Origin: Candidatus Multivoradales bacterium
GTDB lineage: Bacteria; Acidobacteriota; Thermoanaerobaculia; Multivoradales; JAHEKO01
Assembly: GCA_965248055.1 (NCBI GenBank)
Contig: CBDFIJ010000004.1
Span: 988,299 to 1,052,298 of the forward strand
Direction: 5' to 3'
Length of the DNA: 64,000 bases
In this document: piece by piece, positions 1-64,000 of the stretch
How the letters are laid out: each line of letters starts with the position of its first letter
How positions within the stretch are numbered: position 1 is the first letter of the stretch
Notes under the pieces: model-generated
The model's database searches: none
Told to the model about the DNA's origin: nothing
Seen by the model: only the letters and a program-made list of their open reading frames with translations
Program-made: the position numbers and the translations under genes

Positions 1-625
1 CAGCGCTCAAAGAGACGTTGGCAAGATAGAAGTCGAGCATCAATTTCTCGGTGTCCGACCCGACGTAGGTACCTTTGGGCCGACTGTAGAACAGATGCGG
101 CGCCCCAGTATCAAACGCTTCCCCGTCACTTCCCTCGCTCACCACCACCTCGGTCAATACCGCTGCGGTCGGCTCTTTGACGCTCTCATGGTACGACCGT
201 GAGAGAAACGCCAACACGGTGTGTCGGCCCGGTGCAAGATCGATCTCGGCTTGATCAGTGTAGTGCGCCGAGTAGGGGCCGTTATCGACGATCAAGTGGA
301 TGTGCTGCCCTTTCCCAGAATTGGCCAAGCCGTTGGACCCGGCGTCAGCGGTCTGGGTGCCGAGTTCGTAGCCCGCGACGGCGAAGTCGAAGGTACCGTT
401 CGCGGGGTCAAAGTCATTCAAAGTCAACGTGACACCCGGGTAATCGGGTGACCCTGACAAAGGACTCAGCCTGATGGACGACACTGGGACGGAAGACGCA
501 ACGGCAGCGGTCTCAGTAGAAGCCGCAGTCGATGCCTCTTCGCCTGCTTGGTCGGCTGGCGCGCAACCCATGCCCACCGCCAACAGGGTCATCCATGCAA
601 GATTCCAAGAGTGGTGCTTTTTCAT
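1..625 (-). CDS. putative secreted lipoprotein (partial; C-terminus lies beyond the window start)
   Basis: Hand-translated reverse strand: ATG (625..623) then MKKHHSWNLAWMTLLAVGMGCAPADQAGEE..., i.e. a signal peptide followed by Cys (lipobox-like). The frame stays open to position 1. It is absent from the ORF track because no stop codon falls inside the window. Confidence 0.5.
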   Translation of the reverse strand, partial: MKKHHSWNLAWMTLLAVGMGCAPADQAGEEASTAASTETAAVASSVPVSSIRLSPLSGSPDYPGVTLTLNDFDPANGTFDFAVAGYELGTQTADAGSNGLANSGKGQHIHLIVDNGPYSAHYTDQAEIDLAPGRHTVLAFLSRSYHESVKEPTAAVLTEVVVSEGSDGEAFDTGAPHLFYSRPKGTYVGSDTEKLMLDFYLANVSLSA

Positions 626-695
626 CGTCGTCTCCCTGTCGATTCCAGTTCTGACCTGTTGAGGCAATTCGCCGATGTTGACAAACGCTCTGCAG

Positions 696-2225
696 CTAGC
701 CGCTGTCCTGACCGCCGCTACTTTCGGCGGCACCGATCGGTTCCGCTTGGCGCAATGTGGCAACGCCGGCTAGCACCTTATCGCAGGACTCAGACGATAG
801 TCGCAGTGCTCCAGGGCGATTGTCCGCAGTGGCCAAACAGCCTTGCTCTGGCGGCGTCACAGAGTACAGTTCTAAGACCCGTTCCTGGTTCTCGGTGGTC
901 AAAGTCACCGCCAAGCTGGGGTCGTCGGACAAGGAGGCCTCGATTTTCTCAAATGAATCTGCCCGGGCCTCGGACATCGCGTAAAGAACCTCGGTCGCTG
1001 CGGAGAAACTGATCGGCTCGCCGTCCCGCTGCCAATCTCCAGCGACCTTTGCAAGTTGAATCTCACCGTCAGCATCGACTAGCACCGCACCATCAACGTC
1101 GTAACCTTGAACCGGGGACCAGGTGGGAGATCGCCACTCGCCCGCGGCACGCGTCGCTGCTTTATACAAAGCAGTAGTATCGAGACGCACCCGCTCTCCG
1201 TCAACCACTGCCTGACTACCAGTCTGATTGGCAGTCTGATTGGCACCACCCCAGCTGACACTCCAGGTCTCGCCGTTTTCCAACTCCACCAATAAGCTGG
1301 TGCTGCTGGCTCCAGTCAGTGCTTCGGCTCCAGTCAGTGCTTCGGCTCCAGTCAGTGCTTCGGCTCCAGTCAGTGCTTCGCTGTCGCCAGAAGTCAACGG
1401 CTCTGGGGCCCCACCTGGCGAATCGTCGAGATAAGCCTCTGCGCGCAGACCCACAATGGTGGCGAGCAAGGAATCCACCAAACTGCGGTCCGCAAGGTCG
1501 TCCACTGGTGCCGTGAGGCGAAACCCCGTAGCTGTGTCCCTTTCCAGCGTCACAGTATTTTCTGAAGTCACAGGGTCTTCCAGGGCCACAGTGTCTTCCT
1601 GTGTCAACCGGTCGCCACCCGAGAAAGAAACCCGTTGGATCTGGCCTCGGGCCTGCCAAAACAAGCGCTTGCTACGCCACTCAATCGGCTCACTTTCCAG
1701 TTGATCGAGCCAGGTGTCCGGCACCAGATCGACCGCTGCATCGCCCAGGGATATCGCCACTTGCTCCAATCCCGGCAGACGATCACCCACCGCCAGGTCA
1801 TAAGACCCTTCGTCGGTTGCAAGCTGGAGTCGCCACTGGGGATCTCCCAGTCCGTAGTCGGTCAGATCAACGTCATCCAAATGGCGACTGCGATCTAGAT
1901 CGGCCAACGATTGCACAATGCGAGAGATCTTTGCCTCATCGGCGTGGGCTTTGATCGGTTGGCGTAGCCACCAACGCGCTTCATCGACCGGGTCGCCATC
2001 TTGATCCTCACTTTCATGAACATCAGTCGGTTCTCGCTCCAAGACTATTTCGCTGTCGCCTGAACTCAATACCAGACGCTGGACCCGGTCGGCCTCAATT
2101 TGAAAGATCCGATCCGCGCGCTCTCGACGCTGTGTGCTGCCGGGGCGATCGCGATCGACAAACCAAGCGAACAAGCCGAGCACAACCACCGCCAAAGCCA
2201 GCCAGAAAATCGATTTGGGCTTCAT
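696..2225 (-). CDS. DUF4340-like membrane-anchored protein, usual downstream partner of GldG-type ABC auxiliary proteins; contains an (EALTG)n tandem repeat
   Basis: N-terminal TM helix MKPKSIFWLALAVVVLGLFAWFV. Position immediately 3' of the GldG-like gene. Internal 15-bp x4.5 repeat at 1306-1380. Confidence 0.55.
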   Translation of the reverse strand: MKPKSIFWLALAVVVLGLFAWFVDRDRPGSTQRRERADRIFQIEADRVQRLVLSSGDSEIVLEREPTDVHESEDQDGDPVDEARWWLRQPIKAHADEAKISRIVQSLADLDRSRHLDDVDLTDYGLGDPQWRLQLATDEGSYDLAVGDRLPGLEQVAISLGDAAVDLVPDTWLDQLESEPIEWRSKRLFWQARGQIQRVSFSGGDRLTQEDTVALEDPVTSENTVTLERDTATGFRLTAPVDDLADRSLVDSLLATIVGLRAEAYLDDSPGGAPEPLTSGDSEALTGAEALTGAEALTGAEALTGASSTSLLVELENGETWSVSWGGANQTANQTGSQAVVDGERVRLDTTALYKAATRAAGEWRSPTWSPVQGYDVDGAVLVDADGEIQLAKVAGDWQRDGEPISFSAATEVLYAMSEARADSFEKIEASLSDDPSLAVTLTTENQERVLELYSVTPPEQGCLATADNRPGALRLSSESCDKVLAGVATLRQAEPIGAAESSGGQDSG

Positions 2226-2259
2226 TGCAACCTTGCCACGACCGAGTTTGGTACAACGT

Positions 2260-3816
2260 CTAGCGGCGACGACGCCGATAGACCGCGAATCCCGCCACCA
2301 AGACCGTCAAGGGGACTAATACAACGGTCAACCAACGAGCTCCCGCCATCTGATTCTGGGTCAGGTTGAGCCGGGTCTGCTCTGGAGTGCGCGGAGGAAT
2401 TGCCACCGCCGCGTCTCGCTCTGCCAGCCAATTGACCAGATTGGAGAACAGAAAGGCGTTTCCGGAGTTGCCGATCTGATTGTCGGTGGCAAACTCCGAA
2501 TCGCCGATCACCACCATGCGCAAGGAATCTGTCCGATCAACGGCATCTGCAGTCGATTCCGCTGTGGAATCGGACAACTCTCCGGGAGCATCAAAACTCT
2601 CACCCCCGGCAGCCAGTTCCGATTCAGATTCCACCTCGACCGCGATCGCCAAGGCCACTGGCCCGAGACGATCCGACTCATCTCGCTGCACTTGGTCCAA
2701 GTGCTCCAAGTCGCGTTCTCCCCAACCATCGTCAGTGGTTTGAATCAAAGTCTCGGAGCGCAGACCTTCAACTTCGGTCGCCGCCACCGACTGCGCCAGC
2801 GGCAAGATCACGTTCAATGAAGCCTCTTCCAAAGTCCGGGTTGCCGGGTGGTCGCCAAAATTTCCGGCGAACAACGTCTCAGCACCAAAAAACGGTACCG
2901 CTCCCGACGGGTCGACCACGATGTCGGCACCCAGTTCGACGCCGTTGGCCGCCAGAACTTGCTCCAATCCGGTCGTCGCCGCTCCACCCAAAGGAGAAAA
3001 CTGTGGGTCGATCATCGCCAATAGTCGTCCCCCGGAGTCTAGGTAGCTAGCAATGGCGTCCGCCTCTGGCGGCGTGAATGGGATCTTGGGCCCCGCGACC
3101 ACCAGCAGTTCGGTTCCTGATGGTACCGAAGGATCGGCCAGCGATTCCCAGGCAACGACCTCAAAGTTGTCGCGCTCCAGTAGCGTCTTGACCGCGGTGA
3201 GCCCGGCACCACTGGGGTCATCGACATCGGCCTCGCCATGACCGCGGGTCAGCGCAACCACGCGACGACGGCCTTCCGCCAAACCCAAGATCGCCGCGGT
3301 GAATTCTTGCTCTCCCTTGAATCCCTTGATCGTCGGCCCCTCGCCGAATTGCATCCCGGAATAGTCGTATTCGATCAGGTCGTCGGTTTCCACCATGCGC
3401 TGAGCTTCGCCACTGTCGAAGATCACCACATTGACCGCACCCTGCTGCATCAGCTCCTGAGCCCGAGCCAGGTCGCGTGCCGGATCGACATCGACCACGC
3501 TGATTCGCGACGAGGCCGCCTCATAGCGGCTGAGCAACTCTTTGGCCTGTTGATAGCCAGCGGCTTCAGGATCGACAAACATCGTCACCGCAATGTCCTG
3601 ATCGAGCTCAGCAAGGATGTTCTCGCTCTTCTCCGACAACGAATAGAGACTGCTTTGGGTCCAATCCCAGCGCGCGAAGTACTTCCACCCAAAGTAATTC
3701 ACCAGTAGACACAGTGCCACGGCCAACAGAGCGGCGACCCCCAGGGTCGACTGACGCGTCAAAGTGCGTGTTCGTTGACTGTCGCTCACGTTAGATCCAT
3801 CGCCTACTAGTTCCAC
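2260..3816 (-). CDS. GldG-like ABC transporter auxiliary component
   Basis: 518 aa. N- and C-terminal TM segments. Resembles the GldG/ABC-type uncharacterised transport system auxiliary protein. Overlaps the permease stop by 10 bp. Confidence 0.65.
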   Translation of the reverse strand: MELVGDGSNVSDSQRTRTLTRQSTLGVAALLAVALCLLVNYFGWKYFARWDWTQSSLYSLSEKSENILAELDQDIAVTMFVDPEAAGYQQAKELLSRYEAASSRISVVDVDPARDLARAQELMQQGAVNVVIFDSGEAQRMVETDDLIEYDYSGMQFGEGPTIKGFKGEQEFTAAILGLAEGRRRVVALTRGHGEADVDDPSGAGLTAVKTLLERDNFEVVAWESLADPSVPSGTELLVVAGPKIPFTPPEADAIASYLDSGGRLLAMIDPQFSPLGGAATTGLEQVLAANGVELGADIVVDPSGAVPFFGAETLFAGNFGDHPATRTLEEASLNVILPLAQSVAATEVEGLRSETLIQTTDDGWGERDLEHLDQVQRDESDRLGPVALAIAVEVESESELAAGGESFDAPGELSDSTAESTADAVDRTDSLRMVVIGDSEFATDNQIGNSGNAFLFSNLVNWLAERDAAVAIPPRTPEQTRLNLTQNQMAGARWLTVVLVPLTVLVAGFAVYRRRRR

Positions 3817-4550
3817 TTCTTACTTTCCAAGACCCGTGCGGCCAAAAACACGAACAGAGCACTGGTGGTCACCAGGAATACCAACCGACGAGAATCGACA
3901 ATGCCGCGGGCAAACTCATCCATGTGGACCCACAAGTTGGCGTAGGACAAGCTCTCCTTGAGCAGCGGCGCCTGCACCAGATTCTCCAGCAAAGCCGCAG
4001 CGAATATTCCGATCAAGATGGCGAAGGCGATCACCGCCGCCACGATCTGACTGCGAGCCCAGGCTGAAGCGAAGATCCCGACCGCCAAGAACAAGGCACC
4101 GATTAGAAATACTCCCAGGTAACCCGACGCCACCGGGCCCCAGTCGACTTCGCTATAGAGGTCCAAGATCAACGGATAGGCGATGGTCGGCGCCCAAACA
4201 AAGCAATAAAAGGTAAGCGCGGCCAAGTACTTGCCCAGCACCACCTGACCCTCGGTCACCGGTGCCGTCATCAATACCTCCAGGGTTCCCTGACGCCGTT
4301 CTTCGGCGACCAATTTCATGGTCAACACCGGGGCCAAGAACAGCAACACCAACCAGAACAGAAAGGTGCCGCCAAAGAACAACTGCAACGGGGCTACTTC
4401 TCCACCGCTACGCGGGTCGTTCAAGAAGGCTAAGAGAATCCAAAATACAAAACCGTTGACCAGCAGCACCATCGCCGCCACAACCCAGCCCAGCGGCGAA
4501 TAGAAAAACGCCTTCAACTCGCGAAGGTACGTAGCCAGGAACGCCCTCAT
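3807..4550 (-). CDS. ABC-2 family transporter permease (GldF-like)
   Basis: Multi-TM protein with MRAFLATYLRELKAFFYSPLGWVV... The start is chosen at the ATG that overlaps the ATPase stop (ATGA). The longer ORF-track start at 4754 would overlap the upstream gene by 200 bp. Confidence 0.7.
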   Translation of the reverse strand: MRAFLATYLRELKAFFYSPLGWVVAAMVLLVNGFVFWILLAFLNDPRSGGEVAPLQLFFGGTFLFWLVLLFLAPVLTMKLVAEERRQGTLEVLMTAPVTEGQVVLGKYLAALTFYCFVWAPTIAYPLILDLYSEVDWGPVASGYLGVFLIGALFLAVGIFASAWARSQIVAAVIAFAILIGIFAAALLENLVQAPLLKESLSYANLWVHMDEFARGIVDSRRLVFLVTTSALFVFLAARVLESKKWN

Positions 4551-5620
4551 GAGACTGGATCCTGGTCGATCCGCTCTTCTTTCACTGCTGCCTCTTCGTC
4601 TCCGGATTCTGCGACAGCGCCTTCTGCAGCAGCGGCTTCGTCCACGGCGCTCTCGATATTCGGCGGTCCGTTCTCCAGCCCATCGCGAGTGGTCAAGCGG
4701 ACAAAGATGTCCTCCAACGAAGCCTGTTCTCGGGTCATCTCCAAGATCGTCCACCCCTTGGCAACCGCCAAACTAAAAACCTCCGCTCGCAAGTCTTGAT
4801 CTCCGGCAACCGCCAGCCGAAGCCGGAGATCTCCTGACTCCTGGCTCCGATCGCCGGTCACTACCGCCGCATCGACTCCATCAAGTTGTTGCAGAGAGTC
4901 AAGCGCGGACTCCGGTCTACCGAGTAACTCGAGCCGTAGGCCACTGGGGCCACTCCACTCGCGGCGCAGATTCTCGGGAGTGCCTTCGGCCACGATCTTT
5001 CCGCGATCGATAATCAGCACTCGCGAGCACAGCAACTCGACCTCGGGCAAAATATGCGTCGAAAGCAGAATCGTATGCTTGCGACCCAGCTCGCGAATCC
5101 GTTCGCGAATGGCAACGATCTGTTTCGGATCCAAACCCACCGTTGGTTCGTCCAACACCAGCACGTCGGGGCGATGCAAAATCGCCGCGGCCAAACCAAT
5201 TCGCTGCCGGTAGCCCTTGGAAAGAGTGCCGACAATCTGTCGCCGGACATCGGTGATCAAACACGCGTCCATCGCCTCAGCGACTGTGCTACCGATCTCG
5301 CCCCGTGCCATTCCAACCAACTGCGCTCGATAGTTCAGATACTCCTCGACCCTCATCTCCGGGTAGACGGAAACATTCTCCGGTAGGTAGCCGATTTGCT
5401 GGCGCGCTTTGGCCGGCTCGTCGAACAGGTCGACGCCACTGACCGAGACCTGCCCGCCGCTCGGAGGTAGAAAGCCAGTGACCATCCGAATGGTGGTGGT
5501 TTTGCCCGCCCCGTTGGGTCCTAAGATACCGACGATCTCCCCTTCGTTGACGGTGAAAGACACGCCATCAACGGCAGTGAAGTCGCCGTAGCTACGCGAA
5601 AGATTGGTTGCTTCAATCAT
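4547..5620 (-). CDS. ABC transporter ATP-binding protein (GldA-like) with acidic C-terminal tail
   Basis: Walker A GPNGAGKTT. Signature LSKGYRQR. Walker B VLVLDEPT. Confidence 0.85.
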   Translation of the reverse strand: MIEATNLSRSYGDFTAVDGVSFTVNEGEIVGILGPNGAGKTTTIRMVTGFLPPSGGQVSVSGVDLFDEPAKARQQIGYLPENVSVYPEMRVEEYLNYRAQLVGMARGEIGSTVAEAMDACLITDVRRQIVGTLSKGYRQRIGLAAAILHRPDVLVLDEPTVGLDPKQIVAIRERIRELGRKHTILLSTHILPEVELLCSRVLIIDRGKIVAEGTPENLRREWSGPSGLRLELLGRPESALDSLQQLDGVDAAVVTGDRSQESGDLRLRLAVAGDQDLRAEVFSLAVAKGWTILEMTREQASLEDIFVRLTTRDGLENGPPNIESAVDEAAAAEGAVAESGDEEAAVKEERIDQDPVS

Positions 5621-5808
5621 GGATGATACTTAACAGAACCAGAGTCCGTCCGGATATGCGCGAGTCTAGTCTTCAACCCCAACGCCACGGACCGGCTCCT
5701 GCTGACGGTGCATTCTAAGCAAACCTCAATCCAGCACCAAGTGGGGACCCTCGGCGACCGCGCTGCCCTTCTACTGACACTGCTACTAAGACTCTGAGAG
5801 TCAACGAG

Positions 5809-7434
5809 TTAAGCTAACTTCAACCAGTGCTTTGCCCGCCGTACTGCGTCGGTACTGCCGCAGATATAGACATCGTCGTTTGCAGCAAAGACAAAGGATG
5901 GCGCCAGATCGGCATGGACTTGGCCAGCGCGTTCGACCGCGACAACTGTGGTCCCAGTGTTTTCCCGCACTCCAGCTTGCTCCAAACTACGGCCAGCAAG
6001 CCGTACCGCCGAGAGACATAGAACCTTGAAACGCGGGTCGAGTGCGATCGCTTCTTCCTCGACCAGATGAGCCGCCAAAATACGTCCGGCGACTTGGTCC
6101 AAGGACACCGCATAGCTGGCTCCGGCGCGATGAATATTGTCCAAATTCCCAGCATCATTGACCCGCACCACCAGCGGCACGGAAGGCGCCAGGTCATGCA
6201 CCACCAAGGTGGCAAACAGGGTGGCAGCGTCAGAGTCCAGAGCCAGAAGCACGGAACCTGCGTTGCGTACATCCGCCTGCACCAAGGTCTCGGGGTCGCG
6301 AAAATCAGCGACCAGATCGACCCCCGGATCTGCCCGGCGATCAATCACATAGACCTCTTCTCCCGCCTCGCGCAGAAGCTCGGTCGCCCTGCGTCCGACC
6401 TCGCCATAACCGCCGACCACGTGCCGTGAGCCGCGCTCTGCAGCGCTACCGATCGCCTCAACCCGCATGCGCTCGATCGCCTCTCTGCTGCCGGCCACCA
6501 CCAGAGTCCCCTCGGGCTCAATAACCGTGGCGCCGGACAAGTCGGTGACTAGGTCCCCACCAACCCACTGTGCAACCACCGAGACTCCCCAGTTCTTGCC
6601 CAGCTTGGCGTCGTCCAATCTGCGCCCCGCGAGCGGACTACTCTCGACCATGCGCACCGACTCAAGCCGCAGCTTGCGGCCGTAGGAAAAGACGCCGGCG
6701 GTCGAAGCCACCTTGGGGCAAACTCGGTGCGCCAACGCCGCACCCAATTCGTACTTGGGGGTGACCACTTCGGACGCCCCAGCCAACTGAATGGCTCGGC
6801 GATGGGTCAATTCTGTCGCCACGGCGACGATGGTCCCAGTGAAGCCGCTCTGCCGCGCCGCCACCGATACCGCGGCATTTTCGTCGTCGCTACCGTTAGC
6901 GATCAACGCCGCCGCGGTTTCCAGGCTGGCTCCGGCCAATGACTCGTCGGTGATACCACCCAAAATCACCGGAACTCCGCTCAAGGCGGTGGCCCGCGCT
7001 GAGGAGATGTAGGGCTCCAACACCACCACCGATCGCTTGTCGCGCATTAAATCCTGGACCAGCCCGGCAACCGCGGCGCCATAGCGATAAATCACGATGT
7101 GGTCTTGGAGCCCTCCCATCTTGCGCGGAATCCGCGCTTCGAAGCGCTCCTCCATCAGCGGAATGAGATAGATCGGGAAGATCAAGAAGACCAGGAATAC
7201 CCCGAGAAACTGAGTCAGGGTGACAAACACCACCATCGCCGGGTGATGCCACGAATGGTCCGCGCCATAGCCGGTGGTGGTGACGGTTTCTGCCGCCCAA
7301 GAGAGCGCCGCCCAAAACGACCGGGGCGATCCTTCCAACCAACGCATTCCAGCCGCGTAGAGTAACGCCAAGACCACCAGCGCTGCTGCCAATGCGGCGA
7401 CCAACCATAAGAGTCTTTTCCATGCGCGCGACAC
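5809..7434 (-). CDS. potassium channel with tandem RCK/TrkA-type cytoplasmic domains
   Basis: Selectivity filter TVTTTGYGAD. N-terminal TM helices. Two Rossmann-like RCK regions (VIDRRADPG..., VVVLEPYIS...). Confidence 0.8.
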   Translation of the reverse strand: MSRAWKRLLWLVAALAAALVVLALLYAAGMRWLEGSPRSFWAALSWAAETVTTTGYGADHSWHHPAMVVFVTLTQFLGVFLVFLIFPIYLIPLMEERFEARIPRKMGGLQDHIVIYRYGAAVAGLVQDLMRDKRSVVVLEPYISSARATALSGVPVILGGITDESLAGASLETAAALIANGSDDENAAVSVAARQSGFTGTIVAVATELTHRRAIQLAGASEVVTPKYELGAALAHRVCPKVASTAGVFSYGRKLRLESVRMVESSPLAGRRLDDAKLGKNWGVSVVAQWVGGDLVTDLSGATVIEPEGTLVVAGSREAIERMRVEAIGSAAERGSRHVVGGYGEVGRRATELLREAGEEVYVIDRRADPGVDLVADFRDPETLVQADVRNAGSVLLALDSDAATLFATLVVHDLAPSVPLVVRVNDAGNLDNIHRAGASYAVSLDQVAGRILAAHLVEEEAIALDPRFKVLCLSAVRLAGRSLEQAGVRENTGTTVVAVERAGQVHADLAPSFVFAANDDVYICGSTDAVRRAKHWLKLA

Positions 7435-7616
7435 CCAGGAATTCTACTCGCCATTAGCTCCCCTGACCGTACTTAGCAGACCGCAAGTTATTGCGCTCGC
7501 CGAACGATAGACTCTGGTCATGGCTTTGGAGAGTGAAGACCTCAAAGATCGATCGCCCCATGATCTCGCCACAGATCACCACATTGGCCAAGGGGTCCGA
7601 TGAAAGAAAGTGCCCG

Positions 7617-7979
7617 ATGAAAGTTCGTCTGGATAAATGGCTGCAGGTAGCTCGCGCCTTTCGCACCCGCACCAAAGCCACCGAAGCCTGCAAAAAAGGC
7701 AAGGTCCGCGTCGACGGAGCGACCGCTCGCCCGCATCAGCCGGTGGCTATCGCGCAAAAGATCGAAATCGATCAAGGTCAGGGATGGACGCGAATCTTGA
7801 AGGTGCGCCAACTCGCCAATCGCCCGCTGCCCAAGGCGCAAGCTGCCAGCCTCTTTGAGGATTTATCACCACCCCGGCCCCAAGCGGGGCCAAGCTTCGG
7901 CGTCTTCCGGGATCGCGGACTAGGTCGTCCCACGGGTCGAGATCGCCGCATTCTGGAACGCTTTCGTCGCGGTGAGTAG
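7617..7979 (+). CDS. S4-domain RNA-binding protein (Hsp15-like)
   Basis: MKVRLDKWLQVARAFRTRTKATEACKKGKVRVDG... is a typical S4 fold. Start moved to the internal ATG at 7617. The ORF-track TTG at 7491 adds a non-conserved leader. Confidence 0.6.
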   Translation: MKVRLDKWLQVARAFRTRTKATEACKKGKVRVDGATARPHQPVAIAQKIEIDQGQGWTRILKVRQLANRPLPKAQAASLFEDLSPPRPQAGPSFGVFRDRGLGRPTGRDRRILERFRRGE

Positions 7980-8012
7980 CGGTCCTCTAAGTTATTAGGA
8001 ATCTTTAGAATC

Positions 8013-9512
8013 ATGGCGCTCAAAGAGATCTACGGTCAGTCTTTGTCCCTACTGACCGACTTGTACCAATTGACCATGGCCTACGGCTATTGGAAGGCGG
8101 GCGTCGCTGAGCGCGAAAGTGTCTTTCAAATGGTGTTTCGCGCCAATCCGTTTCAAGGCGGCTACGCGGTCGCCGCAGGACTCGGGCCAGCCCTTGAGTT
8201 TCTGGACGGATTTGGCTTTAGTCCCAGCGACCTCGACTACCTAGCTGGGCTTCTTGGTAACGATGGTCAGCCATTGTTTGAACAGGACTTTCTCCGCTAC
8301 CTCGAAGACATGAAACTCGAAGTTCAGGTAGACGGGGTGCGCGAGGGCGACGTGGTGTTTGCCCACGAACCGATGTTGCGGGTGCAAGGACCGATCGCTC
8401 AGTGCCAGATTCTTGAAACACCGCTTCTCAACCTACTCAATTTTCACACCTTAGTCGCCACCAAAGCCGCCCGCGTTTGTTCCGCGGCTGCGGGTCAACC
8501 GGTGATGGAGTTCGGATTGCGGCGCTCCCAAGGAGTCGACGGTGCCCTGACCGTAGCTCGTGCCGCTTACATTGGCGGCTGTTCCGGCACTTCCAACTTG
8601 CTCGCCGGCAAATTGTTCGGCATCCCGGTGCTTGGCACCCACGCACACAGTTGGGTGATGTTTTTTGAAGACGAGAGCGTCGCCTTCCAAGAATACGCAG
8701 CGGCCATGCCCAACAATTGCGTATTCTTGGTCGACACCTACGACACCCTGCGTGGAATCGACCGGGCGATTGAAGTCGGCGAATCGCTGCGCCAACGTGG
8801 TCATCGACTGGCAGGCATTCGTCTGGATTCTGGAGACCTCGCCCATCTTTCGATCGTTGCCCGCCACAAGCTTGACCAGGCTGGATTTGAAGATGCTGCG
8901 ATCGTCGCCTCCAACGATCTGGACGAACACATCATCACCAGCCTTAAGGACCAAGGTGCGGCGATCGGCCTTTGGGGGGTGGGCACTCGGTTGGCGACCG
9001 CCTACGACCAGCCAGCGCTGGGGGGCGTTTACAAGCTGGTCGCGCTGCGCAATCCGGTCGGAGATTGGGACTATCGCATCAAACTCTCCGAGCAAACGAT
9101 CAAGATCCCGACCCCCGGCGTGCTACAAGTACGTCGCTTCTATCGGAACGGGCAAATGGTCGGCGATGTCATTTTTGACTTGCACCGGGAGACACCGGCC
9201 AGTGGATCGATGTACTCGCCGACTAACCCGACGCGAAGCTGGCCGATCCCGGACCGCGACCAATATCGAGACTTGTTGGTACCGGTATTCGGCGAGGGTC
9301 GAATCTTGGATCAACCGCGCCCCTTGGACTTGGCGCGCAGCGCAGCGCAAGAAGAACTTGGTCGCCTCGACAGCCGCTCCAAGCGTCTACTCAACCCTGA
9401 GGAGTACCCAGTCGGCCTGGATCAGATCGTCAGCGAACGCAAGCTGCGGATGATCGCCGACGCGAAGATAGGACAAAATCCGAAAACAACCGTGACGCCG
9501 GTCGCCGGGTAA
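8013..9512 (+). CDS. pncB: nicotinate phosphoribosyltransferase
   Basis: Full-length similarity to the NAPRTase family: [29 protein letters not shown]. Confidence 0.85.
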
Positions 9513-9515
9513 ATC

Positions 9516-11501
9516 GTGCGACCGCTACACCTGGGCTGCGCCGCTCTCAACCAAACGCCGCTCGACTGGACTGGCAATCGACGACGAATCGAACAGGCCA
9601 TCGAGGAAGCCCGACGCCGTGGGGTACGTGTTCTGTGCCTGCCGGAGTTGTCGATCTCCGGCTATGGCTGCGAGGATGCTTTCCTTTCGCGCCACGTTTC
9701 ACAAACCGCGCTTGAGGTGCTCGGCGAGATATTGCCCCAGACCCAAGGCATGGTGGTGGCGCTGACCATTCCTTTTTTCCACCGCCGTGCTCTCTACAAC
9801 ACCGCCTGCCTGGCGGTCGACGGTCGCGCGGTCGGATTGGTGGGCAAACAAAATCTGGCGGGAGATGGCGTCCACTACGAGCCACGCTGGTTCAAGCCCT
9901 GGCAACGCGGCGAGGCGGTCGATGTAGACGCTGGGCCGCTCGGCACCTTGCCACTGGGAGATCTGGTCTTCAACTGCGACGGTATTCGCATCGGTTTTGA
10001 AATTTGCGAAGACGCTTGGGTCGCCGACCGGACTGGAAGGCACTTAGCTGGGGATGTCGACTTGCTGCTCAATCCCAGTGCCAGCCACTTCGCTTTCGGC
10101 AAACAAACCATCCGGCGGCGTCAGGCCACCGAGGGATCCCGTGCCTTTGGGGTGGCCTACGTTTTCGCCAATCTGTTGGGCAATGAAGCCGGGCGAGCGC
10201 TCTACGATGGCGGCCTGTTGATTGCCAGCGAAGGCAAGCGGGTCGCCGAAGCAAGTCGCTTCTCCTATCAGGAAGTGGTGCTCGAGGACGCGGTGGTCGA
10301 CGTTGACGCCAACCGCATGGACATTGCTGAGCGCAGCCACCGCGAACAGGGCACAGGTGCCCGCTTGGTCTCGGTAGACACCACCCTTGTGGACGCCGAC
10401 CCGGGAGCTCTGACCCCCCCACTACCGGCGGTGGGCGATGACGACCGCCACTGGGAGTTCGAGTCGGCGATTGCTTTGGGACTCTTCGACTACTTGCGCA
10501 AAAGCCACTCTCAGGGGTATGTGGTGTCGCTGTCGGGAGGTGCCGATTCCACCGCCGTTTCCCTGCTGGCAGCGGCCTCGATCACCAAAGCCCTGAATGA
10601 ACTGGGCGGCGAGGAAGTCGCGAGTCGCCTCGGCTATTTGCCAAATCAACCCAAGAGCGAAGCACCCAAGGAGTGGGTGCGTCGTCTGCTCACCTGCGTC
10701 TACCAGGAAACGCGCAATAGTTCGCAGGCCACCGCCGACTCAGCGCGCATCATCGCTGAATCTCTGGGCGCGGTCTTTCATTCCTTCAACGTCGACACCG
10801 CAGTCGACTTCTACATGCAGCTCGGACAAGCAGCAGCCGGGCGAGACCTCACTTGGACCGACGATGACCTGGCACTGCAGAACATCCAAGCCCGTTCGCG
10901 AGGGCCCTCGGTTTGGCTTCTCGCCAACCTCAAATCGGCGCTACTGCTGGCGACCAGCAACCGTTCCGAGGCCGCGGTCGGCTACGCGACCATGGACGGC
11001 GATACCTGTGGCGGCTTGAGCCCGATTGGCGGCATCGACAAGGACTTCTTGCTCGATTGGCTGCGCGCCAAAGAATCTGAGATGCCGGAACTCGCAGCGG
11101 TGAATCGCCTCCAGCCGACTGCCGAGCTACGACCTCCCGGCTCAGGGCAAACCGACGAGTCAGACTTGATGCCGTATGCCATCCTGGAACAGATTGAGGA
11201 CGCTGCGATTCGCGATCGTCTGAGTCCGCTGGAGGCGTTTCGCAGTTTGCGTTCCAAAACGGAGATCGATGACGCCAGCTTGGCCGAGTACCTGACCCGT
11301 TTTTTCCGCTTGTGGTCGAGAAACCAATGGAAGCGAGAGCGTTACGCACCGTCCTTCCACGTCGACGACAAAAACCTCGACCCCAAGACTTGGTGCCGTT
11401 TTCCAATTCTTTCGGGCGGCTACCAGCGCGAGTTGCAGCAGCTCGCGAGCTACTTGGAATCTTCAAATGACTTGGAGTCTTCAAATAACAGTGACATCTG
11501 A
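9516..11501 (+). CDS. nadE: glutamine-dependent NAD+ synthetase (nitrilase domain + NAD synthase domain)
   Basis: N-terminal CN-hydrolase domain (LCLPELSISGYGCED; catalytic C in EICEDAW). C-terminal PP-loop domain SLSGGADS. GTG start 4 bp after pncB. Confidence 0.9.
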   Translation: MRPLHLGCAALNQTPLDWTGNRRRIEQAIEEARRRGVRVLCLPELSISGYGCEDAFLSRHVSQTALEVLGEILPQTQGMVVALTIPFFHRRALYNTACLAVDGRAVGLVGKQNLAGDGVHYEPRWFKPWQRGEAVDVDAGPLGTLPLGDLVFNCDGIRIGFEICEDAWVADRTGRHLAGDVDLLLNPSASHFAFGKQTIRRRQATEGSRAFGVAYVFANLLGNEAGRALYDGGLLIASEGKRVAEASRFSYQEVVLEDAVVDVDANRMDIAERSHREQGTGARLVSVDTTLVDADPGALTPPLPAVGDDDRHWEFESAIALGLFDYLRKSHSQGYVVSLSGGADSTAVSLLAAASITKALNELGGEEVASRLGYLPNQPKSEAPKEWVRRLLTCVYQETRNSSQATADSARIIAESLGAVFHSFNVDTAVDFYMQLGQAAAGRDLTWTDDDLALQNIQARSRGPSVWLLANLKSALLLATSNRSEAAVGYATMDGDTCGGLSPIGGIDKDFLLDWLRAKESEMPELAAVNRLQPTAELRPPGSGQTDESDLMPYAILEQIEDAAIRDRLSPLEAFRSLRSKTEIDDASLAEYLTRFFRLWSRNQWKRERYAPSFHVDDKNLDPKTWCRFPILSGGYQRELQQLASYLESSNDLESSNNSDI

Positions 11502-12565
11502 GGTGGCTCAGGGCGGTCCAGAGAGACCAGCCCAGAAGCGGTAACCCCGAGCAATCGCACGCCACGATCAGCAGCTTCGGAACGTTTGTAGAGCTGCCCG
11601 GTGGTCTCTGCGATCAGGTCGGCCGAAGCGGTCGGTGTCGACAGAGTCAGAGCGCGGGTGATGGTCTCAAAGTCTGGATAGCGCACCTTGATCGACAGGG
11701 TGCGCGCCGTCAGATCTCTTTTTTCCAAGCCCCTAGCGACTTTCTCAGCTAGGTTGGAAAGCTCCTCCAGCATGCCTTCGCGATCGTTCATGTCCTGACC
11801 GAAAGTCCGCTCACAGCTCAGACTTTTCCGCTTACGTTCTGTGGATACCAAACGATCATCTTCCCCGTTGGCGAATCGGTGTAAGACAGTACCGAACTTA
11901 CCGAATCGCTGCTCCAAGGCTGTGCGTTCGGTTTTCCTCAGCTGGCCGACGGTATGGAATCCGAGATCAATAATGCGGGCCTCAGTCGCCGGACCCACTC
12001 CGCGCAACGCCCGTACCGGCAGCGGATCCAAGAAGTTCTGCACTTGTTCGGGCTTCACCACAGTCAAGCCATCGGGCTTATCGTGATCGGAAGCGATCTT
12101 GGCAATCAATTTGTTTGGCCCCACGCCCACGCTGACGGTGAGGTCGAGTTGCTGCTGCACTCTGCGTCGAATTTCTTGCGCTACCGCGGTCGCCGAACCC
12201 CAAGGCTCCAGATGATCGCTGACATCCAAATAAGCTTCGTCGATCGACACCACCTGCACCAAAGGGGTGAACTCGCGAAAAATCGAAGTCACCTCCGCAG
12301 AGACCTTGCGATAACGAACAAAATCACTGCGCAAGAAGATCAACTGCGGGCACAATCGTAGTGCCCGAGCCGAAGGCATAGCAGAACGGACGCCAAAGGC
12401 TCGGGCCTCATAGCTTGCGGATGCAACTACTCCACGCCCCCCGGGGTCACCCCCGATGGCCACCGGTTTGCCGCGTAACGAAGGGTCATCGCGCTGATGA
12501 ACCGAAGCGTAGAAAGAATCCATATCGCAGTGCAGGATGCGACGTACTTGATCGCCTTTTTCCAT
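11450..12565 (-). CDS. dinB: DNA polymerase IV
   Basis: ILHCDMDSFYASV, SIDEAYLDV, and little-finger domain similarity. 3' end overlaps the nadE 3' end by 52 bp (convergent). Confidence 0.85.
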   Translation of the reverse strand: MEKGDQVRRILHCDMDSFYASVHQRDDPSLRGKPVAIGGDPGGRGVVASASYEARAFGVRSAMPSARALRLCPQLIFLRSDFVRYRKVSAEVTSIFREFTPLVQVVSIDEAYLDVSDHLEPWGSATAVAQEIRRRVQQQLDLTVSVGVGPNKLIAKIASDHDKPDGLTVVKPEQVQNFLDPLPVRALRGVGPATEARIIDLGFHTVGQLRKTERTALEQRFGKFGTVLHRFANGEDDRLVSTERKRKSLSCERTFGQDMNDREGMLEELSNLAEKVARGLEKRDLTARTLSIKVRYPDFETITRALTLSTPTASADLIAETTGQLYKRSEAADRGVRLLGVTASGLVSLDRPEPPQMSLLFEDSKSFEDSK

Positions 12566-12766
12566 CGCCTAACTCTACGGTAGATGTGTCATAGGTCACA
12601 CTACCCGGCGGCCCGTTCAGCCGACAATCTCACAAAGAAAATCGCGGCCTGGATGGTGAGTTCAGTTGGCATCACAATTCCTTCCAGCATATTTGTCGAA
12701 CTCAATCCGATCTATTACTCTGTCCCGATGTTCTTGAACGCAAAGGATCCCCGATAGGATAGATCC

Positions 12767-14035
12767 ATGTCGAGTGAGATTCCGACGGACACCGCCGTGG
12801 AGCCGACACCGTGGTACAGAAGGCCACGTTTTCTGGGTATCCTCGCCATCGTTGCGGTCGCAATCATCGTCGGCTCGTATCTCCGCCAGCACCCTGGCAC
12901 CGGGCGGATTCTGGCACAGGACATAGAAGTCGCCGCTGTTCACCGAGGTGAGTTCGTGAATGAACTCTCGACTTTATGTGATTTTCAACCGAACTCATCT
13001 TTCAAGCTCGATACGGCCGACGGAGGCCGCGTCGTAATACAGTATGTTGAAGCCAGCGCGGTGGTTGACAAAAACCAGTCGATCTTGCTGCTAGACAATC
13101 CTGAACTTGAATCCGAGCTAATGAGGCGCACCGCCGAACACCTGGAGCATTTGAGCGCCCTTGCCACGCTTCAGCTAGAGTTCGAGAGACTCGATCTGGA
13201 GATTAACGAGCGGCTCATCAGCCTTGAAGCTGCAGTCAGACAAAGAAGTGAGACACACAATAGGCTGACCAAACTCGTGGTAGCCGGACTCGTCGCGCAG
13301 TCCGACTTTGAAGAGTCTGAAAACGAAATCGCGCGACTGACACATTTGATAGAAACGGTCCAAATTTCGAAAAGGCGTACTCACCAAGTACGGGATCGCC
13401 AGCTCGAAAGTACTGAGCAGTCGGCCGAAGCGCTCAAAGGCCAACTTGAGAGAATTCAGCGGCGAATAGACGCGCTGCAGATTCGAGCGCCTGCACCGGG
13501 GCTCCTGGCATTGATCGATGTGCTGCCCGGGCAACAATTGCAGCCCGGGGCTGAAATTGGAGAGGTGTACACTGAGGGAGATTTTTCCATCCGCTGCGCT
13601 ATCGATGAGAGGTACCTTCAGGATATTGAAGTCGCCACAACCAAAGCTGAGCTGGGTACGCCAGAACACTCATACCAGCTTGGAGTCACTAGCGTTTTTC
13701 CGACCGTGACCAACGGGCGTTTCGTGGCCGAGTTGGGGTTTCTTGGTGATCGGCCCGAAAAGATGAGCAAAGGACAATCCGCTCGCCTCCGCATCGCGCT
13801 GCGTTCAGCGGGTGAGCGCCTGCTACTGCCAGTTGGAGACTACCTCCGAGAATCTGGAGGAACCTGGGTTTTCGTCCAGCAAGGCGACCAGGGTACCGCA
13901 GTCAAGAGAGACGTACGCATGGGCAAGCGCAACAGTTCTTCGGTTGAGGTTCTTGGTGGGTTAGATGAGAAAGAGTTAGTCATCATCTCCAGTTACGCCA
14001 ATCTGACGCAGTTTGAAACTCTAGAGATCGACTGA
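12767..14035 (+). CDS. HlyD-family membrane fusion / periplasmic adaptor protein
   Basis: N-terminal TM helix, long coiled-coil region, C-terminal beta-barrel-like segment. Precedes the MacB-like ABC pair. Confidence 0.7.
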   Translation: MSSEIPTDTAVEPTPWYRRPRFLGILAIVAVAIIVGSYLRQHPGTGRILAQDIEVAAVHRGEFVNELSTLCDFQPNSSFKLDTADGGRVVIQYVEASAVVDKNQSILLLDNPELESELMRRTAEHLEHLSALATLQLEFERLDLEINERLISLEAAVRQRSETHNRLTKLVVAGLVAQSDFEESENEIARLTHLIETVQISKRRTHQVRDRQLESTEQSAEALKGQLERIQRRIDALQIRAPAPGLLALIDVLPGQQLQPGAEIGEVYTEGDFSIRCAIDERYLQDIEVATTKAELGTPEHSYQLGVTSVFPTVTNGRFVAELGFLGDRPEKMSKGQSARLRIALRSAGERLLLPVGDYLRESGGTWVFVQQGDQGTAVKRDVRMGKRNSSSVEVLGGLDEKELVIISSYANLTQFETLEID

Positions 14036-14051
14036 CGCAAGGGAGCGGCTA

Positions 14052-14732
14052 ATGATACAAACCGACCAGCTTACTCGGATCTATCACACAAAATATGTAG
14101 AGACCGCTGCCCTACAGCAAGTCAGTCTCGACATTAGTGAAGGAGAGTTCGTCTCACTAATGGGCCCATCTGGCTCAGGGAAATCAACTCTACTGCGCAT
14201 TCTCGGGCTTCTCGATCAGGCTACCTCGGGAAGCTATCTGTTAGATGGCTCAGAGACGGTTGACCTTTCGCCAGCGTCAAGACACAAGATAAGGCTCGGC
14301 ACAATTTCTTTCGTGTTTCAGGATTTCTGCCTGATTGATGATCTCACCATCGCGCAGAACGTTAGTCTTCCCTTGCGCTATCAAGGAGTGGCGCGGGAAG
14401 CGATTCGCGACAAGGTCGAAGCCACAATAAGCTCAGTCGGGATCTCGCACAGACAGCGACACTTTCCCTCTCAATTGTCTGGCGGCGAACAACAGCGAGC
14501 CGCGATTGCCCGCGCCTTGGTGACCGAACCCAAGCTACTTCTGGCCGATGAGCCTACCGGCAATCTAGATCAACAGACCGGCCTAACCGTACTCGAACTG
14601 CTTAGCGACCTAAACACCAGCGGTTGCACAGTCGCCATGGCAACCCATTCCCAAGAATGTGCCGCTTTTAGCTCGCGCGTAGTTACACTAAAAGACGGCC
14701 GTGTCGCGGCGGATACAGGTCAGAGTGAATAG
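14052..14732 (+). CDS. ABC transporter ATP-binding protein (MacB/LolD family)
   Basis: [36 protein letters not shown]. Confidence 0.85.
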
Positions 14733-17088
14733 GTTCGAACTCAACACCGCTCTGAAGAGCTTGGTCAGAAACTGGCCTTCTACCGTCTTGAGCATGGTCG
14801 TTCTCGGAGTATGTAGCGCAGCTTTCTTCCTCGTGGCGTTCTTCGCGATTCGTGAGTATTCATACGAACGATGGTTACCCGGCTACAGACAAATCTACCG
14901 AATCTGGCTTGAGCTAGAGGAACCCGGCGAACCGCTTCGAGTAGCTGTCACCCCAGTACCTCTCGGCCCAACCGTTGCGGAGCAAGCCCCGCAAGTAGAA
15001 AGCTACACTAGGCTTTTGAAATATCCTCGACGACCAGTACTCGTTGAAGCTGGCGGGCTCAGATTTTTTGAAGAAGAAAACTTCTTCACCACTGATCAGA
15101 GCTTCTTTGATGTCTTTCGAATCTCGCTTGTCCGCGGTGACACACCTACCGCGCTAACCGGTAGCGACTCCCTGGTGATTACTGATCGTGCAGCCTTCAA
15201 GTACTTTGGAACACTCGACTGCGTCGGGCGAACGATGCTGCTTAACAAAGAAGACCTCAAGACTGTTACGGGAGTGATGTCCTCGCGACAAGGACCCACC
15301 CATCTTGTTTACGACTTTCTGGCGAAGCATCCTCCGGACCCTGCGCCCAACTGGTACCAGTTCAAAGCACGCACCTATGTTCGGTTTGCTCAGGAAGACA
15401 ATCGCGGCAGGGTGACGGACATTTTGCGCAGGATTGAACTCGACAAATACGGAGTCGACGCGTCCGACTACCACTACCATCTCCAGCCAATCGATGAGAT
15501 CCATCTCAATTCCAATTTCTTGGGAGAATTCCCCGGAGCTGGATCTGCTGCGACAGTACGTACTGCGATCTGGGCAGCGTTGATATTCCTCGCCCTCGGA
15601 GCCACCAATTTCGCTGTCTTCGAGGCCGTACGCCAGAGTACTCGAGCCAAGGAAACGGTGATTCGAGTTGTTAACGGAGCCTCCAGTCGTCAAGTATTGG
15701 CTCAAGCTATCGTCGAAGGGCTAATCGTTGCATCGATTAGCGTACTAATCGGCCTGTTCGTTTATTGGGTGGGTGGATTTCGTCTGATCGGCCTGCCAGA
15801 AGCCAAGTTCCAGCTGCTTGCCAGCCAGGAAAGCTGGTGGATTCTCGGAGCTATTGGCTTGGTTATAGCAGTGGTCGTGTTGGCGGCCTCCATCTATCCA
15901 GCCTACGTGGCCCTTAAGGTCGATCTTTCCGGGGTGACCAAGGGGACCTGGAGAAAACGCTCGGGACGTCTATCGATTCGACGATTTCTAGTAGGCGTGC
16001 AATTACTGATCGCTTTTGTCCTCGTCTTTGCCAGCTTCAGATTAACCTCGCAGGCCCATCAGCTCTCTCAGCTCTCTGTCGGTTTCTCAACTGCAGGCCT
16101 GATGGAGGTAGAGCTTCCGCGCAGCACGCAGATCAGCACCCAAAACCTGCGCGACCTAGTGGGTCGAGACCCGCTCGTAACTAAAGCGTCTTTGGTCTCC
16201 CAAGCCCCGGGTAGTGCTCTCAGAAAAGCGTCATTCATACCGGAAGGCAACGGTGCCGAGCACGTTATGGCCAGCGTCCTTTGGGGTGACGAGTATCTGC
16301 CAATGGTCATGGAACTCAAGCAAGTGGCCGGCCAGAGTTTTGGTGTTGACTCCCAAGCAAATAGAGAGTCGGCATTCATCATCAATGAAAAAGCAGCATC
16401 TATTTTTGGCTGGGAGAATGCTGTTGGAAAGCGACTCACACTAGATTCTGATGAAGACACCCTGGAGGGATCGGTGGTTGGCACGGTGGCAGATTTTCAT
16501 TTCGGCTCAGTTGTCGAAGTTATCGACCCGATCGTGATCATGTACGCACCTGACAAGGCACAGAAAATTTTGCTACGAACCAAGCCAAATACCAGTGATC
16601 CAAAAGCAGTACTCGAAGCGATATGGAGACAAGCGATCCCCGGCGAACCTCTGAGAGCAATCGACACGTCCGCCAAACTCGACAATCTCAATCAGTCCAA
16701 TCACCAACTGGCGCGTGCAGGGAAACTTGTCGCCAGTAGCGCTAGCCTAGTTGCCGCACTCGGCCTCGTGGCGCTGATCGCGGTGTTGCTTACCGCCAAG
16801 ACTCGTGAAATCTCTATACGCAGGCTATGCGGAGCCTCGCAGGAGCGCCTGATCGCAACCCTAGCTGGCAAACTGGGCCTCTTGGTCGCGATTGTCGGAG
16901 TTATTGCGATACCAATTGGCTCTCAACTAGTCTCACAAGTGAACGAAATCGTCGAATCCGAAGTGAAGGTCCTGATCGTTGGGTACTTTCTGGTAATTGG
17001 ACTGTTCGAGGCACTGCTCGTTGCAACAACAGCCTTATTTCTATGGAGGCGGAGGGATCGTTCGATTGTTGACGGTTTCATGGATTAA
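14725..17088 (+). CDS. FtsX-family ABC transporter permease (MacB-type, two FtsX domains)
   Basis: 795-aa ORF with two multi-TM FtsX-like blocks. Start set at GTG 14725, which overlaps the ATPase stop by 8 bp. The ORF-track start is 14701. Confidence 0.7.
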   Translation: MNRFELNTALKSLVRNWPSTVLSMVVLGVCSAAFFLVAFFAIREYSYERWLPGYRQIYRIWLELEEPGEPLRVAVTPVPLGPTVAEQAPQVESYTRLLKYPRRPVLVEAGGLRFFEEENFFTTDQSFFDVFRISLVRGDTPTALTGSDSLVITDRAAFKYFGTLDCVGRTMLLNKEDLKTVTGVMSSRQGPTHLVYDFLAKHPPDPAPNWYQFKARTYVRFAQEDNRGRVTDILRRIELDKYGVDASDYHYHLQPIDEIHLNSNFLGEFPGAGSAATVRTAIWAALIFLALGATNFAVFEAVRQSTRAKETVIRVVNGASSRQVLAQAIVEGLIVASISVLIGLFVYWVGGFRLIGLPEAKFQLLASQESWWILGAIGLVIAVVVLAASIYPAYVALKVDLSGVTKGTWRKRSGRLSIRRFLVGVQLLIAFVLVFASFRLTSQAHQLSQLSVGFSTAGLMEVELPRSTQISTQNLRDLVGRDPLVTKASLVSQAPGSALRKASFIPEGNGAEHVMASVLWGDEYLPMVMELKQVAGQSFGVDSQANRESAFIINEKAASIFGWENAVGKRLTLDSDEDTLEGSVVGTVADFHFGSVVEVIDPIVIMYAPDKAQKILLRTKPNTSDPKAVLEAIWRQAIPGEPLRAIDTSAKLDNLNQSNHQLARAGKLVASSASLVAALGLVALIAVLLTAKTREISIRRLCGASQERLIATLAGKLGLLVAIVGVIAIPIGSQLVSQVNEIVESEVKVLIVGYFLVIGLFEALLVATTALFLWRRRDRSIVDGFMD

Positions 17089-17284
17089 GCACTACTACCA
17101 AGGTGTTACACCTTGATTTGGCGTTACAAATTGAAGGCTAACCCCATCCACCGGGCAATTATCGGAAGCGAAGCATACGAGAATTTGACTTGCGCTGGGA
17201 AAAAGCCTACATTTGAAGCGTTAGTTAACAGAGGGCGTTGGATTGAGTCGCCGAGTCGTCCTCGCAACGAAAGGAGAACGACCA

Positions 17285-17365
17285 ATGCTCACACTTATCA
17301 CGATGGTTCTTACCGCCGATCACGAGACTGCCGGATCCGACGCCAAGGGTGGTGTCGAACTCTAG
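17285..17365 (+). CDS. small ORF (26 aa, MLTLITMVLTADHETAGSDAKGGVEL) with a strong Shine-Dalgarno sequence
   Basis: AAAGGAGA sits 7 nt upstream of the ATG. The ORF lies between the efflux operon and the next gene in an otherwise non-coding ~750-bp stretch. Confidence 0.3.
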   Translation: MLTLITMVLTADHETAGSDAKGGVEL

Positions 17366-17854
17366 GCGAGTACGGTTCGATTTTCTCTAGTTCCTGCGTC
17401 TAGGAACTCATCGGCTTGGCGCCACCGGAGACCTCTTTTGAGTTGTATCTCTGGAACCCCACCGTTTGGCGCTGATTTACCGCGAGAAATTTCTCCGCCA
17501 GCGATGGCCTCTACCTCCACGCCGATCTCGCCGACTTTGAGAAGCGACTCCAGCCCGCTTCCTTTGATCGGCTGTGGCTTCTGATTACAGTCCTGAGCAG
17601 GTCACATTCTGCGCCAGTCGTTCACAGACTACCAGTAGGATTTCAGGGGGATCCATTGGACAACTGCGCGAAGGATTACCGCGCGTACGTCTTGGCCGCG
17701 CCCATATTCTGGATTGGCCCTAAGCCATCCGACATCCTCAATGATCGAGTGAGCAGTACTGCAACCCCGCCCACAGATGACCGAGGATCAATACAGCTGA
17801 ACCGAGAACTAAGATTGTTGTCATGGCTATAGTTTACGCCTTTTTTGCGCCCTC

Positions 17855-18958
17855 GTGCAACACCCTCCCTGTGGACTAGATATATTGTGTTTCACAGCCG
17901 CTTTTCGAAGAACTAGTTTTGCAATAGTTGGTTCTTTGACGATTGCATTCTGGGCTGAGCTCCTGGATGCTGCGGAGAACGCGCCGATCGATCAGACTAG
18001 TGCGCCGTCGTCGACCTCAAACGATAGTGAGTTCATTGAGGCCATCACGGTGCGTGAAACCTCAATCATTCTGCGCAAGTCGGTATCGCGAGAGGATCTG
18101 ATAGTTAGCGTTGGAGGACGTGTTCTCACCCAAACCTCCACTTTGACGCTAAATTCGGGTGATCTTCCGGTCTCGATTTACGTCAACCACTGCAATACTG
18201 ATTTAACTGGCGTTACCCGAGGTCTAGGGATGCTACAGGCGCTGGCGCCGCAGCTCTCCGCGTTCGGCCCGACGACCGTGTGGTCGGCAGGAGCATCTCT
18301 CGTTCAACTGGCTGCACCTGCTACGACTCCAGAACGAATCGTGTGGTTGATAAATGACCTCGTGGGTTTCACTCCGAAGCTCTGTTCGGCATCAGCAGGC
18401 GATTCAGCGATCCTGGCCAATGCAATCGATAAGTTGCCTTTGCAGGACCCGCACCGTCTTGTCTTCCTCTTGGGCTTCTTTGAGAACGAACTCTACAATC
18501 CTAGTTTGAAAGAGCTGAGCCAAACGATTTCCGCGCGAGGCTTGATCCCAGTGATAATCGCTCCGAGCGCCACTAGCCAGCCTTTAGAGAGTACGGACGT
18601 GCGACCCAGCATTATGGATCCGGACCCTAAACCGCCCGTGTTCAACTTAAACAATTTTCTGGTTTGGCTGTTTAGTCGTGAGAAAGACACCAGGCTCAAG
18701 AACGATCCGCGCATCTATGACCATGCCCTCGATCCCCGTTACCAAACAATGCGTGCCTTCATCGGCCCAACCGATGGCCGGATAGTTAACCATCACGAGC
18801 AATTGGAGAACTTCGTTGCCTCGCTTCAGCAGGCCACTGTGGTCCATTTCAGCCTTCCAGAAGGCCTACCCCTGGACACTCCACTGCCCTTGCGCGTTAT
18901 CGACGCACGCCGGGGTCGGGATGTTTCGCGAAGAAAGTGGTTAGCCGTCTTACGATGA
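17855..18958 (+). CDS. hypothetical protein (start uncertain)
   Basis: 367-aa ORF with lower GC than the flanks. No recognisable motifs. Confidence 0.4.
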   Translation: MQHPPCGLDILCFTAAFRRTSFAIVGSLTIAFWAELLDAAENAPIDQTSAPSSTSNDSEFIEAITVRETSIILRKSVSREDLIVSVGGRVLTQTSTLTLNSGDLPVSIYVNHCNTDLTGVTRGLGMLQALAPQLSAFGPTTVWSAGASLVQLAAPATTPERIVWLINDLVGFTPKLCSASAGDSAILANAIDKLPLQDPHRLVFLLGFFENELYNPSLKELSQTISARGLIPVIIAPSATSQPLESTDVRPSIMDPDPKPPVFNLNNFLVWLFSREKDTRLKNDPRIYDHALDPRYQTMRAFIGPTDGRIVNHHEQLENFVASLQQATVVHFSLPEGLPLDTPLPLRVIDARRGRDVSRRKWLAVLR

Positions 18959-18978
18959 CATTGGTATAGCACCTCGCG

Positions 18979-20370
18979 CTACCCTTCTCCGGTCTGACTC
19001 CAGGGATCCAGAGCCTCGCTGAGATCCTCCGGCGACATCACCTGCTGTTCCAAACACAGCGCGCGGATGGTCTTGCCGCTAGCGTAGGCCTCCTTGGCGA
19101 TTGCCGCGGCGCGGTCGTAGCCGATCTTGGGTACCAGCGCGGTGACCATCGCCAGCGACTTTTCGACCATCTCGGTGGCGCGCTCTCGATCCGCTTTGAG
19201 ATTGTCAACACAACGCTCGGCGAGCAACCGCGACGCACTGGCCAGAATTTCGACCGACTGCAGCAAGTTGTAGCCGATTACCGGCATCATCACGTTGAGT
19301 TCAAAGTTACCCGATAGACCGCCCAAAGCAATGGTGGCGTCATTGCCGATCACCTGCGCTGCGACCATCAACACCGACTCCGGGATCACCGGATTCACTT
19401 TGCCGGGCATGATTGAGGACCCCGGCTGCAAGCTGGGGAGGACCAACTCACCCAGTCCGCAACGCGGACCCGATCCCAACCAGCGTAGGTCGTTGGCGAT
19501 CTTGGTCAGCGAAACAGCGATGCCGCGCAACGTTCCGGAGGCATCCACCGCCGCGTCCTTGGCGGCCAGTGCTTCGAATTTGTTCGGAGCCGGGACAAAC
19601 GGATGCCCGGTGCGCCCCGCGATCCGTTCAATCGCCGCGTCGGCAAATCCAGCTGGGGCATTAAGACCGGTGCCAACCGCGGTTCCACCCAACGCCAATT
19701 CCGCCAACAGCCGCAGCGACTCCTCCAGACGGGTGATGCCGTTGCGAATCTGGCGCTCATAACCGGAGAACTCCTGCCCCAGACGAACCGGAACTGCATC
19801 TTGCAAGTGGGTGCGGCCGATCTTGACGATGCTGTCGAACTCGGTCGCCTTGGCAGCCAGAGAAGTCGCCAAGATCGACAACGACGGCAACAAGTCTTCA
19901 GCGATCGCTCCATAGGCAGAAACGTGAATCGCCGTGGGAATCGTGTCATTCGACGATTGGCCCCGATTAACATGATCGTTCGGGTGGACCGGGGTTTTGC
20001 TACCCACCACGCCACCGAGAATTTCGATCGCCCGATTGGCGATCACCTCATTGGTGTTCATGTTGGTCGAGGTCCCGGAGCCGGTCTGAAAAATATCCAG
20101 TGGAAAATGCTCGTCGAGCTTGCCTGCGATGACCTCCTCGGCAGCTTCAATAATTGCTTTGGCTAGGTCTGGCTCGAGATCACCGCGCTGCAGGTGAACT
20201 TCCGCTGCCGACACCTTAATGGTGCCCATAGCCGCGACAAAGCGGCGTGGAAAGCGCAGCCCGCTGACCGGGAAATTGAGCCTCGCTCGCTCCGTTTGGG
20301 CCCCGTAGTACTTATCAGAAGCGACTTCCATTTCACCCAGACTGTCTCTTTCGATTCTCGTATTACTCAT
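18979..20370 (-). CDS. aspA: aspartate ammonia-lyase (aspartase/fumarase superfamily)
   Basis: Signature [15 protein letters not shown]. The C-terminal half tracks Bacillus-type aspartase ([21 protein letters not shown] ... LNPY-like end). Also has YYGAQT and [20 protein letters not shown]. Start overlaps the carB stop (ATGA). Confidence 0.7.
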
Positions 20371-23300
20371 GATGCGGCCCTCTCCTGTGGTCTTTCTTGT
20401 AGCGACCGAACCTGCCAGTCGCTGGTTTGTAGTGCCTCTATTGCTTCGGTTGCGACGTGCGCAGCAGCAATGGTGGTGAAACAGGGGACTGAATGACGCA
20501 ACGCTGTGCGCCGAATCATGGTCCCATCTTGCTGCGCGGAATGGCCCGACGGAGTATTGATCACTAGATCAACCTCATGGTTACTCAAACAATCCACCAC
20601 GTGGGGGCGACCTTTGGTCAGCTTAAAAACATGTTTCACCGGAATTCCCGCTGCCTCGATCGCCGCGGCGGTCCCTTCGGTCGACAACAACCGAAAACCC
20701 AGCCTTACCAAGTCCTGGGCGATCGGCAGCACCGCCTGCTTGTCGCCATCGCGAACCGAGATGAAGGCGGTGCCAGTGGTAGGCAGTGCATTACCAGCCG
20801 CAATCCAGGCTTTGGCAAAGGCGTGCCCGACATCGTCGGCGACGCCCATTACTTCGCCCGTGGCTTTCATCTCCGGGCCCAGCACCGGGTCTGCCTCGGG
20901 GAAACGGTTGAAGGGAAACACCGGCACCTTAAGAAACACCCCCGGTACCCCCGGCTCGTCTACCAGGCCCAGTTCCTCCAGGCTGGCGCCTGCCATCACC
21001 TGTGCCGCCACCTTGGCCAGCGGGATCCCCACTGCTTTGGCAATGAATGGAACCGTACGGGAGGCTCGTGGGTTGACCTCCAGCAGGTATAAGCGCCCCT
21101 CATGGACCGCTGCCTGGACGTTCATCAAGCCGACAACCCCAAGGTCCAACGCTAGCGATTTAGCCATCGAGCGCAGTTCACCCAGCAACTCTTGATCAAC
21201 GCTATGGGGCGGCAGCACTGCCGCTGAATCCCCAGAGTGAACCCCGGCTTCTTCAATGTGTTGCAGAATTCCAAGCACCACCGCGCGTTGACCATCACAG
21301 ATCAGGTCGAGGTCCAGTTCAATGGCGTTCTCGAGGTAGCGATCGATCAGGATCGGATGCCCAGCGGAGACCTCCGCCGCTTGCCGCAGGTAGCCCACCA
21401 AGGTTTCCGGCCGATAACAAACCGCCATCGCCCGTCCGCCCAACACATAACTGGGGCGCACCAAGACCGGGTAGCCGATGCTCTCAGCAACTTGAACCCC
21501 CTCTTCGATCGACCTAGCGGTGCCATTCTCCGGCTGCAAGATCCCGTGCTTGCGCAGCAAGTTGCCGAACTGTTCTCGATCCTCGGCAAGATCAATCGCT
21601 TCCGGCGAAGTGCCCCAGATCGGTACACCGGCGGCGGCTAGAGGGCCGGCCAGTTTGAGAGGCGTCTGACCGCCCAACTGGACGATCACCCCTTGTGGCT
21701 GCTCGCGAGCAACCACCGCCAGTACGTGCTCTTCGGTGAGCGGTTCAAAGTACAAACGGTCTGAGGTGTCGTAGTCGGTGGAAACGGTTTCAGGGTTGCA
21801 GTTAATCATCACCGTCTCGAAGCCTTGTTCGCGTAGCGCGTACGAGGCGTGGACACAGCAGTAGTCAAATTCGATGCCTTGGCCGATGCGATTGGGACCC
21901 GATCCGAGAATGATCACCTTGGGTCGATCGGTCGGCTCCGCCTCGTCCTCCGAGCCATAGGTCGAGTACAGATACGGCGTCAACGCAGGGAACTCGGCAG
22001 CACAGGTGTCAATGCGTTTGTAGACGCGGCGGATTCCCCCTTCGGCAAGCCGCGCCTCGACCTCGGCAGCCTCACAGCCAAGCAACTGAGCCATTCGCGA
22101 AAGCGAGACACCGCTGGCCGCCGCCTCTTCCAGGCGGTCGAGTGGAACACTGCCTAGATCCCAGAACCCGACCTCTGCCTCAGCCTCAACAATCCTCTGC
22201 ATCTCACGCAAAAACCAGGGATCGAGGTGAGAGATCTCAGCCAGTTCGTCAACCGTCCAACCTTGGCGAAGCGCCGCAAAGACGGCAAACAGACGCTCCC
22301 AGTTGGGGTACGCCAGCCTGCCCCTCAGGCGCACCGGGTCGGCCATCCTACGGTCTCGCACCGACGAAGACTCCAGTTCCAATGAGGCGAGTGCTTTCAT
22401 CAAGGCTTCACGAAATGTCCCGCCGATCGCCATCGCCTCCCCCACCGACTTCATAGAAGTTCCCAGCATCGGCGGAGCCGCTGGGAATTTCTCAAACGCC
22501 CAACGCGGAATCTTCACCACTGTGTAGTCCAGGGTTGGTTCAAAAGCAGCGTAGGTTTCGCCGGTGATGTCGTTGCGGATCTCGTCGAGGTGGTAGCCGA
22601 CCGCCAGCAAGGCAGCAATCTTGGCAATCGGAAAACCGGTCGCCTTGGAGGCCAATGCAGAACTGCGCGACACCCGGGGATTCATCTCGATCACCAGTCG
22701 TTCGCCGGTTTCCGGGTTAACGGCAAATTGAATGTTGGAGCCGCCGGTGGCGACTCCTACCCGACGAATCACCCGGAAGGCGTCATCGCGCATCTCTTGG
22801 TATTCGTGATCCGAAAGGGTTTGCTGCGGAGCGACGGTGATCGAATCGCCGGTGTGAACCCCCATGGCATCAACGTTCTCGACCGAACAAACGACGATCG
22901 CATTGTCCGCCGAGTCGCGCATCACCTCCAGTTCAAACTCTTTCCAGCCGACCACCGACTGTTCCAGAAGAATCTTTCGCACCGGGCTGGCGTCCAGCGC
23001 CAGCTCCACGACCTCCCTCAGCTCGTCGAGGTTAAACGCCACCCCTCCGCCTTCGCCCCCCAGAGTAAAACTCGGGCGCACGATCGCCGGAAATCTGATC
23101 TCCGCGACAATGTCCGTCGCCTCAGCGACTGACCCTGCGTAGCCACTGGCGGGGACCGCTAGACCAATTTCCAACATTGCTTGCTTGAACTCCAATCGAT
23201 CCTCGCCCAAGCGCAGTGCATCCACCGCAGCACCGAGCAGCTCAACTCGAAAGCGCTCCAGGACTCCCGCCTCGTCCAAAGCCAGCGTCAAGTTAATTCC

Positions 23301-23582
23301 GGTTTGACCTCCTACCGTGGGCAGGATCGCGTCCGGTCGCTCCCGTTCAATGATCTTTTCGACCACACTTGGGGTCAAGGGCTCGATATAGGTCCGATCA
23401 GCAAAGCCAGGGTCGGTCATGATGGTGGCGGGGTTCGAGTTCACCAGCACTACCCGATACCCCTCACTTTGCAAGACACGGCAGGCCTGGGTCCCCGAGT
23501 AGTCGAACTCGCAGGCTTGACCGATGACAATCGGACCCGATCCGAGGATCAAAATCGAACAGATATCGTCGCGCTTTGGCAC
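20367..23582 (-). CDS. carB: carbamoyl-phosphate synthase large subunit
   Basis: Two ATP-grasp repeats and the MGS-like C-terminus. Start placed at the GTG giving MPKRDDI.. (the ORF track extends to 23642). Confidence 0.9.
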
Positions 23583-23835
23583 TACTGTGAGTGTAGCTGG
23601 GAATCGTCCAGCCGGACACACCCTAGTACCGGATTCGGTCAAAGATCTGGTTCTCTATTGCCAATGCCACAGGATTTCCTTAGAATCCTTCTCTAGGACC
23701 ACAGTGTCCACATTTCGGAGGTCACCTCGGCGCGTCCGCGTTGAGGATTTTGTACCTCCACCGCGGAGCCAAGACTCGTTCTTGGTTTCGTCACGTCTTT
23801 TTTCCTACCGGTTGTCCTAACAGGCAACTACTTCC

Positions 23836-23862
23836 AGCCGAATGTGAGGGCCGAATTTTTCG
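23836..23862. terminator. perfect GC-rich hairpin (TGAGGGCCG-AATTTTT-CGGCCCTCA) in the carB upstream / permease downstream gap
   Basis: 9-bp perfect inverted repeat seen directly in the sequence. No U-tract follows on either strand. Confidence 0.3.
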
Positions 23863-23931
23863 GCCCTCATCCTCTTTGGGGGAAAATATTTCTAGCCTCA
23901 ACCGGAAGCACGACTTGAAAAGCGAAATCGG

Positions 23932-25158
23932 TTACTCGGCGCGCAGCGCTCGCGCAGGCTCCACCCGGGTCGCCCGTGCCGCTGGGATCGCCGAGGCGAT
24001 CGCTCCAGAAGTAATCGCCAAGAGCGCCACCGACACTAAATCTCTCGACGTCACATGAAACGGAACGGCATTGAGAAAGTACACCGTCGCCAGATCATCA
24101 CCCAGTCGTATCAGTTGTAAAACGTCGAGCGTCCACGCCAACAAAGCACCCAAGCCGAGGCCGAGTGCGGTACCCACCAAGGTCAACAATAATCCAGACT
24201 CGAACAACGTCCGTCCCAACGACCTTTGATCGAGCCCCAAGGCTGCCAGAACCCCGAGATCTCTACGCCGCTCCCGGATCAACACCACCAGCGCTGAAGC
24301 CACATTAGCGGTGGCTACCAAGACGATCAACCCCAACAACAAGAACAACAACACTTGTTGTCCGGCGAGCGCGGCAAACAACGCTTGATTGGCAACTCGG
24401 AAATCTCGGATCTCATAACCCAGGCCCACCAGCTCGGTAATCTGTTCGCGAATCGACTCGAGGTCCTGGTCAGCGGCGACGCCGACCTCAAACGAACCCG
24501 GAGCCGCGGTCGCTTGCCGCAGGAAAGCCCGATCCACCACCACCCACGAGCGATCAAACTCGTGGTAACCGGTTTCGATCACCTGATGGATTTGCACCGA
24601 ACGGTAACGGAACTTAGGCCTGGGAGTGGAGACATCCATCAACATCAGGCGCACCGTATCGCCCGCTTCGACCCCCACCGTACGCGCCAGCTTGCTTCCC
24701 ACCACCGCACTATCGGGTGTCGGTAGCTCGAAACTGCGATTCCAAAAAAGACTCCCGTACTCGACCCCTCGCAGGGTCACGGCGGTTGAGGTTCCTGAGG
24801 TGGAGTCGCTTGCCAACAAAGAACCCTGGGCGTAGGCAACCGGATCCACCGATTCCACTCCGGGCATCGCCTGCAACGTCTGGGCAACCCGGGCTTGTTC
24901 TTGATCGGTGATCGATGCGTACGGGTAGACGCCGAAGTCCGCACCGCCCACCAGCAACCGATCCTCAAGTTCGGTGCGATAGCCGGTCATCAGCGCCATC
25001 GCCACCACCATTGCCACCACGCCCAGCGCGGTCGAGATCAGTGCCACCCGGGCGGTGCGGTGCCCAAGCAGCCCTTTGCGACCGAATACGAACCGCGACG
25101 CTAGCCCCCAGGTGAGACTGCTACGGGAGCTTCCACCCAGCCTTGCCGTGCGCTTCAT
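23932..25158 (-). CDS. FtsX-family permease (LolC/LolE-like)
   Basis: N-terminal TM helix, large periplasmic domain and three C-terminal TM helices typical of LolE/MacB-like permeases. No ATPase partner gene adjacent. Confidence 0.7.
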   Translation of the reverse strand: MKRTARLGGSSRSSLTWGLASRFVFGRKGLLGHRTARVALISTALGVVAMVVAMALMTGYRTELEDRLLVGGADFGVYPYASITDQEQARVAQTLQAMPGVESVDPVAYAQGSLLASDSTSGTSTAVTLRGVEYGSLFWNRSFELPTPDSAVVGSKLARTVGVEAGDTVRLMLMDVSTPRPKFRYRSVQIHQVIETGYHEFDRSWVVVDRAFLRQATAAPGSFEVGVAADQDLESIREQITELVGLGYEIRDFRVANQALFAALAGQQVLLFLLLGLIVLVATANVASALVVLIRERRRDLGVLAALGLDQRSLGRTLFESGLLLTLVGTALGLGLGALLAWTLDVLQLIRLGDDLATVYFLNAVPFHVTSRDLVSVALLAITSGAIASAIPAARATRVEPARALRAE

Positions 25159-26285
25159 GATTGATTTCGTCGCTGTTCGGCGACCAGCGCCAGAAATTCG
25201 TCAAACATGCACCCAGCGTCATGCGGACCGGGAGCCGCTTCTGGGTGGTATTGGGTCGAAAAAATCGATTTCCCTTGCACCATGAAGCCCTCTGCCGTGC
25301 CGTCATTGAGATTTACCTGGTTGACCCGACAGCCGTCAGGAAGCGATTCAGGGTCAACCGCAAAACCATGATTTTGACTGGTGATCAAGACTTTGCCGGA
25401 GTCGCTGTCGAGAACCGGCTGATTGGCCCCATGATGGCCGAAGGGAAGTTTGAACGTGGTCCCGCCGAGAGCCAAACCGAGCAATTGATGTCCCAAACAA
25501 ATGCCGAAAATCGGAATCTCACTGTTCACCAACTCGCCCACAATCTCAATCACCGAACTCAGCGCTGCTGGATCTCCTGGGCCATTCGACAGCAGCACGC
25601 CATCGACCTGTTTGGCCAACACGCTTTGTGCCGCCGTCTCGGCGGGTACCACCGTCAGCCGAGCACCCCGCATTGCCATCAACCGCAAGATGTTGCGCTT
25701 GACGCCAAAGTCGTAGACCGCGATATGGAACCGTTCTTCGCCCTCGGCAGGGATCTCCTCGATCTCCGATCGAGTCACCCGATCGACCAATCCAAGACCC
25801 TCCATCAACGGCAGGGCCCGAACCTGTTCCAAAATTCGATGCCGATCCTCAATTTCGCTGGTCAGCGCTCCGCGCATCGCCCCGGCGACTCGCAGTTTGC
25901 GCACCACGGCACGAGTATCCAGGCCCTCGAGGGCAGGGATCCCCCCGGTCTTCAGGTACTCGACCAACTCGCGCTCAGCAACATGACTCGAGGCTTTGGC
26001 GGTGAACTGCTTGGCGACGAACCCTTCGACCCAAGTCCGGTGTGACTCTGCTACCCGGGTCTCAATCCCATAGTTGCCGACGTGTGGAACCGTCATCACC
26101 ACAATCTGACTGCAATACGAGGGGTCGGTGAGGATCTCCTGATATCCGGTCATCGAGGTATTGAACACCACCTCACCAAAACCAGTACCGGCGACCGGCA
26201 TCCATCCGCGGTAGACCGAACCGTCTTCCAGGATCAGAAGTCCGGGCTGGCGTTGCTTGGTGGCTGGGTCGAAGAGTTGGGACAC
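25155..26285 (-). CDS. carA: carbamoyl-phosphate synthase small subunit (glutamine amidotransferase)
   Basis: Class I GATase motif GICLGHQLL and the N-terminal CPSase small-chain domain. Confidence 0.9.
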   Translation of the reverse strand: MSQLFDPATKQRQPGLLILEDGSVYRGWMPVAGTGFGEVVFNTSMTGYQEILTDPSYCSQIVVMTVPHVGNYGIETRVAESHRTWVEGFVAKQFTAKASSHVAERELVEYLKTGGIPALEGLDTRAVVRKLRVAGAMRGALTSEIEDRHRILEQVRALPLMEGLGLVDRVTRSEIEEIPAEGEERFHIAVYDFGVKRNILRLMAMRGARLTVVPAETAAQSVLAKQVDGVLLSNGPGDPAALSSVIEIVGELVNSEIPIFGICLGHQLLGLALGGTTFKLPFGHHGANQPVLDSDSGKVLITSQNHGFAVDPESLPDGCRVNQVNLNDGTAEGFMVQGKSIFSTQYHPEAAPGPHDAGCMFDEFLALVAEQRRNQS

Positions 26286-26303
26286 AACCTACGTTCGTTT
26301 GAG

Positions 26304-27329
26304 CTATGAAGCAGTGAAAGCGGAAACAGTGGGTTTCGGTGACCAGCTTTGAACGTCGTCCATCAATTCGACCAAAACCTCGGGGGCGATCGCCTGACGA
26401 CCATCGGAAAGCGCCTCGTGGGGTCGATCGTGGACTTCGATCATTAATCCGTCTGCCCCCGCTGCCACCGCAGCGCGAGCCAAGTGAGGCACCTTGGCGT
26501 AGTCGCCAGCCGCGTGACTGGGGTCGACAATGATCGGCAAGTGGCTGACCTTCTTCACCGCCGGCAATATCGCCAAATCCAAGGTCGATCGAGAATGGTC
26601 GGACAAGGTCCGGATACCGCGCTCACAGAGGACAACTTGCGAATTCCCTTGTTCGAGAATGTACTCAGCAGCCAGCAGAAGCTCGGTCATGGTGGCGGCG
26701 AAAGACCGCTTCAACAAGATCGGTTTGCCACAACCTCCCGCCGCCTTGAGCAGCGAGAAGTTATACATGTTGCGGGCGCCGATTTGCACCATGTCAGCGA
26801 CCTCGGCCACCCGCGGCAACACCGCAACGTCCATCGCCTCGGTCACCACCGGGAGTCCGACTTCCTGTCGTACCCGCCGCAAGATTTCCAATCCCTCGTC
26901 GCCAAGTCCTTGGAAACTGTAGGGGCTAGTGCGCGGCTTCCATGCGCCTGCCCGGAGCATTTGCCCACCGGCTCCCCGCACCGCCTCAGCGATGCGCGCC
27001 ACTTGGTCATAACTTTCCACCGAGCACGGCCCGGCGATCCAGGCTAGGACTCCGCCACCGAATACCGCTTCACCCACCTGAACCACGGTATCTTCCGGCT
27101 TGATCTCCCGGGACACCAAGCGATACGGAGGCCCGACCGGGATCACTTCGTAGACACCTTCCAGAGTGGCGAAGCCGTTAACCTCAAGTGCAGTCATGTT
27201 GCCGGTCACCGCGACCGAGGTGCGTTGACTGCCTTCGATCGGTGTCGCCTGCAGAGCCCGCGACCGAACGCGTTGGATGACATCTTCCACTTGCTTCGGG
27301 GTGGCATCCATTCGCATAACGATAAGCAT
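26304..27329 (-). CDS. aroG: 3-deoxy-7-phosphoheptulonate (DAHP) synthase, type I-beta with N-terminal ferredoxin-like regulatory domain
   Basis: Strong end-to-end resemblance to the Thermotoga-type DAHPS: IAGPCSVES, KPRTSPYSFQGLG, LLKRSF, VDPSH. Start set at the internal ATG (MLIVMRM..). Confidence 0.8.
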   Translation of the reverse strand: MLIVMRMDATPKQVEDVIQRVRSRALQATPIEGSQRTSVAVTGNMTALEVNGFATLEGVYEVIPVGPPYRLVSREIKPEDTVVQVGEAVFGGGVLAWIAGPCSVESYDQVARIAEAVRGAGGQMLRAGAWKPRTSPYSFQGLGDEGLEILRRVRQEVGLPVVTEAMDVAVLPRVAEVADMVQIGARNMYNFSLLKAAGGCGKPILLKRSFAATMTELLLAAEYILEQGNSQVVLCERGIRTLSDHSRSTLDLAILPAVKKVSHLPIIVDPSHAAGDYAKVPHLARAAVAAGADGLMIEVHDRPHEALSDGRQAIAPEVLVELMDDVQSWSPKPTVSAFTAS

Positions 27330-27485
27330 GAGGGTTCCAAGTGATCGGGATCGCGCCCGAGGGACTGTTATCATAGCAACGTGTTTGCGCGAAAAGGTGT
27401 CCCAATTGGCTCCGCTGTAGCGATCAAACGTTCTTGGCTCTGGTGTGGCTGCAAGCCCGTCAACCGACCCACGCGAGAGAGGGCT

Positions 27486-28214
27486 ATGGGATGGGCCGCT
27501 CTGCTGGTGGCGGTTCTGGCCTCGCCGATCTTGGCGGCCGCCGACACCATCGTCTTGAGAGACGGTCGCCGAATCGAAACCCGCGAGCCGTACAAAATTG
27601 AGGGTGACCAGGCGGTGCTAGTTCTCACCAACGGCACCGTGACCACGCTCCCGCTATCCAGCATCGACGCTCGCAAGACCGAAGAAGCGAGTCGGCTTGG
27701 TGGCTCCGCCAAGGTGATTGATGGGCGGGAGTCGCGACCGATTCAACCCGGGCAGCAACCACGCCCGTCCAGCTCCTCTTTGAGTCAGGTCGCTGGCCAA
27801 AGGCGTTTGGCTGACCGCCGAACGCGGCAACCACGGCCATCGGACAACCCACCCACGATGGCTACGCAAAGGGTGCAACTTGCCGACGATGCCACCCGTG
27901 GCTTCCTGAGCAGCCTCTATGCTTCCCAGGGATTGTCGGCAGAGCTATTGGAAAGCACCGGCCCGGGCACCGCAACCGTGCGCCTGAGTACTGACTCAGA
28001 AGCCGAGGTATTTCGAGCCCTGGTGGCCACCGCAGTGGCCTTGCTGCAGTCAGCGGAAAAACTTGAGAATCCGCTCGCCGTGCTCGAACTGGAGATGAGG
28101 TCCTCGGATGGCGGCCAAGCGGGTGACTTCCGCATCACCCACGATCGAGCTGAGGCCCTGCGCACTCAGGCGATCTCGCCGCAGGAGTTCTACGTCCGTT
28201 TCGTCGAGTTCTGA
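27486..28214 (+). CDS. hypothetical secreted protein
   Basis: Start chosen at the ATG preceded by GAGAGAGGG. Signal peptide MGWAALLVAVLASPILAAAD. Pro/Gln/Arg-rich middle. Confidence 0.45.
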   Translation: MGWAALLVAVLASPILAAADTIVLRDGRRIETREPYKIEGDQAVLVLTNGTVTTLPLSSIDARKTEEASRLGGSAKVIDGRESRPIQPGQQPRPSSSSLSQVAGQRRLADRRTRQPRPSDNPPTMATQRVQLADDATRGFLSSLYASQGLSAELLESTGPGTATVRLSTDSEAEVFRALVATAVALLQSAEKLENPLAVLELEMRSSDGGQAGDFRITHDRAEALRTQAISPQEFYVRFVEF

Positions 28215-28261
28215 TCGAGCCCACCGCTTTGCCGCTGCGTTCTTTTGAGCCGCGATTCAGC

Positions 28262-28851
28262 TTATTCGCTGTCAATCTCGGAAAGGTAGAGATCCCCTCG
28301 CGAAGTGGAGAGCGAGTAGACAATCCCTTCCTGGGTCAGCGCCATGGTCGCCGCGTCTTCTAGCTCGCTTTTTGCTTCGGTCTCCGCCAGTTTGGCCAAG
28401 CCACAGGTCCAACACTTTCGCCTGCCCTCTCTGGTTCACCATCACGTTGGCGGGTTTGAAGTCACAGTGGATGATTCCCTTAGCGTGAGCTTCGGCCAGG
28501 GCGTCGGCGATGGGAATGGCAAGATCAAACAGCTTGCTGAGCCCAAGACCATCTGCAGGAACGTGCTGGTCAAGAGTCTCACCTTCCACCAGCTCCATAG
28601 TCAGGAAGTGAATCCCGTCGGTTTCTTCGACCGAGTGGATGGTGACGATATTGGGGTGGTTGAGCGCTGCCACCGTCTTGGCCTCGCGTTTGAAGCCCTC
28701 CAAACGATTGGGATCGCTGGCCAGCCGCTGGGGTAAAACCTTTAAGGCTACTGAAAACGGCTGAGCCCTCCGTGCCCGATACACCTCTCCCATTCCCCCC
28801 TCGCCGAGCTTGGAAAGGGATACGGTAGTGAGACAGCCTCTCTCCGATCAC
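28262..28851 (-). pseudogene. Ser/Thr protein kinase remnant (frameshifted, truncated)
   Basis: GTG + MIGERLSHYRI, then +1 shift into the frame encoding LSKLGEGGMGEVYRA (Gly-loop), ALKVL (VAIK), and a degenerate catalytic loop HCDFKPANVMV. A second shift follows near LD(FG)LAKL, with termination ~190 aa before the activation segment/APE. Confidence 0.55.
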
Positions 28852-28960
28852 CAGTTTGTGTCCTTTCGAGATAGAGATCTTTCGCTCGGCTCAGGACTCA
28901 GCGCCGAGCGCCTCGGCTTGGCGGTGATCTGGTAGTGAGAGAGGGTGGTACCAATCACGC
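28795..28960. repeat. direct repeat copy 1 (~165 bp, ~85% identical to 29700-29878) covering the kinase 5' end and upstream hairpin
   Basis: Base-by-base comparison of the two stretches. Both contain GAGATCYTTCGCTCGGCTCAGGACTCAGCGCCGAGCG. Confidence 0.75.
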
Positions 28961-29401
28961 CAGCGGGTCCTCGACCGCTAGTCCCGGGATGGATTGGAAG
29001 TTGCGATCATGAGTCCAGATCACCGAGGCTCCGTTGTCAAACGCCGCCAAGGCGATCTGAAGGTCGAAGACCCGCACACCGCGGATGTCCCGGTCTGTAG
29101 CAACCTGCAGTAGCCGAGGGCCGAATTCCGGGCCAGGCCGCCAAAGACGGCCGCCGCCGTCTACCAATCCCTGCAAGAAAGCCTGTGCCTCGAGTGGCTC
29201 AGAGGGGCGACCGGTAGCGGTCGGATGGGTCACGATGCTCCAGAACTCGGCGATCGCAGGCGAGGCAACACCCCAACCACGACCACTGTCGGCAGCTCGT
29301 TGAATCGCTTCGCGCGCCGCGGCGTGCTCAGAAACCCCAGTGCGATGGGCGTAAACCAAAAGGTTGGTATCGATGGCGATCACGATACCGTTCGCAACCA
29401 T
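28955..29401 (-). CDS. vapC: PIN-domain ribonuclease toxin
   Basis: IAIDTNLLVYA (acidic PIN residues), 148 aa. Overlaps the upstream antitoxin gene by 22 bp. Confidence 0.8.
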   Translation of the reverse strand: MVANGIVIAIDTNLLVYAHRTGVSEHAAAREAIQRAADSGRGWGVASPAIAEFWSIVTHPTATGRPSEPLEAQAFLQGLVDGGGRLWRPGPEFGPRLLQVATDRDIRGVRVFDLQIALAAFDNGASVIWTHDRNFQSIPGLAVEDPLA

Positions 29402-29625
29402 TCACGCATCGCGGCGCGATCGGCGACGTCTATCCCCGCAGGTAGGCCTCCATTCACCGTCACGAACTCGAGTCGCTGAGTTCGATGCTCCGCGATCGGT
29501 CGATCGCTCTCCAGCTCGCGCCGCAGGCCACGGGTAAACAACTTGCGCAGAGTCGTCCTCTCTTCTGCGGCCTTTTTCTTGGCCGCGACCAGCAACTCTT
29601 CAGGTAGGTCAATGGTGGTTTTCAT
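29380..29625 (-). CDS. vapB: type II antitoxin (VapB-like, MKTTIDLPEELL family)
   Basis: 81 aa. MKTTIDLPEELLVAAKKKAAEE is characteristic of VapB/ribbon-helix-helix antitoxins. Confidence 0.65.
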   Translation of the reverse strand: MKTTIDLPEELLVAAKKKAAEERTTLRKLFTRGLRRELESDRPIAEHRTQRLEFVTVNGGLPAGIDVADRAAMREWLRTVS

Positions 29626-29674
29626 GAACCCATATTGCCATATTTATGGTTATACGGCACATCTCATCTTGGCC

Positions 29675-29764
29675 TCACTGCACTTTCGCGCGATAAACCT
29701 CTTTCATCCCACCTATGCCCAGCTTGGAAAGGATGCGGTAGTGAGACAGTCTCTCTCCGGTCAT
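29675..29764 (-). pseudogene. 30-codon kinase N-terminal remnant (MTGERLSHYRILSKLGIGGMKEVYRAKVQ*) inside direct repeat copy 2
   Basis: Hand translation. Intact Gly-loop in frame, preceded by AAAGGA, but terminates after 30 codons. Confidence 0.4.
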
Positions 29765-29878
29765 CAGTTCGCGTCCTTTTGAGATTGAGATCCTTCGCTC
29801 GGCTCAGGACTCAGCGCCGAGCGCCTTAGCTTGGCGCTTATCTGGTAGTGGGAAAGCGTGGTGCCGATCAGTTCCCCC
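29700..29878. repeat. direct repeat copy 2 flanking vapBC
   Basis: See copy 1. Same orientation. The vapBC pair lies exactly between the copies. Confidence 0.75.
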
Positions 29879-29905
29879 CCGGTCCACAGGCACTATCACC
29901 TAGGG

Positions 29906-30340
29906 TTAGTCAGCGGCTTCTACCTCGTCCGGCGCTTGTGACAACTCCACCAACACTCCCCCTGCAGAGCGCGGATGGATGAACTGAACCCAGCAACCTC
30001 CCGCACCCAGGGTGGGCTGTGGACGGAGGACATCTGCGCCTGATTCTTCCAGTTTGAGTTGGTCAGCGTGGATGTCATCAGTGGCAAAGCAGATGTGGTG
30101 GACGCCTGGACCGCGCTTGTCGAGGAAGCGTCGTACGGGCGAGTCTTCAGTGGTGGGTTCGAGTAGCTCGATCCGGGTCTCACCGACTTCGATCATTGCC
30201 ACCCGAACGCCCTCTTGGGGTACCTCTTCGATGTGATCGATAGTCAGTCCTAGGGTCTGGTAGAACTTGGCTGACTCCTCGATCGACTCGACGGCAATGC
30301 CAATGTGATCATATTTTGAACTGCCACGGTTGACCTGCAA
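29906..30340 (-). CDS. methylmalonyl-CoA epimerase (VOC/glyoxalase family)
   Basis: DHIGIAV ... HHICF pattern. 144 aa. Confidence 0.65.
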   Translation of the reverse strand: MQVNRGSSKYDHIGIAVESIEESAKFYQTLGLTIDHIEEVPQEGVRVAMIEVGETRIELLEPTTEDSPVRRFLDKRGPGVHHICFATDDIHADQLKLEESGADVLRPQPTLGAGGCWVQFIHPRSAGGVLVELSQAPDEVEAAD

Positions 30341-30346
30341 GGCCCC

Positions 30347-31543
30347 TTACCGGTTATCCAGGAGTTGGCGCGCTATCACCAATCGCTGAATCTCACTGGT
30401 CCCTTCGCCGATCGTGCAAATCTTGCAGTCGCGGTAAAACTTCTCAGCACGGTAATCCTTGATGTAGCCATAGCCACCGTGGATCTGCACTCCGCGCTCA
30501 GCACAAAACACCGCAGCTTCTCCGGCGTAGAGCTTGGCTTCCGCGGCCAAGCGAGTCACCCGCTCTCCACGATTCATTTTTTCCGCCGCTGCCATAACCA
30601 GCGCTTCGGAGGCGGCAATGCGGGTCGCCATCTCGGCGAGATGAAACTGCACCGCTTGAAACTTGGCGATCGCCTTGCCGAACTGTTCCCGTTCCTTGGA
30701 GTAAGCCAGCGCCAGATCGAACGCGCCCCGAGCAGTCCCCAAGCCCAAAGCGGCGATCGAAATTCGTCCGCCGTCGAGAATCTTGAGCGACTGAATGAAG
30801 CCGTCGCCGCGCTCCCCCAACAGATGGTCATCGGGAACCAAGCAGTCCTCCAAAATCACCTCAGACGTGTCCGAAGCGCGGCTTCCCAGTTTGTCTTCCT
30901 TCTTACCGGCACGAAATCCCTCCATCCCCTTCTCAACCACAAACGCAGAAATATTATGGTGCCGGGGTGCATCTGGATCGGTAACCGCCAGGACCACGCA
31001 GACGTCGCCTACTTTGCCGTGGGTAATAAAGGTCTTGGAGCCATTCAGCAGCCACCCACCATCGACCTTCTCGGCCTTGGTCCGCGTCCCTGCAGCGTCT
31101 GAGCCCGCTCCTGGTTCGGTCAAGGCCCAAGCGCCGATCTTGCGCCCGGTGGCCAAATCTGGCATCCAACGCTGGCGTTGTTCTTGGTTGCCAAACTTAT
31201 AGATGTGCTGGCTGCACAAAGAGTTATGGGCTGCGACCGAAAGCCCGATCGACGGGTCGATCCGGCTAATCTCATCCAAAATCAGGACGTACTCAATGTA
31301 GCCCAGGCCAGCGCCCTCGAACTCCTCTGGAACGACCACACCGAGAAAACCCAACTCGCCCATTTTGGCGAATAGTTCCCGCGGAAACTTCTGTGCTTCG
31401 TCGATTTCTTCAACGATCGGATCGATTTCTTGCAAGGCGAAGTCGCGTGCGGCCTCACGGATGGCGCGCTGCTCTTCAGTGAGTCCGAAATCAATCCCGG
31501 AATCGGTTTGCACTGGCGTCGTTGATGCTGTTGCTGTGGTCAC
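30347..31543 (-). CDS. acyl-CoA dehydrogenase (short/branched-chain type)
   Basis: ACAD N-terminal, middle and C-terminal domains. ALTEPGAGSD, GGYGYIKDY, catalytic E in IGEGTSEIQ. Confidence 0.85.
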   Translation of the reverse strand: MTTATASTTPVQTDSGIDFGLTEEQRAIREAARDFALQEIDPIVEEIDEAQKFPRELFAKMGELGFLGVVVPEEFEGAGLGYIEYVLILDEISRIDPSIGLSVAAHNSLCSQHIYKFGNQEQRQRWMPDLATGRKIGAWALTEPGAGSDAAGTRTKAEKVDGGWLLNGSKTFITHGKVGDVCVVLAVTDPDAPRHHNISAFVVEKGMEGFRAGKKEDKLGSRASDTSEVILEDCLVPDDHLLGERGDGFIQSLKILDGGRISIAALGLGTARGAFDLALAYSKEREQFGKAIAKFQAVQFHLAEMATRIAASEALVMAAAEKMNRGERVTRLAAEAKLYAGEAAVFCAERGVQIHGGYGYIKDYRAEKFYRDCKICTIGEGTSEIQRLVIARQLLDNR

Positions 31544-31748
31544 TCTGGCATGCCCCCCTCAGCGGTCAAGGATATCTCTTGTCGGTCGTCATCGGAACCA
31601 GACCTCAGGAATGCAACCGCGATGGGGTCACAGGCAGGTGGATTGAGATAGATACCGGCCCTCCTCCCTAACCCCCGCCGGGATGACATAGAAGAGGCTT
31701 CTCCGCCGGGATGCCCCGAGGGGAGTCCCGACGATGGTCATACCGGTC

Positions 31749-31890
31749 TGAGGCACTTCAACGTGTCGTTCCACACTGAGACACTTCATCGTGTTGTCCC
31801 ATCCTGAGACACTTAATCGTGTCGTCCCACACTGAGGCACTTCAGCGCGTCATCCCACGCCGTGGAACATCAACGCGTCGTCTCCTTCAG
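31749..31890. repeat. 28-bp imperfect tandem repeat x5 (TGAGRCACTTNANCGTGTYGTCCCAYNC)
   Basis: Aligned by eye. Flanked by partial F1-type elements (..CCTAACCCCCGCCGGGATGAC..) at 31663-31691 and 31995-32025. Confidence 0.7.
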
Positions 31891-32077
31891 TACTTCCTCG
31901 TCATCCTCGTAGGGTGGGGGTTTTGGGGATCGAGGATCTCCAACAGCGTCAGCGACCCACAGCCAGTATCTGGACGGCCACCGAATCCCGTCCCCCCTCC
32001 CTAACCCCCGCCGGGATGACGATGGGTGGAATCTCCTCTGCCTCTTGTTCAGAGGCGGTCCTGCTGTTGTCTGGTGA

Positions 32078-32110
32078 CGAAAAAAGTGTCCCCGCTGGAA
32101 CGAAGGGGAG
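32078..32110 (-). terminator. candidate intrinsic terminator downstream of the BMC operon (weak hairpin + T6 on the minus strand)
   Basis: Minus strand reads ..TCCCCTTCGTTCCAGCGGGGACACTTTTTTCG.. Confidence 0.3.
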
Positions 32111-32167
32111 GAAGCTGAAGTTCGGCTGTTGTCTTATCGAGAGAACAAGACCCTAACCGCGGCAACC

Positions 32168-32437
32168 CTAAGTCAGATCAACCGAGTCAACAATCCCCAC
32201 CACCATGGTGCGGATCGGTGCGGTGTCATCAAGCATAATCTGGCGAGAGGAGTTACCCTCGTCCAAGATCAGCACCACTTGATCGACGCCCGCGCCCACC
32301 GCGTCGATCGCCAAGGTGTAGTCGCCCTCGGGTTGCAAATTGGGGCTCAGCCACTGGCAGATCAACAAGCGCATACCATCGCGAACCGGATGATGGATGG
32401 TTGAGACCACGGTCCCGGTGACCCGAGCGATCTTCAT
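32168..32437 (-). CDS. BMC vertex protein (BMC-P; EutN/CcmL/PduN family), paralog 3
   Basis: MKIARVTGTVVSTIHHP.. is the canonical EutN/PduN N-terminus. 89 aa. ATGA overlap with the upstream gene. Confidence 0.8.
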   Translation of the reverse strand: MKIARVTGTVVSTIHHPVRDGMRLLICQWLSPNLQPEGDYTLAIDAVGAGVDQVVLILDEGNSSRQIMLDDTAPIRTMVVGIVDSVDLT

Positions 32438-32703
32438 GCCGTGCGATCCGGATGCTCGATCTGATCGACCAGGCCGACAATCGCGTGATCGACCGGCACG
32501 AACCAGGGGTCCATCGCCACCGCAGCTTCTCTGCTAGCAACGTAGTAAATCTCTTGACCGACGCCGGCTTGGCCGGTGGCGTCGGCGGCGACGATTGCCG
32601 ACCCGTTCGGTGACCCATCCTCGGCCAGCGGGCTGACAAGTAGCAACCGCATTCCGTCCATGCTTGAGACGCGCATCGTTGCCACTACGCTGCCGGTTAC
32701 CAT
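32434..32703 (-). CDS. BMC vertex protein (BMC-P), paralog 2
   Basis: Start set at the ATG giving MVTGSVVATMRVSSMDGMRLLLV.., 11 nt after the upstream stop. 89 aa. Confidence 0.7.
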   Translation of the reverse strand: MVTGSVVATMRVSSMDGMRLLLVSPLAEDGSPNGSAIVAADATGQAGVGQEIYYVASREAAVAMDPWFVPVDHAIVGLVDQIEHPDRTA

Positions 32704-32714
32704 CCCCAAATGCA

Positions 32715-33317
32715 CTAGTCGGGGCTCCCAACCGAGTCGGTATTGATCCGAGAGTGAAACAACGGTGCCTGCTCTAGGTTGCGCCAAACGTCCTCGCCGA
32801 GCTGGGCGATCAGTCGCTGCTCCAACACCACTTCTGGGTGAGCCAGGGACCCGACTCCGGCCTCCATCGCCGCTTGAACCTCATGCAGAACGCCAGAGAA
32901 CAGCAAGTAGCCCTTGCCTCCAAGGCCGTCGGCCATGCGTAGCGTCGCGATCGAGACCTCTGCCCCTTTGACGCCCGCATCGGCAACTTGCAGCAGGCCG
33001 GCGACGGTTTTTGTCTCGACGATCCCCAAAGCTTCACCCGAACGCTGATCGGTCTCCGTCAGAGCTTTCACCACCGCAGGATGAACGTCCGGCAATAATA
33101 CGCAGTCCAAGGGTTGAGCTAGGCCGATGGCGGCACTGCGGGCCTCGTCAACCGGTCCTACCTCGCCAGCCGCCAGGATCAAGAATCGCCCGGGTTGGAC
33201 TGTTCCCAGCCGCAAGTCTCCAAGTGGCGCTCGCTTGGCCATGGCGTCCGCGGCGGTGATGCCAACCGCGATCGATTGGTACTCCATCAGCAGGATGGCT
33301 GGATAATTTTGCGACAT
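32715..33317 (-). CDS. BMC-T shell protein, tandem BMC domains (PduT-like) lacking the Fe-S cysteine
   Basis: Two Pfam00936-like domains (AILLMEYQSIAVGITAADAMAKRA.. and ALGIVETKTVAGLLQVADAGVKGA..) aligning along PduT. The position of the PduT Cys is occupied by Q (GTVQPGRF). Confidence 0.8.
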   Translation of the reverse strand: MSQNYPAILLMEYQSIAVGITAADAMAKRAPLGDLRLGTVQPGRFLILAAGEVGPVDEARSAAIGLAQPLDCVLLPDVHPAVVKALTETDQRSGEALGIVETKTVAGLLQVADAGVKGAEVSIATLRMADGLGGKGYLLFSGVLHEVQAAMEAGVGSLAHPEVVLEQRLIAQLGEDVWRNLEQAPLFHSRINTDSVGSPD

Positions 33318-34810
33318 TAGACGATGCGCAGGCTGCCGACCACCGTCAGCCTACGGATGCGTGAGAAAGTGCGCGGTCGAGACAGGCCTTCCCCAGTTGG
33401 TGTGGCGATCGAGAACGAGGAGAAGCCCTCGCCCATTTGACCCAGGCCGGCGAAGTTGGAGCAGTTGGCGACGAAAATTGAGCAGTTCATGCGCCGCGCC
33501 ATCTCGGTAATCACGTCGACGTTGCGTGAATAGACCGAGGCGGTGTGGCGAAACCCGTGTTCCGCGGTCACCGAGAGCTGAATGCCTTCCTCCACGTCTC
33601 TCACCCTTACCACCGGCAGCACCGGCATCATCTGTTCGGTCCAGACCAAAGAGTGCTCGCGCGGGACTTCTGCCACCACCAGCCGAATCTCATCGCCAGC
33701 ACTAACGCCGATTTCAGCCAAAATCTTGGCCGCGTCTTGACCCACCCATTTGCGATTAATCCTGCCGGGCTTGCCGGCGGGGCCTAGCTCCTCAAAGATC
33801 GCCCGTTCCAGCTTGCGCAACTCGTGGTCGCGCAGCACTTGCGCTCCATTGGCGGCCATCGCCTTGACCAAATCGTCGGCCACCGCGTCGACCACAAAAA
33901 CTTCCTTCTCGTCGGTGCAGACCATGTTGTTGTCAAAAGATGCGCCTTGAACGATCGAGCGCCCAGCGTGGGAAATGTCCGCGCTGTCGTCGACCAGCAC
34001 CGGTGGATTTCCAGGGCCTGCGGTAATCGCTCGCTTGTCCGTCTTGAGTGCTTCCTTAACCACCCCTGGCCCTCCGGTGACCAGCAACAGGCGGATCTTG
34101 GGGTGCGACATCAGGTCTTGTGCTGACTCGATGGTCGGTTCGGCGATACAGGTCGCCAAAGTCTTGGGCCCTCCTGCCTCAGCGATCGCTTCATTGAGCA
34201 TGCCGACGTTCTCGGCGGAAACTCGTTGCGCACCCGGGTGGGCATTGAACACCACCGAGTTGCCGGCGGCCACCATGGCAATGGTGTTGTTGATCACCGT
34301 CGAGGTTGGGTTGGTGGTTGGAGTGATCGATCCAATGACGCCAAAAGGGGCGTACTCGGTGAGCATCTGCCCGTGGTCCCCGGTGACCACCTGCGGTTCC
34401 AAGTCTTCCGGGCCGGGGGTCTTGGTGGTGACTAAGCGATTCTTAAGGATCTTGTCGGCAATGCGGCCCAAGCCGGTTTCAGCGTGGGCTGCGCGTGCCA
34501 GATACTCACCTTGCTCCAGCATCCGCGCCCGCATCGCCTCGACCACCCGAAACCTACGATCCAGGCCCATCGCGGCAAAGCTTTTCTGTGCCTCGAAGGC
34601 AGCGTCTACCGCTTCATCAACGGTGGCGAAAGCGCCGAGAGGATAGGCATCGCGCGATGAACGCCCAGCCTGGTTCTTGGGTTGGCTCTGGGCTTGGCCC
34701 TGGCGGGTAGGAGAAACCGGAGGTGCCACGCGAGGCGCACCAGCGGCGAACCGCTCCCGCACCCGGCTGATCACCGCCTGTACGTCACCGTCAGCGCGCG
34801 CCGCAGCCAC
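33317..34810 (-). CDS. CoA-acylating aldehyde dehydrogenase (PduP/EutE family) with ~110-aa N-terminal extension
   Basis: Catalytic Cys in NNMVCTDEKE. GPGNPPVLVDDSADI. GTG start with GGGAG upstream. N-terminus has amphipathic DVQAVISRVRERF followed by a P/Q-rich linker (possible encapsulation peptide). Confidence 0.85.
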   Translation of the reverse strand: MAAARADGDVQAVISRVRERFAAGAPRVAPPVSPTRQGQAQSQPKNQAGRSSRDAYPLGAFATVDEAVDAAFEAQKSFAAMGLDRRFRVVEAMRARMLEQGEYLARAAHAETGLGRIADKILKNRLVTTKTPGPEDLEPQVVTGDHGQMLTEYAPFGVIGSITPTTNPTSTVINNTIAMVAAGNSVVFNAHPGAQRVSAENVGMLNEAIAEAGGPKTLATCIAEPTIESAQDLMSHPKIRLLLVTGGPGVVKEALKTDKRAITAGPGNPPVLVDDSADISHAGRSIVQGASFDNNMVCTDEKEVFVVDAVADDLVKAMAANGAQVLRDHELRKLERAIFEELGPAGKPGRINRKWVGQDAAKILAEIGVSAGDEIRLVVAEVPREHSLVWTEQMMPVLPVVRVRDVEEGIQLSVTAEHGFRHTASVYSRNVDVITEMARRMNCSIFVANCSNFAGLGQMGEGFSSFSIATPTGEGLSRPRTFSRIRRLTVVGSLRIV

Positions 34811-34898
34811 TAGCTAGCTCCCCGAGCCCAAGCCGCAGACCCACCAAGTCGTGACCTGAATCGCGACCCGGCACCGGGTCTTGGACAGCTTGGCCCCA

Positions 34899-35195
34899 TT
34901 AGCCGTCGCCCTTGCGGTAGACCTCACGCCCCTCGACGTCCCAACTGTCGACAATCGCCATAATCACCGCATCGCAGGGGCGATCTTGGGTGGCCACCGT
35001 CTGCCGCGCCGAGCTGCCAGTGGCATAGAGCACCACTTCGCCCTCGCCCGCACCCACCGCGTCCACCGCGACCACGTAGCCACCGGTAGTTTTGGCTCGG
35101 TCGTCGAGTTGTTCGACCACCATGAACTTGAATCCAGCCACTCCGGGGTCTTTCTGGCTTGCCACCAGATTACCGACCACCTTGCCAAGCAGCAT
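34899..35195 (-). CDS. BMC vertex protein (BMC-P), paralog 1
   Basis: MLLGKVVGNLVASQKDPGVAGFKFMVVEQ.. 98 aa. Confidence 0.8.
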   Translation of the reverse strand: MLLGKVVGNLVASQKDPGVAGFKFMVVEQLDDRAKTTGGYVVAVDAVGAGEGEVVLYATGSSARQTVATQDRPCDAVIMAIVDSWDVEGREVYRKGDG

Positions 35196-35198
35196 CGA

Positions 35199-35489
35199 CT
35201 AGCTCTTTTTGGGCGCGCGACCCAATGGCAACGCCGCGTCGACGTTGTTGTGCGGACGAGCGATCACATGAGTGGAGACCACTTCACCGACTTTTTCGGC
35301 TCCGCGTACCCCTGCCTCAACCGCTGCTTTCACCGCGGCAACGTCGCCCCGCACCACGGCAGTGACGTAGCCACCGCCGGTCTTTTCATAACCCACCAAG
35401 TCAACCTTGGCCGCCTTCACCATCGCGTCGGCGGCTTCGACCATGGCGGAAAAACCCCGCGTCTCGATCATTCCCAGTGCTTCAGCCAT
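35199..35489 (-). CDS. BMC-H hexameric shell protein (PduA/EutM-like)
   Basis: [29 protein letters not shown].. Start at ATG 35489 with AAGGAG 6 nt upstream. Confidence 0.85.
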
Positions 35490-35597
35490 ACTCTTCTCCT
35501 TCGCCCTCAGGCGATTGTCCATTTCTTGTTAATAGCTCTCTTTACAAACTGCATTGACTGCTTTGCTTCCACTTGGCCCTTCTAACTAGCCCTGCGT

Positions 35598-36224
35598 CTA
35601 GTCGACCTTGCGTCCGTCGATCCCATCCAGGGCCGCAACTGCTGCCCGCCAACCGACGTCAATATCTCTCTCTTCACCGCCCAGGTAGACCCGGCCGAAA
35701 GAACCGATCGAGCGAACCTCCAAGACGTTGATCCCGGATGCTTTCTCGGCCTCGTTGGCGGCCAGAGCAGCGTACGGAGCGGGTTCCACCTCCAGCACAT
35801 ATAGCGTCTGCCCTGGAATAATCATCTGCCCATGCCGCATGCGATTCACCAATTGCGCTTGGTGGTCGTCAATCGCCCGCACGATTTGGCTAGAAAGCAC
35901 TTTGGGTTTGATTCGGTCACTCTCCTTCAAGCCAATGTCAGCCAAGATCGCCTCGCCCGCAGCGCGAGTCTCGGCTTGGTCCTCCGAATGGACTTCAAGT
36001 AACCCGTAGTAACGCTCGACGACCTGCATCCCCGGGCGAACCCGGGTTGACTTCAGCGCCACATCGGTCAGCCGATTAATTTCGATTCCCGGTGAAATTT
36101 CTACATATAACGAACAATCCCCGGCCAAAGGTAAGAACCCTTGTGCCACGGTGCCCATAAAAGCAGCGTATTGCGGCTGCAAGCTGTCCAAAAATACGTA
36201 CGATCGAAGATCAATATCCGCCAC
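35598..36224 (-). CDS. BMC-T shell protein with circularly permuted BMC domains (PduB/EutL-like)
   Basis: TDVALKS..V.. and [29 protein letters not shown] match the permuted-domain hallmarks of PduB/EutL. Start placed at GTG 36224 (AAAGGA 8 nt upstream). The longest ORF reaches 36374 but would overlap deoC by 160 bp. Confidence 0.6.
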
Positions 36225-37104
36225 TTGCCCCATCCTTTCGAGAAACAATGTCCTTTCCGGAGACAATCGAAATTCCTGCTGACGCGCCGATGCGGGTCGC
36301 GCCAACATTGATGAACTCGCGGACCTGTTCCGCGGTACTAATTCCACCCGACGCCTTGACCTCAAGGTCACCACCCACCGCTTCGTGCATCAACGCCACG
36401 TCATACAACTCTGCACCACCGTTGCCGAAACCGGTCGAAGTCTTGACGAAGTTGGCTTTCGCCGATTTGGCCAACCGCGACGCGACGACCTTTTCCTCAT
36501 CGGTTAACAATCCGGTCTCCAAAATCACCTTGCAGGTGGCGCCAACTTCGCGACAGGCGTCGGCAACCTTAGCGATGTCCTGCTCGACCGCTTGGTAATC
36601 ACCACTTTTCAGAGCGCCAATGTTGATCACCATGTCGATCTCACGTGCACCATCGCGCAACGCCTTGCGGGTTTCCATCGCTTTGATCTCGGTGCTGTGG
36701 GCACCCGAGGGAAACCCAACCACCGACGCCACCCGCACCGGAGAATTGCGCGTGCGCGAAGCCGCTCGGGCAACCCAAAACGGGTTGACACAGACCGCGG
36801 CAAAGCCGTAATGCTTAGCCTCATCACACAGTTGGTCGATATCGGCGGCTGTTGCACTGGGCTTCAACAGGGTGTGGTCGATGTATTGCGCCAAATCAGA
36901 CGGTACCCGACCTCCCTCTCCGTTATAGGACACACGGCGCGCACCGGTGTGGACGATCGCTCGCACCTTGTCCGAACAACAGGCGGCACAACTGCCCTCG
37001 CAGTCACTGCATTCACCTTCACTGCATTCACCCCCACTGTCTGCGCCCAGCGCGGCTAGAACTTTTTCGGTGATCTGGTTGATCAATTGCTCTCGGTCAC
37101 TCAC
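36211..37104 (-). CDS. deoC: deoxyribose-phosphate aldolase with ~75-aa N-terminal extension (amphipathic helix + Cys-rich linker)
   Basis: DeoC core YIDHTLLKP ... KVILETGLL ... KTSTGF (Schiff-base Lys region). N-terminal [15 protein letters not shown] + [25 protein letters not shown] start 3 nt after the rpiB stop. Confidence 0.85.
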
Positions 37105-37107
37105 GGT

Positions 37108-37611
37108 TTACCTCGCGCCATAGGTGCGCTCAAGTTCGTCAATCTTAGCGACTCGCAGTGCGTGGCGCCCAGGACCGTGCGGTGTCGCCAGCCAAGTGTC
37201 GACAATCTGCAAAGCCAGGCCCCTGCCGATCAGCCCGGCACCAAGGGTCAAGACGTTGGCGTGGTTGTGTTCGCGGCTGTTGCGCGCCGAAGAAATGTCA
37301 TAACAGAGGGCCGCGCGCACACCGGGCACCTTGTTGGCGGCCATCGCTGATCCAATACCCGCACCGTCAACCACTATTCCAGCGGTTGCGGACCCGTTCG
37401 CCACTTTCTGCGCTACTGCGTGCGCCATATCTGGATAATCCACCGCTTCCGGCCCGTTGGTACCGCAATCGATCACCCGGTGTCCGGTGTCGGCTAGGTG
37501 CGCCGCAATGGTGTCTTTCAATTCGAATCCGCCATGGTCTGCCCCGACCGCGACCACCAAGTCACCCCCACCATTGACCTGCTGCGTTGTGGACACACCA
37601 GCAGCGGCCAC
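37108..37611 (-). CDS. rpiB: ribose-5-phosphate isomerase B (RpiB/LacAB family); true start possibly internal near 37554
   Basis: VGADHGGFELK, catalytic Cys in VIDCG, HN..ANVLTLGAGLIG. Confidence 0.85.
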   Translation of the reverse strand: MAAAGVSTTQQVNGGGDLVVAVGADHGGFELKDTIAAHLADTGHRVIDCGTNGPEAVDYPDMAHAVAQKVANGSATAGIVVDGAGIGSAMAANKVPGVRAALCYDISSARNSREHNHANVLTLGAGLIGRGLALQIVDTWLATPHGPGRHALRVAKIDELERTYGAR

Positions 37612-37732
37612 GGAGGCGATCGGCCCGGTCTCTGAGGCGACTTCCGAGGCGATGCTCTCGGCTACTGCCTGAGCTACTAACTCTCGAATTCGATCTGGAT
37701 CAGGTTTCAGCGTTGACTCCGTTCATTACAAG

Positions 37733-37797
37733 ACTTATTTACCACAGGACCTATTTGCCACAGGACCTATTTGCCACAGGACCTATTTACCACACCC
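37733..37797. promoter_or_regulatory. 16-bp tandem direct repeat x~4 (CTATTTRCCACAGGAC) in the region upstream of the BMC operon
   Basis: Seen directly at 37733-37797, ~125-190 bp upstream of the rpiB start on the minus strand. Each unit contains TGTGGYAAATAG on the coding strand. Confidence 0.5.
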
Positions 37798-37844
37798 TTA
37801 ACAATAATGTTTATCTAATATCCGCTGCGACTCCCGCAAAACCG

Positions 37845-39914
37845 TCATGAGAGGTCTGGAGCCGCGGTTCGAATCGCCCCCAATTGGTCAATCTGCTCCA
37901 GTTTCAACCCGCTGTAGTAGTGATCCAAAATCTCGGTAAAACCGGACCCGCGAAGCGCCATCCGGTAGGCACCCCGCTGACACATCCCCACCCCGTGCCC
38001 CCAACCGCGACCACTGAAAACCCAACCCGGCGCCTGTTGGCTGCCACTACTACGACGCACCCGAAACCAAGTCTCCGGGATATCCAAGAACCAGCGGATC
38101 GACAACCCTTTGAGCTCGCGGGTCTCTCCGCCGGTGCCATGCAACTTAAAGGTCTTCAAACGGCCGGAAACCCCCCGCTCGCCGAGCTCGAAAGAACGAT
38201 AACCAAAACCCGGAAATTCGGCGCTGGCTCGACGCGCCAAATCGCTGTCACTGCGGTGCTCACTCCATACCTTGGTCCCCGGTGCCCGGCTGGCATTACG
38301 ACTACTACGGGCTGGGATCAACGCCGCCACCGGATCACCCTCCACCAGCACCACGCGCACCGGATCCCCGGCCGCCAAGAGGCCATCGCCAGGGGCCTGC
38401 CAGTGCCACACCGTATCCCCAGGAAGGAGTAGATCTCCCTGCGCCGAACCCTGGGTTTGCACCTTGAAAGCAGCTTGGCTGCGAGCGACGAATTTGGTCG
38501 ACTGCTCGACCACCAGTGCCACCTCTTGAGCGACTTGATAGAGGATTCGGCGCAGATCGGCCAACAGTACGTGCTTACTCCCCTTGGGCAAACGCCGCAG
38601 AGAACCCGCCAATGGCTGATGATCATCAGCCACGGTTGCCGAAAACCAAGCCGGATCGGCGACCAGGTCGAGTACCGAGCCAAGAAAGCGGCGCACCTCG
38701 GAACCGATAAAACTCTCTAGGCGATCTTCACCCGGGGTTAGACCCGCCTTCTTCATCAATCGGCGAAAGGATTCGCCCACCTCCCGTGGGCTCGATCCCA
38801 GATCGCCGATCAGCCTACGCATGACTCGGCTCTCGATCACCGTCCAATCGCCCCGCCGACCGATTGAAACTAGGCCCCCTTCAATGCAGGGCACCCCACG
38901 AAGATAAGAATGGTGCTTGGCCGGAAAGACGGTTGCGACATCCTCGGTGTGACCACCGCAGGTCGCGGTATACAGAGTGTCTGCGGGGCGCCGGTCGGCG
39001 GTCACCAGTACCAGTCCGGCGGTTTCGCTCACCGCCTGATTCGACAACGGCTGTTCCGCCCCTAAACCTCCAAACACCTGGCAACGCGGCGTCGCACAAA
39101 CATCAAAGCCCTCAGCGGCAAACTCGCCCAAGTTGTGCAGTACATAGGATCGGGCGGCTACCGCCAACGCCTTGAGAGCATCCAGGTCGTTGTAGATTTT
39201 CGGCCCCATTTCCCGGGGCACCACGCCCCGCAGGTAATTCTCCAACTCGGTCACCAACACCACATTGATCGAGCCCCGGCGATTCAAGGTCAGTTGCAAA
39301 CCGCCACGATAAGTGCCCCCGGCCCAAGCCATAGGCCCACCGTCGGACCGCCGGACCACAACGGTGGTACCCGCCTTTTGCGCTCGGGAACCGGTAATTT
39401 GTAGACCCGCGTTGGCGATCTCACCGATCTCTTCGACCACCCAAGCGTCACGACCGCGGGCGCTCAGACGAGCCTGAGCGGCGACCGCGTCCTGACGTTG
39501 GTGCCAAATCCCCAACCGAACCCGCGTTAGTCCGGTCTCAGCATCGAAAGCGAGATCCGACGATAGACCGGTGAAACGCTCCAAGTCCTCAGCAAGTCGT
39601 TGCGCTTGCGCGGGCTCACGCAGCGCCGCAATTTGCAATCGGTAGCTCCAAGCCCGGACTACATCTCCTGTTGGCCGTACCACCAAATGCGATCCTTGAT
39701 CGACAACCTGACCTCCGGCGATCACTTCCATGGCGTGGCGACCGGCCAACACCACCTCCCGCACATCGGTCGCCAACCCCACCCGGAGTTGAAATTCTTG
39801 AGGCTCGCCTTCGAGCGCCGGCCAAAGCGGGCGCGAGACAACTAGGCCCAGGTAAGCCACAGCACAAACAACCGCGAAGCGAATCACGGGGCGGCGTTGG
39901 AAAAAGATTCTCAA
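37845..39914 (-). CDS. SpoIID/LytB-domain protein (cell-wall amidase enhancer family)
   Basis: Central SpoIID-like block (..NYLRGVVPREM.., ..AVAARSY.., GFDVCATPRCQVFGG). N-terminal TM helix. Confidence 0.7.
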   Translation of the reverse strand: MRIFFQRRPVIRFAVVCAVAYLGLVVSRPLWPALEGEPQEFQLRVGLATDVREVVLAGRHAMEVIAGGQVVDQGSHLVVRPTGDVVRAWSYRLQIAALREPAQAQRLAEDLERFTGLSSDLAFDAETGLTRVRLGIWHQRQDAVAAQARLSARGRDAWVVEEIGEIANAGLQITGSRAQKAGTTVVVRRSDGGPMAWAGGTYRGGLQLTLNRRGSINVVLVTELENYLRGVVPREMGPKIYNDLDALKALAVAARSYVLHNLGEFAAEGFDVCATPRCQVFGGLGAEQPLSNQAVSETAGLVLVTADRRPADTLYTATCGGHTEDVATVFPAKHHSYLRGVPCIEGGLVSIGRRGDWTVIESRVMRRLIGDLGSSPREVGESFRRLMKKAGLTPGEDRLESFIGSEVRRFLGSVLDLVADPAWFSATVADDHQPLAGSLRRLPKGSKHVLLADLRRILYQVAQEVALVVEQSTKFVARSQAAFKVQTQGSAQGDLLLPGDTVWHWQAPGDGLLAAGDPVRVVLVEGDPVAALIPARSSRNASRAPGTKVWSEHRSDSDLARRASAEFPGFGYRSFELGERGVSGRLKTFKLHGTGGETRELKGLSIRWFLDIPETWFRVRRSSGSQQAPGWVFSGRGWGHGVGMCQRGAYRMALRGSGFTEILDHYYSGLKLEQIDQLGAIRTAAPDLS

Positions 39915-40969
39915 GGCTTATTTTCGACTGCAGGACTGTTTGAGGTAACGGTTACTGTGCCTTGATTCACTGCGTCTCGATCTACTGTGTCTCTATTGAC
40001 TGTGTCTTGATTTCCTGCATCTTGATTCACTGGGTCTTGATTCACTGGGTCTTGATCTCGTGCCAGAGCGATTGCCGCGCCCCATACCAACAGCACCACC
40101 GCACCCATAGCGAGCGCCTGGATCACTCCCGAAACAATTTGACCCACTACTACCGCCACCAGATTGGAGCCGGCGAACATCTGCACCGACCAGCTCAAGA
40201 GCAGCACCGGCACCGACGCCGCAAGCATGACGAGAAAGGCAATGCCGATCATCATCAACCACGCACCGCCACGGCGGATAAAACTGCGCGACCCACGGCG
40301 AATCGCCTGGCCTAGCGGCAAGAACGGGAGGTGCATCTCGACCACCCACCACCACAGCCAGAGCAGTAACAGCAAGGTCGACACGATCAAGACGGCCAAG
40401 CAGCCCGCAACTAGCGCCGTCCCGCGCATGCCTCCCATCAGCATTCCCATCAAGAAAAACGGCACCATCGAAACCAGCACCAAAGTGACAGCGACCGGCA
40501 CCCGCCAAATCAACAGCCGCCACACAAGCTGTCCACCCCAGCCGAAGAACTCACCCCAGTTGAAGGTTTCAAACCAGTCTGCAGTCAAAGCTTGGGTCGC
40601 CGTCGCCTGCGAGGGCGCCTGACGATCGCCCGCGGCCAGTGTGCCCAAGACACCGCCGTCGAGGAAGGTCTGAATCAAGACTTGGATCAAGCCACCGAGC
40701 AACAACACCGCCACCGCCCAGGGGAGTTCGGCAGGCAAGTGCTGCAAAGACATCCACCGCGGCAACGCATCGACCAACCCCTCGGAATTCCCCGACATCA
40801 TGTCCAGATACAAGTCCCCCAGCCCCAGGAGTTTCAGCGCCGGGATCAGGGTCGCCGCAATCACCGCCATCGATAACAGACTCTTGAGTAACACCGTCCA
40901 GAGGAGCCGGTGATTGCCGCGCAAGTTCAGTGCGCCTCGCTCAAAGCAGGAAATCGTGCCGCGTCGCAT
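39911..40969 (-). CDS. integral membrane protein with D/N/Q-rich repetitive C-terminal tail
   Basis: Multiple TM helices. C-terminal DQDPVNQDPVNQDAGNQDTVNRDTVDRDAVNQ encoded by a 15-bp tandem repeat at 39955-40060. 4-bp overlaps with both neighbours. Confidence 0.5.
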   Translation of the reverse strand: MRRGTISCFERGALNLRGNHRLLWTVLLKSLLSMAVIAATLIPALKLLGLGDLYLDMMSGNSEGLVDALPRWMSLQHLPAELPWAVAVLLLGGLIQVLIQTFLDGGVLGTLAAGDRQAPSQATATQALTADWFETFNWGEFFGWGGQLVWRLLIWRVPVAVTLVLVSMVPFFLMGMLMGGMRGTALVAGCLAVLIVSTLLLLLWLWWWVVEMHLPFLPLGQAIRRGSRSFIRRGGAWLMMIGIAFLVMLAASVPVLLLSWSVQMFAGSNLVAVVVGQIVSGVIQALAMGAVVLLVWGAAIALARDQDPVNQDPVNQDAGNQDTVNRDTVDRDAVNQGTVTVTSNSPAVENKP

Positions 40970-40972
40970 GCT

Positions 40973-41824
40973 CTATTTCAGGCTGTTCGCCGCTTTCTGT
41001 CCAGAAACCTCGCGCCGATAATCTTCCGACCAAACCTGAATCGGGCGCACCATCTCAAACATGCGGCTCAATAGCCGCTGCGGAATGCGAGCAGCCAAGT
41101 TGCTCTTGTTGAAATCTTGGTCCTGCGCTGATGGTTCGCGATCCAAGGATTCTTCGAACCCGGTCTGAGTATCCATCTGCTCCGGCTTGGGCATCGGATA
41201 GTTGGAAGTAAAGATGGTTGGCAGCCGTGCGTTGTAGCGCGTGTTGATCAGTAGGTCGAGTTGTTCCAAGGCCCAAGGACGAGGTGTCTGAGCACCAAGC
41301 TCGTCCAAGACCAGCAACTCTGCACGCAACGCCGGGTCCAAAATCTTGCCTCGATTGGGTCCACCATTGTTGCCAAAGGTTGCCTGAATACTGTGGATCA
41401 AAGAGGCGAAGTCGACGAAGTGAGCGCGCACCTGGTAGCGCTTAACCAACTCGTGAAGGATGGCCACCGCCAAATGGGTCTTGCCGGTGCCCGGAGGCCC
41501 CCAAAATAACAGGCCGGTATCGGTAAAGGTGCCATCCCTACGAATGAAACGTTCGACATAGCGCTCGGCCAAGGTTTTGGCCTCCAGCAAGCTCTTGTGG
41601 TGACCTGGCTTGTGATGATTGGGATCAAAATTCTCCAAGGTGCAGTTGCGGTGCCGAACCGGCACTCCCGACGCAGCCAGAGCGCCCGCCAAAAGCGACT
41701 TCTCCCGGCACTCACAAGGCTCCGCGGCCCCCGCTTCGCCGTCGTCTACCACCACCCAACCCAGACCGCCACACTTGAGGCAGTTCTCGGTCTCTACTGT
41801 TGAATCAACGCCTCCCTTTTGCAC
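40973..41824 (-). CDS. IstB/DnaC-like AAA+ ATPase with N-terminal Cys cluster
   Basis: Walker A WGPPGTGKTHLAVAI. Walker B LLVLDELG. N-terminal CLKCGGLG...CEC zinc-ribbon-like. Confidence 0.6.
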   Translation of the reverse strand: MQKGGVDSTVETENCLKCGGLGWVVVDDGEAGAAEPCECREKSLLAGALAASGVPVRHRNCTLENFDPNHHKPGHHKSLLEAKTLAERYVERFIRRDGTFTDTGLLFWGPPGTGKTHLAVAILHELVKRYQVRAHFVDFASLIHSIQATFGNNGGPNRGKILDPALRAELLVLDELGAQTPRPWALEQLDLLINTRYNARLPTIFTSNYPMPKPEQMDTQTGFEESLDREPSAQDQDFNKSNLAARIPQRLLSRMFEMVRPIQVWSEDYRREVSGQKAANSLK

Positions 41825-41894
41825 GGTTGGATGCTAACAGAGGAAAGATCCCATTCGCGCACTAGAATTCCCCGATGAGCAGACTTCAAAACCG

Positions 41895-42635
41895 GTGGTT
41901 GTGATTTCTCTTTTGGCGGTGACCTCCGGGTTGATCGGCCATCCACGACTCAAGCCCGATGAAGTCGACCTAACCCATAGCGCCACGCTCTTGGCCCGAT
42001 CTATCGCTTACCACGACCCCGGCGGGCGCTGGGGCCAAACCCCGCTGGCACTCGGGTTTGAAGAGACCCGCCCCGATGGCTCGGCGCGCCACACCAGCGT
42101 GGTCCTTGACCCAGTCCATCAGCGCTTTGAGTGGAGTTCACAGCGCGGTGAAGATCTGTTGCAAGGGTCGCTGAACGAGGGCGAATGCACGGTCACTCTC
42201 AACGGCTCGGCTACGTTTTCTGCAGCCCAGCGTGACACCTACAGCCTCGACTGCGATCGCGTCACCCTCTATCGCGACTACTACAGCTACCTGTGGGGAC
42301 TGCCGATGAAACTGCGCGACCCCGGTACTCGCCTGGATCCTGAGGTTCGAGACACCGAGTTCAACCGGCAACAGGTTAAGAGCATCCGCGTCACCTACGA
42401 CCAGGAAGTCGGTAGTGACACCTGGTATTTCTACTTTGACCCGGAATCCGCCCGGTTAGTCGGATACCGCTTCTTCCACGATCAAGCGGCCAACGATGGT
42501 GAGTACATCTTTCTGCAGGGTGAACTCAAAGCCGAAGGACTACGCCTGCCGATGTCGAGAACTTGGTATACCAATGCCGAAGATCAGTTGCTGGGAACCG
42601 ATACTTTGGTTGAGTTGGTTGCGGAAGCTGAGTGA
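41895..42635 (+). CDS. hypothetical protein
   Basis: 246-aa ORF with a GTG start and a hydrophobic N-terminus. No recognisable motif. Confidence 0.4.
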   Translation: MVVISLLAVTSGLIGHPRLKPDEVDLTHSATLLARSIAYHDPGGRWGQTPLALGFEETRPDGSARHTSVVLDPVHQRFEWSSQRGEDLLQGSLNEGECTVTLNGSATFSAAQRDTYSLDCDRVTLYRDYYSYLWGLPMKLRDPGTRLDPEVRDTEFNRQQVKSIRVTYDQEVGSDTWYFYFDPESARLVGYRFFHDQAANDGEYIFLQGELKAEGLRLPMSRTWYTNAEDQLLGTDTLVELVAEAE

Positions 42636-42673
42636 ATAGATTGTTCCTCCGCGTCGAGACCTGACAGCGCGCG

Positions 42674-42697
42674 GGAGCCCGCAAGGGGCTCCTACAT
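42674..42697 (+). terminator. GC-rich stem-loop (GGGAGCCCGCAAGGGGCTCC) 40 bp past the stop of the preceding gene
   Basis: 7-bp stem and 6-nt loop seen in the sequence. No U-tract. Confidence 0.3.
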
Positions 42698-42734
42698 TGA
42701 CCTCGCACATCCTGAATTGCCGGAACGCAAGGAG

Positions 42735-43880
42735 CTGGAGATTCAGCCAACATCGAGATCCTTCGACTCGGGCTACGCCCTCGCTCAGGATGACAACGGA
42801 AGAGGTAGCTCCCCACGCCGCTATCCAGCATGCAACGAAATGCCTTCATCGGAGCGAGCTGTCCACGATCCCAATGAACTAACCCGGCCTGCTCTTCGTC
42901 GGGGAGGGGCAAGTTCAAACGGCCCTACACGCCGGGGTTATCCTGAGTGGCCGAAGCGTGCAGCTCTACCCCGTAGTCACCCTGAACGGACTATCCAAGG
43001 CCCCAAATGAACTAACCCGGCTGTTCTTCGTCGGAGAGGGGATTGCCCCCTCCCGCACCCTTTCACTGTGGTGGTCCAGAGCGACCGAAGCGTACAGCTC
43101 TACCCCGTAGTCACCCTGAACGGGCTATCCAAAGTCCCAAAATGAACTAACCCGGCGCTGTTCTTCGTCGGAGAGGGGATTGCCCCACCCGCACCATTCC
43201 ACCGCAGTGGTCCAGAGCGACCGAAGCGTATTGCTCTACCCCGTCGTCATTCTGAGCGAACCAGTCATCCGCTCAGCACCCATTCCACCCGTGGTCATCC
43301 TGAGCGACCCCGAGTCCGCGAGGGAGAGTCGAAGGATCTCAACTTCACAGCGCACACTCTTTCTGCAGAGGGCAGCATTGTCGCGACCCGAACTGAGGAA
43401 GGCAAAAAACGGGAACCCCCAAGGGGATCCCCTACATCGTCTTCCAACGTCAGGTGAATCGCCGAAACGGAGAACCATTCGCCAGCATCGAGATTCTTCG
43501 ACTCGGGCTACGCCCCTCGCTCAGGATGACAACGGAAGAGGTAGCTCGCCACCCCGGTACCCAGCATGCAACGAGTTGCCTTCATCGAAGCGAGCTGTCC
43601 ACGATCCAAATGAACTAACCCGGGCTGTTTCTTCATAAGAGAGGGCTTGTCCCCTCTCACACCCCTCCACCGCGGTCGTCCCGATCGACCGAAGCGTACA
43701 GCTCTACTCCGTTGTCATCCTGAGCGACCCCGAGTCCGCGAGGGTGAAGTCGAAGGATCTCAACTGCACCGCGTACACTTCTTCTGGAGAAGGCAGCATT
43801 GTCGCGCCACTAACTCAAGAGGACAGAACGGGAACCTACGAGGGCGCCCCTACATTTCTTTTTCTTGGTGGCTTCGTAGG
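42735..43880. repeat. complex repeat region: two ~370-bp duplicated modules carrying F2 elements (GAGATCCTTCGACTC..CGCTCAGGATGAC in both orientations), plus three tandem ~128-bp subunits each carrying a GAGGGG-N5-CCCCTC hairpin
   Basis: 42750-42890 matches 43487-43625, and 43290-43440 matches 43712-43855, at ~90% identity. Subunits at 42875/43003/43131. Reading frames through it (DDNGRGSSPRRYPACNE..) are repeat-derived. Confidence 0.7.
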
Positions 43881-43892
43881 TGCGAGAACCGA

Positions 43893-44267
43893 CTAACGCC
43901 GCACCAAAGGACCCGCGTCAATCTCCACCAACGCATGACGCCGATCGACGCCTGCCCTACGATCGCCCATCTCCTGACGGACAAACTCGGACATCCGTTC
44001 GACCTCGGCTTCTAGCTGGTCGATTCGCGCTTGGAGTTTGAGGATGACGTCGACGCCGGCTAGGTTGACGCCCATGTCACGGGTGAGGGTAAGGACGGTT
44101 TCTAAGCGCTTGAGAGTGTCGTCGTCGTAGAGGCGGGTGTTGCCGTCGCTGCGCGGTGGGTCGATCAAGCCTTCGCGCTCGTAGAGCCGCAAGGTTTGAG
44201 GGTGGATGTCGAAGCGTTCAGCGACGACGCTGATCATCACCGTTGTTTGTCGCTTTCTTTTCACCAT
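43893..44267 (-). CDS. hspR: MerR-family heat-shock repressor
   Basis: MISVVAERFDIHPQTLRLYEREGL aligns with the HspR HTH. Located 240 bp downstream of dnaK. Confidence 0.7.
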   Translation of the reverse strand: MVKRKRQTTVMISVVAERFDIHPQTLRLYEREGLIDPPRSDGNTRLYDDDTLKRLETVLTLTRDMGVNLAGVDVILKLQARIDQLEAEVERMSEFVRQEMGDRRAGVDRRHALVEIDAGPLVRR

Positions 44268-44505
44268 GATGACGGCCTCGCTTTGTCCGGTTGTCCGATC
44301 GGTCTAGATGCCAGTCTAGCTTGCAGCTCCTGGGTCACCTGTTGCTCATGCCTGAAGCAAGAGAATCAAGAGGAGCGATTGTTAGCCAACCGCCCCTCGA
44401 ATGATTCACTCCTGTTCGGGAAGCCTGCTCAGGAAGCCTAGTCAGCCAGCCCAATCGGCCAGTGCCAGTCGGCCAGCCTCACCGACCAGCGACCCGGTAA
44501 TCGAG

Positions 44506-46482
44506 TTAGCTGGCCTTCTGCTGGTCTTCAGCAGCCTCGTCCTCAGCAGCCCCGTCCTCAACAGACCCGTCGTCAGCAGTTGAGTCCTCAACGACCTCGT
44601 CCGCCTCGTCTACAAACTCAGCATCGATGACTTCGTCCTCGTCGCTGGCCGCGTCGCCACCGGCATCCGGTGCCGCACTCTCTTCAGCAGCCTGCTGATA
44701 CATCGCCTCGGCGAGTTTGTGCGACGCCTGCGACAAGTTGGCCATGGCTTCTTCCATGGTGGTGGCGTCATCGCTCTCTAGTGCGGTCTTGGCGGTCGCC
44801 AAAGCCTCATCCAAGGTTGCCTTGTCGGCGTCCGCGAGTTTGTCGCGGTGTTCACCCAAACTCTGCTCGGTCGAGTAGACCAAGCTGTCCAGCTGGTTGC
44901 GAACCTCGACGGTCTTACGACGCTCTTTGTCGGTATCGGCGTTGTCTTCCGCCTCACTGACCATGCGCGAAATCTCGTCGTCACTCAAACCACTGGAAGC
45001 GGTAATGGTGATGTTCTGCTCCTTGCCGGTGCCCTTGTCTTTGGCCGAGACGTTGACGATGCCATTGGCATCGATGTCGAACGCGACCTCAACCTGCGGG
45101 ATGCCACGTGGCGCCGGCGGAATGCCTACCAGGTGGAAACGACCGAGAGTCCGGTTGTCCTTGGCCATCTCGCGCTCACCCTGGAGCACGTGAACCTCGA
45201 CCGAAGTCTGGTTGTCCGCGGCAGTCGAGAACACCTCGCTCTTGTTAGTCGGAATGGTGGTGTTGCGCTCGATCAAGCGAGTGAACACACCGCCCAAGGT
45301 CTCGATACCCAGCGATAGCGGCGTAACGTCCAGCAGCAGAACGTCTTTGACGTCCCCGGCCAGCACACCACCCTGTACCGCGGCACCGATCGCCACCACT
45401 TCATCCGGGTTGACGCCCTTGTGTGGCTCCTTGCCGAAAAACTCCGCGACCTTCTTCTGGATCAACGGCATCCGGGTCTGGCCACCGACCAAGACCACTT
45501 CGTCGATGTCACTGGCTTTGACGCCAGCGTCTTTGAGCGCCTGAGCACAAGGCTTCAACGACCGCTCGACCAGGTCACCAACCATCTTCTCCAGCTGGCT
45601 GCGTTGGATCTTGACGTTGACGTGCTTGGGGCCGGAGGCATCGGCAGTGATAAACGGCAGATTGACCTCGGACTCGGAAGCAGTGGAAAGCTCAATCTTG
45701 GCCTTCTCCGCCGATTCCTTGAGCCGCTGCATCGCCATCGGATCGCCGGAGAGATCCAAGCCTTGGTCCTTCTTGAACTCAGTCAGCAACCACTCGATGA
45801 TCACTTGGTCGACGTTGTCGCCACCCAAGTGGGTATCACCGTTGGTCGCCTTGACCTCGACCACCCCGTCGCCCACTTCCAGAATCGAAATATCAAAGGT
45901 ACCGCCACCGAAGTCATAGACCGCGATCAGCTCGTCACCCTTCTTGTCCAAACCGTAGGCTAGTGCTGCCGCAGTCGGCTCGTTGACCAAACGCTCGACT
46001 TCCAGACCGGCAATCTTGCCCGCGTCCTTGGTCGCCTGGCGCTGCGCGTCATTGAAGTATGCCGGCACCGTGATCACTGCCTTGGTGACCTTCTCTCCCA
46101 GATAATCCTCGGCAGCCTGCTTCAGCTTGCGCAGAATCATCGCCGAAATCTCTGGTGGCGAATACTCCTTGCCACCAGCGACCACCCGCAACGCGCCGTC
46201 GTTGTCGTTGACCTTGTAGGGAACCATCTTCATCTCTTCCGAGACTTCGTCCCGGTTGCGGCCCATAAACCGCTTGATCGAAAACACCGTGTTCTCGGGG
46301 TTGGTCACCGATTGGCGCTTCGCCACCTGCCCCACCAGCCGCTCACCGCCCTCAGTGAATGCGACCACCGAAGGGGTGGTGCGGTTGCCTTCCGAATTGG
46401 CGATCACGGTCGGGTCTGAACCCTCCATCACCGCAACCACGCTGTTGGTTGTTCCTAAGTCAATACCAATAATTTTGCTCAA
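44506..46482 (-). CDS. dnaK: molecular chaperone DnaK (Hsp70)
   Basis: [32 protein letters not shown]. Full-length 658 aa. Confidence 0.95.
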
Positions 46483-46577
46483 AGTTCATTCCTCCCGACC
46501 CAATCCAGTGAGTCGCAGTCAATTTGGAGATGCCCAGACTGGAGATCCGCTAGAGCTTTCTAGTCAGGTTTCCGCCG

Positions 46578-46617
46578 GGTGAATTGACAATATTCGCATG
46601 AGCGCGTCTTTGTCAAA
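46578..46617 (-). promoter_or_regulatory. candidate dnaK promoter (TTGACA-16-AATATT on the minus strand) embedded in an inverted repeat GAATTGACAA-N19-TTGTCAAATTC
   Basis: Palindrome and hexamers read directly from the sequence ~100-135 bp upstream of the dnaK start. Confidence 0.4.
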
Positions 46618-46655
46618 TTCGTCCTACACTTTATATGACAAGAATAAGCGCAGAT

Positions 46656-48569
46656 TTATTCCCGGTGTCGGGCCGCCGCCAAACACAGCTGCGTAGTCAG
46701 CAGATCGAGTGCGTTTAACTCGCACCCTTCATTATGGAGACGCTCTAACGTCGCTGCGATATGCATTGTTTTCTTTGACTTCCGATTGGAGACCCCAAGC
46801 TCAACGGCAACCTCACCCCACGCCCGATCCCAGCAAGAATCGCCGATGTCACCTTTGATAGCCGCCTCTATGTCCCTCGGCCACAGTACGCAGTTGTCAA
46901 GAAACTGAGTAGTACGAGGGTGCTGTTCGTTCTGCTGCTGTCCTAGGACGCCCAGAATGGAATTATTGAGATCATTACTCCTCGTATCGCCCAAGGAATG
47001 CCCTTCTCTATGATCCCCGTCCACCACGGCGTACACAGGAATCCCCAATTGCACCAATATTGCGGCAAAGTCTTGTATCTTGTCCTTTCCACCACATTCA
47101 ACAATGTGTCCACCGTAGCCTCGGAACTCATCCCAACGCCCAAACAGCCTTAGGCTGGTCGCGACATGTGCCACATCCTCCAACCCCTCAACCAATACCA
47201 CAAATGATGCAAAGAACATTTCCGCTTGGCTAGGTCGAAGACACTGTTCGACCGCCATCATTTGACTGCTAGGAAGCCTTGGCGCGCCGCCACCGGCCTC
47301 AGCCAAAACTTCACACAACTTTTTGTAGCTTAGTCCGGTAACCAAAGCCTCTTGTCTCTGATTATGCCTTCGAACCAATCGTACTGATTCAAATCCACGA
47401 CCAGACACAAATTGGGGACTATGACTTGTAACAACTATCTGCACGCCCACATCAGTCGCGAGTCGCTCAAGAACAGCGGCAAGATGTCGCGTTTGTGGTG
47501 GATGCTGAAAGAGTTCAGGCTCCTCGAAACCCAAGAGAAGAGTTCTCCCCTTATCGGACCTCGCATCCGCCAACTCTTCAAGCACTGCGGCGACATAAGC
47601 TCGCTGCAGCCCATGCCCCGTTCTTGAAAACGTCCCGACAAATTCATCGTCATCGCCGAGATGTACTTCGGCCTGAGGTCGAGCAACTTGAATCGACCGA
47701 GATGGTTCCGAAGCCCACTGCAGATTCAACGCAACTCTGGAATGGGACCAGGTGCGAAGTCTCTCTCTGAGGGCAGAACGCAGCGCATCAAGATCAACCT
47801 GCCTTCGGTCTATGATCCCCTGATAGTCAGACTCAGTGCGCTTTCGAAGGGCCTCGACCTCTTCATCAAGGGCAGTGTGCCCTTGGAGTGACAGACTTAG
47901 AAGTTCAGCCAGTGCACTATTCCGTGCATCTGTGGATTCATCAGAGGGGTCCTGCATGGCCGGAATCCTGATCCACTGGAGATGCCTTCCTAACTTGCTT
48001 CCTTGTTGCCAGCCGTAGAACTGGTCTCGGCTTTGTATCTCGACGCACTCACCGCGATGCTCTTCTTCATATGTTCGAAGAGCCAACTTCATGTTTGCCT
48101 TCACTCGTTCGTCGGGCAGGTCTGAAAATTCCTCCCGAAGTTTTGAATATATTCCTCTCAAATCGACCGCAGCCCCGCCACTTGAATCAACTTCGAAATA
48201 GGCAGCGAACCTTTCAATCCCGAGTCTTGATCCAAACTGAACAATTAGAGCTTGCTGTTTTTCAACATCCCACTCCGCGACAGCGCTTACCACCAATTCA
48301 CCACTCCGGACGTAATCCTCTAGTTCGGCCAGCGCATCAACCGAGAGACTCGAAAACGTCAGGGTAATCCGAATTGGCGATGATGTATTTCGGCGATGAA
48401 AATCCTCTTCTTCTAACGACCCCCCCTTGCGAAAAAAGACATCCATTGCCTCCAAGACCGTAGATTTTCCTGCACCATTTGGGCCTACAAAGCAGACGTA
48501 TTCATCGAAGTAGATGGTAATATCCTTAAAGCAGCGAAAATTTTCCACGCGGAGCTTAGTTAGCTGCAT
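46656..48569 (-). CDS. OLD-family ATP-dependent endonuclease (ABC-type ATPase + Toprim; GajA/AriAB-like)
   Basis: Walker A VGPNGAGKST near the N-terminus. FEEPELFQHP (Walker B). VVTSHSP. C-terminal Toprim with VLVEGLED and VVDGD. GC content ~48% vs >60% in the flanks. Confidence 0.75.
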   Translation of the reverse strand: MQLTKLRVENFRCFKDITIYFDEYVCFVGPNGAGKSTVLEAMDVFFRKGGSLEEEDFHRRNTSSPIRITLTFSSLSVDALAELEDYVRSGELVVSAVAEWDVEKQQALIVQFGSRLGIERFAAYFEVDSSGGAAVDLRGIYSKLREEFSDLPDERVKANMKLALRTYEEEHRGECVEIQSRDQFYGWQQGSKLGRHLQWIRIPAMQDPSDESTDARNSALAELLSLSLQGHTALDEEVEALRKRTESDYQGIIDRRQVDLDALRSALRERLRTWSHSRVALNLQWASEPSRSIQVARPQAEVHLGDDDEFVGTFSRTGHGLQRAYVAAVLEELADARSDKGRTLLLGFEEPELFQHPPQTRHLAAVLERLATDVGVQIVVTSHSPQFVSGRGFESVRLVRRHNQRQEALVTGLSYKKLCEVLAEAGGGAPRLPSSQMMAVEQCLRPSQAEMFFASFVVLVEGLEDVAHVATSLRLFGRWDEFRGYGGHIVECGGKDKIQDFAAILVQLGIPVYAVVDGDHREGHSLGDTRSNDLNNSILGVLGQQQNEQHPRTTQFLDNCVLWPRDIEAAIKGDIGDSCWDRAWGEVAVELGVSNRKSKKTMHIAATLERLHNEGCELNALDLLTTQLCLAAARHRE

Positions 48570-48627
48570 TGCTGGTCCTCAATTTGTAGCAGAGGCCGTT
48601 TCATTAAAGCACAAAAAAACCAACGCC

Positions 48628-48843
48628 ATGAACAGAACTCCAGTTGACTCATCCAATATAGCCTCTGTTGGGTACGATTCAAAACGTCGGATTCTTGAGG
48701 TCCAGTTCAATAACGGAACAGTCTACGAGTACTATGAAGTACCCTCGACAACTCACAGCAGCTTGATGTCTGCGGGCTCTACTGGTAGCTACTTCAACGC
48801 CAATATTAGGGATCGATTCCGCTTTACTAAGATTCAATCTTAA
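48628..48843 (+). CDS. KTSC-domain protein
   Basis: IASVGYDSKRRILEVQFNNGTVYEYYEVP.. matches the KTSC (lysyl-tRNA synthetase C-terminal-like) domain. Start moved to ATG 48628. Confidence 0.55.
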   Translation: MNRTPVDSSNIASVGYDSKRRILEVQFNNGTVYEYYEVPSTTHSSLMSAGSTGSYFNANIRDRFRFTKIQS

Positions 48844-48911
48844 GCGTACAGCGCAGCTGGCTGCATAAGAATTGGGCACAGATCTAAAGTATCCTCAGTA
48901 AAGAAGGGCAC

Positions 48912-49360
48912 ATTTTGATCGACGCGCCGATGGAGGAGAACCCTATCTGCCAACTGTCTCAAAGTTGTTGACAGGTTCCGAGAACGCGGCACAGATCCTC
49001 GCCAATGTCGCAGCCCTGGGATTTCGCGTCGAGGACATCGAGATCTTGTTGGCATCGCACGCCCATTTCGACCACACCGGGGGCATGGCGGAGGTCAAGG
49101 AACGAACGGGAGCCCATATTTCAGGAGGGCAGTTTTCGGAAGCCCCGTTTTCGAAAGCACTGCTGTGGCTGAGCGCGGCGGGCGCGGAGCTTGGCAGCAC
49201 GGGAGGCAAGGGGAATTTTCACTTCGGCGATGCGCTTGCCTACCCTGCGGTCGCTGCCGACCACATCCTGGAGCACAGCGCCCCTACAGAAGAGCCCACG
49301 GTTGAGCTCGGTGGACACTCGCTGACCGCGCTGCTAACCCCAGAACATATTGCTCATTAG
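48912..49360 (+). pseudogene. metallo-beta-lactamase (B3-like) gene fragment, frameshifted and truncated
   Basis: ILIDAP in one frame. The next frame holds AAQILANVAALGF...LLASHAHFDHTGG...HFGDALAYP...GHSLTALLTPEH, then a premature stop at about half the normal MBL length. Confidence 0.5.
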
Positions 49361-49477
49361 ATATTGGGGGCTGCACCAGTTGGACGTTCGAGGTCATGGA
49401 CGGTGACCGAAAGCTCAAGGCGCTCATCGCCTGTAGTCTCACTGCCCTACCTCTCGATCGAGGCAGGAGGTCGCCTT

Positions 49478-49524
49478 GTTCGTGAAGATTGTAAGTTGAA
49501 TTGACAATTTTCACGAACAATCCT
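49478..49524. promoter_or_regulatory. 11-bp-arm inverted repeat (TTGTTCGTGAA-N24-TTCACGAACAA) upstream of the AAA ATPase gene
   Basis: Perfect arms seen in the sequence. Contains TTGACA. Confidence 0.35.
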
Positions 49525-49535
49525 AGGATCCTCTC

Positions 49536-50726
49536 GTGCCTATTCGTCGCGATGTTGCCTCCCACATATCTGCATTATGTGAGTCCTTCCCGGTGGTCAC
49601 CATTACCGGTCCCCGTCAGTCGGGCAAGACAACTCTTTGCCGGGATCTTTTTCCAGACAAACCGTATCTCTCTCTGGAATCGCTCGATCAACGCGAGTAC
49701 GCGTCAGGCGATCCACGTGCCTTTCTTGATGAATACCGCGAAGGTGCAGTGATCGACGAGGTGCAGCGAGTCCCCGACTTGCTCTCGTACCTACAGACTG
49801 AGGTCGACCAAGACCCGAGGGCTGGGCGGTTCATCCTCACCGGTTCTGCGAATCTCGCCCTTTTGCAGTCGGTTTCACAATCACTCGCAGGCCGCACTGG
49901 GCTGGTCACATTGCTACCCTGCACGCGTCGAGAAATAGAGCGCTTTCCCGACTACCCCCCAGTCTCTTGGAAGCAGGACCTTTGGGAGCACATTTGGCGC
50001 GGTGGCTTTCCTGCAATTCCAGACCGCGGTATCGCCCCTGCAGACTGGTTTGAGGCCTACGTTGCAACCTACGTCGAACGCGATGTCCGCCAAATCACCA
50101 ATGTCACCGATCTGTCGGCATTCCAAACCTTCCTGGGATTGATTGCTGGACGCACCGGGCAGTTGCTCAATCTTTCGCAGGTGGGCAACGACGCGGGCAT
50201 AACCCACAACACCGCAAAGTCCTGGCTCTCGGTACTGGAAACGGGGTACCTCGCTTTCCGGCTGCGTCCGTTTCACGCCAACCTGCGCAAGCGTTTGGTC
50301 AAGTCTCCGAAGACCTATTTCTACGACACTGGGTTGGCCTGCTTTCTGATCGGCATTCGCTCACCCGATCAGTTGGCGACACACCCGCTGCGGGGAGCTC
50401 TGTTCGAGAACTACGTTGTCTGCGAGATACTGAAGTCGATCCTGAACAAGGGTCGACGTCCCCGGCTCTCTTTCTACCGCGACCACTACGGACACGAAGT
50501 CGATCTGTTGGTGGAGCGAGAGACCGACATCACCGCTGTTGAGATCAAATCGGGCGGTACGATTGCCAGCGACTTCTTCAAGGACTTGAAATGGTTGCGC
50601 GAGCAGGGCAAGGGAACTCTCAATGCGACCATGAATCCGATGTTGGTATACGGAGGAAGAGAAGCACAAGAGCGCAGCCACGCCAAGGTTGTCCCGTGGC
50701 CCGATATCGAAGATTTCAATTGGTAG
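49536..50726 (+). CDS. AAA-superfamily ATPase with DUF4143 C-terminal domain
   Basis: VVTITGPRQSGKTTL (Walker A), DEVQRVPDL (Walker B) and a C-terminal DUF4143-like region. A common stand-alone ATP-binding protein family. Confidence 0.75.
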   Translation: MPIRRDVASHISALCESFPVVTITGPRQSGKTTLCRDLFPDKPYLSLESLDQREYASGDPRAFLDEYREGAVIDEVQRVPDLLSYLQTEVDQDPRAGRFILTGSANLALLQSVSQSLAGRTGLVTLLPCTRREIERFPDYPPVSWKQDLWEHIWRGGFPAIPDRGIAPADWFEAYVATYVERDVRQITNVTDLSAFQTFLGLIAGRTGQLLNLSQVGNDAGITHNTAKSWLSVLETGYLAFRLRPFHANLRKRLVKSPKTYFYDTGLACFLIGIRSPDQLATHPLRGALFENYVVCEILKSILNKGRRPRLSFYRDHYGHEVDLLVERETDITAVEIKSGGTIASDFFKDLKWLREQGKGTLNATMNPMLVYGGREAQERSHAKVVPWPDIEDFNW

Positions 50727-50753
50727 TAAGTTCTTATTCGGAGGATCGATCAC

Positions 50754-51644
50754 ATGCAGCACGAGAGCATCGGAAACACCGCATTCTCGGCCTCATCCGT
50801 CTCCTACGGCGCCTGGCCGCTTTCCGACCCGTCCCCTCGCCCCACCGAAGCGGAGGCTATTCAGGTGGTCCACGCCGCGTTGGATGGTGGAGCGACGCTG
50901 ATCGATACCGCGGATGCTTACTGCCTGGAGCAGAGCGAGGTGGGGCACAACGAGCGGTTAGTGGCCAAGGCGCTGAAGGCCTGGTCGGGGCCGCAATCTG
51001 GAGCCAAGCATGAGATCACGGTGGCAACCAAGGGCGGGTTCGTCCGGCCCGGCGGTCAGTGGGTGTCGAAGGCCGATCCAGAGCACTTACGCTCCGCTTG
51101 TGAGCATTCGCTGCGATGTCTCAACACCGACTGCATCGACCTGTATCAACTCCATGCCCCAGATCCCAAAGTGCCGCTGGAGGACAGCGTTGGAACGCTG
51201 GCCGCTCTGCAGCAGGAAGGCAAGATTGACAAGATCGGGCTTTCCAATGTCTCGGTGGCAGAGATCGAGATCGCCCGATCGATCGTTGAGATCGTCAGCG
51301 TGCAGAGCCGACTCAATCCGTTCTTCCGTGAGGCGCTGCGCGACGGCGTAGTCGATCATTGCGACCAGAATGGTCTGGTGTTCTTCGCCTACAGCCCGCT
51401 GGGCGGTGGCCGGCTCAACCGCAAGTTGCCCGAGATTCCCGAACTGCAGGCGATCGCCGAGAGCCACGGTGCCTCCAACCATGCGGTGGTCTTGGCCTGG
51501 GTGCTGGCGCAAGGGTCCAACGTGGTGGCGATCCCGGCTGCGCGTAGGATTGCACACGTGCTCGATAGCCAGTCGGCTGCCTCAATCGAACTCAGCGCCG
51601 AAGAACTGGCCTTGATCGACGCGGCGACCTTCTCCATCGCTTAG
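50754..51644 (+). CDS. aldo/keto reductase
   Basis: LIDTADAY (Asp/Tyr of the catalytic tetrad), AKR-type (beta/alpha)8 barrel throughout. Confidence 0.85.
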   Translation: MQHESIGNTAFSASSVSYGAWPLSDPSPRPTEAEAIQVVHAALDGGATLIDTADAYCLEQSEVGHNERLVAKALKAWSGPQSGAKHEITVATKGGFVRPGGQWVSKADPEHLRSACEHSLRCLNTDCIDLYQLHAPDPKVPLEDSVGTLAALQQEGKIDKIGLSNVSVAEIEIARSIVEIVSVQSRLNPFFREALRDGVVDHCDQNGLVFFAYSPLGGGRLNRKLPEIPELQAIAESHGASNHAVVLAWVLAQGSNVVAIPAARRIAHVLDSQSAASIELSAEELALIDAATFSIA

Positions 51645-51650
51645 GACAGC

Positions 51651-52406
51651 GTGCCAACCTTCGCCCTTTTGTGTCTTCTGCGCCTCTTGGCGGTCGGGGC
51701 GGAAGACGACAATCGCCCTGCTGTCCCGGAGCTTCTGTACGGCAGCCAGACGCAATACCCGATCTGGGTTTCGCTGGATGCGATCAACCAGAACGGTGTC
51801 GACCCGAACTATCCGCACAATGAGGTGGTGTGGGACAACCGCCCCATCGCACTCATGCCCTCCGCCGAATGCGACGAAACGACCATGATCTACGATCATT
51901 TCGGATGGATCGAGCGCCGCCCGGAGAGTGTTGAAGAGCTGTTGACAAACGAGCAGCCGATACTCCGTTTTGAAATCGTGCATTCGACTCCTGGCTTCTA
52001 TACCGGCATGCCGGCGTTCATGCTCCAATTGCGGACCGAGTGGATGAGCGAATCCGCGTTCCGAAAGTACGGCTGGCGGTCGTACTTCAATGCTGCATTG
52101 TTGGAAGGTTCATTCAGACAAGGGGATCAGTACCAATGCTGGAATCAATTAGGTGATGGAGAGCTTGCTCTCCAATCTCTCACTGTTGGATCAGACGTCC
52201 TGTACTTGCCATTGCACGAAGCATACGGTCACGAGGCTTTGGAGTTCGTATATGCGGAAGAAATCTTCGCGCGAGGCCAGGACGGCACCGAGTTGATCCC
52301 CGACGAGCTGAGCAAATCCAGCCCATCACCTTTGTCTTTTGAAGTGATTGAGAAGGTGGTCCGCAGTAGCTTACGCCAAGTGGTACAGCCGGAAGACTTC
52401 GACTAG
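51651..52406 (+). CDS. hypothetical protein
   Basis: 251-aa ORF. GTG start 7 bp after the AKR stop. Lower GC. No known motif recognised. Confidence 0.35.
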   Translation: MPTFALLCLLRLLAVGAEDDNRPAVPELLYGSQTQYPIWVSLDAINQNGVDPNYPHNEVVWDNRPIALMPSAECDETTMIYDHFGWIERRPESVEELLTNEQPILRFEIVHSTPGFYTGMPAFMLQLRTEWMSESAFRKYGWRSYFNAALLEGSFRQGDQYQCWNQLGDGELALQSLTVGSDVLYLPLHEAYGHEALEFVYAEEIFARGQDGTELIPDELSKSSPSPLSFEVIEKVVRSSLRQVVQPEDFD

Positions 52407-52469
52407 AAACGCTCTAAGTACCCGCTCGTTCGCCGCAGACGGCGTGCGAGAACAGGCCGACTCAGGTGG

Positions 52470-53095
52470 GCCGGTCGATACAGATTCCCGCCCCTCGCTC
52501 CCCACCCGCTGGAATGACGGGCTGCTACTACCTTTTACCCCACCCGCGTCAGAATGGGAGGGGGCAACCCCCTCGATCCAACTCAGCGCCGAAGAACTGG
52601 CCTTGATCGAAGCCGCGACCTTCTCCATCGCCTAGCTATCAACGTATTCAAAACGACACACCCCCAACTCGTCATCCCGGCGGGGAAAGGATTGGGGGGC
52701 CGGGATCTACACATCTCAGCTGCGGAATCTGCACGCCCACCTTGGCAAAGATTCCCGCCCCACGCTCCCCTCCCGCGGGAATGACCGCCTGCTTTGCAGG
52801 GGCGGGTTTTACCCGCCCGCGTCAGAACGGGCGGGGACAAACCTCCCCCCTACTTCTCCATCGCCTAGCTATCTCCGCGCGCCCTTATGACCTACCCAAA
52901 CTCGTCATCCCGGCGGGGGAAGGATTGGGGGGCCGGGATCTACGCATCCCAGCTGCGGAATCTGCACGCCCACCTTGGCAAAGATTCCCCCCCACGCTCC
53001 CCGCCCGCGGGAATGACGGGCTGCTTTGTAGGGTCGGGCTTTACGCCCGCCCGCGTCGGAAGGGAGGGGATAAACCCCTCCCCTACACCTAGCTG
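52470..53095. repeat. tandem array D: ~240-bp module x~2.6, each carrying a divergent F1 palindromic element, a GGGAGGGG-N4-CCCCTCCC hairpin and a copy of the last ~60 bp of the AKR gene
   Basis: 52650-52890 vs 52890-53095 ~90% identical. Tail ..SAEELALIEAATFSIA* at 52577-52635 duplicates the AKR C-terminus (51585-51644). Confidence 0.7.
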
Positions 53096-53140
53096 GCGTA
53101 TGCGTACGAAGCGCGGCCCGAGCACTGCTACCATCACCGC

Positions 53141-55078
53141 ATGATGTATCGCCGTCTTCTATTTGCTGCCGTTGGATCGGCCTTAGCTTTCGTCGCCACA
53201 GCCCTCGCTGCGCCCACCGACAAACCGGTACTCCACGCCCAGCATTGGCTGGCGATCACCGGTAAGCCTTTGGGAGCCAGCGCCGGAGCACAGATATTCA
53301 CTCAAGGCGGCAACGCGGTGGACTCGGCTTGCGCGATGCTGGCTGCGACTTCCACCATGTGGGACACGTTGGGTTGGGGCGGGGAAACGCAGGCGTTGAT
53401 CTATCACCCAGGCGAGAAACGGGTGATCGGCATCAATGGACTAGGGGTCGCTCCCAGCGGCGCCACGGTCGAGTTTTTCCGCGAACAAGGATTACTCTAC
53501 CCACCTGAATTCGGTCCGCAAGCAGCGGTGACCCCAGGAACGCCGGGCGCGCTGATGACCATGCTGGCCGAGTACGGAACGATGTCGTTAGCCGAAGTGC
53601 TGGCCCCGGCGATGCAGATGGCTGAGGGCTATCCAGTTGAGGCGCAGCAGGCCAACAACATGGAGCGTCGGCGCGAGATTCTCGTCCAGTGGCCGAGTTC
53701 GAAAGAGGTTTTCCTACCCCACTGGGATACCTGCGCTGCGGCGAGCGAGGACGGAGTCCCTTCCGAAGACTGCCGTGTAGCCCCCTACCCAGGGGAGATC
53801 TTGCGCCAACCGGACCTGCACCGCACCTTAGCCAAACTGGTGGAGACCGAAGTCGAGGCTTTGGCTGCAGGCAAGTCGCGCAGCGAAGCAATCTACGCCG
53901 CCTATGACCGTTTCTATCGTGGAGACGTCGCGGAAGACTTGGTTGCCGCTACCCGCGAAGCGGGAGGACTGTTCACCGTCGAAGATCTGGACAACTGGCA
54001 GGTATATATCGAGGAGCCGGTGTCGGCGGACTACCGAGGCATTGAGGTCTACAAATTGACCCATTGGGTGCAAGGGCCGGTGATGCTGCAAGCTTTGAAC
54101 ATGCTCAAGAAACTCGACCTAGAGCCGATGGGCTACAACTCCGCGCTCTACATCCACTTGGTCAATCAGGTGATGAACCTGGCCTTCGCCGATCGAGATT
54201 TCTACTACGGCGACCCATATTTTCCGCCCGAGGAACCGATTGAAGGTCTGCTGTCGGATGACTATGCCGCTCACCGCTTGCTCCAGATCGACTGGAAGCA
54301 GAATGACGCGGACGCCAAGCCCGGTAATCCCTACCCGTTTCAGAACGGTGAGAATCCGTTCAGCGACCTCCTAGAGTCTTGGAGCAATATCCCGGCCACC
54401 GTGGACGCAGAAGGAAAGGAGAGCTGGCAGCAGACCTTGCTTCCTCCGAATGGAGCCACACCCCGCGGTTCGATGACCGCGGACGAGGCGTTCGTCGCCG
54501 GCACCACTTCGATCCAAGCCGCCGACGAGCAAGGATGGGTGGTCTCGATCACCCCGTCCGGCGGTTGGATTCCCGCGTTTATCGCCGGGGATACCGGCAT
54601 CGGCTTATCGCAGCGGATGCAGAGCTTTGTTTTGGACGAACGGCTCAATCCCTACAACTTGTTGGAACCGGGAAAGCGGCCCCGCGCCACCCTCACTCCT
54701 GGCATGGCACTCAAAGACGGCAAGCCGTATCTCTCGTTTGCCGTCCAAGGTGGTGACACCCAGGATCAGAATCTGCTGCAGTGGTTCTTGAACGTGGTTG
54801 AGTTTGGCATGAACGCCCAGCAAGCCGCCGAGGCTGCCAACTTCAACTCCTACCAAATGCAGTCCAGCTTCGGCGCCCACAACGCCGAGCCGGGACGTTT
54901 GGTGGTGCGCGAGGACCTGCCGGTGTGGGTCACCGACAAGCTGAACGAAATGGGCTATTCGGTGGAAAAGAGAGCCAAGACCTCGGGACCGATTACTGCC
55001 ATTGTCTTTGACCATGAAACCGGGACCATGTGGGGAGCGGCGAGTGACTTTGGGGAGGACTATGGGGTCGGGTGGTAA
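53141..55078 (+). CDS. ggt: gamma-glutamyltransferase family protein
   Basis: Signal peptide. GGT-like N-terminal region. Autoprocessing/nucleophile region ..AGTTSIQAADEQGWVVSITPSGG.. Confidence 0.75.
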   Translation: MMYRRLLFAAVGSALAFVATALAAPTDKPVLHAQHWLAITGKPLGASAGAQIFTQGGNAVDSACAMLAATSTMWDTLGWGGETQALIYHPGEKRVIGINGLGVAPSGATVEFFREQGLLYPPEFGPQAAVTPGTPGALMTMLAEYGTMSLAEVLAPAMQMAEGYPVEAQQANNMERRREILVQWPSSKEVFLPHWDTCAAASEDGVPSEDCRVAPYPGEILRQPDLHRTLAKLVETEVEALAAGKSRSEAIYAAYDRFYRGDVAEDLVAATREAGGLFTVEDLDNWQVYIEEPVSADYRGIEVYKLTHWVQGPVMLQALNMLKKLDLEPMGYNSALYIHLVNQVMNLAFADRDFYYGDPYFPPEEPIEGLLSDDYAAHRLLQIDWKQNDADAKPGNPYPFQNGENPFSDLLESWSNIPATVDAEGKESWQQTLLPPNGATPRGSMTADEAFVAGTTSIQAADEQGWVVSITPSGGWIPAFIAGDTGIGLSQRMQSFVLDERLNPYNLLEPGKRPRATLTPGMALKDGKPYLSFAVQGGDTQDQNLLQWFLNVVEFGMNAQQAAEAANFNSYQMQSSFGAHNAEPGRLVVREDLPVWVTDKLNEMGYSVEKRAKTSGPITAIVFDHETGTMWGAASDFGEDYGVGW

Positions 55079-55336
55079 GAATGACGAGCACGGGCCATCA
55101 TCAACGCCCCTTGGACGTCGGAGAATACGCGGACAGATCCCGGCTCCCCTCCCCCACCCCCGCCGGGATGACGGAGGCGGCGCTCCCCGAAATGACTCGG
55201 GTTGAGGCGCCCGCCGGAACGACATGAGCATGAGACGGGCTTGCCCTCGGTCGAGGGCGTCATTCCCGCGGGCGGGAGTGCCCGGACCGGAAAGCCGAGG
55301 GCGGGAATCTGGTGGACGATGAATATCCAATAGCTA

Positions 55337-56146
55337 ATGAAGAGACCACCCCAAAGAGATCCGGTGATCAGCGGCGAGACCTCCATCGACCGGCTTCGCG
55401 CCCTCATCGAACATCTGCGCGGACCCGACGGCTGTGCCTGGGACCGAGAACAGACTGTGCAATCGGTGCGCGCCAATCTGCTGGAGGAAGCGCACGAAGT
55501 CGCCGCAGCAATCGACGGCGGTGACAACGACGAACTGCGGGAAGAGCTGGGCGATCTGCTGTTCCAAGTCGCGTTCTTGGCGCGCATGGCTGAGGAAGAA
55601 GGGATCTTCGATTTCGACCAAGTCGCCAATGAAGTAGTCGACAAGATGATCGCCCGGCATCCGCACGTATTCGGCGATGAGGTCGCCGAGACCGCCGCCG
55701 AAGTGCGTAAGCAGTGGGAGCACCGCAAACAGGCAGATCGAGAAGATAAGAGCGGAACCAGATCGGCGCTGGATGGCGTTCCCACCACCCTGCCGGCACT
55801 CACCGGCGCCTATCGCCTGTCACAGAAAGCAGCAGCGCTGGGCTTTGATTGGCCGGACATCGAAGGCGTCCTCGACAAACTCACGGAAGAATGTCGCGAA
55901 CTGGCCGAAGCCGAGACTGCGGATGAAATCGCCGATGAATTTGGTGATGTGCTGTTCAGTTTGGTTAACCTAGCCCGACACCTGGGGCTGGAACCAGAGG
56001 GGGCCCTGGCGGCGGCCAACATTAAGTTCCGCACCCGCTTTGGGAAAATGGAAGAGATAGTCGCCAACGAAGGGGATCGAGTCTCGGATCTAACGTTAGA
56101 TCAGCTTGAGGACCTCTGGCAGAGGGCCAAACAGAGCCTCGATTAA
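55337..56146 (+). CDS. mazG: nucleoside triphosphate pyrophosphohydrolase MazG (tandem MazG domains)
   Basis: EEAHEVAAAIDGGD..EELGDLLFQV and a second copy EECRELAEAE..DEFGDVLFSLVNLARHL. Confidence 0.85.
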   Translation: MKRPPQRDPVISGETSIDRLRALIEHLRGPDGCAWDREQTVQSVRANLLEEAHEVAAAIDGGDNDELREELGDLLFQVAFLARMAEEEGIFDFDQVANEVVDKMIARHPHVFGDEVAETAAEVRKQWEHRKQADREDKSGTRSALDGVPTTLPALTGAYRLSQKAAALGFDWPDIEGVLDKLTEECRELAEAETADEIADEFGDVLFSLVNLARHLGLEPEGALAAANIKFRTRFGKMEEIVANEGDRVSDLTLDQLEDLWQRAKQSLD

Positions 56147-56264
56147 GACTCATGAACGGGAGGGGATGACCCCCTCCCCTGCCTTAAGAAAATAGTTTGT
56201 GGAGATAAACGGATCGCCTTTGCGTGTTTCTCGTAGGGAGAGGGCCGCGATCGCCTCCGACTCA

Positions 56265-57060
56265 CTCGTCATCCCCGAAGGGCGGGGGTTTGGCGGTCAG
56301 GGTCTTACAAGCGAAAAGACTACCGACGGATTACGTGACTGGCTGAGATCCCGGCCCCCCGCCCTCACACCCGCCGGGATGACGAGGGCTACCCGCGGCC
56401 GGATGACGAAGGAAGTGCCTGCCGGGATGACAAGGGAAATGTACGCCGAGATGACGGAAGCGGTACCCGCCGGACGACTCATCTGTGTCATCCCCGAAGG
56501 GAGGTGGCTCCGGGGGGCGGGAATCTTTCAAGCGCAGGGTCACCGACGGATTACCTGGTTGGCTGAGATCCCGGCCCCCCGCCCTCACACCCGCCGGGAT
56601 GACGAGGGCTACCCGCGGCCGGATGACGAAGGAAGTGCCTGCCGGGATGACAAGGGAAATGTACGCCGGGATGACGGAAGCGGTACCCGCCGGACGACTC
56701 ATCTGTGTCATCCCCGAAGGGAGGTGGCTCCGGGGGGCGGGAATCTTTCAAGCGAAGGGTCACCGATGGATTACCTGGTTGGCTGAGATCCCGGCCCCCC
56801 GCCCTCACACCCGCCGGGATGACGAGGGGTACCCGCGGCCGGATGACGAAGGAAGTGCCTGCCGGGATGACAAGGGAAATGTACGCCGAGATGACGGAAG
56901 CGGTACCCGCCGGACGACTCATCTGTGTCATCCCCGAAGGGAGGTGGCTCCGGGGGTCGGGGATCTTTCAAGCGAAGGGTCACCGACGGATTACCTGGCT
57001 GAGATCCCGGCCCACCGCCCGCACACCCGCCGGGGTGACGAAGGAAGTGCCTGCTGGAAT
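56265..57060. repeat. tandem array A: ~220-bp unit x~3.7 built on the F1 element (TCGTCATCCCCGAAGGG..GGTCGGGGATC..GATCCCGGCCCCCCGCCCTCACACCCGCCGGGATGACGA) followed by four ~24-bp sub-repeats with a GGATGAC core
   Basis: Unit boundaries 56485/56705/56925 read from the sequence. Units >95% identical. Open frames on both strands are not in register across units (220 is not a multiple of 3). Confidence 0.8.
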
Positions 57061-57106
57061 GACGGAAGAGGCGCAGGCGCCTGCTTTTCAAGCATCTACT
57101 TATCGA

Positions 57107-57535
57107 CTACGCGAAATGCGCCTGCAGTGCTCCCAGCAATGCCTGATAGATCGGCATGCAAAATTCGTGGGTGTCTGCGTCACTGGCGGTTTGGTAGTTA
57201 CTCTGCCACTCAACGAAGGTCCGCTCTCCGATCGTCACTGGCAAGACTCGGATACTGCCCACGTAGCGGACAATGTTCGCTGCCTCTAGGGGACCAGGGC
57301 CATCGTCGATGGTGTACTGCAGGGTTCGGTATTGGTCGTCGAGCCCGATCAAGGTCTCGTGGAACACGCCATTTAAAACCCGTTTGGCGCCAATTTGATC
57401 GGCGGCGGCTCCGCCGGTCGGCTCGTTACTCTCCAAGACTCCCGCTGCCCAATCGGTATTGTGAAAATTCCGTAGCGCAGCCCAGACATCGTCGACCGAA
57501 GCGTTGACTACACAACTGTTGTAACAGTGACCCAT
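57107..57535 (-). CDS. SRPBCC (START/Bet v1-like, polyketide-cyclase-type) domain protein
   Basis: 142 aa. ..VDDVWAALRNFHNTDW.. pattern of SRPBCC ligand-binding proteins. Sits between two repeat arrays. Confidence 0.55.
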   Translation of the reverse strand: MGHCYNSCVVNASVDDVWAALRNFHNTDWAAGVLESNEPTGGAAADQIGAKRVLNGVFHETLIGLDDQYRTLQYTIDDGPGPLEAANIVRYVGSIRVLPVTIGERTFVEWQSNYQTASDADTHEFCMPIYQALLGALQAHFA

Positions 57536-58019
57536 CTTCCCCCCTTCCGCGGTGTCGCGGAGATGTTGTGACCGGAGAGTACCCCGACTTTGATCATGCA
57601 GCCGCCGCTCGTCGGCGACCTAGTGAGGGCAATACGGGTTGCTGCGGTGACAAGATTTATGGAATGAGCATGCTGTGAAAAGGGATTAATCCCGCTCCGT
57701 CGTGGCTGCGGAGAAGCACCTGTGGAAAGAGGCTGTGCTTCTCGCCCAACTCGCGAGGTAGACGGCGCATCGAGATCCTTCGACTCCCCTCTAAGACTCG
57801 GGTCGCTGAGGATGACAATAATTAGCGACACCGAAACACCAACCTCTCAATTTTGCCGCCGACCGCGGGGTGGAATGTGTCCGCTTACCCCAGAGAAAGT
57901 GGTTCATCCTTGATCGCTGTAAAACAATTCCCGGTGATCGTGGGAGGGGATAAACCCCTCTCCACATAAGGATTGGTTCACGGTTGACAACGCCGACGAT
58001 CCTCTTGTCGTGGCGGGGC

Positions 58020-58095
58020 CTGGATTCTCGGACCTGACGTTAGATCAACTTGCGGACTCCTGGCAGAGGGCGAAACAGAGCCTCGATCTTGACTG
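58020..58095. repeat. duplicated fragment of the mazG 3' end (last ~70 bp of CDS) fused to the head of array B
   Basis: ..TLDQLADSWQRAKQSLDLDW* at 58030-58097 vs mazG ..TLDQLEDLWQRAKQSLD* at 56095-56146. ~85% nucleotide identity. Confidence 0.7.
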
Positions 58096-58114
58096 GTAAA
58101 CGGGAAGGGATAAC

Positions 58115-59215
58115 TCATCTGTGTCATCCCCGAAGGGCGGGGGTTTGGCGGTCGGGGATCTTATGAGCGAAGGGATCAGCGACCGATTACGTACTGGACT
58201 GAGATCCCGGCCCCCCGCCCTCACACCCGCCGGGATGACGAAAGCGGGCCAGCCGGGATTACGGAGACGGTACCAACGGGAATTACAAAGGTGTGCCCGC
58301 CGGAATGACTCATCTTCGTCATCCCCGAAGGGCGGGGGTTTGGCGGTCGGGGATCTTATGAGCGAAGGGATCAGCGACCGATTACGTACTGGACTGAGAT
58401 CCCGGCCCCCCGCCCTCACACCCGCCGGGATGACGAAGGCGGGCCAGCCGGGATTACGGAGACGGTACCAACGGGGATTACAAAGGTGTGCCCGCCGGAA
58501 TGACTCATCTTCGTCATCCCCGAAGGGCGGGGGTTTGGCGGTCGGGGATCTTATGAGCGAAGGGATCAGCGACCGATTACGTACTGGACTGAGATCCCGG
58601 CCCCCCGCCCTCACACCCGCCGGGATGACGAAGGCGGGCCAGCCGGGATTACGGAGACGGTACCAACGGGGATTACGAAGGTGTGCCCGCCGGAATGACT
58701 CATCTGTGTCATCCCCGTAGGGAGGGGGTTTCGGGGGGTCGGGGATCTTTCAAGCGAAAGGACTACCGACGGATTACGTGACTGACTGAGATCCCGGCCC
58801 CCCGCCCTCACACCCGCCGGGATGACGAAAGCGGGCCAGCCGGGATTACGGAGACGGTACCAACGGGAATTACAAAGGTGTGCCCGCCGGAATGACTCAT
58901 CTTCGTCATCCCCGTAGGGAGGGGGTTTCGGGGGGTCGGGGATCTTTCAAGCGAAAGGACTACCGACGGATTACGTGACTGACTGAGATCCCGGCCCCCC
59001 GCCCTCACACCCGCCGGGATGACGAAGGCGGGCCAGCCGGGATTACGGAGACCGTACCAACGGGGATTACGAAGGTGTGCCCGCCGGGATGACGAAAGCG
59101 GGCCAGCCGGGATTACGGAGACGGTACCAACGGGAATTACAAAGGTGTGCCCGCCGGGATGACGAAGGGTGCGCCGGGGCAAGCTCTCACACCGCCGGGG
59201 TGACAAGCGCCCACC
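58115..59215. repeat. tandem array B: ~198-bp unit x~5.5 built on the F1 element
   Basis: Units begin at about 58115, 58312, 58510, 58707, 58905 and 59077 (partial). Identity is near 98%. The 3' end runs into the start region of the helicase gene. Confidence 0.8.
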
Positions 59216-59235
59216 ACCTGGCAAACAATGGCGCG

Positions 59236-61707
59236 ATGCGTATCGATGCCCAAGCCAGTCGCATCGAAGTTTCGGTCGCGGATCTGATCGAGTCCGGTTC
59301 CAGGGGGAGTCTGGGGTTCGGTCAGCGCGGCGGCTATGAGCGGATGTGGATCGGCCAGGCGATCCACACTCGTTATCAAGAGCAACAGCATAACGACGAC
59401 CCGAGTTATCAAAGCGAGCTCGGGATCAAATCCACGGTTGTCATTCGGGGCTGGGAGGTCACGGTGCGCGGTCGCATCGACGGCCTGCGGCAAGAACCTA
59501 ATGGCACAGCCGTGGTGCAAGAGCTCAAGTCAGTGCGGCGAGACCGACCACCCTCCGAGGCAACCCTGAAGATGTATCGGGAACAGGCGGCAGTCTATGC
59601 CTGGATGCTGTCTCAGGAGCAGGCGCAAGAGCAGGCGGATTCTTCGGAAGAGGAATCCGACGACGCTCCAGAGACTTCAACAACTTCGGCCAAGGTCGAT
59701 GCCGAGCTGGTGCTGATCGAGGTCGCCTCCTATGAGGCTTTGATTGAGCCGCTGGAATTGAACCTTTCCGAGGTCGACACTTGGGTTCGCAAGCGGCTAC
59801 AGCGGATGGTGGGACAAGCGCAGCAAGCACAAGCAGAGAGAGACACTCGGGCCCGTGCCGGCCGCCACTTAGTTTTCCCCCATGACCAGACGCGACCTGG
59901 GCAGCAAGCAATCATCAAAGCCACCGAGCGGGCAATCGAGCAACAAGAGCATTTGTTGATCGAGGCGCCGACCGGGTTGGGTAAAACCGTAGCCGCGCTC
60001 TATCCAGCGGTCAAAGCGGCGTTAGAGGACGATTTAAAGGTTTATGTGCTGACCGCCAAGAATCTGCAGCAAGAAATGGCGCTCAAGGTGATGGAGATGC
60101 TCAACGTAGAGCAGAGCTTCTCCAGTCTGCAGGTACGGGCCAAAGCACGGATGTGCGCCAACGACGAAATCGTCTGTCACGAGGACTACTGCCGTTTTGC
60201 TCGCGATTACTTCGGCAAGCTGCACGCCAGCGGCTTAGTGGATCAATTGGCGGACGGATCGACAGTTCGGCCCGATACGGTGTTTGAGGCAGCCAGTCAG
60301 TTGGAAGTCTGCCCGTTTGAGGTCAGCCTGGAGTTGGCGCGTCGTTGCCATACTGTGATCGGCGACTACAACTATGCCTTTGATCCCTATGTCGCCCTGC
60401 GCGACTTCGGACCGGAAGGCAATCTCGAAAACTCGATTTTGATCATCGACGAGATCCACAATTTGGTGGAACGCGCCCGCGGTTATTGGAGCCCCGAGCT
60501 CTCCAGCAAGTCATTGCGCATAGCGGCGGGATTTGTCGCTGCGCAAGGGTCAACCGGGCCAGCCATAGCCCATCTCATCGGCCAACTTGCTTCGCGTATT
60601 GAGGAAGACGTCGACTTCGCCTTTGAGGACCACCCGCCACAGATCCAAGAAGTCCAAGGGGAGCTAGCCGCCGACGCCTTTGCCCTGCTGCGCCCCGATT
60701 TTGATGACGCTTTCTTGGATCACCTGGAGTCGATGCGGGCTTCTAAGGCAATGACCGCCGATGACCCGATCCGCGATCAGTACTACGGATTTCAGCGTTT
60801 CATGGACACCGCCCGGGAGGCCGATGACCAGACTTTTTCCACCGTGTTTCGCCGGGATGGTGAGGATCGACGCATCCAGATCTTCTGTTTGGACCCGAGC
60901 CGTTTTCTCAAACGCATCTTTGAGCGCAGCCGTGCGATCATCGGGCTCTCGGCCACCCTGTCCCCTCCTGAGTTCTATCGCGACCTACTTGGGCTGGATC
61001 AAGATCGCTGGACATTCGAGAAAGTCGAGAGTCCCTTTCCCGAGGAAAACCGAAGGGTGGTGATCGACGATGAGGTCTCAACCCTGTGGCGTGATCGCCC
61101 TGACAACTACGGATTGATCGCCGAACGCCTGGGAGATTTCGCCTCGGCAGTACCCGGCAATGTACTGGCACTGTTTCCGAGCTATCAGTTTCTGGCTGAA
61201 GTGGCGCCGCGGATGCACCTGGATGGCAAGCGCATCGCAGTCCAAGAACAGGCCAACAGCGCCAAAGATCGTGACCGGCTGCTGGACACCCTGCGAGATG
61301 GCACCGGGAACGTGCTGCTGCTGGCGGTCGCTGGAGGGGTGTTCGCCGAGGGCGTCGACTATCCGGGCGAGATGTTGAAAGCGGTGGCGGTGGTCGGTCC
61401 GGCACTACCGCCGGTATCGCTCGAGCGTGAACTGCTCAAACGCTATTACCAGGAGCAGTTTGAGCGCGGCTTTGAATACTCCTTCGTACTTCCCGGTATG
61501 ACCCGGGTGGTGCAGGCTGCGGGACGATTGATCCGTTCCGACACCGACACTGGGGTGATCGCGCTGTTTGGTCATCGCTTCAAACGCGCCCCGTATCTGG
61601 ATTACCTGCCGGAGGAGTGGTTTGTCGATGGGGACGTTGCAGCCAGCATCGGTACTCCATCGGTGGCCACAGCGAAATTTTTTGCTGGGCTTGAAGTCGA
61701 GGCGTAG
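59236..61707 (+). CDS. PD-(D/E)xK nuclease domain fused to an XPD/DinG/Rad3-family Fe-S helicase
   Basis: N-terminus with GRIDGL ... VVQELKS (motif II/III of RecB-like nucleases). Helicase Walker A EAPTGLGKT. Four-Cys Fe-S module MCANDEIVCHEDYC..C. DEIH box (IIDEIHN). Start set at ATG 59236, downstream of array-derived sequence. Confidence 0.75.
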   Translation: MRIDAQASRIEVSVADLIESGSRGSLGFGQRGGYERMWIGQAIHTRYQEQQHNDDPSYQSELGIKSTVVIRGWEVTVRGRIDGLRQEPNGTAVVQELKSVRRDRPPSEATLKMYREQAAVYAWMLSQEQAQEQADSSEEESDDAPETSTTSAKVDAELVLIEVASYEALIEPLELNLSEVDTWVRKRLQRMVGQAQQAQAERDTRARAGRHLVFPHDQTRPGQQAIIKATERAIEQQEHLLIEAPTGLGKTVAALYPAVKAALEDDLKVYVLTAKNLQQEMALKVMEMLNVEQSFSSLQVRAKARMCANDEIVCHEDYCRFARDYFGKLHASGLVDQLADGSTVRPDTVFEAASQLEVCPFEVSLELARRCHTVIGDYNYAFDPYVALRDFGPEGNLENSILIIDEIHNLVERARGYWSPELSSKSLRIAAGFVAAQGSTGPAIAHLIGQLASRIEEDVDFAFEDHPPQIQEVQGELAADAFALLRPDFDDAFLDHLESMRASKAMTADDPIRDQYYGFQRFMDTAREADDQTFSTVFRRDGEDRRIQIFCLDPSRFLKRIFERSRAIIGLSATLSPPEFYRDLLGLDQDRWTFEKVESPFPEENRRVVIDDEVSTLWRDRPDNYGLIAERLGDFASAVPGNVLALFPSYQFLAEVAPRMHLDGKRIAVQEQANSAKDRDRLLDTLRDGTGNVLLLAVAGGVFAEGVDYPGEMLKAVAVVGPALPPVSLERELLKRYYQEQFERGFEYSFVLPGMTRVVQAAGRLIRSDTDTGVIALFGHRFKRAPYLDYLPEEWFVDGDVAASIGTPSVATAKFFAGLEVEA

Positions 61708-61784
61708 AGACGGCGGGTCGGGTTCTTTTTGTCGCGCCCATCGAACCTTTTGTGCCCGGCGTTTAACAGCCGCGCGCACTGGCG

Positions 61785-62545
61785 CATTGAGATCCTTCGA
61801 CTCCCTTCACTGCGCTCCGGTCGCTCAGGATGACAGGGAAAAGCGGGAGGATGCCCCCCTACAGATGGATCGTTGCTTGTCTTTCACGACTGGTTAGGTG
61901 ACCAATTCGTCATCCCCGAAGGGAGGCCTTCTTGAGGGTCGAGAATCTTTCAAGTGAACGACTCAGCGACGGACTTGCGTACTTGAAGAAGATCCCGGCC
62001 CCCCACCCCCACACCCGCCGGGATGACGAGGGAGGGGGTCGGCGAGAGGACTCATCGATGTCATCCCCGAAGAGAGGGGGTTCTGCGGGTCGGGATCTTT
62101 TTGGCGAACGGATCTCCGACGGATCACGCACTTGGCGGAGATCCCGGCCCCCCGCCCCCCCGGCTCCACATCCCCGTCGCGCCGGGGCAGGCTCTCAGTC
62201 CGCCGGGATGACGAGGGAGGTGCTTTGGGATGGCGAAGGGAGGGCCGGCGAAATGACTCTTCGGTGTCATCCCCGAAGAGAGGGGGTTCTGCGGGTCGGG
62301 ATCTTTTTGGCGAACGGATCTCCGACGGATCACGCACTTGGCGGAGATCCCGGCCCCCCGCCCCCCCGGCTCCACATCCCCGTCGCGCCGGGGCAGGCTC
62401 TCAGTCCGCCGGGATGACGAGGGAGGTGCTTTGGGATGGCGAAGGGAGGGCCGGCGAAATGACTCTTCGGTGTCATCCCCGAAGGGAGGGGGTTTCGGGG
62501 GTCGGGGATCTTTCAAGCGAAGGACTCAGCGACTTACCGCCTCCC
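61785..62545. repeat. F2 element followed by tandem array C (~206-bp units x~3) built on the F1 element
   Basis: F2 at 61785-61845 (CATTGAGATCCTTCGACTC..CGCTCAGGATGAC). F1 units from 61905. Units 62060-62265 and 62265-62470 are nearly identical. Confidence 0.75.
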
Positions 62546-62553
62546 GTCTTCGA

Positions 62554-63450
62554 TCAACCCGGCGCGACGACGCGCAGGCCTTTGGGCACCACGCTGATCT
62601 CAACCGGATCTTGGCCGACCTCAAGCATCGACTCACCGTCGCCATAGATCGGCAGGGTATGGCTCAGAGAAAGCTTCACTTTGCTGCTGCGGACCATTTC
62701 CACCGCTGGATGGTCGACGTGCTTGCCGTCGTAAACCTTGAGCAGCAGTGGTATCAGTTTGGGTTTGAAGGTTCGTTTGATCCACACCAAGTCCAGCAAG
62801 CCATCGTCGACTTTGGCCTGGGGCGCGATCTTCATCCCGGCGCCGAAGCGCCAGCAGTTGGCGGTGATAAAAGACATGCCTTCGCCGTGCCAGACCCCGG
62901 CGTCGTGTTCGATGGTGTAAACCGGGGGCTTGAATCCGGCCAGGACCGCGACCGCTGCCAGCGGATACCCCAAGGCACCGCGAAACACTCGCTGGCGGTT
63001 GGCCAGACGAGCCGAGAGACTGTCGATGCCAACCCCACAGTGGACTGCAAAATATACTTGTCGGTCGTGCTTGTCGTCGACCCGTCCAAGGTCTACTCGT
63101 CGAGTTCGACTCTCGACCGCCAGACCCAACGCGATGTCCAAGTTTTCTGGAATTCCTACCGAAGTGGCGAAGTCATTGCCTCGACCCAACGGAATCGGCG
63201 CCAAAGCAGTTTCTGAGCCGGCCAGCTCCTGCACCGCGTAGTGAACCGACCCATCTCCTCCCACCACCACCACACGCTCTTGACCTCGATCGCGAGCGAC
63301 AGCAACCGTCGCACGTAGATCGGCGGCACTGTTGGTGAGATGAAACTCCGCTCCTACCCGACGAGCACACTCTCTCAGGCTGGATAGACGCGCCGCCACC
63401 TTCCCCCGACCGGAGGTTGGATTGACGACGAATTGAATTTTGGACTGCAC
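62554..63450 (-). CDS. diacylglycerol kinase catalytic-domain lipid kinase (YegS/DagK family)
   Basis: VVNPTSGRG and GGDGSVHYAV (DAGK_cat signature). 298 aa. Confidence 0.8.
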   Translation of the reverse strand: MQSKIQFVVNPTSGRGKVAARLSSLRECARRVGAEFHLTNSAADLRATVAVARDRGQERVVVVGGDGSVHYAVQELAGSETALAPIPLGRGNDFATSVGIPENLDIALGLAVESRTRRVDLGRVDDKHDRQVYFAVHCGVGIDSLSARLANRQRVFRGALGYPLAAVAVLAGFKPPVYTIEHDAGVWHGEGMSFITANCWRFGAGMKIAPQAKVDDGLLDLVWIKRTFKPKLIPLLLKVYDGKHVDHPAVEMVRSSKVKLSLSHTLPIYGDGESMLEVGQDPVEISVVPKGLRVVAPG

Positions 63451-63567
63451 GAGACTCTGTTTCCACGAGACTATGTTCTCGATGGCAGTGTTCTCGCTGG
63501 CAGTATTCTCGTTAGCAGTGATCTCGTGGCGGCGCTCTTGACGGCGCTCCCGTTGACTAGCCGCTAC

Positions 63568-64000
63568 CTATCGCGAGTAGTACTCGATGACCAACTGCAC
63601 TTCGCAAATCACCGGCACTTCATCGCGCGGCGGCAGATGCTGCAGAGTGGTCTCGTAGCCGGATTCGGCGACGGAAAGATACGGCGGCAAGGTCACAGCG
63701 ACGCGGTTCTCGTTGAACATGCGTAGCTTCTGGCTCTTTTCGCGGATCGACACGACATCGTTGGTACCCACCTGGTAGGAAGGAATATCGACCTTCTTGC
63801 CGTTGACCATGATGTGGCCATGACCCACGAACTGACGCGCTGCGTAAATCGTCGGGGCAAAGCCGGCGCGATGAACCACCGAATCCAGGCGAGTCTCCAG
63901 CAACATGATCAAGTTGTCGCCAACGACACCCTTCATCGAGCTGGCCTTCTTAAAGTAGTTGCCCATCTGGCGCTCGGAAACGTTGTACTGAAAGCGTACC
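63568..64000 (-). CDS. rpsD: 30S ribosomal protein S4 (partial; N-terminus beyond the window end)
   Basis: ..VRFQYNVSERQMGNYFKKA..LLETRLDSVVHRAGFA..IMVNGKKVDIPSYQVGTNDVVSIREK.. aligns with the S4 C-terminal two-thirds. The frame is open to 64000. Confidence 0.85.
   Translation of the reverse strand, partial: VRFQYNVSERQMGNYFKKASSMKGVVGDNLIMLLETRLDSVVHRAGFAPTIYAARQFVGHGHIMVNGKKVDIPSYQVGTNDVVSIREKSQKLRMFNENRVAVTLPPYLSVAESGYETTLQHLPPRDEVPVICEVQLVIEYYSR

Follow-up and report, generated by a model that had tools for sequence, protein, structure and literature searches.

In the 64-kb window (the whole stretch of DNA analysed), an ATPase-Toprim nuclease gene of the OLD family and a 71-aa KTSC-domain gene lie together beside the heat-shock gene dnaK. 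Both genes are intact and both are foreign in composition. With a probability of about 55%, the two are best read as a horizontally acquired putative defence cassette that would combine a Class 1-type OLD nuclease with a small KTSC-domain protein. OLD+KTSC pairs also turn up in unrelated genomes as closely spaced units of two genes; because they recur in unrelated bacteria, the arrangement appears to be a known defence system in a two-part form that has not been described.

The OLD-family nuclease

The OLD gene (46656..48569, minus strand) encodes a 637-aa protein and carries a GAGGA Shine-Dalgarno-like site 6 nt ahead of its ATG. Pfam AAA_15 spans residues 1-388 (1e-37), OLD-like_TOPRIM (PF20469) spans residues 452-519 (1.4e-12), and the best PADLOC match is 'Old' (6e-51). 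In a 32-sequence alignment, the ATPase motifs GPNGAGKS (G29-S36), EEPE (E349/E350), and H383 are invariant, as are the Toprim residues E461, D465, D517, and D519. The sequence-only reading had described the protein as an OLD-family ABC-ATPase joined to a Toprim nuclease, and the profiles and alignment bear this out and show conservation of Walker A, EEPE, the Toprim Glu, and DxD alike. In the predicted nuclease, both the ABC-ATPase and the two-metal Toprim site are complete. The best PDB sequence match is TsOLD (6p74, 4.5e-19), to whose Toprim domain the window Toprim aligns. A Foldseek search with the AF2 model (pLDDT 84.1, pTM 0.79) again places 6p74 first (1.4e-22), followed by GajA and the retron Eco8 OLD. 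Although TsOLD is the best match in both sequence and fold, the window OLD is only 17% identical to it in the structural alignment and is ~110 aa longer.

Known Class 1 OLDs include P2 Old, the Thermus scotoductus OLD (6P74), Vibrio cholerae Vc OLD, and E. coli YbjD. The window OLD shares their catalytic motifs, has no helicase or retron partner, and lacks the Class 2 Toprim insert: its Toprim Glu-to-DxD spacing is 56 aa, close to that of TsOLD, whereas the corresponding spacing in BcGajA is 132 aa, from E379 to D511 (PMC8136825). As the sequence-only reading had claimed, no UvrD-like GajB partner is present; neither UvrD/GajB, a reverse transcriptase, nor a split AriB was found within ~10 kb of OLD. 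The ORFs neighbouring OLD contain no RT domain, and a scan of 42-54 kb against Rfam came back empty at E <= 0.1. Downstream of OLD comes dnaK, not GajB, and the only helicase nearby is a DinG/XPD-type gene 10 kb away. The surroundings otherwise comprise the KTSC gene, a beta-lactamase remnant, an AAA_14/DUF4143 ATPase, an aldo-keto reductase, GGT, and MazG. Class 1 OLDs are by definition single genes without partners (PMC10568477). The window OLD is a Class 1-type OLD and putative defence nuclease that probably works with a KTSC accessory; the adjoining KTSC gene may set it apart from Class 1, and other OLD lineages show the same pairing.

Two other OLD-related systems resemble the window protein in part. 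Gabija has the same ATPase-Toprim architecture, and many GajA profiles match the window OLD (E-values from 1e-29 down), but beyond the P-loop the GajA structures match by fold only, not by sequence, and both GajB and the long Glu-to-DxD spacing are missing. The ATPase half also matches the AriA profile of PARIS (Class 4, AriA ATPase + AriB Toprim) at 3.6e-38; since ATPase and Toprim are fused in a single 637-aa ORF, the window OLD is not a split system of this kind.

Extent and borders of the low-GC cassette

The cassette (46660..48890) contains OLD and KTSC only and is the lowest-GC 2.2-kb stretch of the window, essentially its minimum. GC is 0.507 over 2,230 bp from 46,660, against 0.588 +/- 0.021 in non-overlapping windows (z = -3.8). 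A low-GC islet of ~3 kb had been proposed at 46600-49540; the GC dip is real, but the low-GC part spans only ~2.2-2.4 kb (46.45-48.9 kb). GC3 is 0.497 in OLD (z = -3.4) and 0.486 in KTSC (z = -3.6), relative to 0.666 +/- 0.050 in the 35 other genes of the window. KTSC (48628..48843, plus strand) and OLD diverge from a common intergenic region of 58 bp, read from the sequence at 48570..48627. A promoter-like site facing OLD, a consensus match only, lies inside the KTSC ORF (48682-48655, minus strand).

On the left, the cassette is bounded by the native dnaK promoter region (46587..46662, minus strand), delimited by promoter scan and alignment, beyond which lies the native neighbour dnaK itself (44506-46482, minus strand). 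The promoter has a -35 TTGACA at 46616-46611 and a HAIR-like element, TTTGACA-N7-GCTCATG. Because this element fits the HAIR consensus and an hspR-like MerR gene lies downstream of dnaK, we infer a putative HspR operator. The same region contains the motif GGAATAAATCT (46662-46652), whose TAA is the OLD stop codon; the motif is also found upstream of dnaK in three other loci (L006, L007, L008) at an identical 46-nt spacing from the -35, and its position sets the left edge of the cassette.

The right edge is set by the rise in GC and the start of a B3 metallo-beta-lactamase remnant (48900..49470, plus strand), recognised by three-frame translation, NCBIfam, and alignment to BJP-1 (5wcm). The remnant is a decayed pseudogene: it runs through three reading frames with at least two frameshifts, is truncated at both ends, and covers approximately residues 44-174 of a 263-aa enzyme. 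HAHFDH survives, PEHIAH and then a stop codon stand in place of the lost GHTPG, and the NCBIfam bla_subclass_B3 score is 84.9 bits against a cut-off of 240. The sequence-only reading correctly located both the 71-aa KTSC ORF and this frameshifted fragment beside OLD, yet it counted the fragment as part of the low-GC islet. The remnant is native in composition (GC 0.61, GC3 0.68) and is consequently assigned to a disrupted host gene, not to the import. Further right is a gene for an AAA_14 + DUF4143 ATPase (49536..50726, plus strand; GC3 0.65), identified by Pfam and by PADLOC as the candidate single-gene system PDC-S01 (PDLC04790, 1.7e-109, residues 3-362). It is preceded by a palindrome with 22-nt arms (49476-49520) and has a -35-like site. 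This candidate probably belongs to the same small patch of defence genes as a module of its own.

The ~2.2-kb cassette looks like a horizontal acquisition lodged between the native dnaK promoter and the decayed beta-lactamase gene. The window OLD stands as a singleton in the database, with 44% identity to its nearest homologue, and its homologues are patchy across phyla and sited in R-M and TA-rich islands. Conservation of the islet in synteny with native GC would have spoken for a resident gene; instead, OLD is absent upstream of dnaK in 80 of 80 dnaK loci of other genomes, and the nearest relatives (L006 and L007) keep dnaK-hspR synteny and lack OLD. The suggestion that this is an unusual integration site carries little weight, as neither an integrase nor a significant att repeat was found at the cassette and relatives do not share the region upstream of dnaK.

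The KTSC gene and its pairing with OLD

The KTSC protein matches PF13619 at 2.2e-25 (88.6 bits against a cut-off of 25), contains 15 of the 15 family-invariant columns, and aligns over residues 1-69 to the standalone KTSC structure 7x8c (5e-18). No clear Shine-Dalgarno sequence is obvious ahead of it. It also matches the HerA C-terminus in the SIR2-HerA structure 8wiv (2.8e-17), where KTSC is fused to HerA (PMC11472057); HerA coupled with a KTSC protein has also been described (PMC9503650). The KTSC domain is likewise appended to lysyl- and tyrosyl-tRNA synthetases.

The two closest homologues of the window KTSC, 62% and 58% identical, directly follow SIR2+HerA, an arrangement also present on four plasmids. 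Identity to KTSCs directly after SIR2-HerA is 56-62%, whereas OLD-linked KTSCs reach 43-52%; the HerA-linked ones (62%) are the nearer group. In both settings a toxic effector and a large oligomeric ATPase have a small KTSC unit beside them. Unlike SIR2-HerA, however, the window has no SIR2 or HerA gene or remnant, and its ATPase is an ABC-type OLD, not a HerA/FtsK hexamer. A tblastn search with SIR2 and HerA queries from KTSC-linked loci found nothing in the window below E = 0.6.

Three OLD lineages with an adjacent KTSC are now apparent, only 25-30% identical to each other, and the two genes are translationally coupled in two of them. One widespread OLD clade (L089, L219-L231) has KTSC immediately upstream. 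In L089, a gap of 5 nt separates KTSC from the OLD that follows it, and 75-nt repeats enclose the pair as a cassette of 2.4 kb with lower GC; two further contexts of the same clade (L219-221 and L222-231) both have the order RmuC-KTSC-OLD. This block occurs within Hma (helicase / DUF1156 methylase / DUF499) systems or beside type I R-M, and no name for it was found. In an actinobacterial element (L242), KTSC comes after OLD, its start codon overlapping the OLD stop codon, and the pair forms a 2-kb block of GC 0.54 in an element of GC 0.69, beside an integrase. In two of these recurrent cases the pair is once more a low-GC cassette of ~2.2-2.4 kb.

The RmuC-KTSC-OLD block resembles the window in placing KTSC directly beside an OLD whose best PADLOC match is 'Old', and the low-GC cassette of L089, made up of the two genes and nothing else, is approximately the size of the window cassette. 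The differences are that the OLD proteins of the block are only 29% identical to the window OLD, that its KTSC is co-directional and 5-8 nt upstream whereas the window KTSC is divergent, and that the block is usually led by RmuC and embedded in larger defence operons. KTSC is present in only ~4 of ~33 distinct OLD contexts. The sequence-only reading held that OLD with KTSC is not a described pairing; PADLOC v2 has neither a KTSC model nor this pairing, and the searchable literature contains no paper linking KTSC to OLD or Toprim.

Possible roles of the pair and competing explanations

In the favoured reading, OLD would be the effector: on a phage cue, the ATPase dimer would engage and the Toprim domain would cut nucleic acid. 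The cut might be DNA nicking or degradation, as by Vc OLD and TsOLD, or cleavage of the tRNA anticodon stem, as by P2 Old, and either would stop phage replication, probably at a cost to the cell. KTSC might bind nucleic acid and dock on the ATPase as an accessory subunit, either supplying substrate or trigger recognition or restraining the toxic nuclease until infection. The same part would fall to it beside HerA in SIR2-HerA systems, in which KTSC is either fused to HerA or the product of the next gene. Divergent transcription from the 58-bp spacer suggests that KTSC may also regulate old expression. The divergent, non-operonic orientation of the window pair counts against joint action, as do the missing Shine-Dalgarno sequence ahead of KTSC and the small share of OLD contexts that have a KTSC.

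A bolder proposal, advanced tentatively, is that OLD+KTSC constitutes a distinct unnamed OLD class, in which a ~70-aa KTSC would be an obligatory subunit that binds nucleic acid (as sensor, specificity factor, or brake) and the cassette would move between phyla. Given its attachment to the two tRNA synthetases, KTSC could possibly present tRNA to the Toprim nuclease. PARIS and P2 Old are OLD-type Toprim nucleases able to target tRNA, and tRNA presentation by KTSC is in line with their activity.

It is possible, if somewhat unlikely, that OLD alone is an ordinary Class 1 system and KTSC a bystander, either a mobile-element or phage gene carried along on the same DNA or the orphaned end of a SIR2-HerA-KTSC operon after its other members gave way to different genes. 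The family with which the window OLD clusters (41-44% identity) is standalone, lacking KTSC or any conserved partner, in all 8 inspected contexts, which suggests that the window OLD may work alone, and P2 Old and Vc OLD, both of Class 1, provide defence without a second gene (PMC10568477, PMC12392090). The similarity of the window KTSC to SIR2-HerA-linked KTSCs points the same way, as does the frequency of KTSC as a lone small gene in phages (76 of 80 viral-contig KTSC loci have no OLD or HerA nearby). Against this stand the lack of any trace of HerA, SIR2, or RmuC in the window and an import that consists of exactly OLD and KTSC, with matching GC3. The adjacency of the two genes in three OLD lineages, with coupling in two, also argues against a bystander.

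An inert relic, recently imported, unexpressed or unselected, and decaying like the beta-lactamase gene, is improbable. The adjoining gene is indeed a pseudogene, KTSC has no clear ribosome-binding site, and because the composition is unameliorated, intact ORFs say little about selection; against this, neither OLD nor KTSC is truncated, every invariant catalytic and structural residue is kept, and OLD has a good SD sequence. Least credible is a native housekeeping repair or cell-cycle ATPase, RecF/SbcC-like or Cran1-like: RecF, Rad50, and SMC P-loop models also hit the first 45 residues and an archaeal OLD-family ATPase has a cell-cycle role (PMC12796447), but profile searches detect a Toprim domain with its E and DxD, so that the protein is not RecF/SbcC-like, and the foreign composition, the singleton status and patchy distribution, the siting of homologues in R-M and TA-rich islands, and absence at related dnaK loci all speak against residence.

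If the bolder proposal of a distinct OLD class is true, the OLD+KTSC pair would travel as a self-contained unit of 2.2-2.4 kb, and KTSC would be a module common to OLD and SIR2-HerA systems.

Identity and origin of the OLD nuclease

By sequence and predicted fold, the 637-aa protein encoded on the reverse strand at 46656-48569 is best described as an intact OLD-family nuclease of Class 1 type, and as a new and divergent member. Pfam assigns AAA_15 (1e-37, residues 1-388) and OLD-like_TOPRIM (1.4e-12, residues 452-519), and the top PADLOC model is 'Old' (6e-51), with AriA and many GajA models scoring behind. A Walker A GPNGAGKS, an EEPE Walker B region, H383, and the Toprim residues E461/D465 and D517-x-D519 are invariant in an alignment with 31 homologues. 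The closest solved structure by sequence is the Class 1 OLD of Thermus scotoductus (TsOLD; 6p74, 4.5e-19), whereas GajA chains match at the P-loop only. Structure matches to the AlphaFold model (pLDDT 84, pTM 0.79) rank 6p74 ahead of GajA and retron Eco8 OLD, making TsOLD the best relative in both sequence and fold. These results bear out the OLD-family assignment of the sequence-only reading, and the presence of the Toprim domain argues against a housekeeping family.

The protein is likewise distinct from Class 2 (Gabija), in which GajA is paired with a UvrD-like GajB. Its Toprim Glu and DxD are 56 residues apart, close to the TsOLD spacing, compared with 132 in Bacillus GajA (E379, D511; PMC8136825, PMC10568477), indicating that the helical insert marking Class 2 is absent. 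As initially claimed, no UvrD-like GajB partner lies among the neighbouring genes, nor does a reverse transcriptase, integrase, or transposase. Rfam families across 42-54 kb gave no match, and no retron or other ncRNA was detected there.

The OLD gene is foreign to this genome. It is a singleton at 90% identity with a nearest homologue only 44% identical, and an exact look-up among contigs found it not on record. Homologues at ~40% identity are scattered across Bradyrhizobium, Cupriavidus, Pseudomonas, Planctomycetes, and Anaerolineales. Each window protein that was looked up is either a singleton at 90% identity or missing from the collection, so no close genome defines the empty site. A dnaK-anchored scan (one genome per species, 80 loci) found its best matches in Thermoanaerobaculia and 'Multivoradales' MAGs with DnaK identities of 74-75%, and no close relative of the source. 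In these MAGs, synteny covers dnaK-hspR plus two more genes downstream, and the upstream genes differ, with MazG 4 kb from dnaK versus 8.9 kb in the window. With upstream synteny lost and relatives at 75% DnaK identity, exact insertion junctions are not mappable. OLD occurs at 0/80 dnaK loci of other genomes, which speaks against an islet conserved in syntenic relatives at native GC.

Extent and surroundings of the import

Between dnaK (44506-46482, reverse strand) on the left and an AAA_14/DUF4143 ATPase gene (49536-50726, forward strand) on the right lie OLD, the 71-aa KTSC gene (48628-48843, forward strand), whose start codon is 58 bp from the OLD start on the opposite strand, and a broken metallo-beta-lactamase reading frame (~48,900-49,470). 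The GC dip proposed from the sequence is confirmed: GC is 0.507 in the 2,230 bp from 46,660 versus 0.588 +/- 0.021 in the rest of the window (z = -3.8), with the window-wide minimum at 46,690. GC3 is 0.497 in OLD and 0.486 in KTSC, versus 0.666 +/- 0.050 in 35 other genes. The composition of the beta-lactamase remnant is native (GC 0.61, GC3 0.68), so the import comprises ~2.2 kb with exactly two genes, and the remnant is a damaged host gene. A low-GC islet therefore stands, shorter than first proposed; the beta-lactamase pseudogene is real and falls outside it.

Upstream of dnaK the native sequence is undamaged, with a -35 TTGACA and then a HAIR-like TTTGACA-N7-GCTCATG. The motif GGAATAAATCT sits exactly 46 nt upstream of the dnaK -35, an arrangement shared by the comparison loci L006 and L007, and the OLD stop codon is the TAA within this motif, placing the left junction at ~46,660. 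The right junction falls after the KTSC stop (48,843) and before the point where beta-lactamase sequence becomes recognisable (~48,900). The remnant spans residues 44-174 of a 263-aa B3 enzyme in three frames, with HAHFDH kept and GHTPG lost. The imported patch broke this beta-lactamase-like gene and spared the dnaK heat-shock promoter.

The position upstream of dnaK, previously called an unusual integration site, merits no special weight. No significant flanking repeat of the cassette was found. The copies of a 16-nt direct repeat (TGAATTGACAAT[A/T]TTC) at 46580 and 49497 lie on either side of the stretch with OLD, KTSC, and the beta-lactamase remnant. As ~0.2 chance matches are expected in 5.5 kb and both copies coincide with TTGACA boxes resembling promoters, the repeat was rejected as an att site. 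Close to both edges, a weaker AGAA..GCACAGAT motif is likewise not significant. A shared operon of OLD and dnaK was also rejected: dnaK is served by a conserved promoter/operator of its own, which leaves no grounds for connecting the two genes in function.

In the dnaK promoter (46483-46662), the HAIR-like inverted repeat lies over the -35, and an hspR-like gene for a MerR/HspR-type regulator (43893-44267) comes after dnaK. The nearest Acidobacteriota-like relatives keep the repeat, the regulator gene, and the upstream motif. Synteny downstream of dnaK-hspR in L006 and L007 also includes an IstB/DnaC-like AAA ATPase gene (40973-41824 in the window), which is therefore resident rather than an IS21 helper.

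The genome gained a small, recently imported defence patch consisting of OLD and KTSC, and perhaps of the right-hand ATPase gene, whose PADLOC match is PDC-S01 (1.7e-109), a candidate single-gene system. The beta-lactamase remnant is squeezed between two probable defence genes. A palindrome (22-nt arms, 86% complementarity) starting at 49476 lies over the putative -35 TTGACA of the ATPase gene and may be an operator.

A 251-aa ORF (51651-52406), for which Pfam, NCBIfam, and PADLOC gave no match, lies between the copies of a direct repeat (65 nt, 92% identical; 51580-51644 and 52571-52635) that duplicates an aldo-keto reductase 3' end. The arrangement resembles a one-gene cassette inserted where the reductase gene ends. 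Intergenic repeat arrays at 42,700-43,900 and 52,400-53,100, either side of the dnaK-to-GGT region, look REP- or MITE-like, with units of ~70-125 nt (2-4 copies, 60-95% identity) and ~233-270 nt (three in tandem). A second lower-GC region (12,000-19,000; GC 0.52-0.55, GC3 0.54-0.59) encodes a MacAB-like HlyD / ABC ATPase / FtsX-permease efflux operon and a 367-aa ORF without a family, and may be another acquired segment.

KTSC as a candidate partner of OLD

The window's KTSC is a full-length domain (PF13619, 88.6 bits) that matches the solved standalone KTSC 7x8c over residues 1-69 (5e-18). The KTSC domain takes its name from lysyl-tRNA synthetase fusions; the Pfam description and comparison locus L018 together show it as a C-terminal part of lysyl- and tyrosyl-tRNA synthetases, and these fusions hint at tRNA binding. 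The L018 match (1157-2608), although near dnaK, is unrelated, being such a C-terminal fusion to tyrosyl-tRNA synthetase after the S4 domain.

The two closest database relatives of the window's KTSC (62% and 58% identical) both follow a SIR2 and HerA pair at a distance of 12-25 bp, and a SIR2-HerA-KTSC order is annotated on plasmids of Sulfitobacter, Bradyrhizobium, Mesorhizobium, and Pseudoalteromonas. In the Paenibacillus SIR2-HerA complex (8wiv, match 2.8e-17), KTSC is fused at the HerA C-terminus, in the portion its authors name the C-terminal arm (PMC11472057). KTSC in SIR2-HerA systems thus follows HerA or is fused to it, and the window's KTSC is closest to these HerA-linked proteins; no SIR2, HerA, RmuC, or DUF1156 remnants occur in the window. 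Elsewhere, KTSC follows ThiF/E2 genes in haloarchaea and is often a lone small gene in phages; among 80 viral-contig KTSC loci, SIR2-HerA is present in 4 and OLD in 0. On the Deinococcus aquaticus plasmid pDATS02 (L218, record 118026-123624), KTSC overlaps a 309-aa gene of no assigned family, and this pair is convergent to a complete Gabija pair (GajA 2.6e-183, GajB 1.3e-129) 1.5 kb off, a further co-location of KTSC and an OLD-family gene without adjacency.

In the contexts inspected, the nearest relatives of the window's OLD do not carry the pairing. The protein groups loosely, at 41-44% identity, with a family for which eight contexts were inspected; these hold type I and III R-M, Mrr, HEPN/MNT, RelE/HTH, and SbcCD-like genes, with neither KTSC nor any conserved neighbour. 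KTSC is also absent from five plasmid contexts of more distant OLDs and from the OLDs of this type in plasmid (11) and phage (2) collections. An OLD-alignment scan of metagenomes was swamped by generic P-loop patterns and left 8 useful loci, including the decisive L089; a KTSC profile scan across the comparison loci recovered the OLD-adjacent cases.

In two other OLD lineages, KTSC adjoins OLD. At L089, KTSC ends 5 nt before a 657-aa OLD. The 2.4-kb block that they form (GC 0.57-0.62 in a contig at 0.69-0.74) has on each side a copy of a 75-nt direct repeat (89% identical) that corresponds to a DUF1156/HmaB methylase 5' end, and the window's repeat-bracketed 251-aa ORF recalls this cassette. 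The L089 clade of OLDs comprises >120 clusters at 66-86% identity in Planctomycetota, Acidobacteriota, Desulfobacterota, and Dethiobacter, implying very recent and wide horizontal spread. Two further members, one in an intact Hma system (helicase / DUF1156 methylase / DUF499) and one in type I R-M beside HEC-01, both show an RmuC-KTSC-OLD order with junctions of 4-8 nt. On metagenome contigs (L219-L231, L089), this block lies between the Hma SNF2 helicase and the DUF1156 methylase or by type I R-M/HEC-01, and a 74-aa DUF1156 N-terminal fragment remains after OLD at L222-type loci.

The second lineage is represented by an actinobacterial integrated element (L242, IMG/VR UViG_2851877514_000001), in which a 633-aa OLD precedes KTSC with a stop/start overlap and a GGGAGGG ribosome-binding site. 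This 2-kb pair (3980-6090) has a GC of 0.54 within DNA of 0.69 and directly adjoins a tyrosine-integrase-like gene (2944-3669). The operon may be the clearest minimal OLD-KTSC element for experiments.

The three OLD lineages are mutually 25-30% identical, and their gene orders differ: KTSC then OLD in the L089 clade, OLD then KTSC in L242, and divergent in the window. In the window, at L089, and in L242, the two genes form a compact insert of lower GC and about equal size. That they stay adjacent despite rearrangement, and in distant lineages, points to a functional link, tempered by the small sample (KTSC in ~4/33 distinct OLD contexts) and by the affinity of the window's KTSC to HerA-linked proteins. 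The probability that KTSC works with OLD in the window is put at a little over one half. A stronger version, in which the pair would be an OLD class of its own and KTSC an obligatory subunit that binds nucleic acid, is a tentative proposal that is rather more doubtful. The sequence-only reading held that the pairing was not a described one, and this stands: PADLOC v2 has no KTSC model, and no paper linking KTSC to OLD or Toprim was found in the searchable literature. As far as these two sources show, the recurrent pairing is an undescribed variant.

Proposed mechanism and significance

OLD nucleases rank among the most common effectors against phages. If this one works like the Class 1 enzymes characterised so far, its ATPase dimer would sense a phage-dependent state and license cleavage at the two-metal site of the Toprim domain. 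Among those enzymes, Vc OLD nicks DNA, TsOLD and P2 Old degrade DNA in vitro, and tRNA anticodon stems are severed by P2 Old in vivo (PMC12392090, PMC10568477, PMC12445682). KTSC, putatively a small nucleic-acid-binding fold, might dock on the ATPase and either help to recognise the substrate or the trigger, or else restrain the nuclease. A regulator and its target would also fit the divergent arrangement around the 58-bp spacer.

How Class 1 OLDs sense infection and choose their targets is an open question in the field (PMC10568477), and a recurrent small partner would offer a concrete handle on both. For annotation, the OLD-KTSC pair is missed by PADLOC v2, which calls the OLD half only 'Old'. 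If KTSC is a portable nucleic-acid-recognition or control module for defence ATPases, it would link two otherwise unrelated system families and give an uncharacterised domain a testable role.

Follow-up and report, generated by a model that had tools for sequence, protein, structure and literature searches.

Several described systems resemble parts of the locus studied here. In Neisseria, the dRS3/NIME elements form intergenic mosaic arrays downstream of genes, and minimal mobile elements are strain-variable small gene cassettes that lie between conserved genes and are exchanged by recombination anchored there. The elements e14 and phage 21 at icd, as well as islands at tRNA genes, integrate into the 3' end of a gene and bring a replacement end with them. 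REP-mediated tandem duplications in Salmonella, with REPs as join points, were reportedly found by Shyamala, Schneider and Ames in 1990. Homology-facilitated illegitimate recombination, in which foreign DNA enters via one homologous anchor and a microhomology joint, is said to have been described by de Vries and Wackernagel in 2002. The GTAG- and CGTC-tagged superfamilies of REPs were defined by Di Nocera, De Gregorio and Rocco in 2013 (PMC3733652). It has already been reported that REP clusters are reiterated along with flanking DNA, that dRS3 of Neisseria is a CGTC-type REP and that most Neisseria CGTC elements occur in large clusters (PMC3733652).

The locus lies in a stretch of 64 kb, referred to as the window, which contains genes for an aldo/keto reductase (AKR), MazG and a DinG/Rad3-like helicase. 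The 3' ends (tails) of the AKR and mazG genes recur among repeat modules. The coordinates refer to the window.

REP elements at the 3' ends of genes

The repeat modules belong to the two described REP superfamilies, GTAG-tagged and CGTC-tagged, and these two kinds, a GTAG-tagged hairpin and CGTC-tagged dimers, fill the spacers 3' of genes in this genome. The GTAG-type REP has an 8-bp stem and a 5-nt loop (-18 to -19 kcal/mol), and its motif, GGGAGGGG-N5-CCCCTCCC(CTAC), is found in three copies in the window and in eight copies in 21 kb of the related locus L081. The superfamily tag is present as CTAC, the complement of GTAG, directly 3' of the stem at 52849-52852 and 53083-53086, and it also follows most of the eight L081 copies when these are read by eye. 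Members of the GTAG superfamily are described as GC-rich palindromes of 20-40 bp with a short loop that occur in many copies and are accompanied in the genome by a gene for a RAYT, an HUH tyrosine transposase. The GTAG-type copies seen here, which are a small sample, are palindromic and extragenic, and every one of them lies between tandem or convergent genes, not between divergent genes.

The CGTC units of modules 1 and 2 read CGTC followed by ATCCCGGC...GCCGGGAT, or inverted, ATTCCCGC...GCGGGAAT followed by GAC(C/G), and those of arrays A and B read CGTC followed by ATCCCCG...CGGGGAT. As in the described superfamily, the CGTC tag precedes a stem of 8-9 bp starting with AT. The units form head-to-head dimers with the tags outward, so that a dimer makes one long hairpin (125-135 nt, -54 to -60 kcal/mol, z about -2.5). 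The elements thus share with the described REPs (PMC3733652) the short GC-rich palindrome, the unpaired tag, GTAG (here CTAC on the + strand) or CGTC, the head-to-head arrangement of the CGTC units and the location mostly downstream of genes. Nevertheless, the loops of the CGTC units are G-rich or C-rich and 15-20 nt long, where 4-5 nt have been described, so that these CGTC-like units belong to an undescribed subtype outside the families CGTC-1 to CGTC-4. Further differences from described REPs are the regular arrays, with periods of 195-233 bp and internal sub-repeats of 23-24 nt, the carriage of flanking DNA that is a recognisable gene end, and a window in which no RAYT gene is visible. No family of Rfam matched.

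In the window and in the relatives a GC-rich hairpin stands within about 3-12 nt of stop codons, which supports the placement of hairpins at gene 3' ends in the original prediction. Its suggestion that these hairpins are terminator-like did not hold in the canonical sense, as no T tract follows the stems (the sequence 3' of them is CTAC.. or CTGCC..) and they fit GTAG-tagged REPs. Between 50000 and 63000, six terminator-like sites were found against 11.4 expected, and none of the six coincides with a hairpin.

The core sites of attC in integrons have the form RYYYAAC ... GTTRRRY and are used with an IntI integrase. A cassette array of this kind was rejected: the element ends are CGTCATCCC.../...GGGATGACG and not GTTRRRY, no integrase was found among the scanned large ORFs of the window, and the flanks are syntenic housekeeping genes.

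Copies of the AKR gene end

The AKR gene (50754-51644, + strand) encodes a product with a Pfam Aldo_ket_red match (E = 8e-60) that reaches the end of the profile, and its functional tail (tail1) occupies 51580-51644. An extra tail (tail2) is present at 52571-52635 on the + strand, slightly longer than the 52577-52635 at first proposed, and 60 of its 65 nt are identical to tail1 without gaps (92%). The local score of the pair is 55 against 11.6 +/- 2.0 for shuffles (z = 21.6), and self-blastn gave E = 1.6e-15. By the codon table tail2 is still in frame and retains the stop codon. It sits 991 bp from the true tail, and the block bracketed by the two tails contains ORF251 (51651-52406, + strand), which begins 6 nt past the AKR stop codon. 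This gene is an ORFan with a signal-peptide-like N terminus, without a Pfam match and with itself as sole match among 5.8 billion proteins. Its coding signal is genuine, with a frame score of +0.24 compared to -0.30 and -0.29 off frame.

Three repeat modules, all on the + strand, accompany the copies. Module 0 (52424-52574, -14.3 kcal/mol) combines a diverged CGTC-REP dimer, whose right arm is at 52482-52520, with a truncated GTAG-type hairpin 3' of it (52556-52574), and this hairpin is joined directly to the extra AKR tail via a CCTC microhomology. Module 1 (52636-52852) comprises a leader, a CGTC-REP head-to-head dimer (about 52670-52787), a small hairpin (52800-52818) and a GTAG-type REP whose final CTAC reaches to 52852; its segment 52666-52790 folds with -54.2 kcal/mol (z = -2.5). 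Module 2 (52874-53094) ends with a GTAG-type REP (53062-53082, -19.2 kcal/mol), the CTAC tag at 53083-53086 and, 3' of this last module, the 7-nt remnant CCTAGCT at 53088-53094. Modules 1 and 2 are 90% identical to each other.

A mini-tail (52853-52873, + strand) begins the second of the 233-bp units, and it consists of the last 16 nt of AKR (52853-52868) and 5 nt of module leader. Taken alone the 16 nt reach only z = 1.0, and the copy can be considered real only because it stands in register within a 233-bp tandem repeat (52662-53086, 1.8 copies, 90% matches, score 713), at whose junction 21 nt (cttctccatcgcctagctatc) run identical with the preceding unit. A truncated tail had indeed been predicted at about 52850, of which only these 16 nt are gene sequence. 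The accompanying proposal, that arrays grow by units of gene end plus repeat, is borne out by the unit at 52853-53086, which carries 16-21 nt of gene end, and fails for the two long copies. The head-to-tail arrangement with nothing unique in between that a simple tandem duplication leaves is seen only in this 233-bp unit. The 65-nt and 99-nt copies are not adjacent to the true tails, from which they are separated by 991 and 1944 bp, and 0.9 and 1.9 kb of mostly unique DNA with whole genes intervene. The 16-nt mini-tail alone is therefore simple array growth.

The mazG tail copy and the genes between the tails

The mazG gene (55337-56146, + strand; Pfam MazG, E = 1.7e-34) ends in the functional tail1 at 56072-56146, and 11 nt after its stop codon a GTAG-type REP hairpin (56158-56178, + strand; -17.9 kcal/mol, z = -3.0) is found whose tag reads CTGC. 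The extra tail (tail2) at 58016-58114 on the + strand contains the last 75 nt of the gene and the 24 nt past the stop, which are the left half of the REP hairpin. In the comparison of 56072-56170 with 58016-58114, 80 of the 99 nt are identical (81%; z = 27.5, E = 4e-18). The copy had been placed at 58030-58097 and is thus longer than supposed, and it is joined to array B as had been said; with z = 21.6 for AKR and 27.5 for mazG against shuffles, chance is excluded for both pairs. The stop codon of tail2 is changed from TAA to CTT.

Array A (56260-57070, + strand) has 3.5 units of 220 bp (tandem repeat 56268-57041, score 1329), each a CGTC-REP dimer followed by 24-nt sub-repeats of tag and half-stem, and shows no coding signal. 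Array B (58113-59200, + strand) has five units of 195-197 bp together with 70-nt and 23-nt sub-repeats (tandem repeats 58113-59093, score 1656, and 59010-59168), and extends to the promoter region of the helicase gene (59236-61707, + strand), which was recognised by Pfam and whose start at 59236 is set by the identical 823-aa protein P0122. Tail2, 1944 bp from the true tail, meets array B at ...GGATAAC followed by TCATCT. Past a 93-nt indel the similarity between the two mazG tails resumes in the first repeat unit of each array, these units being identical at 123 of 134 positions. As the similarity runs into the first REP unit, the duplicated anchor appears to have been tail, REP and array together.

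Upstream of tail2 no further similarity was detected (p = 0.26). ORF142 (57107-57535, - strand), which is convergent with mazG, encodes an SRPBCC/polyketide-cyclase-like protein (Pfam Polyketide_cyc2, E = 3.9e-14) and shows coding signal. Together with its upstream region (57536-58015) it occupies the space up to tail2, whose left edge is abutted exactly by this block with no array sequence between. Each long tail pair brackets a block with a whole gene, ORF251 in the case of AKR and ORF142 plus array A in the case of mazG. A third case of the same anatomy exists in the window, where a VapBC pair lies exactly between two 184-nt copies of the 5' end of a kinase gene; this was the only other significant direct gene-end duplication outside the arrays in a self-blastn of the window. 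All three long duplications have a gene between the repeats, and these are the only cases in 64 kb, with none in 54 kb of the relatives.

Comparison with related loci

The locus was compared with three related loci (L081, L087 and L088) from two relative lineages, L087 being the closest. The AKR orthologues of L081 and L087 have 76-77% amino acid identity, MazG has 82% to L087 and the gamma-glutamyltranspeptidase (GGT; gene at 53141-55078, + strand; Pfam G_glu_transpept, E = 2.5e-92) has 85% to L081. The GGT gene is located between AKR and mazG in the window and in L081, and not in L087/L088. In the latter two the AKR stop overlaps the mazG start, a single REP is found 3 nt past the mazG stop and the helicase starts about 130 nt past this stop. 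L081 has single CGTC dimers after AKR, after mazG and before the helicase. In L081 and L087 the interval from AKR to the gene that follows it does not contain ORF251, neither the ORF251 block nor the ORF142 block had a match at the corresponding positions of the relatives, and ORF142 had no protein or nucleotide match in their fetched loci. Given the compact order AKR, mazG, one REP and helicase in L087, everything that separates these genes in the window was added later. The comparison demonstrates that the window lineage gained DNA here repeatedly, as REP dimers and arrays, as one 233-bp tandem reiteration and as gene-bearing blocks.

Each tail is single-copy in all three related loci. For mazG against L087, three-way counts gave 7 sites common to both copies, 5 specific to tail1 and 13 specific to tail2, and for AKR 14-21 shared sites, 1-2 specific to tail1 and 2-3 specific to tail2. 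As judged from these sequences, the extra tails arose within this lineage, that of AKR recently and that of mazG long ago. The extra tails decay neutrally: the nonsynonymous changes that can be polarised by the outgroup (four of eight, compared by eye in the codon table) fall on the extra copies, and the mazG copy has lost its stop codon. These same observations, the absence of the copies in relatives and the lack of an Rfam match speak against a function of the tails, be it as RNA segments that act as decoys or regulators or as a reserve of gene ends with which recombination could switch the C-terminus. Such a role, to which the in-frame AKR copy with its stop codon and the strongly folding hairpins beside both copies could be attributed, was already disfavoured and seems extremely improbable.

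The counts also bear on integration of the e14/phage 21 kind, with which the locus shares a duplicated gene end, an intact gene on one side and a displaced pseudo-end beyond the inserted DNA. Islands that targeted the AKR and mazG 3' ends with a replacement end, and later decayed to attL/attR-like repeats and a remnant gene, would explain why direct repeats of gene 3' ends bracket foreign-looking DNA with the gene restored upstream, and why the AKR copy retains frame and stop codon. However, the three-way counts make both copies sisters within this lineage, the blocks measure only 0.9-1.9 kb, the repeats are of unequal length (16, 65, 99+ and 184 nt), and what lies at the left boundaries is a REP hairpin instead of a common core site. 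Moreover no tyrosine or serine recombinase, integrase or transposase was found in the blocks or among the scanned large ORFs of the 64-kb window. We consider this origin quite improbable.

Movement of the REP dimers as non-autonomous elements by a RAYT/TIRYT-type HUH transposase or another enzyme, with aberrant use of a surrogate end in the gene tail so that the tail was carried along, is suggested by the CGTC and GTAG tags, which are motifs associated with such elements, by the 233-bp junction exactly after the CTAC tag, by the 7-nt CCTAGCT flanking the module pair, and by acidobacterial TIRYT genes reported with families of terminal inverted repeats. MITEs have terminal inverted repeats and a target-site duplication of fixed length; terminal inverted repeats are present here, and the flanking CCTAGCT would also be given by the register of a tandem duplication. 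Against this, no Y1/HUH transposase occurs among the large ORFs of the 64-kb window and no dedicated transposase has been reported for CGTC REPs. The mazG REP hairpin occupies the same position in L087, which marks it as old and static. IS200/IS605-type movement gives no target duplication, and the apparent one at the mazG REP of the window, a TTAAGA pair, is absent in L087. Such transduction is very improbable.

Origin of the extra tails

We lean towards the view that the extra tails are non-functional junction scars of recombination in REP clusters, the two long copies being best read as duplication scars of insertion events. When DNA is added and the break on its left falls within the final 16-75 nt of the gene upstream, only an event that duplicates this end would keep the gene intact; the complete gene would remain upstream and the second copy of its end would be left beyond the added DNA. 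A gene tail would thus be copied because the breaks lie within the gene end, where the gene survives only if its end is duplicated, and not, as had been thought, because the hairpin sets the limits of a unit to which the tail belongs. The 16-nt mini-tail was probably produced by slippage or unequal sister exchange with the junction exactly after the CTAC tag of the REP. The 65-nt and 99-nt copies could each come from a single insertion flanked by duplication, in which homology would anchor the inserted segment at its gene/REP end and microhomology would provide an illegitimate joint at the other. Candidate routes are Campbell-type integration of a circle, homology-facilitated illegitimate recombination of a linear fragment and replicative template switching. 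The REP hairpins might supply some of the break or stall points as well as short homologies, such as CCTC at the AKR junction and GGATGAC/GGATAAC at the junction of mazG with array B.

The microhomologies at the junctions have 4-7 nt and stand in a GC-rich, repeat-rich context in which coincidence is possible. That homology-facilitated illegitimate recombination makes duplications, as opposed to deletions, is assumed in this proposal. The Salmonella REP duplications and homology-facilitated recombination are laboratory events of larger scale, unlike the products seen here, which are old, fixed and partly decayed and whose mechanism is deduced from the junctions only. The order of events is likewise deduced, no intermediate or donor genome having been found and the nearest relatives having only 76-82% amino acid identity.

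A possible though rather unlikely explanation is pure array growth, the model of the original prediction, by tandem duplication of gene tail plus REP module through slippage or unequal crossing-over; ORF251 and ORF142 would have been inserted later and independently, once the spacers had become larger. The 233-bp unit does exactly this, the arrays of 2-5 units and the 23-24-nt sub-repeats testify to rampant tandem reiteration, and the reiteration of REP clusters with flanking DNA is described (PMC3733652). Moreover the right half of module 0 (81-89% over two aligned stretches), modules 1 and 2 (90%) and the AKR tails (92%) are similarly diverged, as if co-duplicated, but the left half of module 0 cannot be aligned with module 1. 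At mazG the later insertion would have to hit the duplication joint precisely, since the ORF142 block abuts tail2 without array sequence, and the VapBC pair between the kinase 5' copies demands an equally precise insertion. The presence of a gene between the repeats in all three long duplications also argues against this explanation.

For the preferred origin by insertion, a one-step reading is supported at mazG by the unique ORF142 block ending exactly at the start of tail2, and the VapBC/kinase case is alike. The AKR copy fits a two-step history equally well, namely a tandem duplication of tail and module, after which ORF251 entered the first of the two units. Co-duplication is in line with the right half of module 0, which matches module 1 at about 85%, but its left half is unalignable. 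As ORF251 has no homologue anywhere, a donor locus with AKR followed by ORF251 is hypothetical.

Whether REP clusters at gene 3' ends are a general site of gene capture in this lineage is doubtful. Small gene segments (the ORFan secreted protein, the SRPBCC protein, the VapBC pair and perhaps GGT) would be integrated beside conserved genes by one-sided homology in gene end and REP, each event leaving a displaced copy of the gene end. The placement of ORF251, GGT and ORF142 between AKR, mazG and helicase recalls the minimal mobile elements of Neisseria, although the double homologous crossover of those leaves no duplicated gene ends and the present organism is unrelated, its nearest named homologues being acidobacterial. 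If true, such capture would resemble integrons or minimal mobile elements but need no recombinase, and direct repeats of gene ends would reveal it across the genome.

Implications

The tail copies are a real and fairly ordinary by-product of repeat-driven genome rearrangement and not a new kind of system. The locus is a dated example, resolved to single bases, of the growth of a compact operon through REP clusters, the junctions from AKR through mazG to the helicase taking about 2 kb in a relative and here about 7 kb of repeats plus three extra genes. It also explains the stray gene-end fragments beside repeats, as only events that duplicate the end spare the gene. Spurious ORF calls can arise from such pseudo-tails, which can also mark past insertions and, through comparison of a constrained copy with a free one, serve as internal molecular clocks.

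Organisation of the locus

The region opens with a gene for a DUF4143 ATPase, followed by the aldo/keto reductase gene (AKR, 50754-51644), ORF251 (51651-52406), about 690 bp of repeat modules and the gamma-glutamyltranspeptidase gene (GGT, 53141-55078). A repeat spacer of 258 bp separates GGT from mazG (55337-56146). Behind mazG come array A, with its 3.5 units of 220 bp, and the minus-strand gene ORF142 (57107-57535, SRPBCC family). Some 480 bp of unique DNA lead from there to array B, which has 5 units of 195 bp, and then to the gene for a DinG-like helicase (59236-61707), whose nearest named homologues belong to Thermoanaerobaculia and Acidobacteriota MAGs. ORF251 is an ORFan, yet its coding signature is normal.

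Duplicated gene ends

The last 65 nt of AKR are repeated at 52571-52635 (60/65 identical, z = 21.6 against shuffled sequences, blastn E = 1.6e-15). For mazG, a second copy of the last 75 nt and the 24 nt behind them lies at 58016-58114; it agrees at 80 of 99 positions (z = 27.5, E = 4e-18). The original prediction of duplicated AKR and mazG tails is therefore confirmed, with corrected boundaries. It had counted three AKR tails, of which the 65-nt copy is significant, but the third holds only 16 nt of gene sequence (52853-52868) and is not significant alone (z = 1.0). This mini-tail, where the identical run is 21 nt (alignment A1), stands at the head of unit two in a tandem repeat with a period of 233 bp (TRF score 713) and is a plain tandem reiteration of a REP module carrying some of the flanking gene end. 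Moreover, a 7-nt remnant, CCTAGCT, lies after the last module on the AKR side (53088-53094). Just before the mazG start, at 55326-55339, the sequence tccaaTAGCTaATG is similar to the last bases of the AKR tail, tccatcgccTAGCT, and may be one more trace, too short to evaluate, of the ancestral junction between AKR and mazG.

On the AKR side the order is the functional gene end, ORF251, module 0, the extra tail, module 1, the mini-tail, module 2, CCTAGCT and GGT. Module 0 is diverged and has a truncated hairpin end (...ccccctc), modules 1 and 2 ending in ...cccctac and ...cccctaca respectively. The joint of module 0 with the extra tail has CCTC in common with the gene, and that of module 1 with the mini-tail lies exactly behind the CTAC tag. 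No similarity was found beyond either edge of the 65-nt repeat (upstream p = 0.98, downstream p = 0.86).

The similarity between the two mazG copies extends past the 99 nt: beyond an indel of 93 nt it takes in the first CGTC dimer, so that the duplicated piece comprised the tail, the REP and at least the first array unit. The first units of arrays A and B agree at 123 of 134 positions, and the first unit of array A agrees with the next one at 119 of 136. The joint of the extra tail with array B (...GGATAAC/TCATCT) mimics the normal joint between units (...GGAATGAC/TCATCT), which suggests a microhomology deletion. At its left edge the extra mazG tail adjoins the unique DNA upstream of ORF142, and no further similarity to mazG was found to the left of it (p = 0.26).

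Nature of the repeat modules

The modules are built of two types of element. The first is a small hairpin, GGGAGGGG-N5-CCCCTCCC, usually with CTAC behind it, which folds at -18 to -19 kcal/mol and is found three times in the window and eight times in 21 kb of L081, the locus of a relative lineage. The second has CGTC at its start, ahead of a stem of 7-8 bp whose first bases are AT (ATCCCGGC...GCCGGGAT or ATTCCCGC...GCGGGAAT), and its loop measures 15-20 nt; these units stand in head-to-head pairs, and every pair folds as a single long hairpin, 125-135 nt in length (-54 to -60 kcal/mol, z of about -2.5). GTAG-tagged and CGTC-tagged palindromes are the two REP superfamilies of Di Nocera et al. 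2013 (PMC3733652), in which the described CGTC families have a loop of 4-5 nt. Our two element types match these superfamilies, the CGTC loop length excepted. Membership of the GTAG superfamily is supported by tag, stem, loop and location; the CGTC units agree in tag, AT-first stem and head-to-head dimers but differ in loop length, and are therefore called CGTC-like, of an undescribed subtype. The nearest known kind of structure is thus the REP/BIME cluster, specifically that of the GTAG and CGTC superfamilies.

The hairpins had been described as terminator-like, but as no T tract follows any of them they are not canonical terminators. Known RNA families and tRNA/tmRNA attachment sites were also considered and rejected, none being found in the Rfam and tRNA scans. 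A scan of metagenomes with the CGTC-dimer motif returned only three short contigs, without the other repeat families bar one CGTC-type end in L084. Within each array unit the 3' half-stem and its tag (CCGGGATGACG) are in turn repeated, 3-7 times and at a period of 23-24 nt (56372-56456, 56592-56676, 56812-56896, 58424-58504 and 59013-59168), which looks like the same end-duplicating process on a smaller scale.

The window also holds a third dispersed repeat family of about 55 nt, (A/T)TGAGATCCTTCGACTC...CGCTCAGGATGAC(A), whose GATGAC end is common with the CGTC units. Copies lie at 42755, 43490, 57772 and 61789 on the plus strand and at 43340 and 43761 on the minus strand, with three further matches in L085. 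The 1.2-kb non-coding spacer behind the DUF6503 gene (42640-43860) carries nested repeats (136-bp period, 2.2 copies; pairs 42778/43514 at 92% and 43327/43748 at 81%) of a module family different from those on the AKR and mazG sides. A perfect 18-nt tandem repeat, GGCTCCAGTCAGTGCTTC, is present in 4.1 copies at 1308-1380, within the minus-strand ORF 696-2225 for a DUF4340 protein. The genes at 32440-37611, encoding a BMC-domain shell protein (Pfam), an aldehyde dehydrogenase, a DeoC/LacD aldolase and RpiB, resemble a bacterial microcompartment locus, one concerned with the metabolism of sugars or aldehydes.

Arrangement in relatives

Loci of relatives were reached through the homologues P0002, P0003, P0124 and P0125. 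In L087/L088, the second relative lineage and the closest (MazG 82% and AKR 76% identical in amino acids), the AKR stop overlaps the mazG start (TGATGA, 1440-1460 in L087), one GTAG-type hairpin lies 3 nt past the mazG stop and the helicase starts about 130 nt past that stop (2220-2400 in L087). The compact order AKR-mazG-REP-helicase is therefore ancestral or, at the least, one of the states available. The REP behind mazG keeps its position between the window and L087 and is hence old.

In L081 (AKR 77%, GGT 85% and MazG 73% identical) the order is AKR, 340 bp, GGT and mazG, with a single CGTC dimer after AKR and another after mazG; the helicase is 30 kb off, again with a single dimer ahead of it. 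Given the overlap of AKR with mazG and the close helicase in L087, GGT looks like an insertion common to the window and L081. A scan of genome contigs for GGT gave, among the matches listed, a best match of 75% identity and none of 80 loci syntenic; the best loci among them are largely from Acidobacteriota MAGs, which together with the helicase homologues makes an acidobacterial source probable. In L081, at 10915-10945, the sequence behind the AKR stop is TAATGAGGGTC; it may be what is left of the original mazG start, which reads ATGAGCGGGTC in L087. The mazG gene call of L081 spans two REP hairpins and overlaps GGT (13113-13210), and neither ATG, GTG nor TTG occurs in the stretch from the hairpins to the conserved IPGDTP motif; the original start was apparently displaced by the insertion of REPs.

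Age and decay of the copies

Each tail is single-copy in every relative. In three-way comparison with L087, the mazG copies have 7 sites common to both, 5 specific to the functional tail and 13 specific to the extra copy. For AKR, 14 (against L087) or 21 (against L081) sites are common to both, 1-2 are specific to the functional tail and 2-3 to the extra copy. These counts place both duplications inside the window lineage and later than its split from both relatives, the AKR duplication being recent and that of mazG old.

The tails differ by 7 synonymous and 8 nonsynonymous changes, and the nonsynonymous ones fall on the extra copies wherever an outgroup (L081, L087) is informative. The pattern is one of neutral decay, with nothing to suggest a foreign allele; diverged functional alleles were rejected on the same grounds. 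The window mazG is 3 codons shorter than that of L087 through a change of the ancestral CAA to TAA (56144-56157). The extra mazG copy has lost the stop codon; it keeps the C at the CAA/TAA site, with a TAA stop at the ancestral stop position. The extra tails are thus decaying pseudo-fragments, and a function for them carries little weight. TTAAGA was rejected as a target-site duplication of the mazG REP: its first copy arose by the CAA to TAA change, and the REP occupies this position in L087 too, where the second TTAAGA is lacking.

Origin of the long copies

The two long repeat pairs bracket blocks of 926 bp (AKR) and 1845 bp (mazG), each containing a gene that is missing at the matching positions in relatives; neither the ORF251 block nor the ORF142 block is matched in the fetched loci, and the mazG block occupies the whole interval, up to the very edge of the repeat. 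The window contains a third duplication of this form, in which two 184-nt copies of a Ser/Thr kinase gene's 5' end (84% identical, 28774-28957 and 29688-29870, minus-strand genes) enclose a VapB/VapC (PIN) toxin-antitoxin pair (28955-29625). The kinase gene at 28272-28793 is frameshifted and truncated, and inside each copy an element of about 80 nt, palindromic, lies between coding duplications of about 28 nt (LSHYQI.. / LSHYRI..).

According to the original prediction the arrays grow by duplicating a gene end plus a repeat unit. This holds for the mini-tail with its 233-bp tandem unit, but the two long copies bracket gene-bearing blocks, and pure array growth is the less likely source of them, ahead of the remaining rivals. 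We consider it somewhat more probable than its rivals together that the long copies are insertion scars, each pair left by one event in which an insertion became flanked by a duplicated anchor, since a separate insertion would need to have struck exactly at the joint of the duplication in two or more of the three cases. On the AKR side a two-step history, in which tail and module were duplicated and ORF251 was then inserted, is nearly as good as one event. A large tandem duplication including ORF251 or ORF142, with loss of the second gene copy, is disfavoured: no remnant of either gene lies past the second tail, and the leader and left arm of module 1 are not derivable from module 0 by deletion.

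The steps behind such single-event scars are inferred. A circle carrying the gene end could have integrated in the Campbell manner, a linear fragment could have entered via one homologous anchor and one microhomology joint, or replicative template switching could have occurred. An addition with its breakpoint inside a useful gene would survive only when the gene end is duplicated, and selection of this kind would explain why a gene end is what is seen. Decayed integrase islands and transposase-mediated transduction are given small weight, because no integrase, transposase or HUH enzyme was found among the large ORFs of the window. The organisation resembles the dRS3/NIME arrays and minimal mobile elements of Neisseria, and the outcome is like that of islands integrating into the 3' end of a gene such as icd.

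That REP clusters act as recombinase-free gene-capture sites is perhaps conceivable, though rather improbable. Whatever the mechanism, the copies are very probably neutral recombination scars at REP clusters, and the gene-end copies are a clear, datable case in which REPs were reiterated along with the DNA beside them, and of scars left by insertion.

Follow-up and report, generated by a model that had tools for sequence, protein, structure and literature searches.

Four tandem arrays and several single copies of a hairpin repeat lie in the window, the whole 64-kb stretch of DNA that was analyzed, from an uncultured Candidatus Multivoradales bacterium (Acidobacteriota; Thermoanaerobaculia), among genes coding for an AKR, a GGT, MazG, an SRPBCC protein, a helicase, and a YegS/DAGK protein (Table 1). 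Seven sites in the window and several in a related metagenome-assembled genome (MAG) have copies of the repeat, all of them intergenic, and arrays 1, 3, and 4 are downstream of co-oriented genes. Tandem Repeats Finder, copy counts, and blastn place the arrays and single copies far above chance, as a sequence-only reading of this DNA had described, with periods of 195 to 233 bp (rather than the 198 to 240 bp given there) and 1.8 to 5 units per array.

Table 1. Repeats and duplicated gene ends in the window, and dimers in the related MAG (loci prefixed L)
Feature	Position	Strand	Description	Tandem Repeats Finder
Copies upstream of acyl-CoA dehydrogenase	31650..32021	+	Three components: degenerate module (31650-31687), five 28-bp tandem tag-proximal half-sites (31737-31898), diverged F1-like dimer (31899-32021)
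Array 3	52482..53086	+	Period 233, first unit partial; head-to-head dimer CGTC-ATCCCGGC...GCCGGGAT-CTA, 42-nt spacer, G-ATTCCCGC...GCGGGAAT-GAC, unlike F1; unit also contains a GTAG-type REP pair (e.g., 53028-53086) and a 21-nt AKR gene tail	52662-53086, period 233, 1.8 copies, 90% matches
AKR 3'-end pseudo-copy	52571..52635	+	Matches 51580-51644 at 92% identity; immediately precedes array 3
Cluster between GGT and mazG	55133..55308	+	Tags face inward; C-loop module (55133-55172), two degenerate half-sites, module 55257-55308 (stem ATTCCCGC/GCGGGAAT, 31-nt loop)
GTAG-type REP hairpin	56158..56180	+	GGGAGGGGATGACCCCCTCCCC; second co-resident REP family; further copies at 53062-53086 and 57942-57963
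Array 1	56267..57063	+	Three full 219- to 220-bp units and one truncated unit; unit is an F1 dimer plus a 103-bp spacer built of four 24-bp half-sites; between convergent mazG (+) and SRPBCC (-)	56268-57041, period 220, 3.5 copies, 93% matches
Third-family TGTC-tagged REP	57764..57817	-	TGTC-ATCCTCAG...CGAAGGAT-CTC; related copies at 61781-61835, 42751-42795, 43294-43340, 43485-43531, and 43713-43771
mazG 3'-end pseudo-copy	58023..58114	+	Matches 56079-56170 at 83% identity; immediately precedes array 2
Array 2	58122..59204	+	Five units of 195 to 197 bp, core subtypes AAABB; 78-bp spacers in two variants (alpha/beta); extra 70-bp spacer repeat at the end (59010-59168), then terminal half-sites; stops 32 bp upstream of the helicase start (59236)	58113-59093, period 195, 5.0 copies, 95% matches
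Complete F1 element	58317..58435	+	Left arm CGTC-ATCCCCGA-(18-nt G-rich loop)-TCGGGGAT-CTT; 42-nt spacer; right arm G-ATCCCGGC-(17-nt C-rich loop)-GCCGGGAT-GACG; from sequence, module census, and ssDNA folds
Array 4	61908..62533	+	One 151-bp unit, two identical 206-bp units (36-nt loop insertion in the right arm), and one truncated unit; between convergent helicase (+) and YegS/DAGK (-)	62020-62513, period 206, 2.4 copies, 95% matches
Orthologous single dimers, related MAG	L067 5675-5760; L067 8745-8815; L063 9912-9984		After AKR; after mazG; upstream of helicase
Compact head-to-head dimers	L030 4898-4970; L044 3736-3808; L013 7106-7180; L063 9912-9984; L067 8745-8815

The basic repeat is a 37- to 40-nt hairpin with an unpaired tag, an 8-bp stem, a 16- to 20-nt loop, and a 3-nt tail, and it is this module, with its own covarying stem, that is the conserved unit, rather than the nested palindrome of ~115 bp proposed from the sequence-only reading. 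The stem-loop itself measures 33 to 36 nt (40 nt if the tag and tail are included). The tag is CGTC or TGTC in 40 of the 42 modules counted across the window and the loci of the related MAG (33 and 7, respectively), and the tails are CCC (14), CTT (10), CTC (10), CTA (3), and CCA (1), with a consensus of CYY. The stem has the form ATCCCSSN/NSSGGGAT, starting with A-T and T-A pairs, and includes the types ATCCCGGC/GCCGGGAT, ATCCCCGC/GCGGGGAT, ATCCCCGA/TCGGGGAT, and ATCCCGGT/ACCGGGAT, with some window stems exactly ATTCCCGC/GCGGGAAT; all conform to AT-CCNNNN/NNNNGG-AT, with covariation of the inner 4 bp. Among 35 unique modules selected blind to inner-stem complementarity, an anchored count finds 23 that are fully complementary, compared with 7.1 ± 2.1 when the halves are shuffled, and 23 was attained in 0 of 10,000 shuffles. 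The loop is G-rich on the tag-first strand (for example, the oligonucleotide CGTCATCCCGGCGGGTGTGAGGGCGGGGGGCCGGGATC) and C-rich on the other, and its length and C-tract pattern are kept without conservation of the sequence itself; a canonical G4 motif is present in 26 of the 42 modules. Folded as ssDNA, the module forms its 8-bp stem with an energy of -7.7 to -8.8 kcal/mol. Chance would give 3.6 copies of the tag-proximal stem arm, CCGCCGGGATGAC, and 0.29 copies of GTCATCCCCGAAGGG with up to two mismatches, whereas 44 and 14, respectively, are present. The motif is rare elsewhere: multiple matches were present in only 1 of 185,579 species genomes, two metagenome scans with the hairpin patterns gave no matches, a blastn search of plasmids and phages with one unit likewise gave none, and a literature search with the raw sequence motifs returned only primer coincidences.

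The larger element, F1 (~117 bp), consists of two CGTC-tagged hairpins arranged head-to-head, with the tags outside and a conserved spacer of 42 to 45 bp between them. Each arm is an autonomous hairpin that also occurs singly, and modules are found in both orientations as inverted pairs; the head-to-head form is common to F1, the array 3 dimers, and the compact dimers of the MAG, which at 73 bp have no internal sequence at all. A blastn search of the window with the 117-nt F1 core finds 13 full or near-full copies, every one on the plus strand; one further copy, at 31900-32020, is diverged, and those at 31650, 55135, 52671(-), and 52904(-) consist of an arm only. F1 had been assigned to all four arrays, but the dimer from which the array at 52.5 to 53.1 kb is built, although of the same family of hairpins, has only ~38 nt in common with F1. 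The terminal inverted repeats of F1 (termini CGTCATCC / GGATGACG) are 8 to 12 bp long, such that the perfect 10-bp repeats first described are found in some units (10 to 12 bp, CTTCGTCATCCC / GGGATGACGAAG), but are 8 to 9 bp in others. The suggestion of a REP/BIME-type palindrome is well founded. The whole 125-nt element can, as ssDNA, fold back on itself into a single long, imperfect hairpin (-32 kcal/mol, z = -3.7).

Within one array, a single unit is repeated at 93 to 100% identity. Adjacent units are 98 to 100% identical, somewhat closer than the 95 to 98% first estimated, array 2 has two core subtypes, and units from different arrays are 77 to 91% identical. Spacers in the arrays are 32 to 103 bp long, and that of array 2 is also duplicated by itself. 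Each array unit includes three to four tandem half-sites of 23 to 24 bp (GCCGGGATGACGAAGG...), a component missing from the sequence-only description, and the nested periods of 23/24, 70, and 195 to 220 bp all break at the CCGCCGGGATGAC motif.

Dispersal of the repeat was followed over the 64-kb source sequence and some 92 kb from a single related MAG, Ca. Multivoradales (CBDCXF01), in eight loci of at least 8 kb, one of which overlaps another. This MAG has single dimers at the same positions, after AKR and mazG in L067 (gene order AKR-dimer-GGT-MazG) and upstream of the helicase, and the arrays have therefore grown in place; together with the near identity of adjacent units, this bears out the local tandem amplification proposed earlier. 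It also provides a dated case of array growth, from orthologous-site single dimers in the relative to up to five units here, which lends support to the idea that REPs amplify and cluster through linked local processes. In relatives nothing occupies the array 4 site, as helicase and YegS abut in L065 and L063 has no REP, and new insertions therefore do happen. Reiteration of tag-proximal half-sites is also seen in the MAG (L038 2948-3016 and L030 4970-5005). In a syntenic relative, L064, mazG is followed directly by the helicase without such an element, and the GGT and SRPBCC genes that are bracketed by arrays in the window are missing; the window gene order is a hybrid of an L064-like order (AKR-hyp-MazG) and a MAG-like one (AKR-GGT-MazG). 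The GGT is 87% identical to its MAG ortholog and looks vertically inherited. The last 21 nt of the AKR pseudo-copy recur inside the array 3 unit at 52853-52873 with 100% identity. The arrays coincide with these changes in gene order and with the short duplications of gene ends, and are therefore of use as markers for recombination hot spots in the comparison or assembly of such MAGs.

We place the probability at about 80% that the repeats belong to the CGTC-tagged REP superfamily, of which four families, CGTC-1 to CGTC-4, have been described (Di Nocera, De Gregorio & Rocco 2013, PMC3733652), with dimers amplified in place into tandem intergenic arrays. They share with the superfamily a short (20- to 40-bp) palindromic repeat forming a stem-loop, an unpaired CGTC or TGTC tag at one end (CCTC is also used in the superfamily), a stem of 8 bp (8 to 9 bp in the superfamily) with A-T and T-A as its first pairs, a short unpaired tail, and multiple intergenic copies; in the superfamily, many copies, mostly extragenic, are dispersed over each genome. 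Also shared are the predominance of head-to-head dimers (with conserved spacers of 20 to 100 bp in the superfamily), heterodimers whose two arms have different stems, co-resident GTAG REPs, and no associated transposase. The differences are that the loops of CGTC-1 to CGTC-4 are 4 to 5 nt, whereas those here are 16 to 20 nt and G-rich; that the superfamily tail is CCA rather than CYY; that clusters are rare in the CGTC families except in Neisseria and Wolbachia, in contrast to the heavy clustering here; and that Acidobacteriota is outside the five phyla listed for CGTC repeats (PMC3733652). The repeats are therefore filed, on account of the 16- to 20-nt loop, only in the superfamily and in none of its four described families. 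They are a new long-loop CGTC-REP family with BIME/NIME-like arrays, in a new phylum but not a new kind of element, and reveal neither a new element class nor a new mechanism. The superfamily thus reaches Acidobacteriota (Thermoanaerobaculia) and gains a form whose loop is long and G-rich. Such a form would escape default REP finders; RepRanger, for example, limits loops to 11 nt (PMC12306157).

The arrays also resemble E. coli BIMEs and the REP clusters and REPINs of Pseudomonas and Stenotrophomonas, in that inverted REP pairs with conserved linkers are reiterated in tandem (especially in BIME-2), lie between convergent or co-directional genes without target-site duplication, and are foldable as either two small hairpins or one long one. 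However, those elements have a GTAG tag and are associated with RAYT (Y1) transposases, whereas the tag here is CGTC and no RAYT was seen; the repeats of the window thus lack the GTAG tag and the RAYT gene flanked by its own REPs that define a REPIN/RAYT system. BIME-2 periods are shorter than those of the window arrays. Pfam scans of the window open reading frames (ORFs) identify no transposase or Y1_Tnp domain, and a tblastn search of 579 kb for RAYT with an approximate E. coli YafM query, a weak test, gave no match; a weak hit in L013 is not a transposase.

Under the CGTC-REP reading, an ancestor already had single dimers behind AKR and mazG and in front of the helicase, and in the present lineage these were amplified where they stood. 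Judged from sequence patterns, the units probably multiplied by unequal recombination or by slippage during replication, in either case between the many direct copies of the tag-proximal stem arm (CCGCCGGGATGAC), which could generate the nested periods of 23 to 24, 70, and 195 to 233 bp and may sometimes have swept flanking DNA, including gene 3' ends, into the repeat. The arrays are probably mainly selfish or neutral by-products that provide hot spots for recombination and, where they are transcribed, hairpins in 3'-UTRs.

Neisseria NIME arrays, in which 20-bp dRS3 inverted repeats flank diverse RS elements of 50 to 150 bp (Parkhill 2000; Bentley 2007, PMC1797815), are analogous in architecture, and with E. 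coli BIMEs they are arrays of the same kind (PMC1797815), such that the earlier statement that arrays like these are uncommon in bacteria was too strong. The dRS3 repeat (ATTCCC-N8-GGGAAT) is itself classed as a CGTC-1 REP and is targeted by a phage-encoded recombinase. The ATTCCC...GGGAAT termini correspond to ATCCC../..GGGAT here, or sometimes exactly to ATTCCCGC/GCGGGAAT, and both systems have long intergenic hairpin arrays with repeat segments of 50 to 150 bp in between, array lengths that vary between related genomes, and flanked genes that differ between genomes. The window arrays are nonetheless not NIMEs, which are reported to be Neisseria-specific: NIMEs are mosaics of many RS families rather than one repeated unit per array, the dRS3 centre is 8 nt compared with 21 to 25 nt between the hexamer termini here, and its known phage-encoded recombinase has no counterpart found here.

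In an alternative that we regard as unlikely, a dedicated site-specific recombinase or HUH nuclease binds or cleaves at the CGTC hairpins, and the arrays both result from and promote the capture of flanking genes and their exchange with exogenous DNA, exactly the role proposed for NIME arrays (Bentley 2007, PMC1797815). The membership of dRS3 in CGTC-1 and the stems with identical termini are consistent with this, as are the absence of the array-bracketed GGT and SRPBCC genes from L064, the AKR and mazG 3'-end pseudo-copies of 65 to 92 bp at array edges, the hybrid gene order, and the half-sites beside full modules in two genomes, which resemble footprints of repeated cleavage or joining. However, no recombinase, transposase, or phage gene was found near the arrays, units in one array are near-identical rather than mosaic, the GGT appears to have descended vertically, and ordinary tandem duplication and deletion can explain the duplications. 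In its fullest form, a shade less probable again, the arrays would be the Acidobacteriota counterpart of NIMEs, a hairpin-based gene-exchange platform with a putative enzyme cleaving or recombining at the CGTC tag. That enzyme would have left the tandem tag-proximal half-sites as its footprints, and it would both build the arrays and insert or swap GGT, SRPBCC, and the AKR-hyp junction, leaving duplicated gene 3' ends behind, and the G-tract loops could be part of the recognition structure. If true, NIME-type arrays would not be confined to Neisseria, and there would be a lead on the missing mobilizing enzyme of CGTC REPs.

It is considerably less probable that the units are tandem sRNA genes or 3'-UTR modules in which C-rich loops (CCC..CCC..CCC) act, for instance, as anti-Shine-Dalgarno or protein-binding sites. 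Stem covariation with retention of loop length and C-tract pattern would fit such RNAs, as would the position of arrays 1, 3, and 4 behind co-oriented genes and the frequent transcription of REPs in general (PMC3733652), but the modules are inverted and occur in both orientations, such that any transcript has one G-loop and one C-loop arm, the loop sequences are not conserved, and the RNA fold of the full unit is unexceptional (z = -1.6 and -2.2). Roles as contingency loci, insulators, or terminators, as suggested in the sequence-only reading, are putative; a promoter and terminator scan gave fewer matches than shuffled sequence and no U-tract terminators. The sequence-only reading had set a known structured RNA family against its own view of F1; Rfam 15 gives no match over the whole window at the gathering threshold, and at E ≤ 1 over 52.4 to 62.6 kb only a spurious miRNA-family match (E = 0.55). 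Array ORFs (the 195-bp period is 65 codons) were checked for coding potential and have no Pfam match.

That the ~117-bp element is a cut-and-paste MITE, a nonautonomous insertion sequence derivative as the sequence-only reading partly envisaged, is scarcely credible: its terminal inverted repeats of 8 to 12 bp and the empty array 4 site in L065 and L063 are compatible with a MITE, but no flanking direct repeat of at least 3 bp is present at nine dimers, neither the window nor the loci yielded a related transposase, each arm stands alone as a hairpin, and compact dimers dispense with internal sequence altogether. Inflation or collapse of copy number by the assembler is the most improbable explanation of all, for although tandem repeats are a known assembly weak point and a relative's 2.6-kb short-read contig with the helicase (L066) is broken exactly at the ends of the gene, nothing direct points to it, the arrays are only 0.6 to 1.1 kb with ordered internal variants (AAABB cores, alpha/beta spacers), the 3.35-Mb source contig implies long reads spanning them, and the same architecture of half-site reiteration and dimers is present in an independent MAG.

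Three other candidates were set aside. The termini of F1 differ from the R''/R' consensus of integron attC sites (RYYYAAC ... GTTRRRY), no spacer ORF has a Pfam match, and the window has no integrase, which excludes an attC array or CALIN; a CRISPR was rejected on its defining features; and a replication origin near 52 kb, at a GC-skew switch, was dropped because DnaA boxes are not enriched.

Two other REP families are co-resident in the window, one with the GTAG-type motif, which is present in the MAG loci as well, and a third with a TGTC tag. The window also has an array at 42.6 to 43.9 kb that is more mosaic than the four tandem arrays.

The ~117-bp element F1 is a composite in which both arms are hairpins in their own right. 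The left arm reads CGTC-ATCCCCGA, an 18- to 20-nt G-rich loop, TCGGGGAT, and CTT, and the right arm G-ATCCCGGC, a 17-nt C-rich loop, GCCGGGAT, and GACG. Together, the window and loci of a related Ca. Multivoradales genome (MAG) contain 42 such modules, 40 of which, written tag-first, carry a [C/T]GTC tag; an 8-bp stem ATCCNNNN, a 16- to 20-nt G-rich loop, the stem partner NNNNGGAT, and a CYY tail follow. The stem occurs in four versions, each with its complement matched (CGGC/GCCG, CCGC/GCGG, CCGA/TCGG, and CGGT/ACCG), and there are at least three independent compensated stem types. Among 35 unique modules re-chosen on the tag and invariant ends alone, which avoids circularity, 23 have fully complementary inner stems, compared with 7.1 +/- 2.1 when halves are shuffled; 0 of 10,000 shuffles gave 23, although the shuffle takes no account of common descent. 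Loops vary in sequence but are conserved in length and G-tract pattern (GGG..GGG..GGGGG, e.g., 58395-58438 on the minus strand and MAG locus L030 4706-4745), and the tag-first strand of 26/42 modules contains a canonical G-quadruplex motif, (G3+N1-7)x4. As single-stranded DNA, one arm folds into an 8-bp hairpin (-7.7 to -8.8 kcal/mol) and the whole 125-nt element into a single long, imperfectly paired hairpin (-32 kcal/mol, z = -3.7); in these models either conformation may be open to the element. Complementarity is higher within an arm (8/8 positions) than between arms (6/8 for the outer stems), making F1 a "heterodimer."

REPs mostly fall into two superfamilies, GTAG-tagged and CGTC-tagged, the latter having an unpaired CGTC (often TGTC) tag, a 3-nt tail, and 4- to 5-nt loops; they mostly form head-to-head dimers with the tags outside and conserved spacers of 20 to 100 bp, heterodimers are frequent, and a dedicated transposase is absent (Di Nocera, De Gregorio & Rocco 2013, PMC3733652). 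The F1 hairpins fit this description on every point but loop length and, in part, the tail, and F1 is thus a CGTC-REP dimer in head-to-head arrangement, its 42- to 45-bp spacer conserved. The related MAG has compact, spacerless dimers of 73 to 75 bp whose arms overlap at GGGGATCCCGG, and the window contains a second REP family of GTAG type (GTAGGGGAGGGGTTTATCCCCTCCC) and a third of TGTC-ATCCTGAG...AGGAT type. Neisseria dRS3 (ATTCCC-N8-GGGAAT) corresponds to CGTC-1 (PMC3733652), and in the window the stems at 52746-52785 and 55257-55308 are exactly ATTCCCGC/GCGGGAAT. REP dimers, BIME/NIME-like clusters, and tandem reiteration are already known; what is new is a CGTC-type family with a G-rich loop of 16 to 20 nt, its occurrence in Acidobacteriota, tag-proximal half-site arrays, and a comparative case of a single dimer becoming an array. 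We read F1 as a REP family (probability roughly 0.8), probably selfish or neutral, whose local amplification probably gave rise to recombination-prone intergenic arrays.

The tandem arrays are real, as the sequence-only reading had proposed: four are called by Tandem Repeats Finder, and motif counts are far above expectation (left-end motif GTCATCCCCGAAGGG, 14 versus 0.29 expected; right-end motif CCGCCGGGATGAC, 44 versus 3.6). Their periods are 195 to 233 bp, rather than the 198 to 240 bp given earlier, and the array at 52.5-53.1 kb, previously assigned to F1, is built from another dimer of the same hairpin family. A blastn search with the 117-nt core identifies 13 complete or nearly complete copies, every one of them on the plus strand, together with one diverged copy (31900-32020) and copies of an arm alone at 31650, 55135, 52671(-), and 52904(-); every repeat copy is intergenic. 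Nearby genes code for an aldo/keto reductase (AKR), a 251-aa protein of unassigned function (hyp), gamma-glutamyltranspeptidase (GGT), MazG, an SRPBCC protein, an XPD/DinG-like helicase (true start 59236), and a YegS/DAGK-like kinase. Each F1 unit also has three to four tandem half-sites of 23 to 24 bp (GCCGGGATGACGAAGG...), copies of the tag-proximal stem arm that extend the earlier description.

Repeat arrays, gene orders, and other features of the window and related loci (arrays 1 to 4 from Tandem Repeats Finder; HH, head-to-head)
Feature	Position or gene order	Strand	Period (bp)	Copies	Matches (%)
Array 1	56268-57041		220	3.5	93
Array 2	58113-59093		195	5.0	95
Array 3	52662-53086		233	1.8	90
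Array 4	62020-62513		206	2.4	95
Half-site tandem, window	31737-31898		28		
Half-site tandem, MAG	L038 2948-3016		34		
Half-site tandem, MAG	L030 4970-5005		35		
OLD-family nuclease (AAA_15 + OLD TOPRIM)	46656-48569	-			
DUF4143/AAA_14 ATPase	49536-50726	+			
6- to 8-bp unit runs	L064 9940-9985; L065 360-400; L066 1-45; L012 4990-5035; L067 5770-5850				
Window	AKR-hyp-(partial unit)-psiAKR 3' end-(array 3)-GGT-(cluster)-MazG-(array 1)-SRPBCC(-)-psi-mazG 3' end-(array 2)-helicase-(array 4)-YegS(-)				
MAG L067	AKR-(HH dimer)-GGT-MazG-(compact HH dimer)				
MAG L063	One compact dimer, 17 bp upstream of helicase				
Relative L064	AKR-hyp-MazG-helicase; short spacers, CGTC module absent				

The sites of arrays 3, 1/2, and 2 are each occupied by a single dimer in a relative, which argues for in-place amplification, and the array 4 site is empty in relatives (helicase and YegS abut in L065, and L063 has no REP there), so new insertions occur too. 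Adjacent units are 98 to 100% identical, and units of different arrays 77 to 91%. Array 2 has the core order AAABB with two spacer variants, and at its end the spacer is duplicated by itself with a 70-bp period. The nested periods (23/24, 70, and 195 to 220 bp) each start and stop at CCGCCGGGATGAC; the many direct copies of this 13-mer would permit slippage or unequal crossing-over, and the pattern of units and periods is as such a process would be expected to leave it.

Pseudo-copies of two gene ends lie 1 to 2 kb downstream of the true ends, each abutting a repeat array. The segment at 58023-58114 copies the last 67 coding nt of mazG plus 25 downstream nt (83% identical) and occupies, with respect to the helicase, exactly the position of the mazG end in L064; that at 52571-52635 copies the AKR 3' end (92% identical), matches in its placement beside the dimer and GGT the AKR end of the MAG, and has its last 21 nt contained in the array 3 unit (100% identical). 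Window gene order is a hybrid of AKR-hyp-MazG (L064) and AKR-GGT-MazG (L067). From their sequences, the pseudo-copies look like junctions from segmental duplication or insertion beside the arrays, fitting the literature in which flanking DNA is swept into REP clusters and also the idea of NIME arrays as recombination substrates. NIME arrays are long and dynamic, with 50- to 150-bp RS segments flanked by dRS3 elements, are reported to be Neisseria-specific, and have a proposed role in recombination with exogenous DNA (Bentley et al. 2007, PMC1797815); that the arrays here form a NIME-like gene-exchange platform with a putative tag-specific enzyme is improbable.

Half-sites are also reiterated beside full modules, upstream of the 31.9-kb dimer and in the MAG. 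Only the tag and tag-proximal stem arm are repeated, in every case beside the tag end of a full hairpin, and the F1-internal half-sites show the same reiteration, which is seen across two genomes; it is a family trait not accounted for by ordinary REP biology. Of 185,579 species genomes scanned with GATCCCGG-N14-18-CCGCCGGGATGAC, only the Ca. Multivoradales MAG (Acidobacteriota, Thermoanaerobaculia) has multiple matches; its helicase shares 69% identity, and its GGT 87%, with the window proteins, and window helicase homologues are named Thermoanaerobaculia or Acidobacteriota. Neither two metagenome scans nor blastn against plasmids and phages gave a match to the repeat. The window has 22 modules in 64 kb, whereas the MAG has 4 in 36 kb (loci fetched by protein, and so unbiased as to REPs) and three other relatives have 0 in 35.7 kb.

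Nothing in this analysis demonstrates a cellular role for the arrays; there is no Rfam family match, no signal in a promoter/terminator scan, and no Pfam match among array ORFs. When REP/BIME copies are transcribed as part of a 3' UTR, they can make the mRNA upstream more stable, and nucleoid or topology proteins can bind to clusters; by analogy, similar roles could apply here. The XPD/DinG-family helicase is flanked by two arrays, but orthologous loci in relatives lack them, so no functional helicase link is suggested. Directly past array 1, a small GC hairpin (57069-57090, plus strand; AGGCGC-AG-GCGCCT, then GCTTTTC) falls under the scan's T-run threshold and may be a weak terminator of mazG transcripts reading through the array. 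Relatives have short runs of 6- to 8-bp units (CACTCAC / CCACTGG / GTCACNN type) directly 5' of genes and beside REPs, some immediately 5' of the helicase start, the place of array 2 in the window.

A second intergenic mosaic array of ~1.25 kb (42640-43900), with a DUF6503 gene on one side and MerR/DnaK genes on the other, contains hairpins of two kinds, TGTC-tagged ATCCTGAGCGA...TCGAAGGAT ones in both orientations and others of GTAG type, as well as a tandemly repeated 136-bp unit (42951-43249, 2.2 copies, 89%), and looks more NIME-like than the F1 arrays. GC skew and gene orientation switch sign at ~48000-54000, with a cumulative skew minimum near 52-54 kb; a replication origin there is unsupported, since DnaA-box matches are unenriched (5 versus 6.3 expected). 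The region 46656-50726 is low in GC (52.6 to 53.7%, versus ~59%) and resembles an insertion, possibly an island with a part in defence, since DnaK and AKR are adjacent in syntenic L064; the MAG also has a DUF4143 gene near AKR (L067 34-1227). On the minus strand, 32715-37611 is a bacterial microcompartment-type cluster coding for a BMC shell protein, an aldehyde dehydrogenase, a DeoC/LacD aldolase, and an RpiB-type isomerase.
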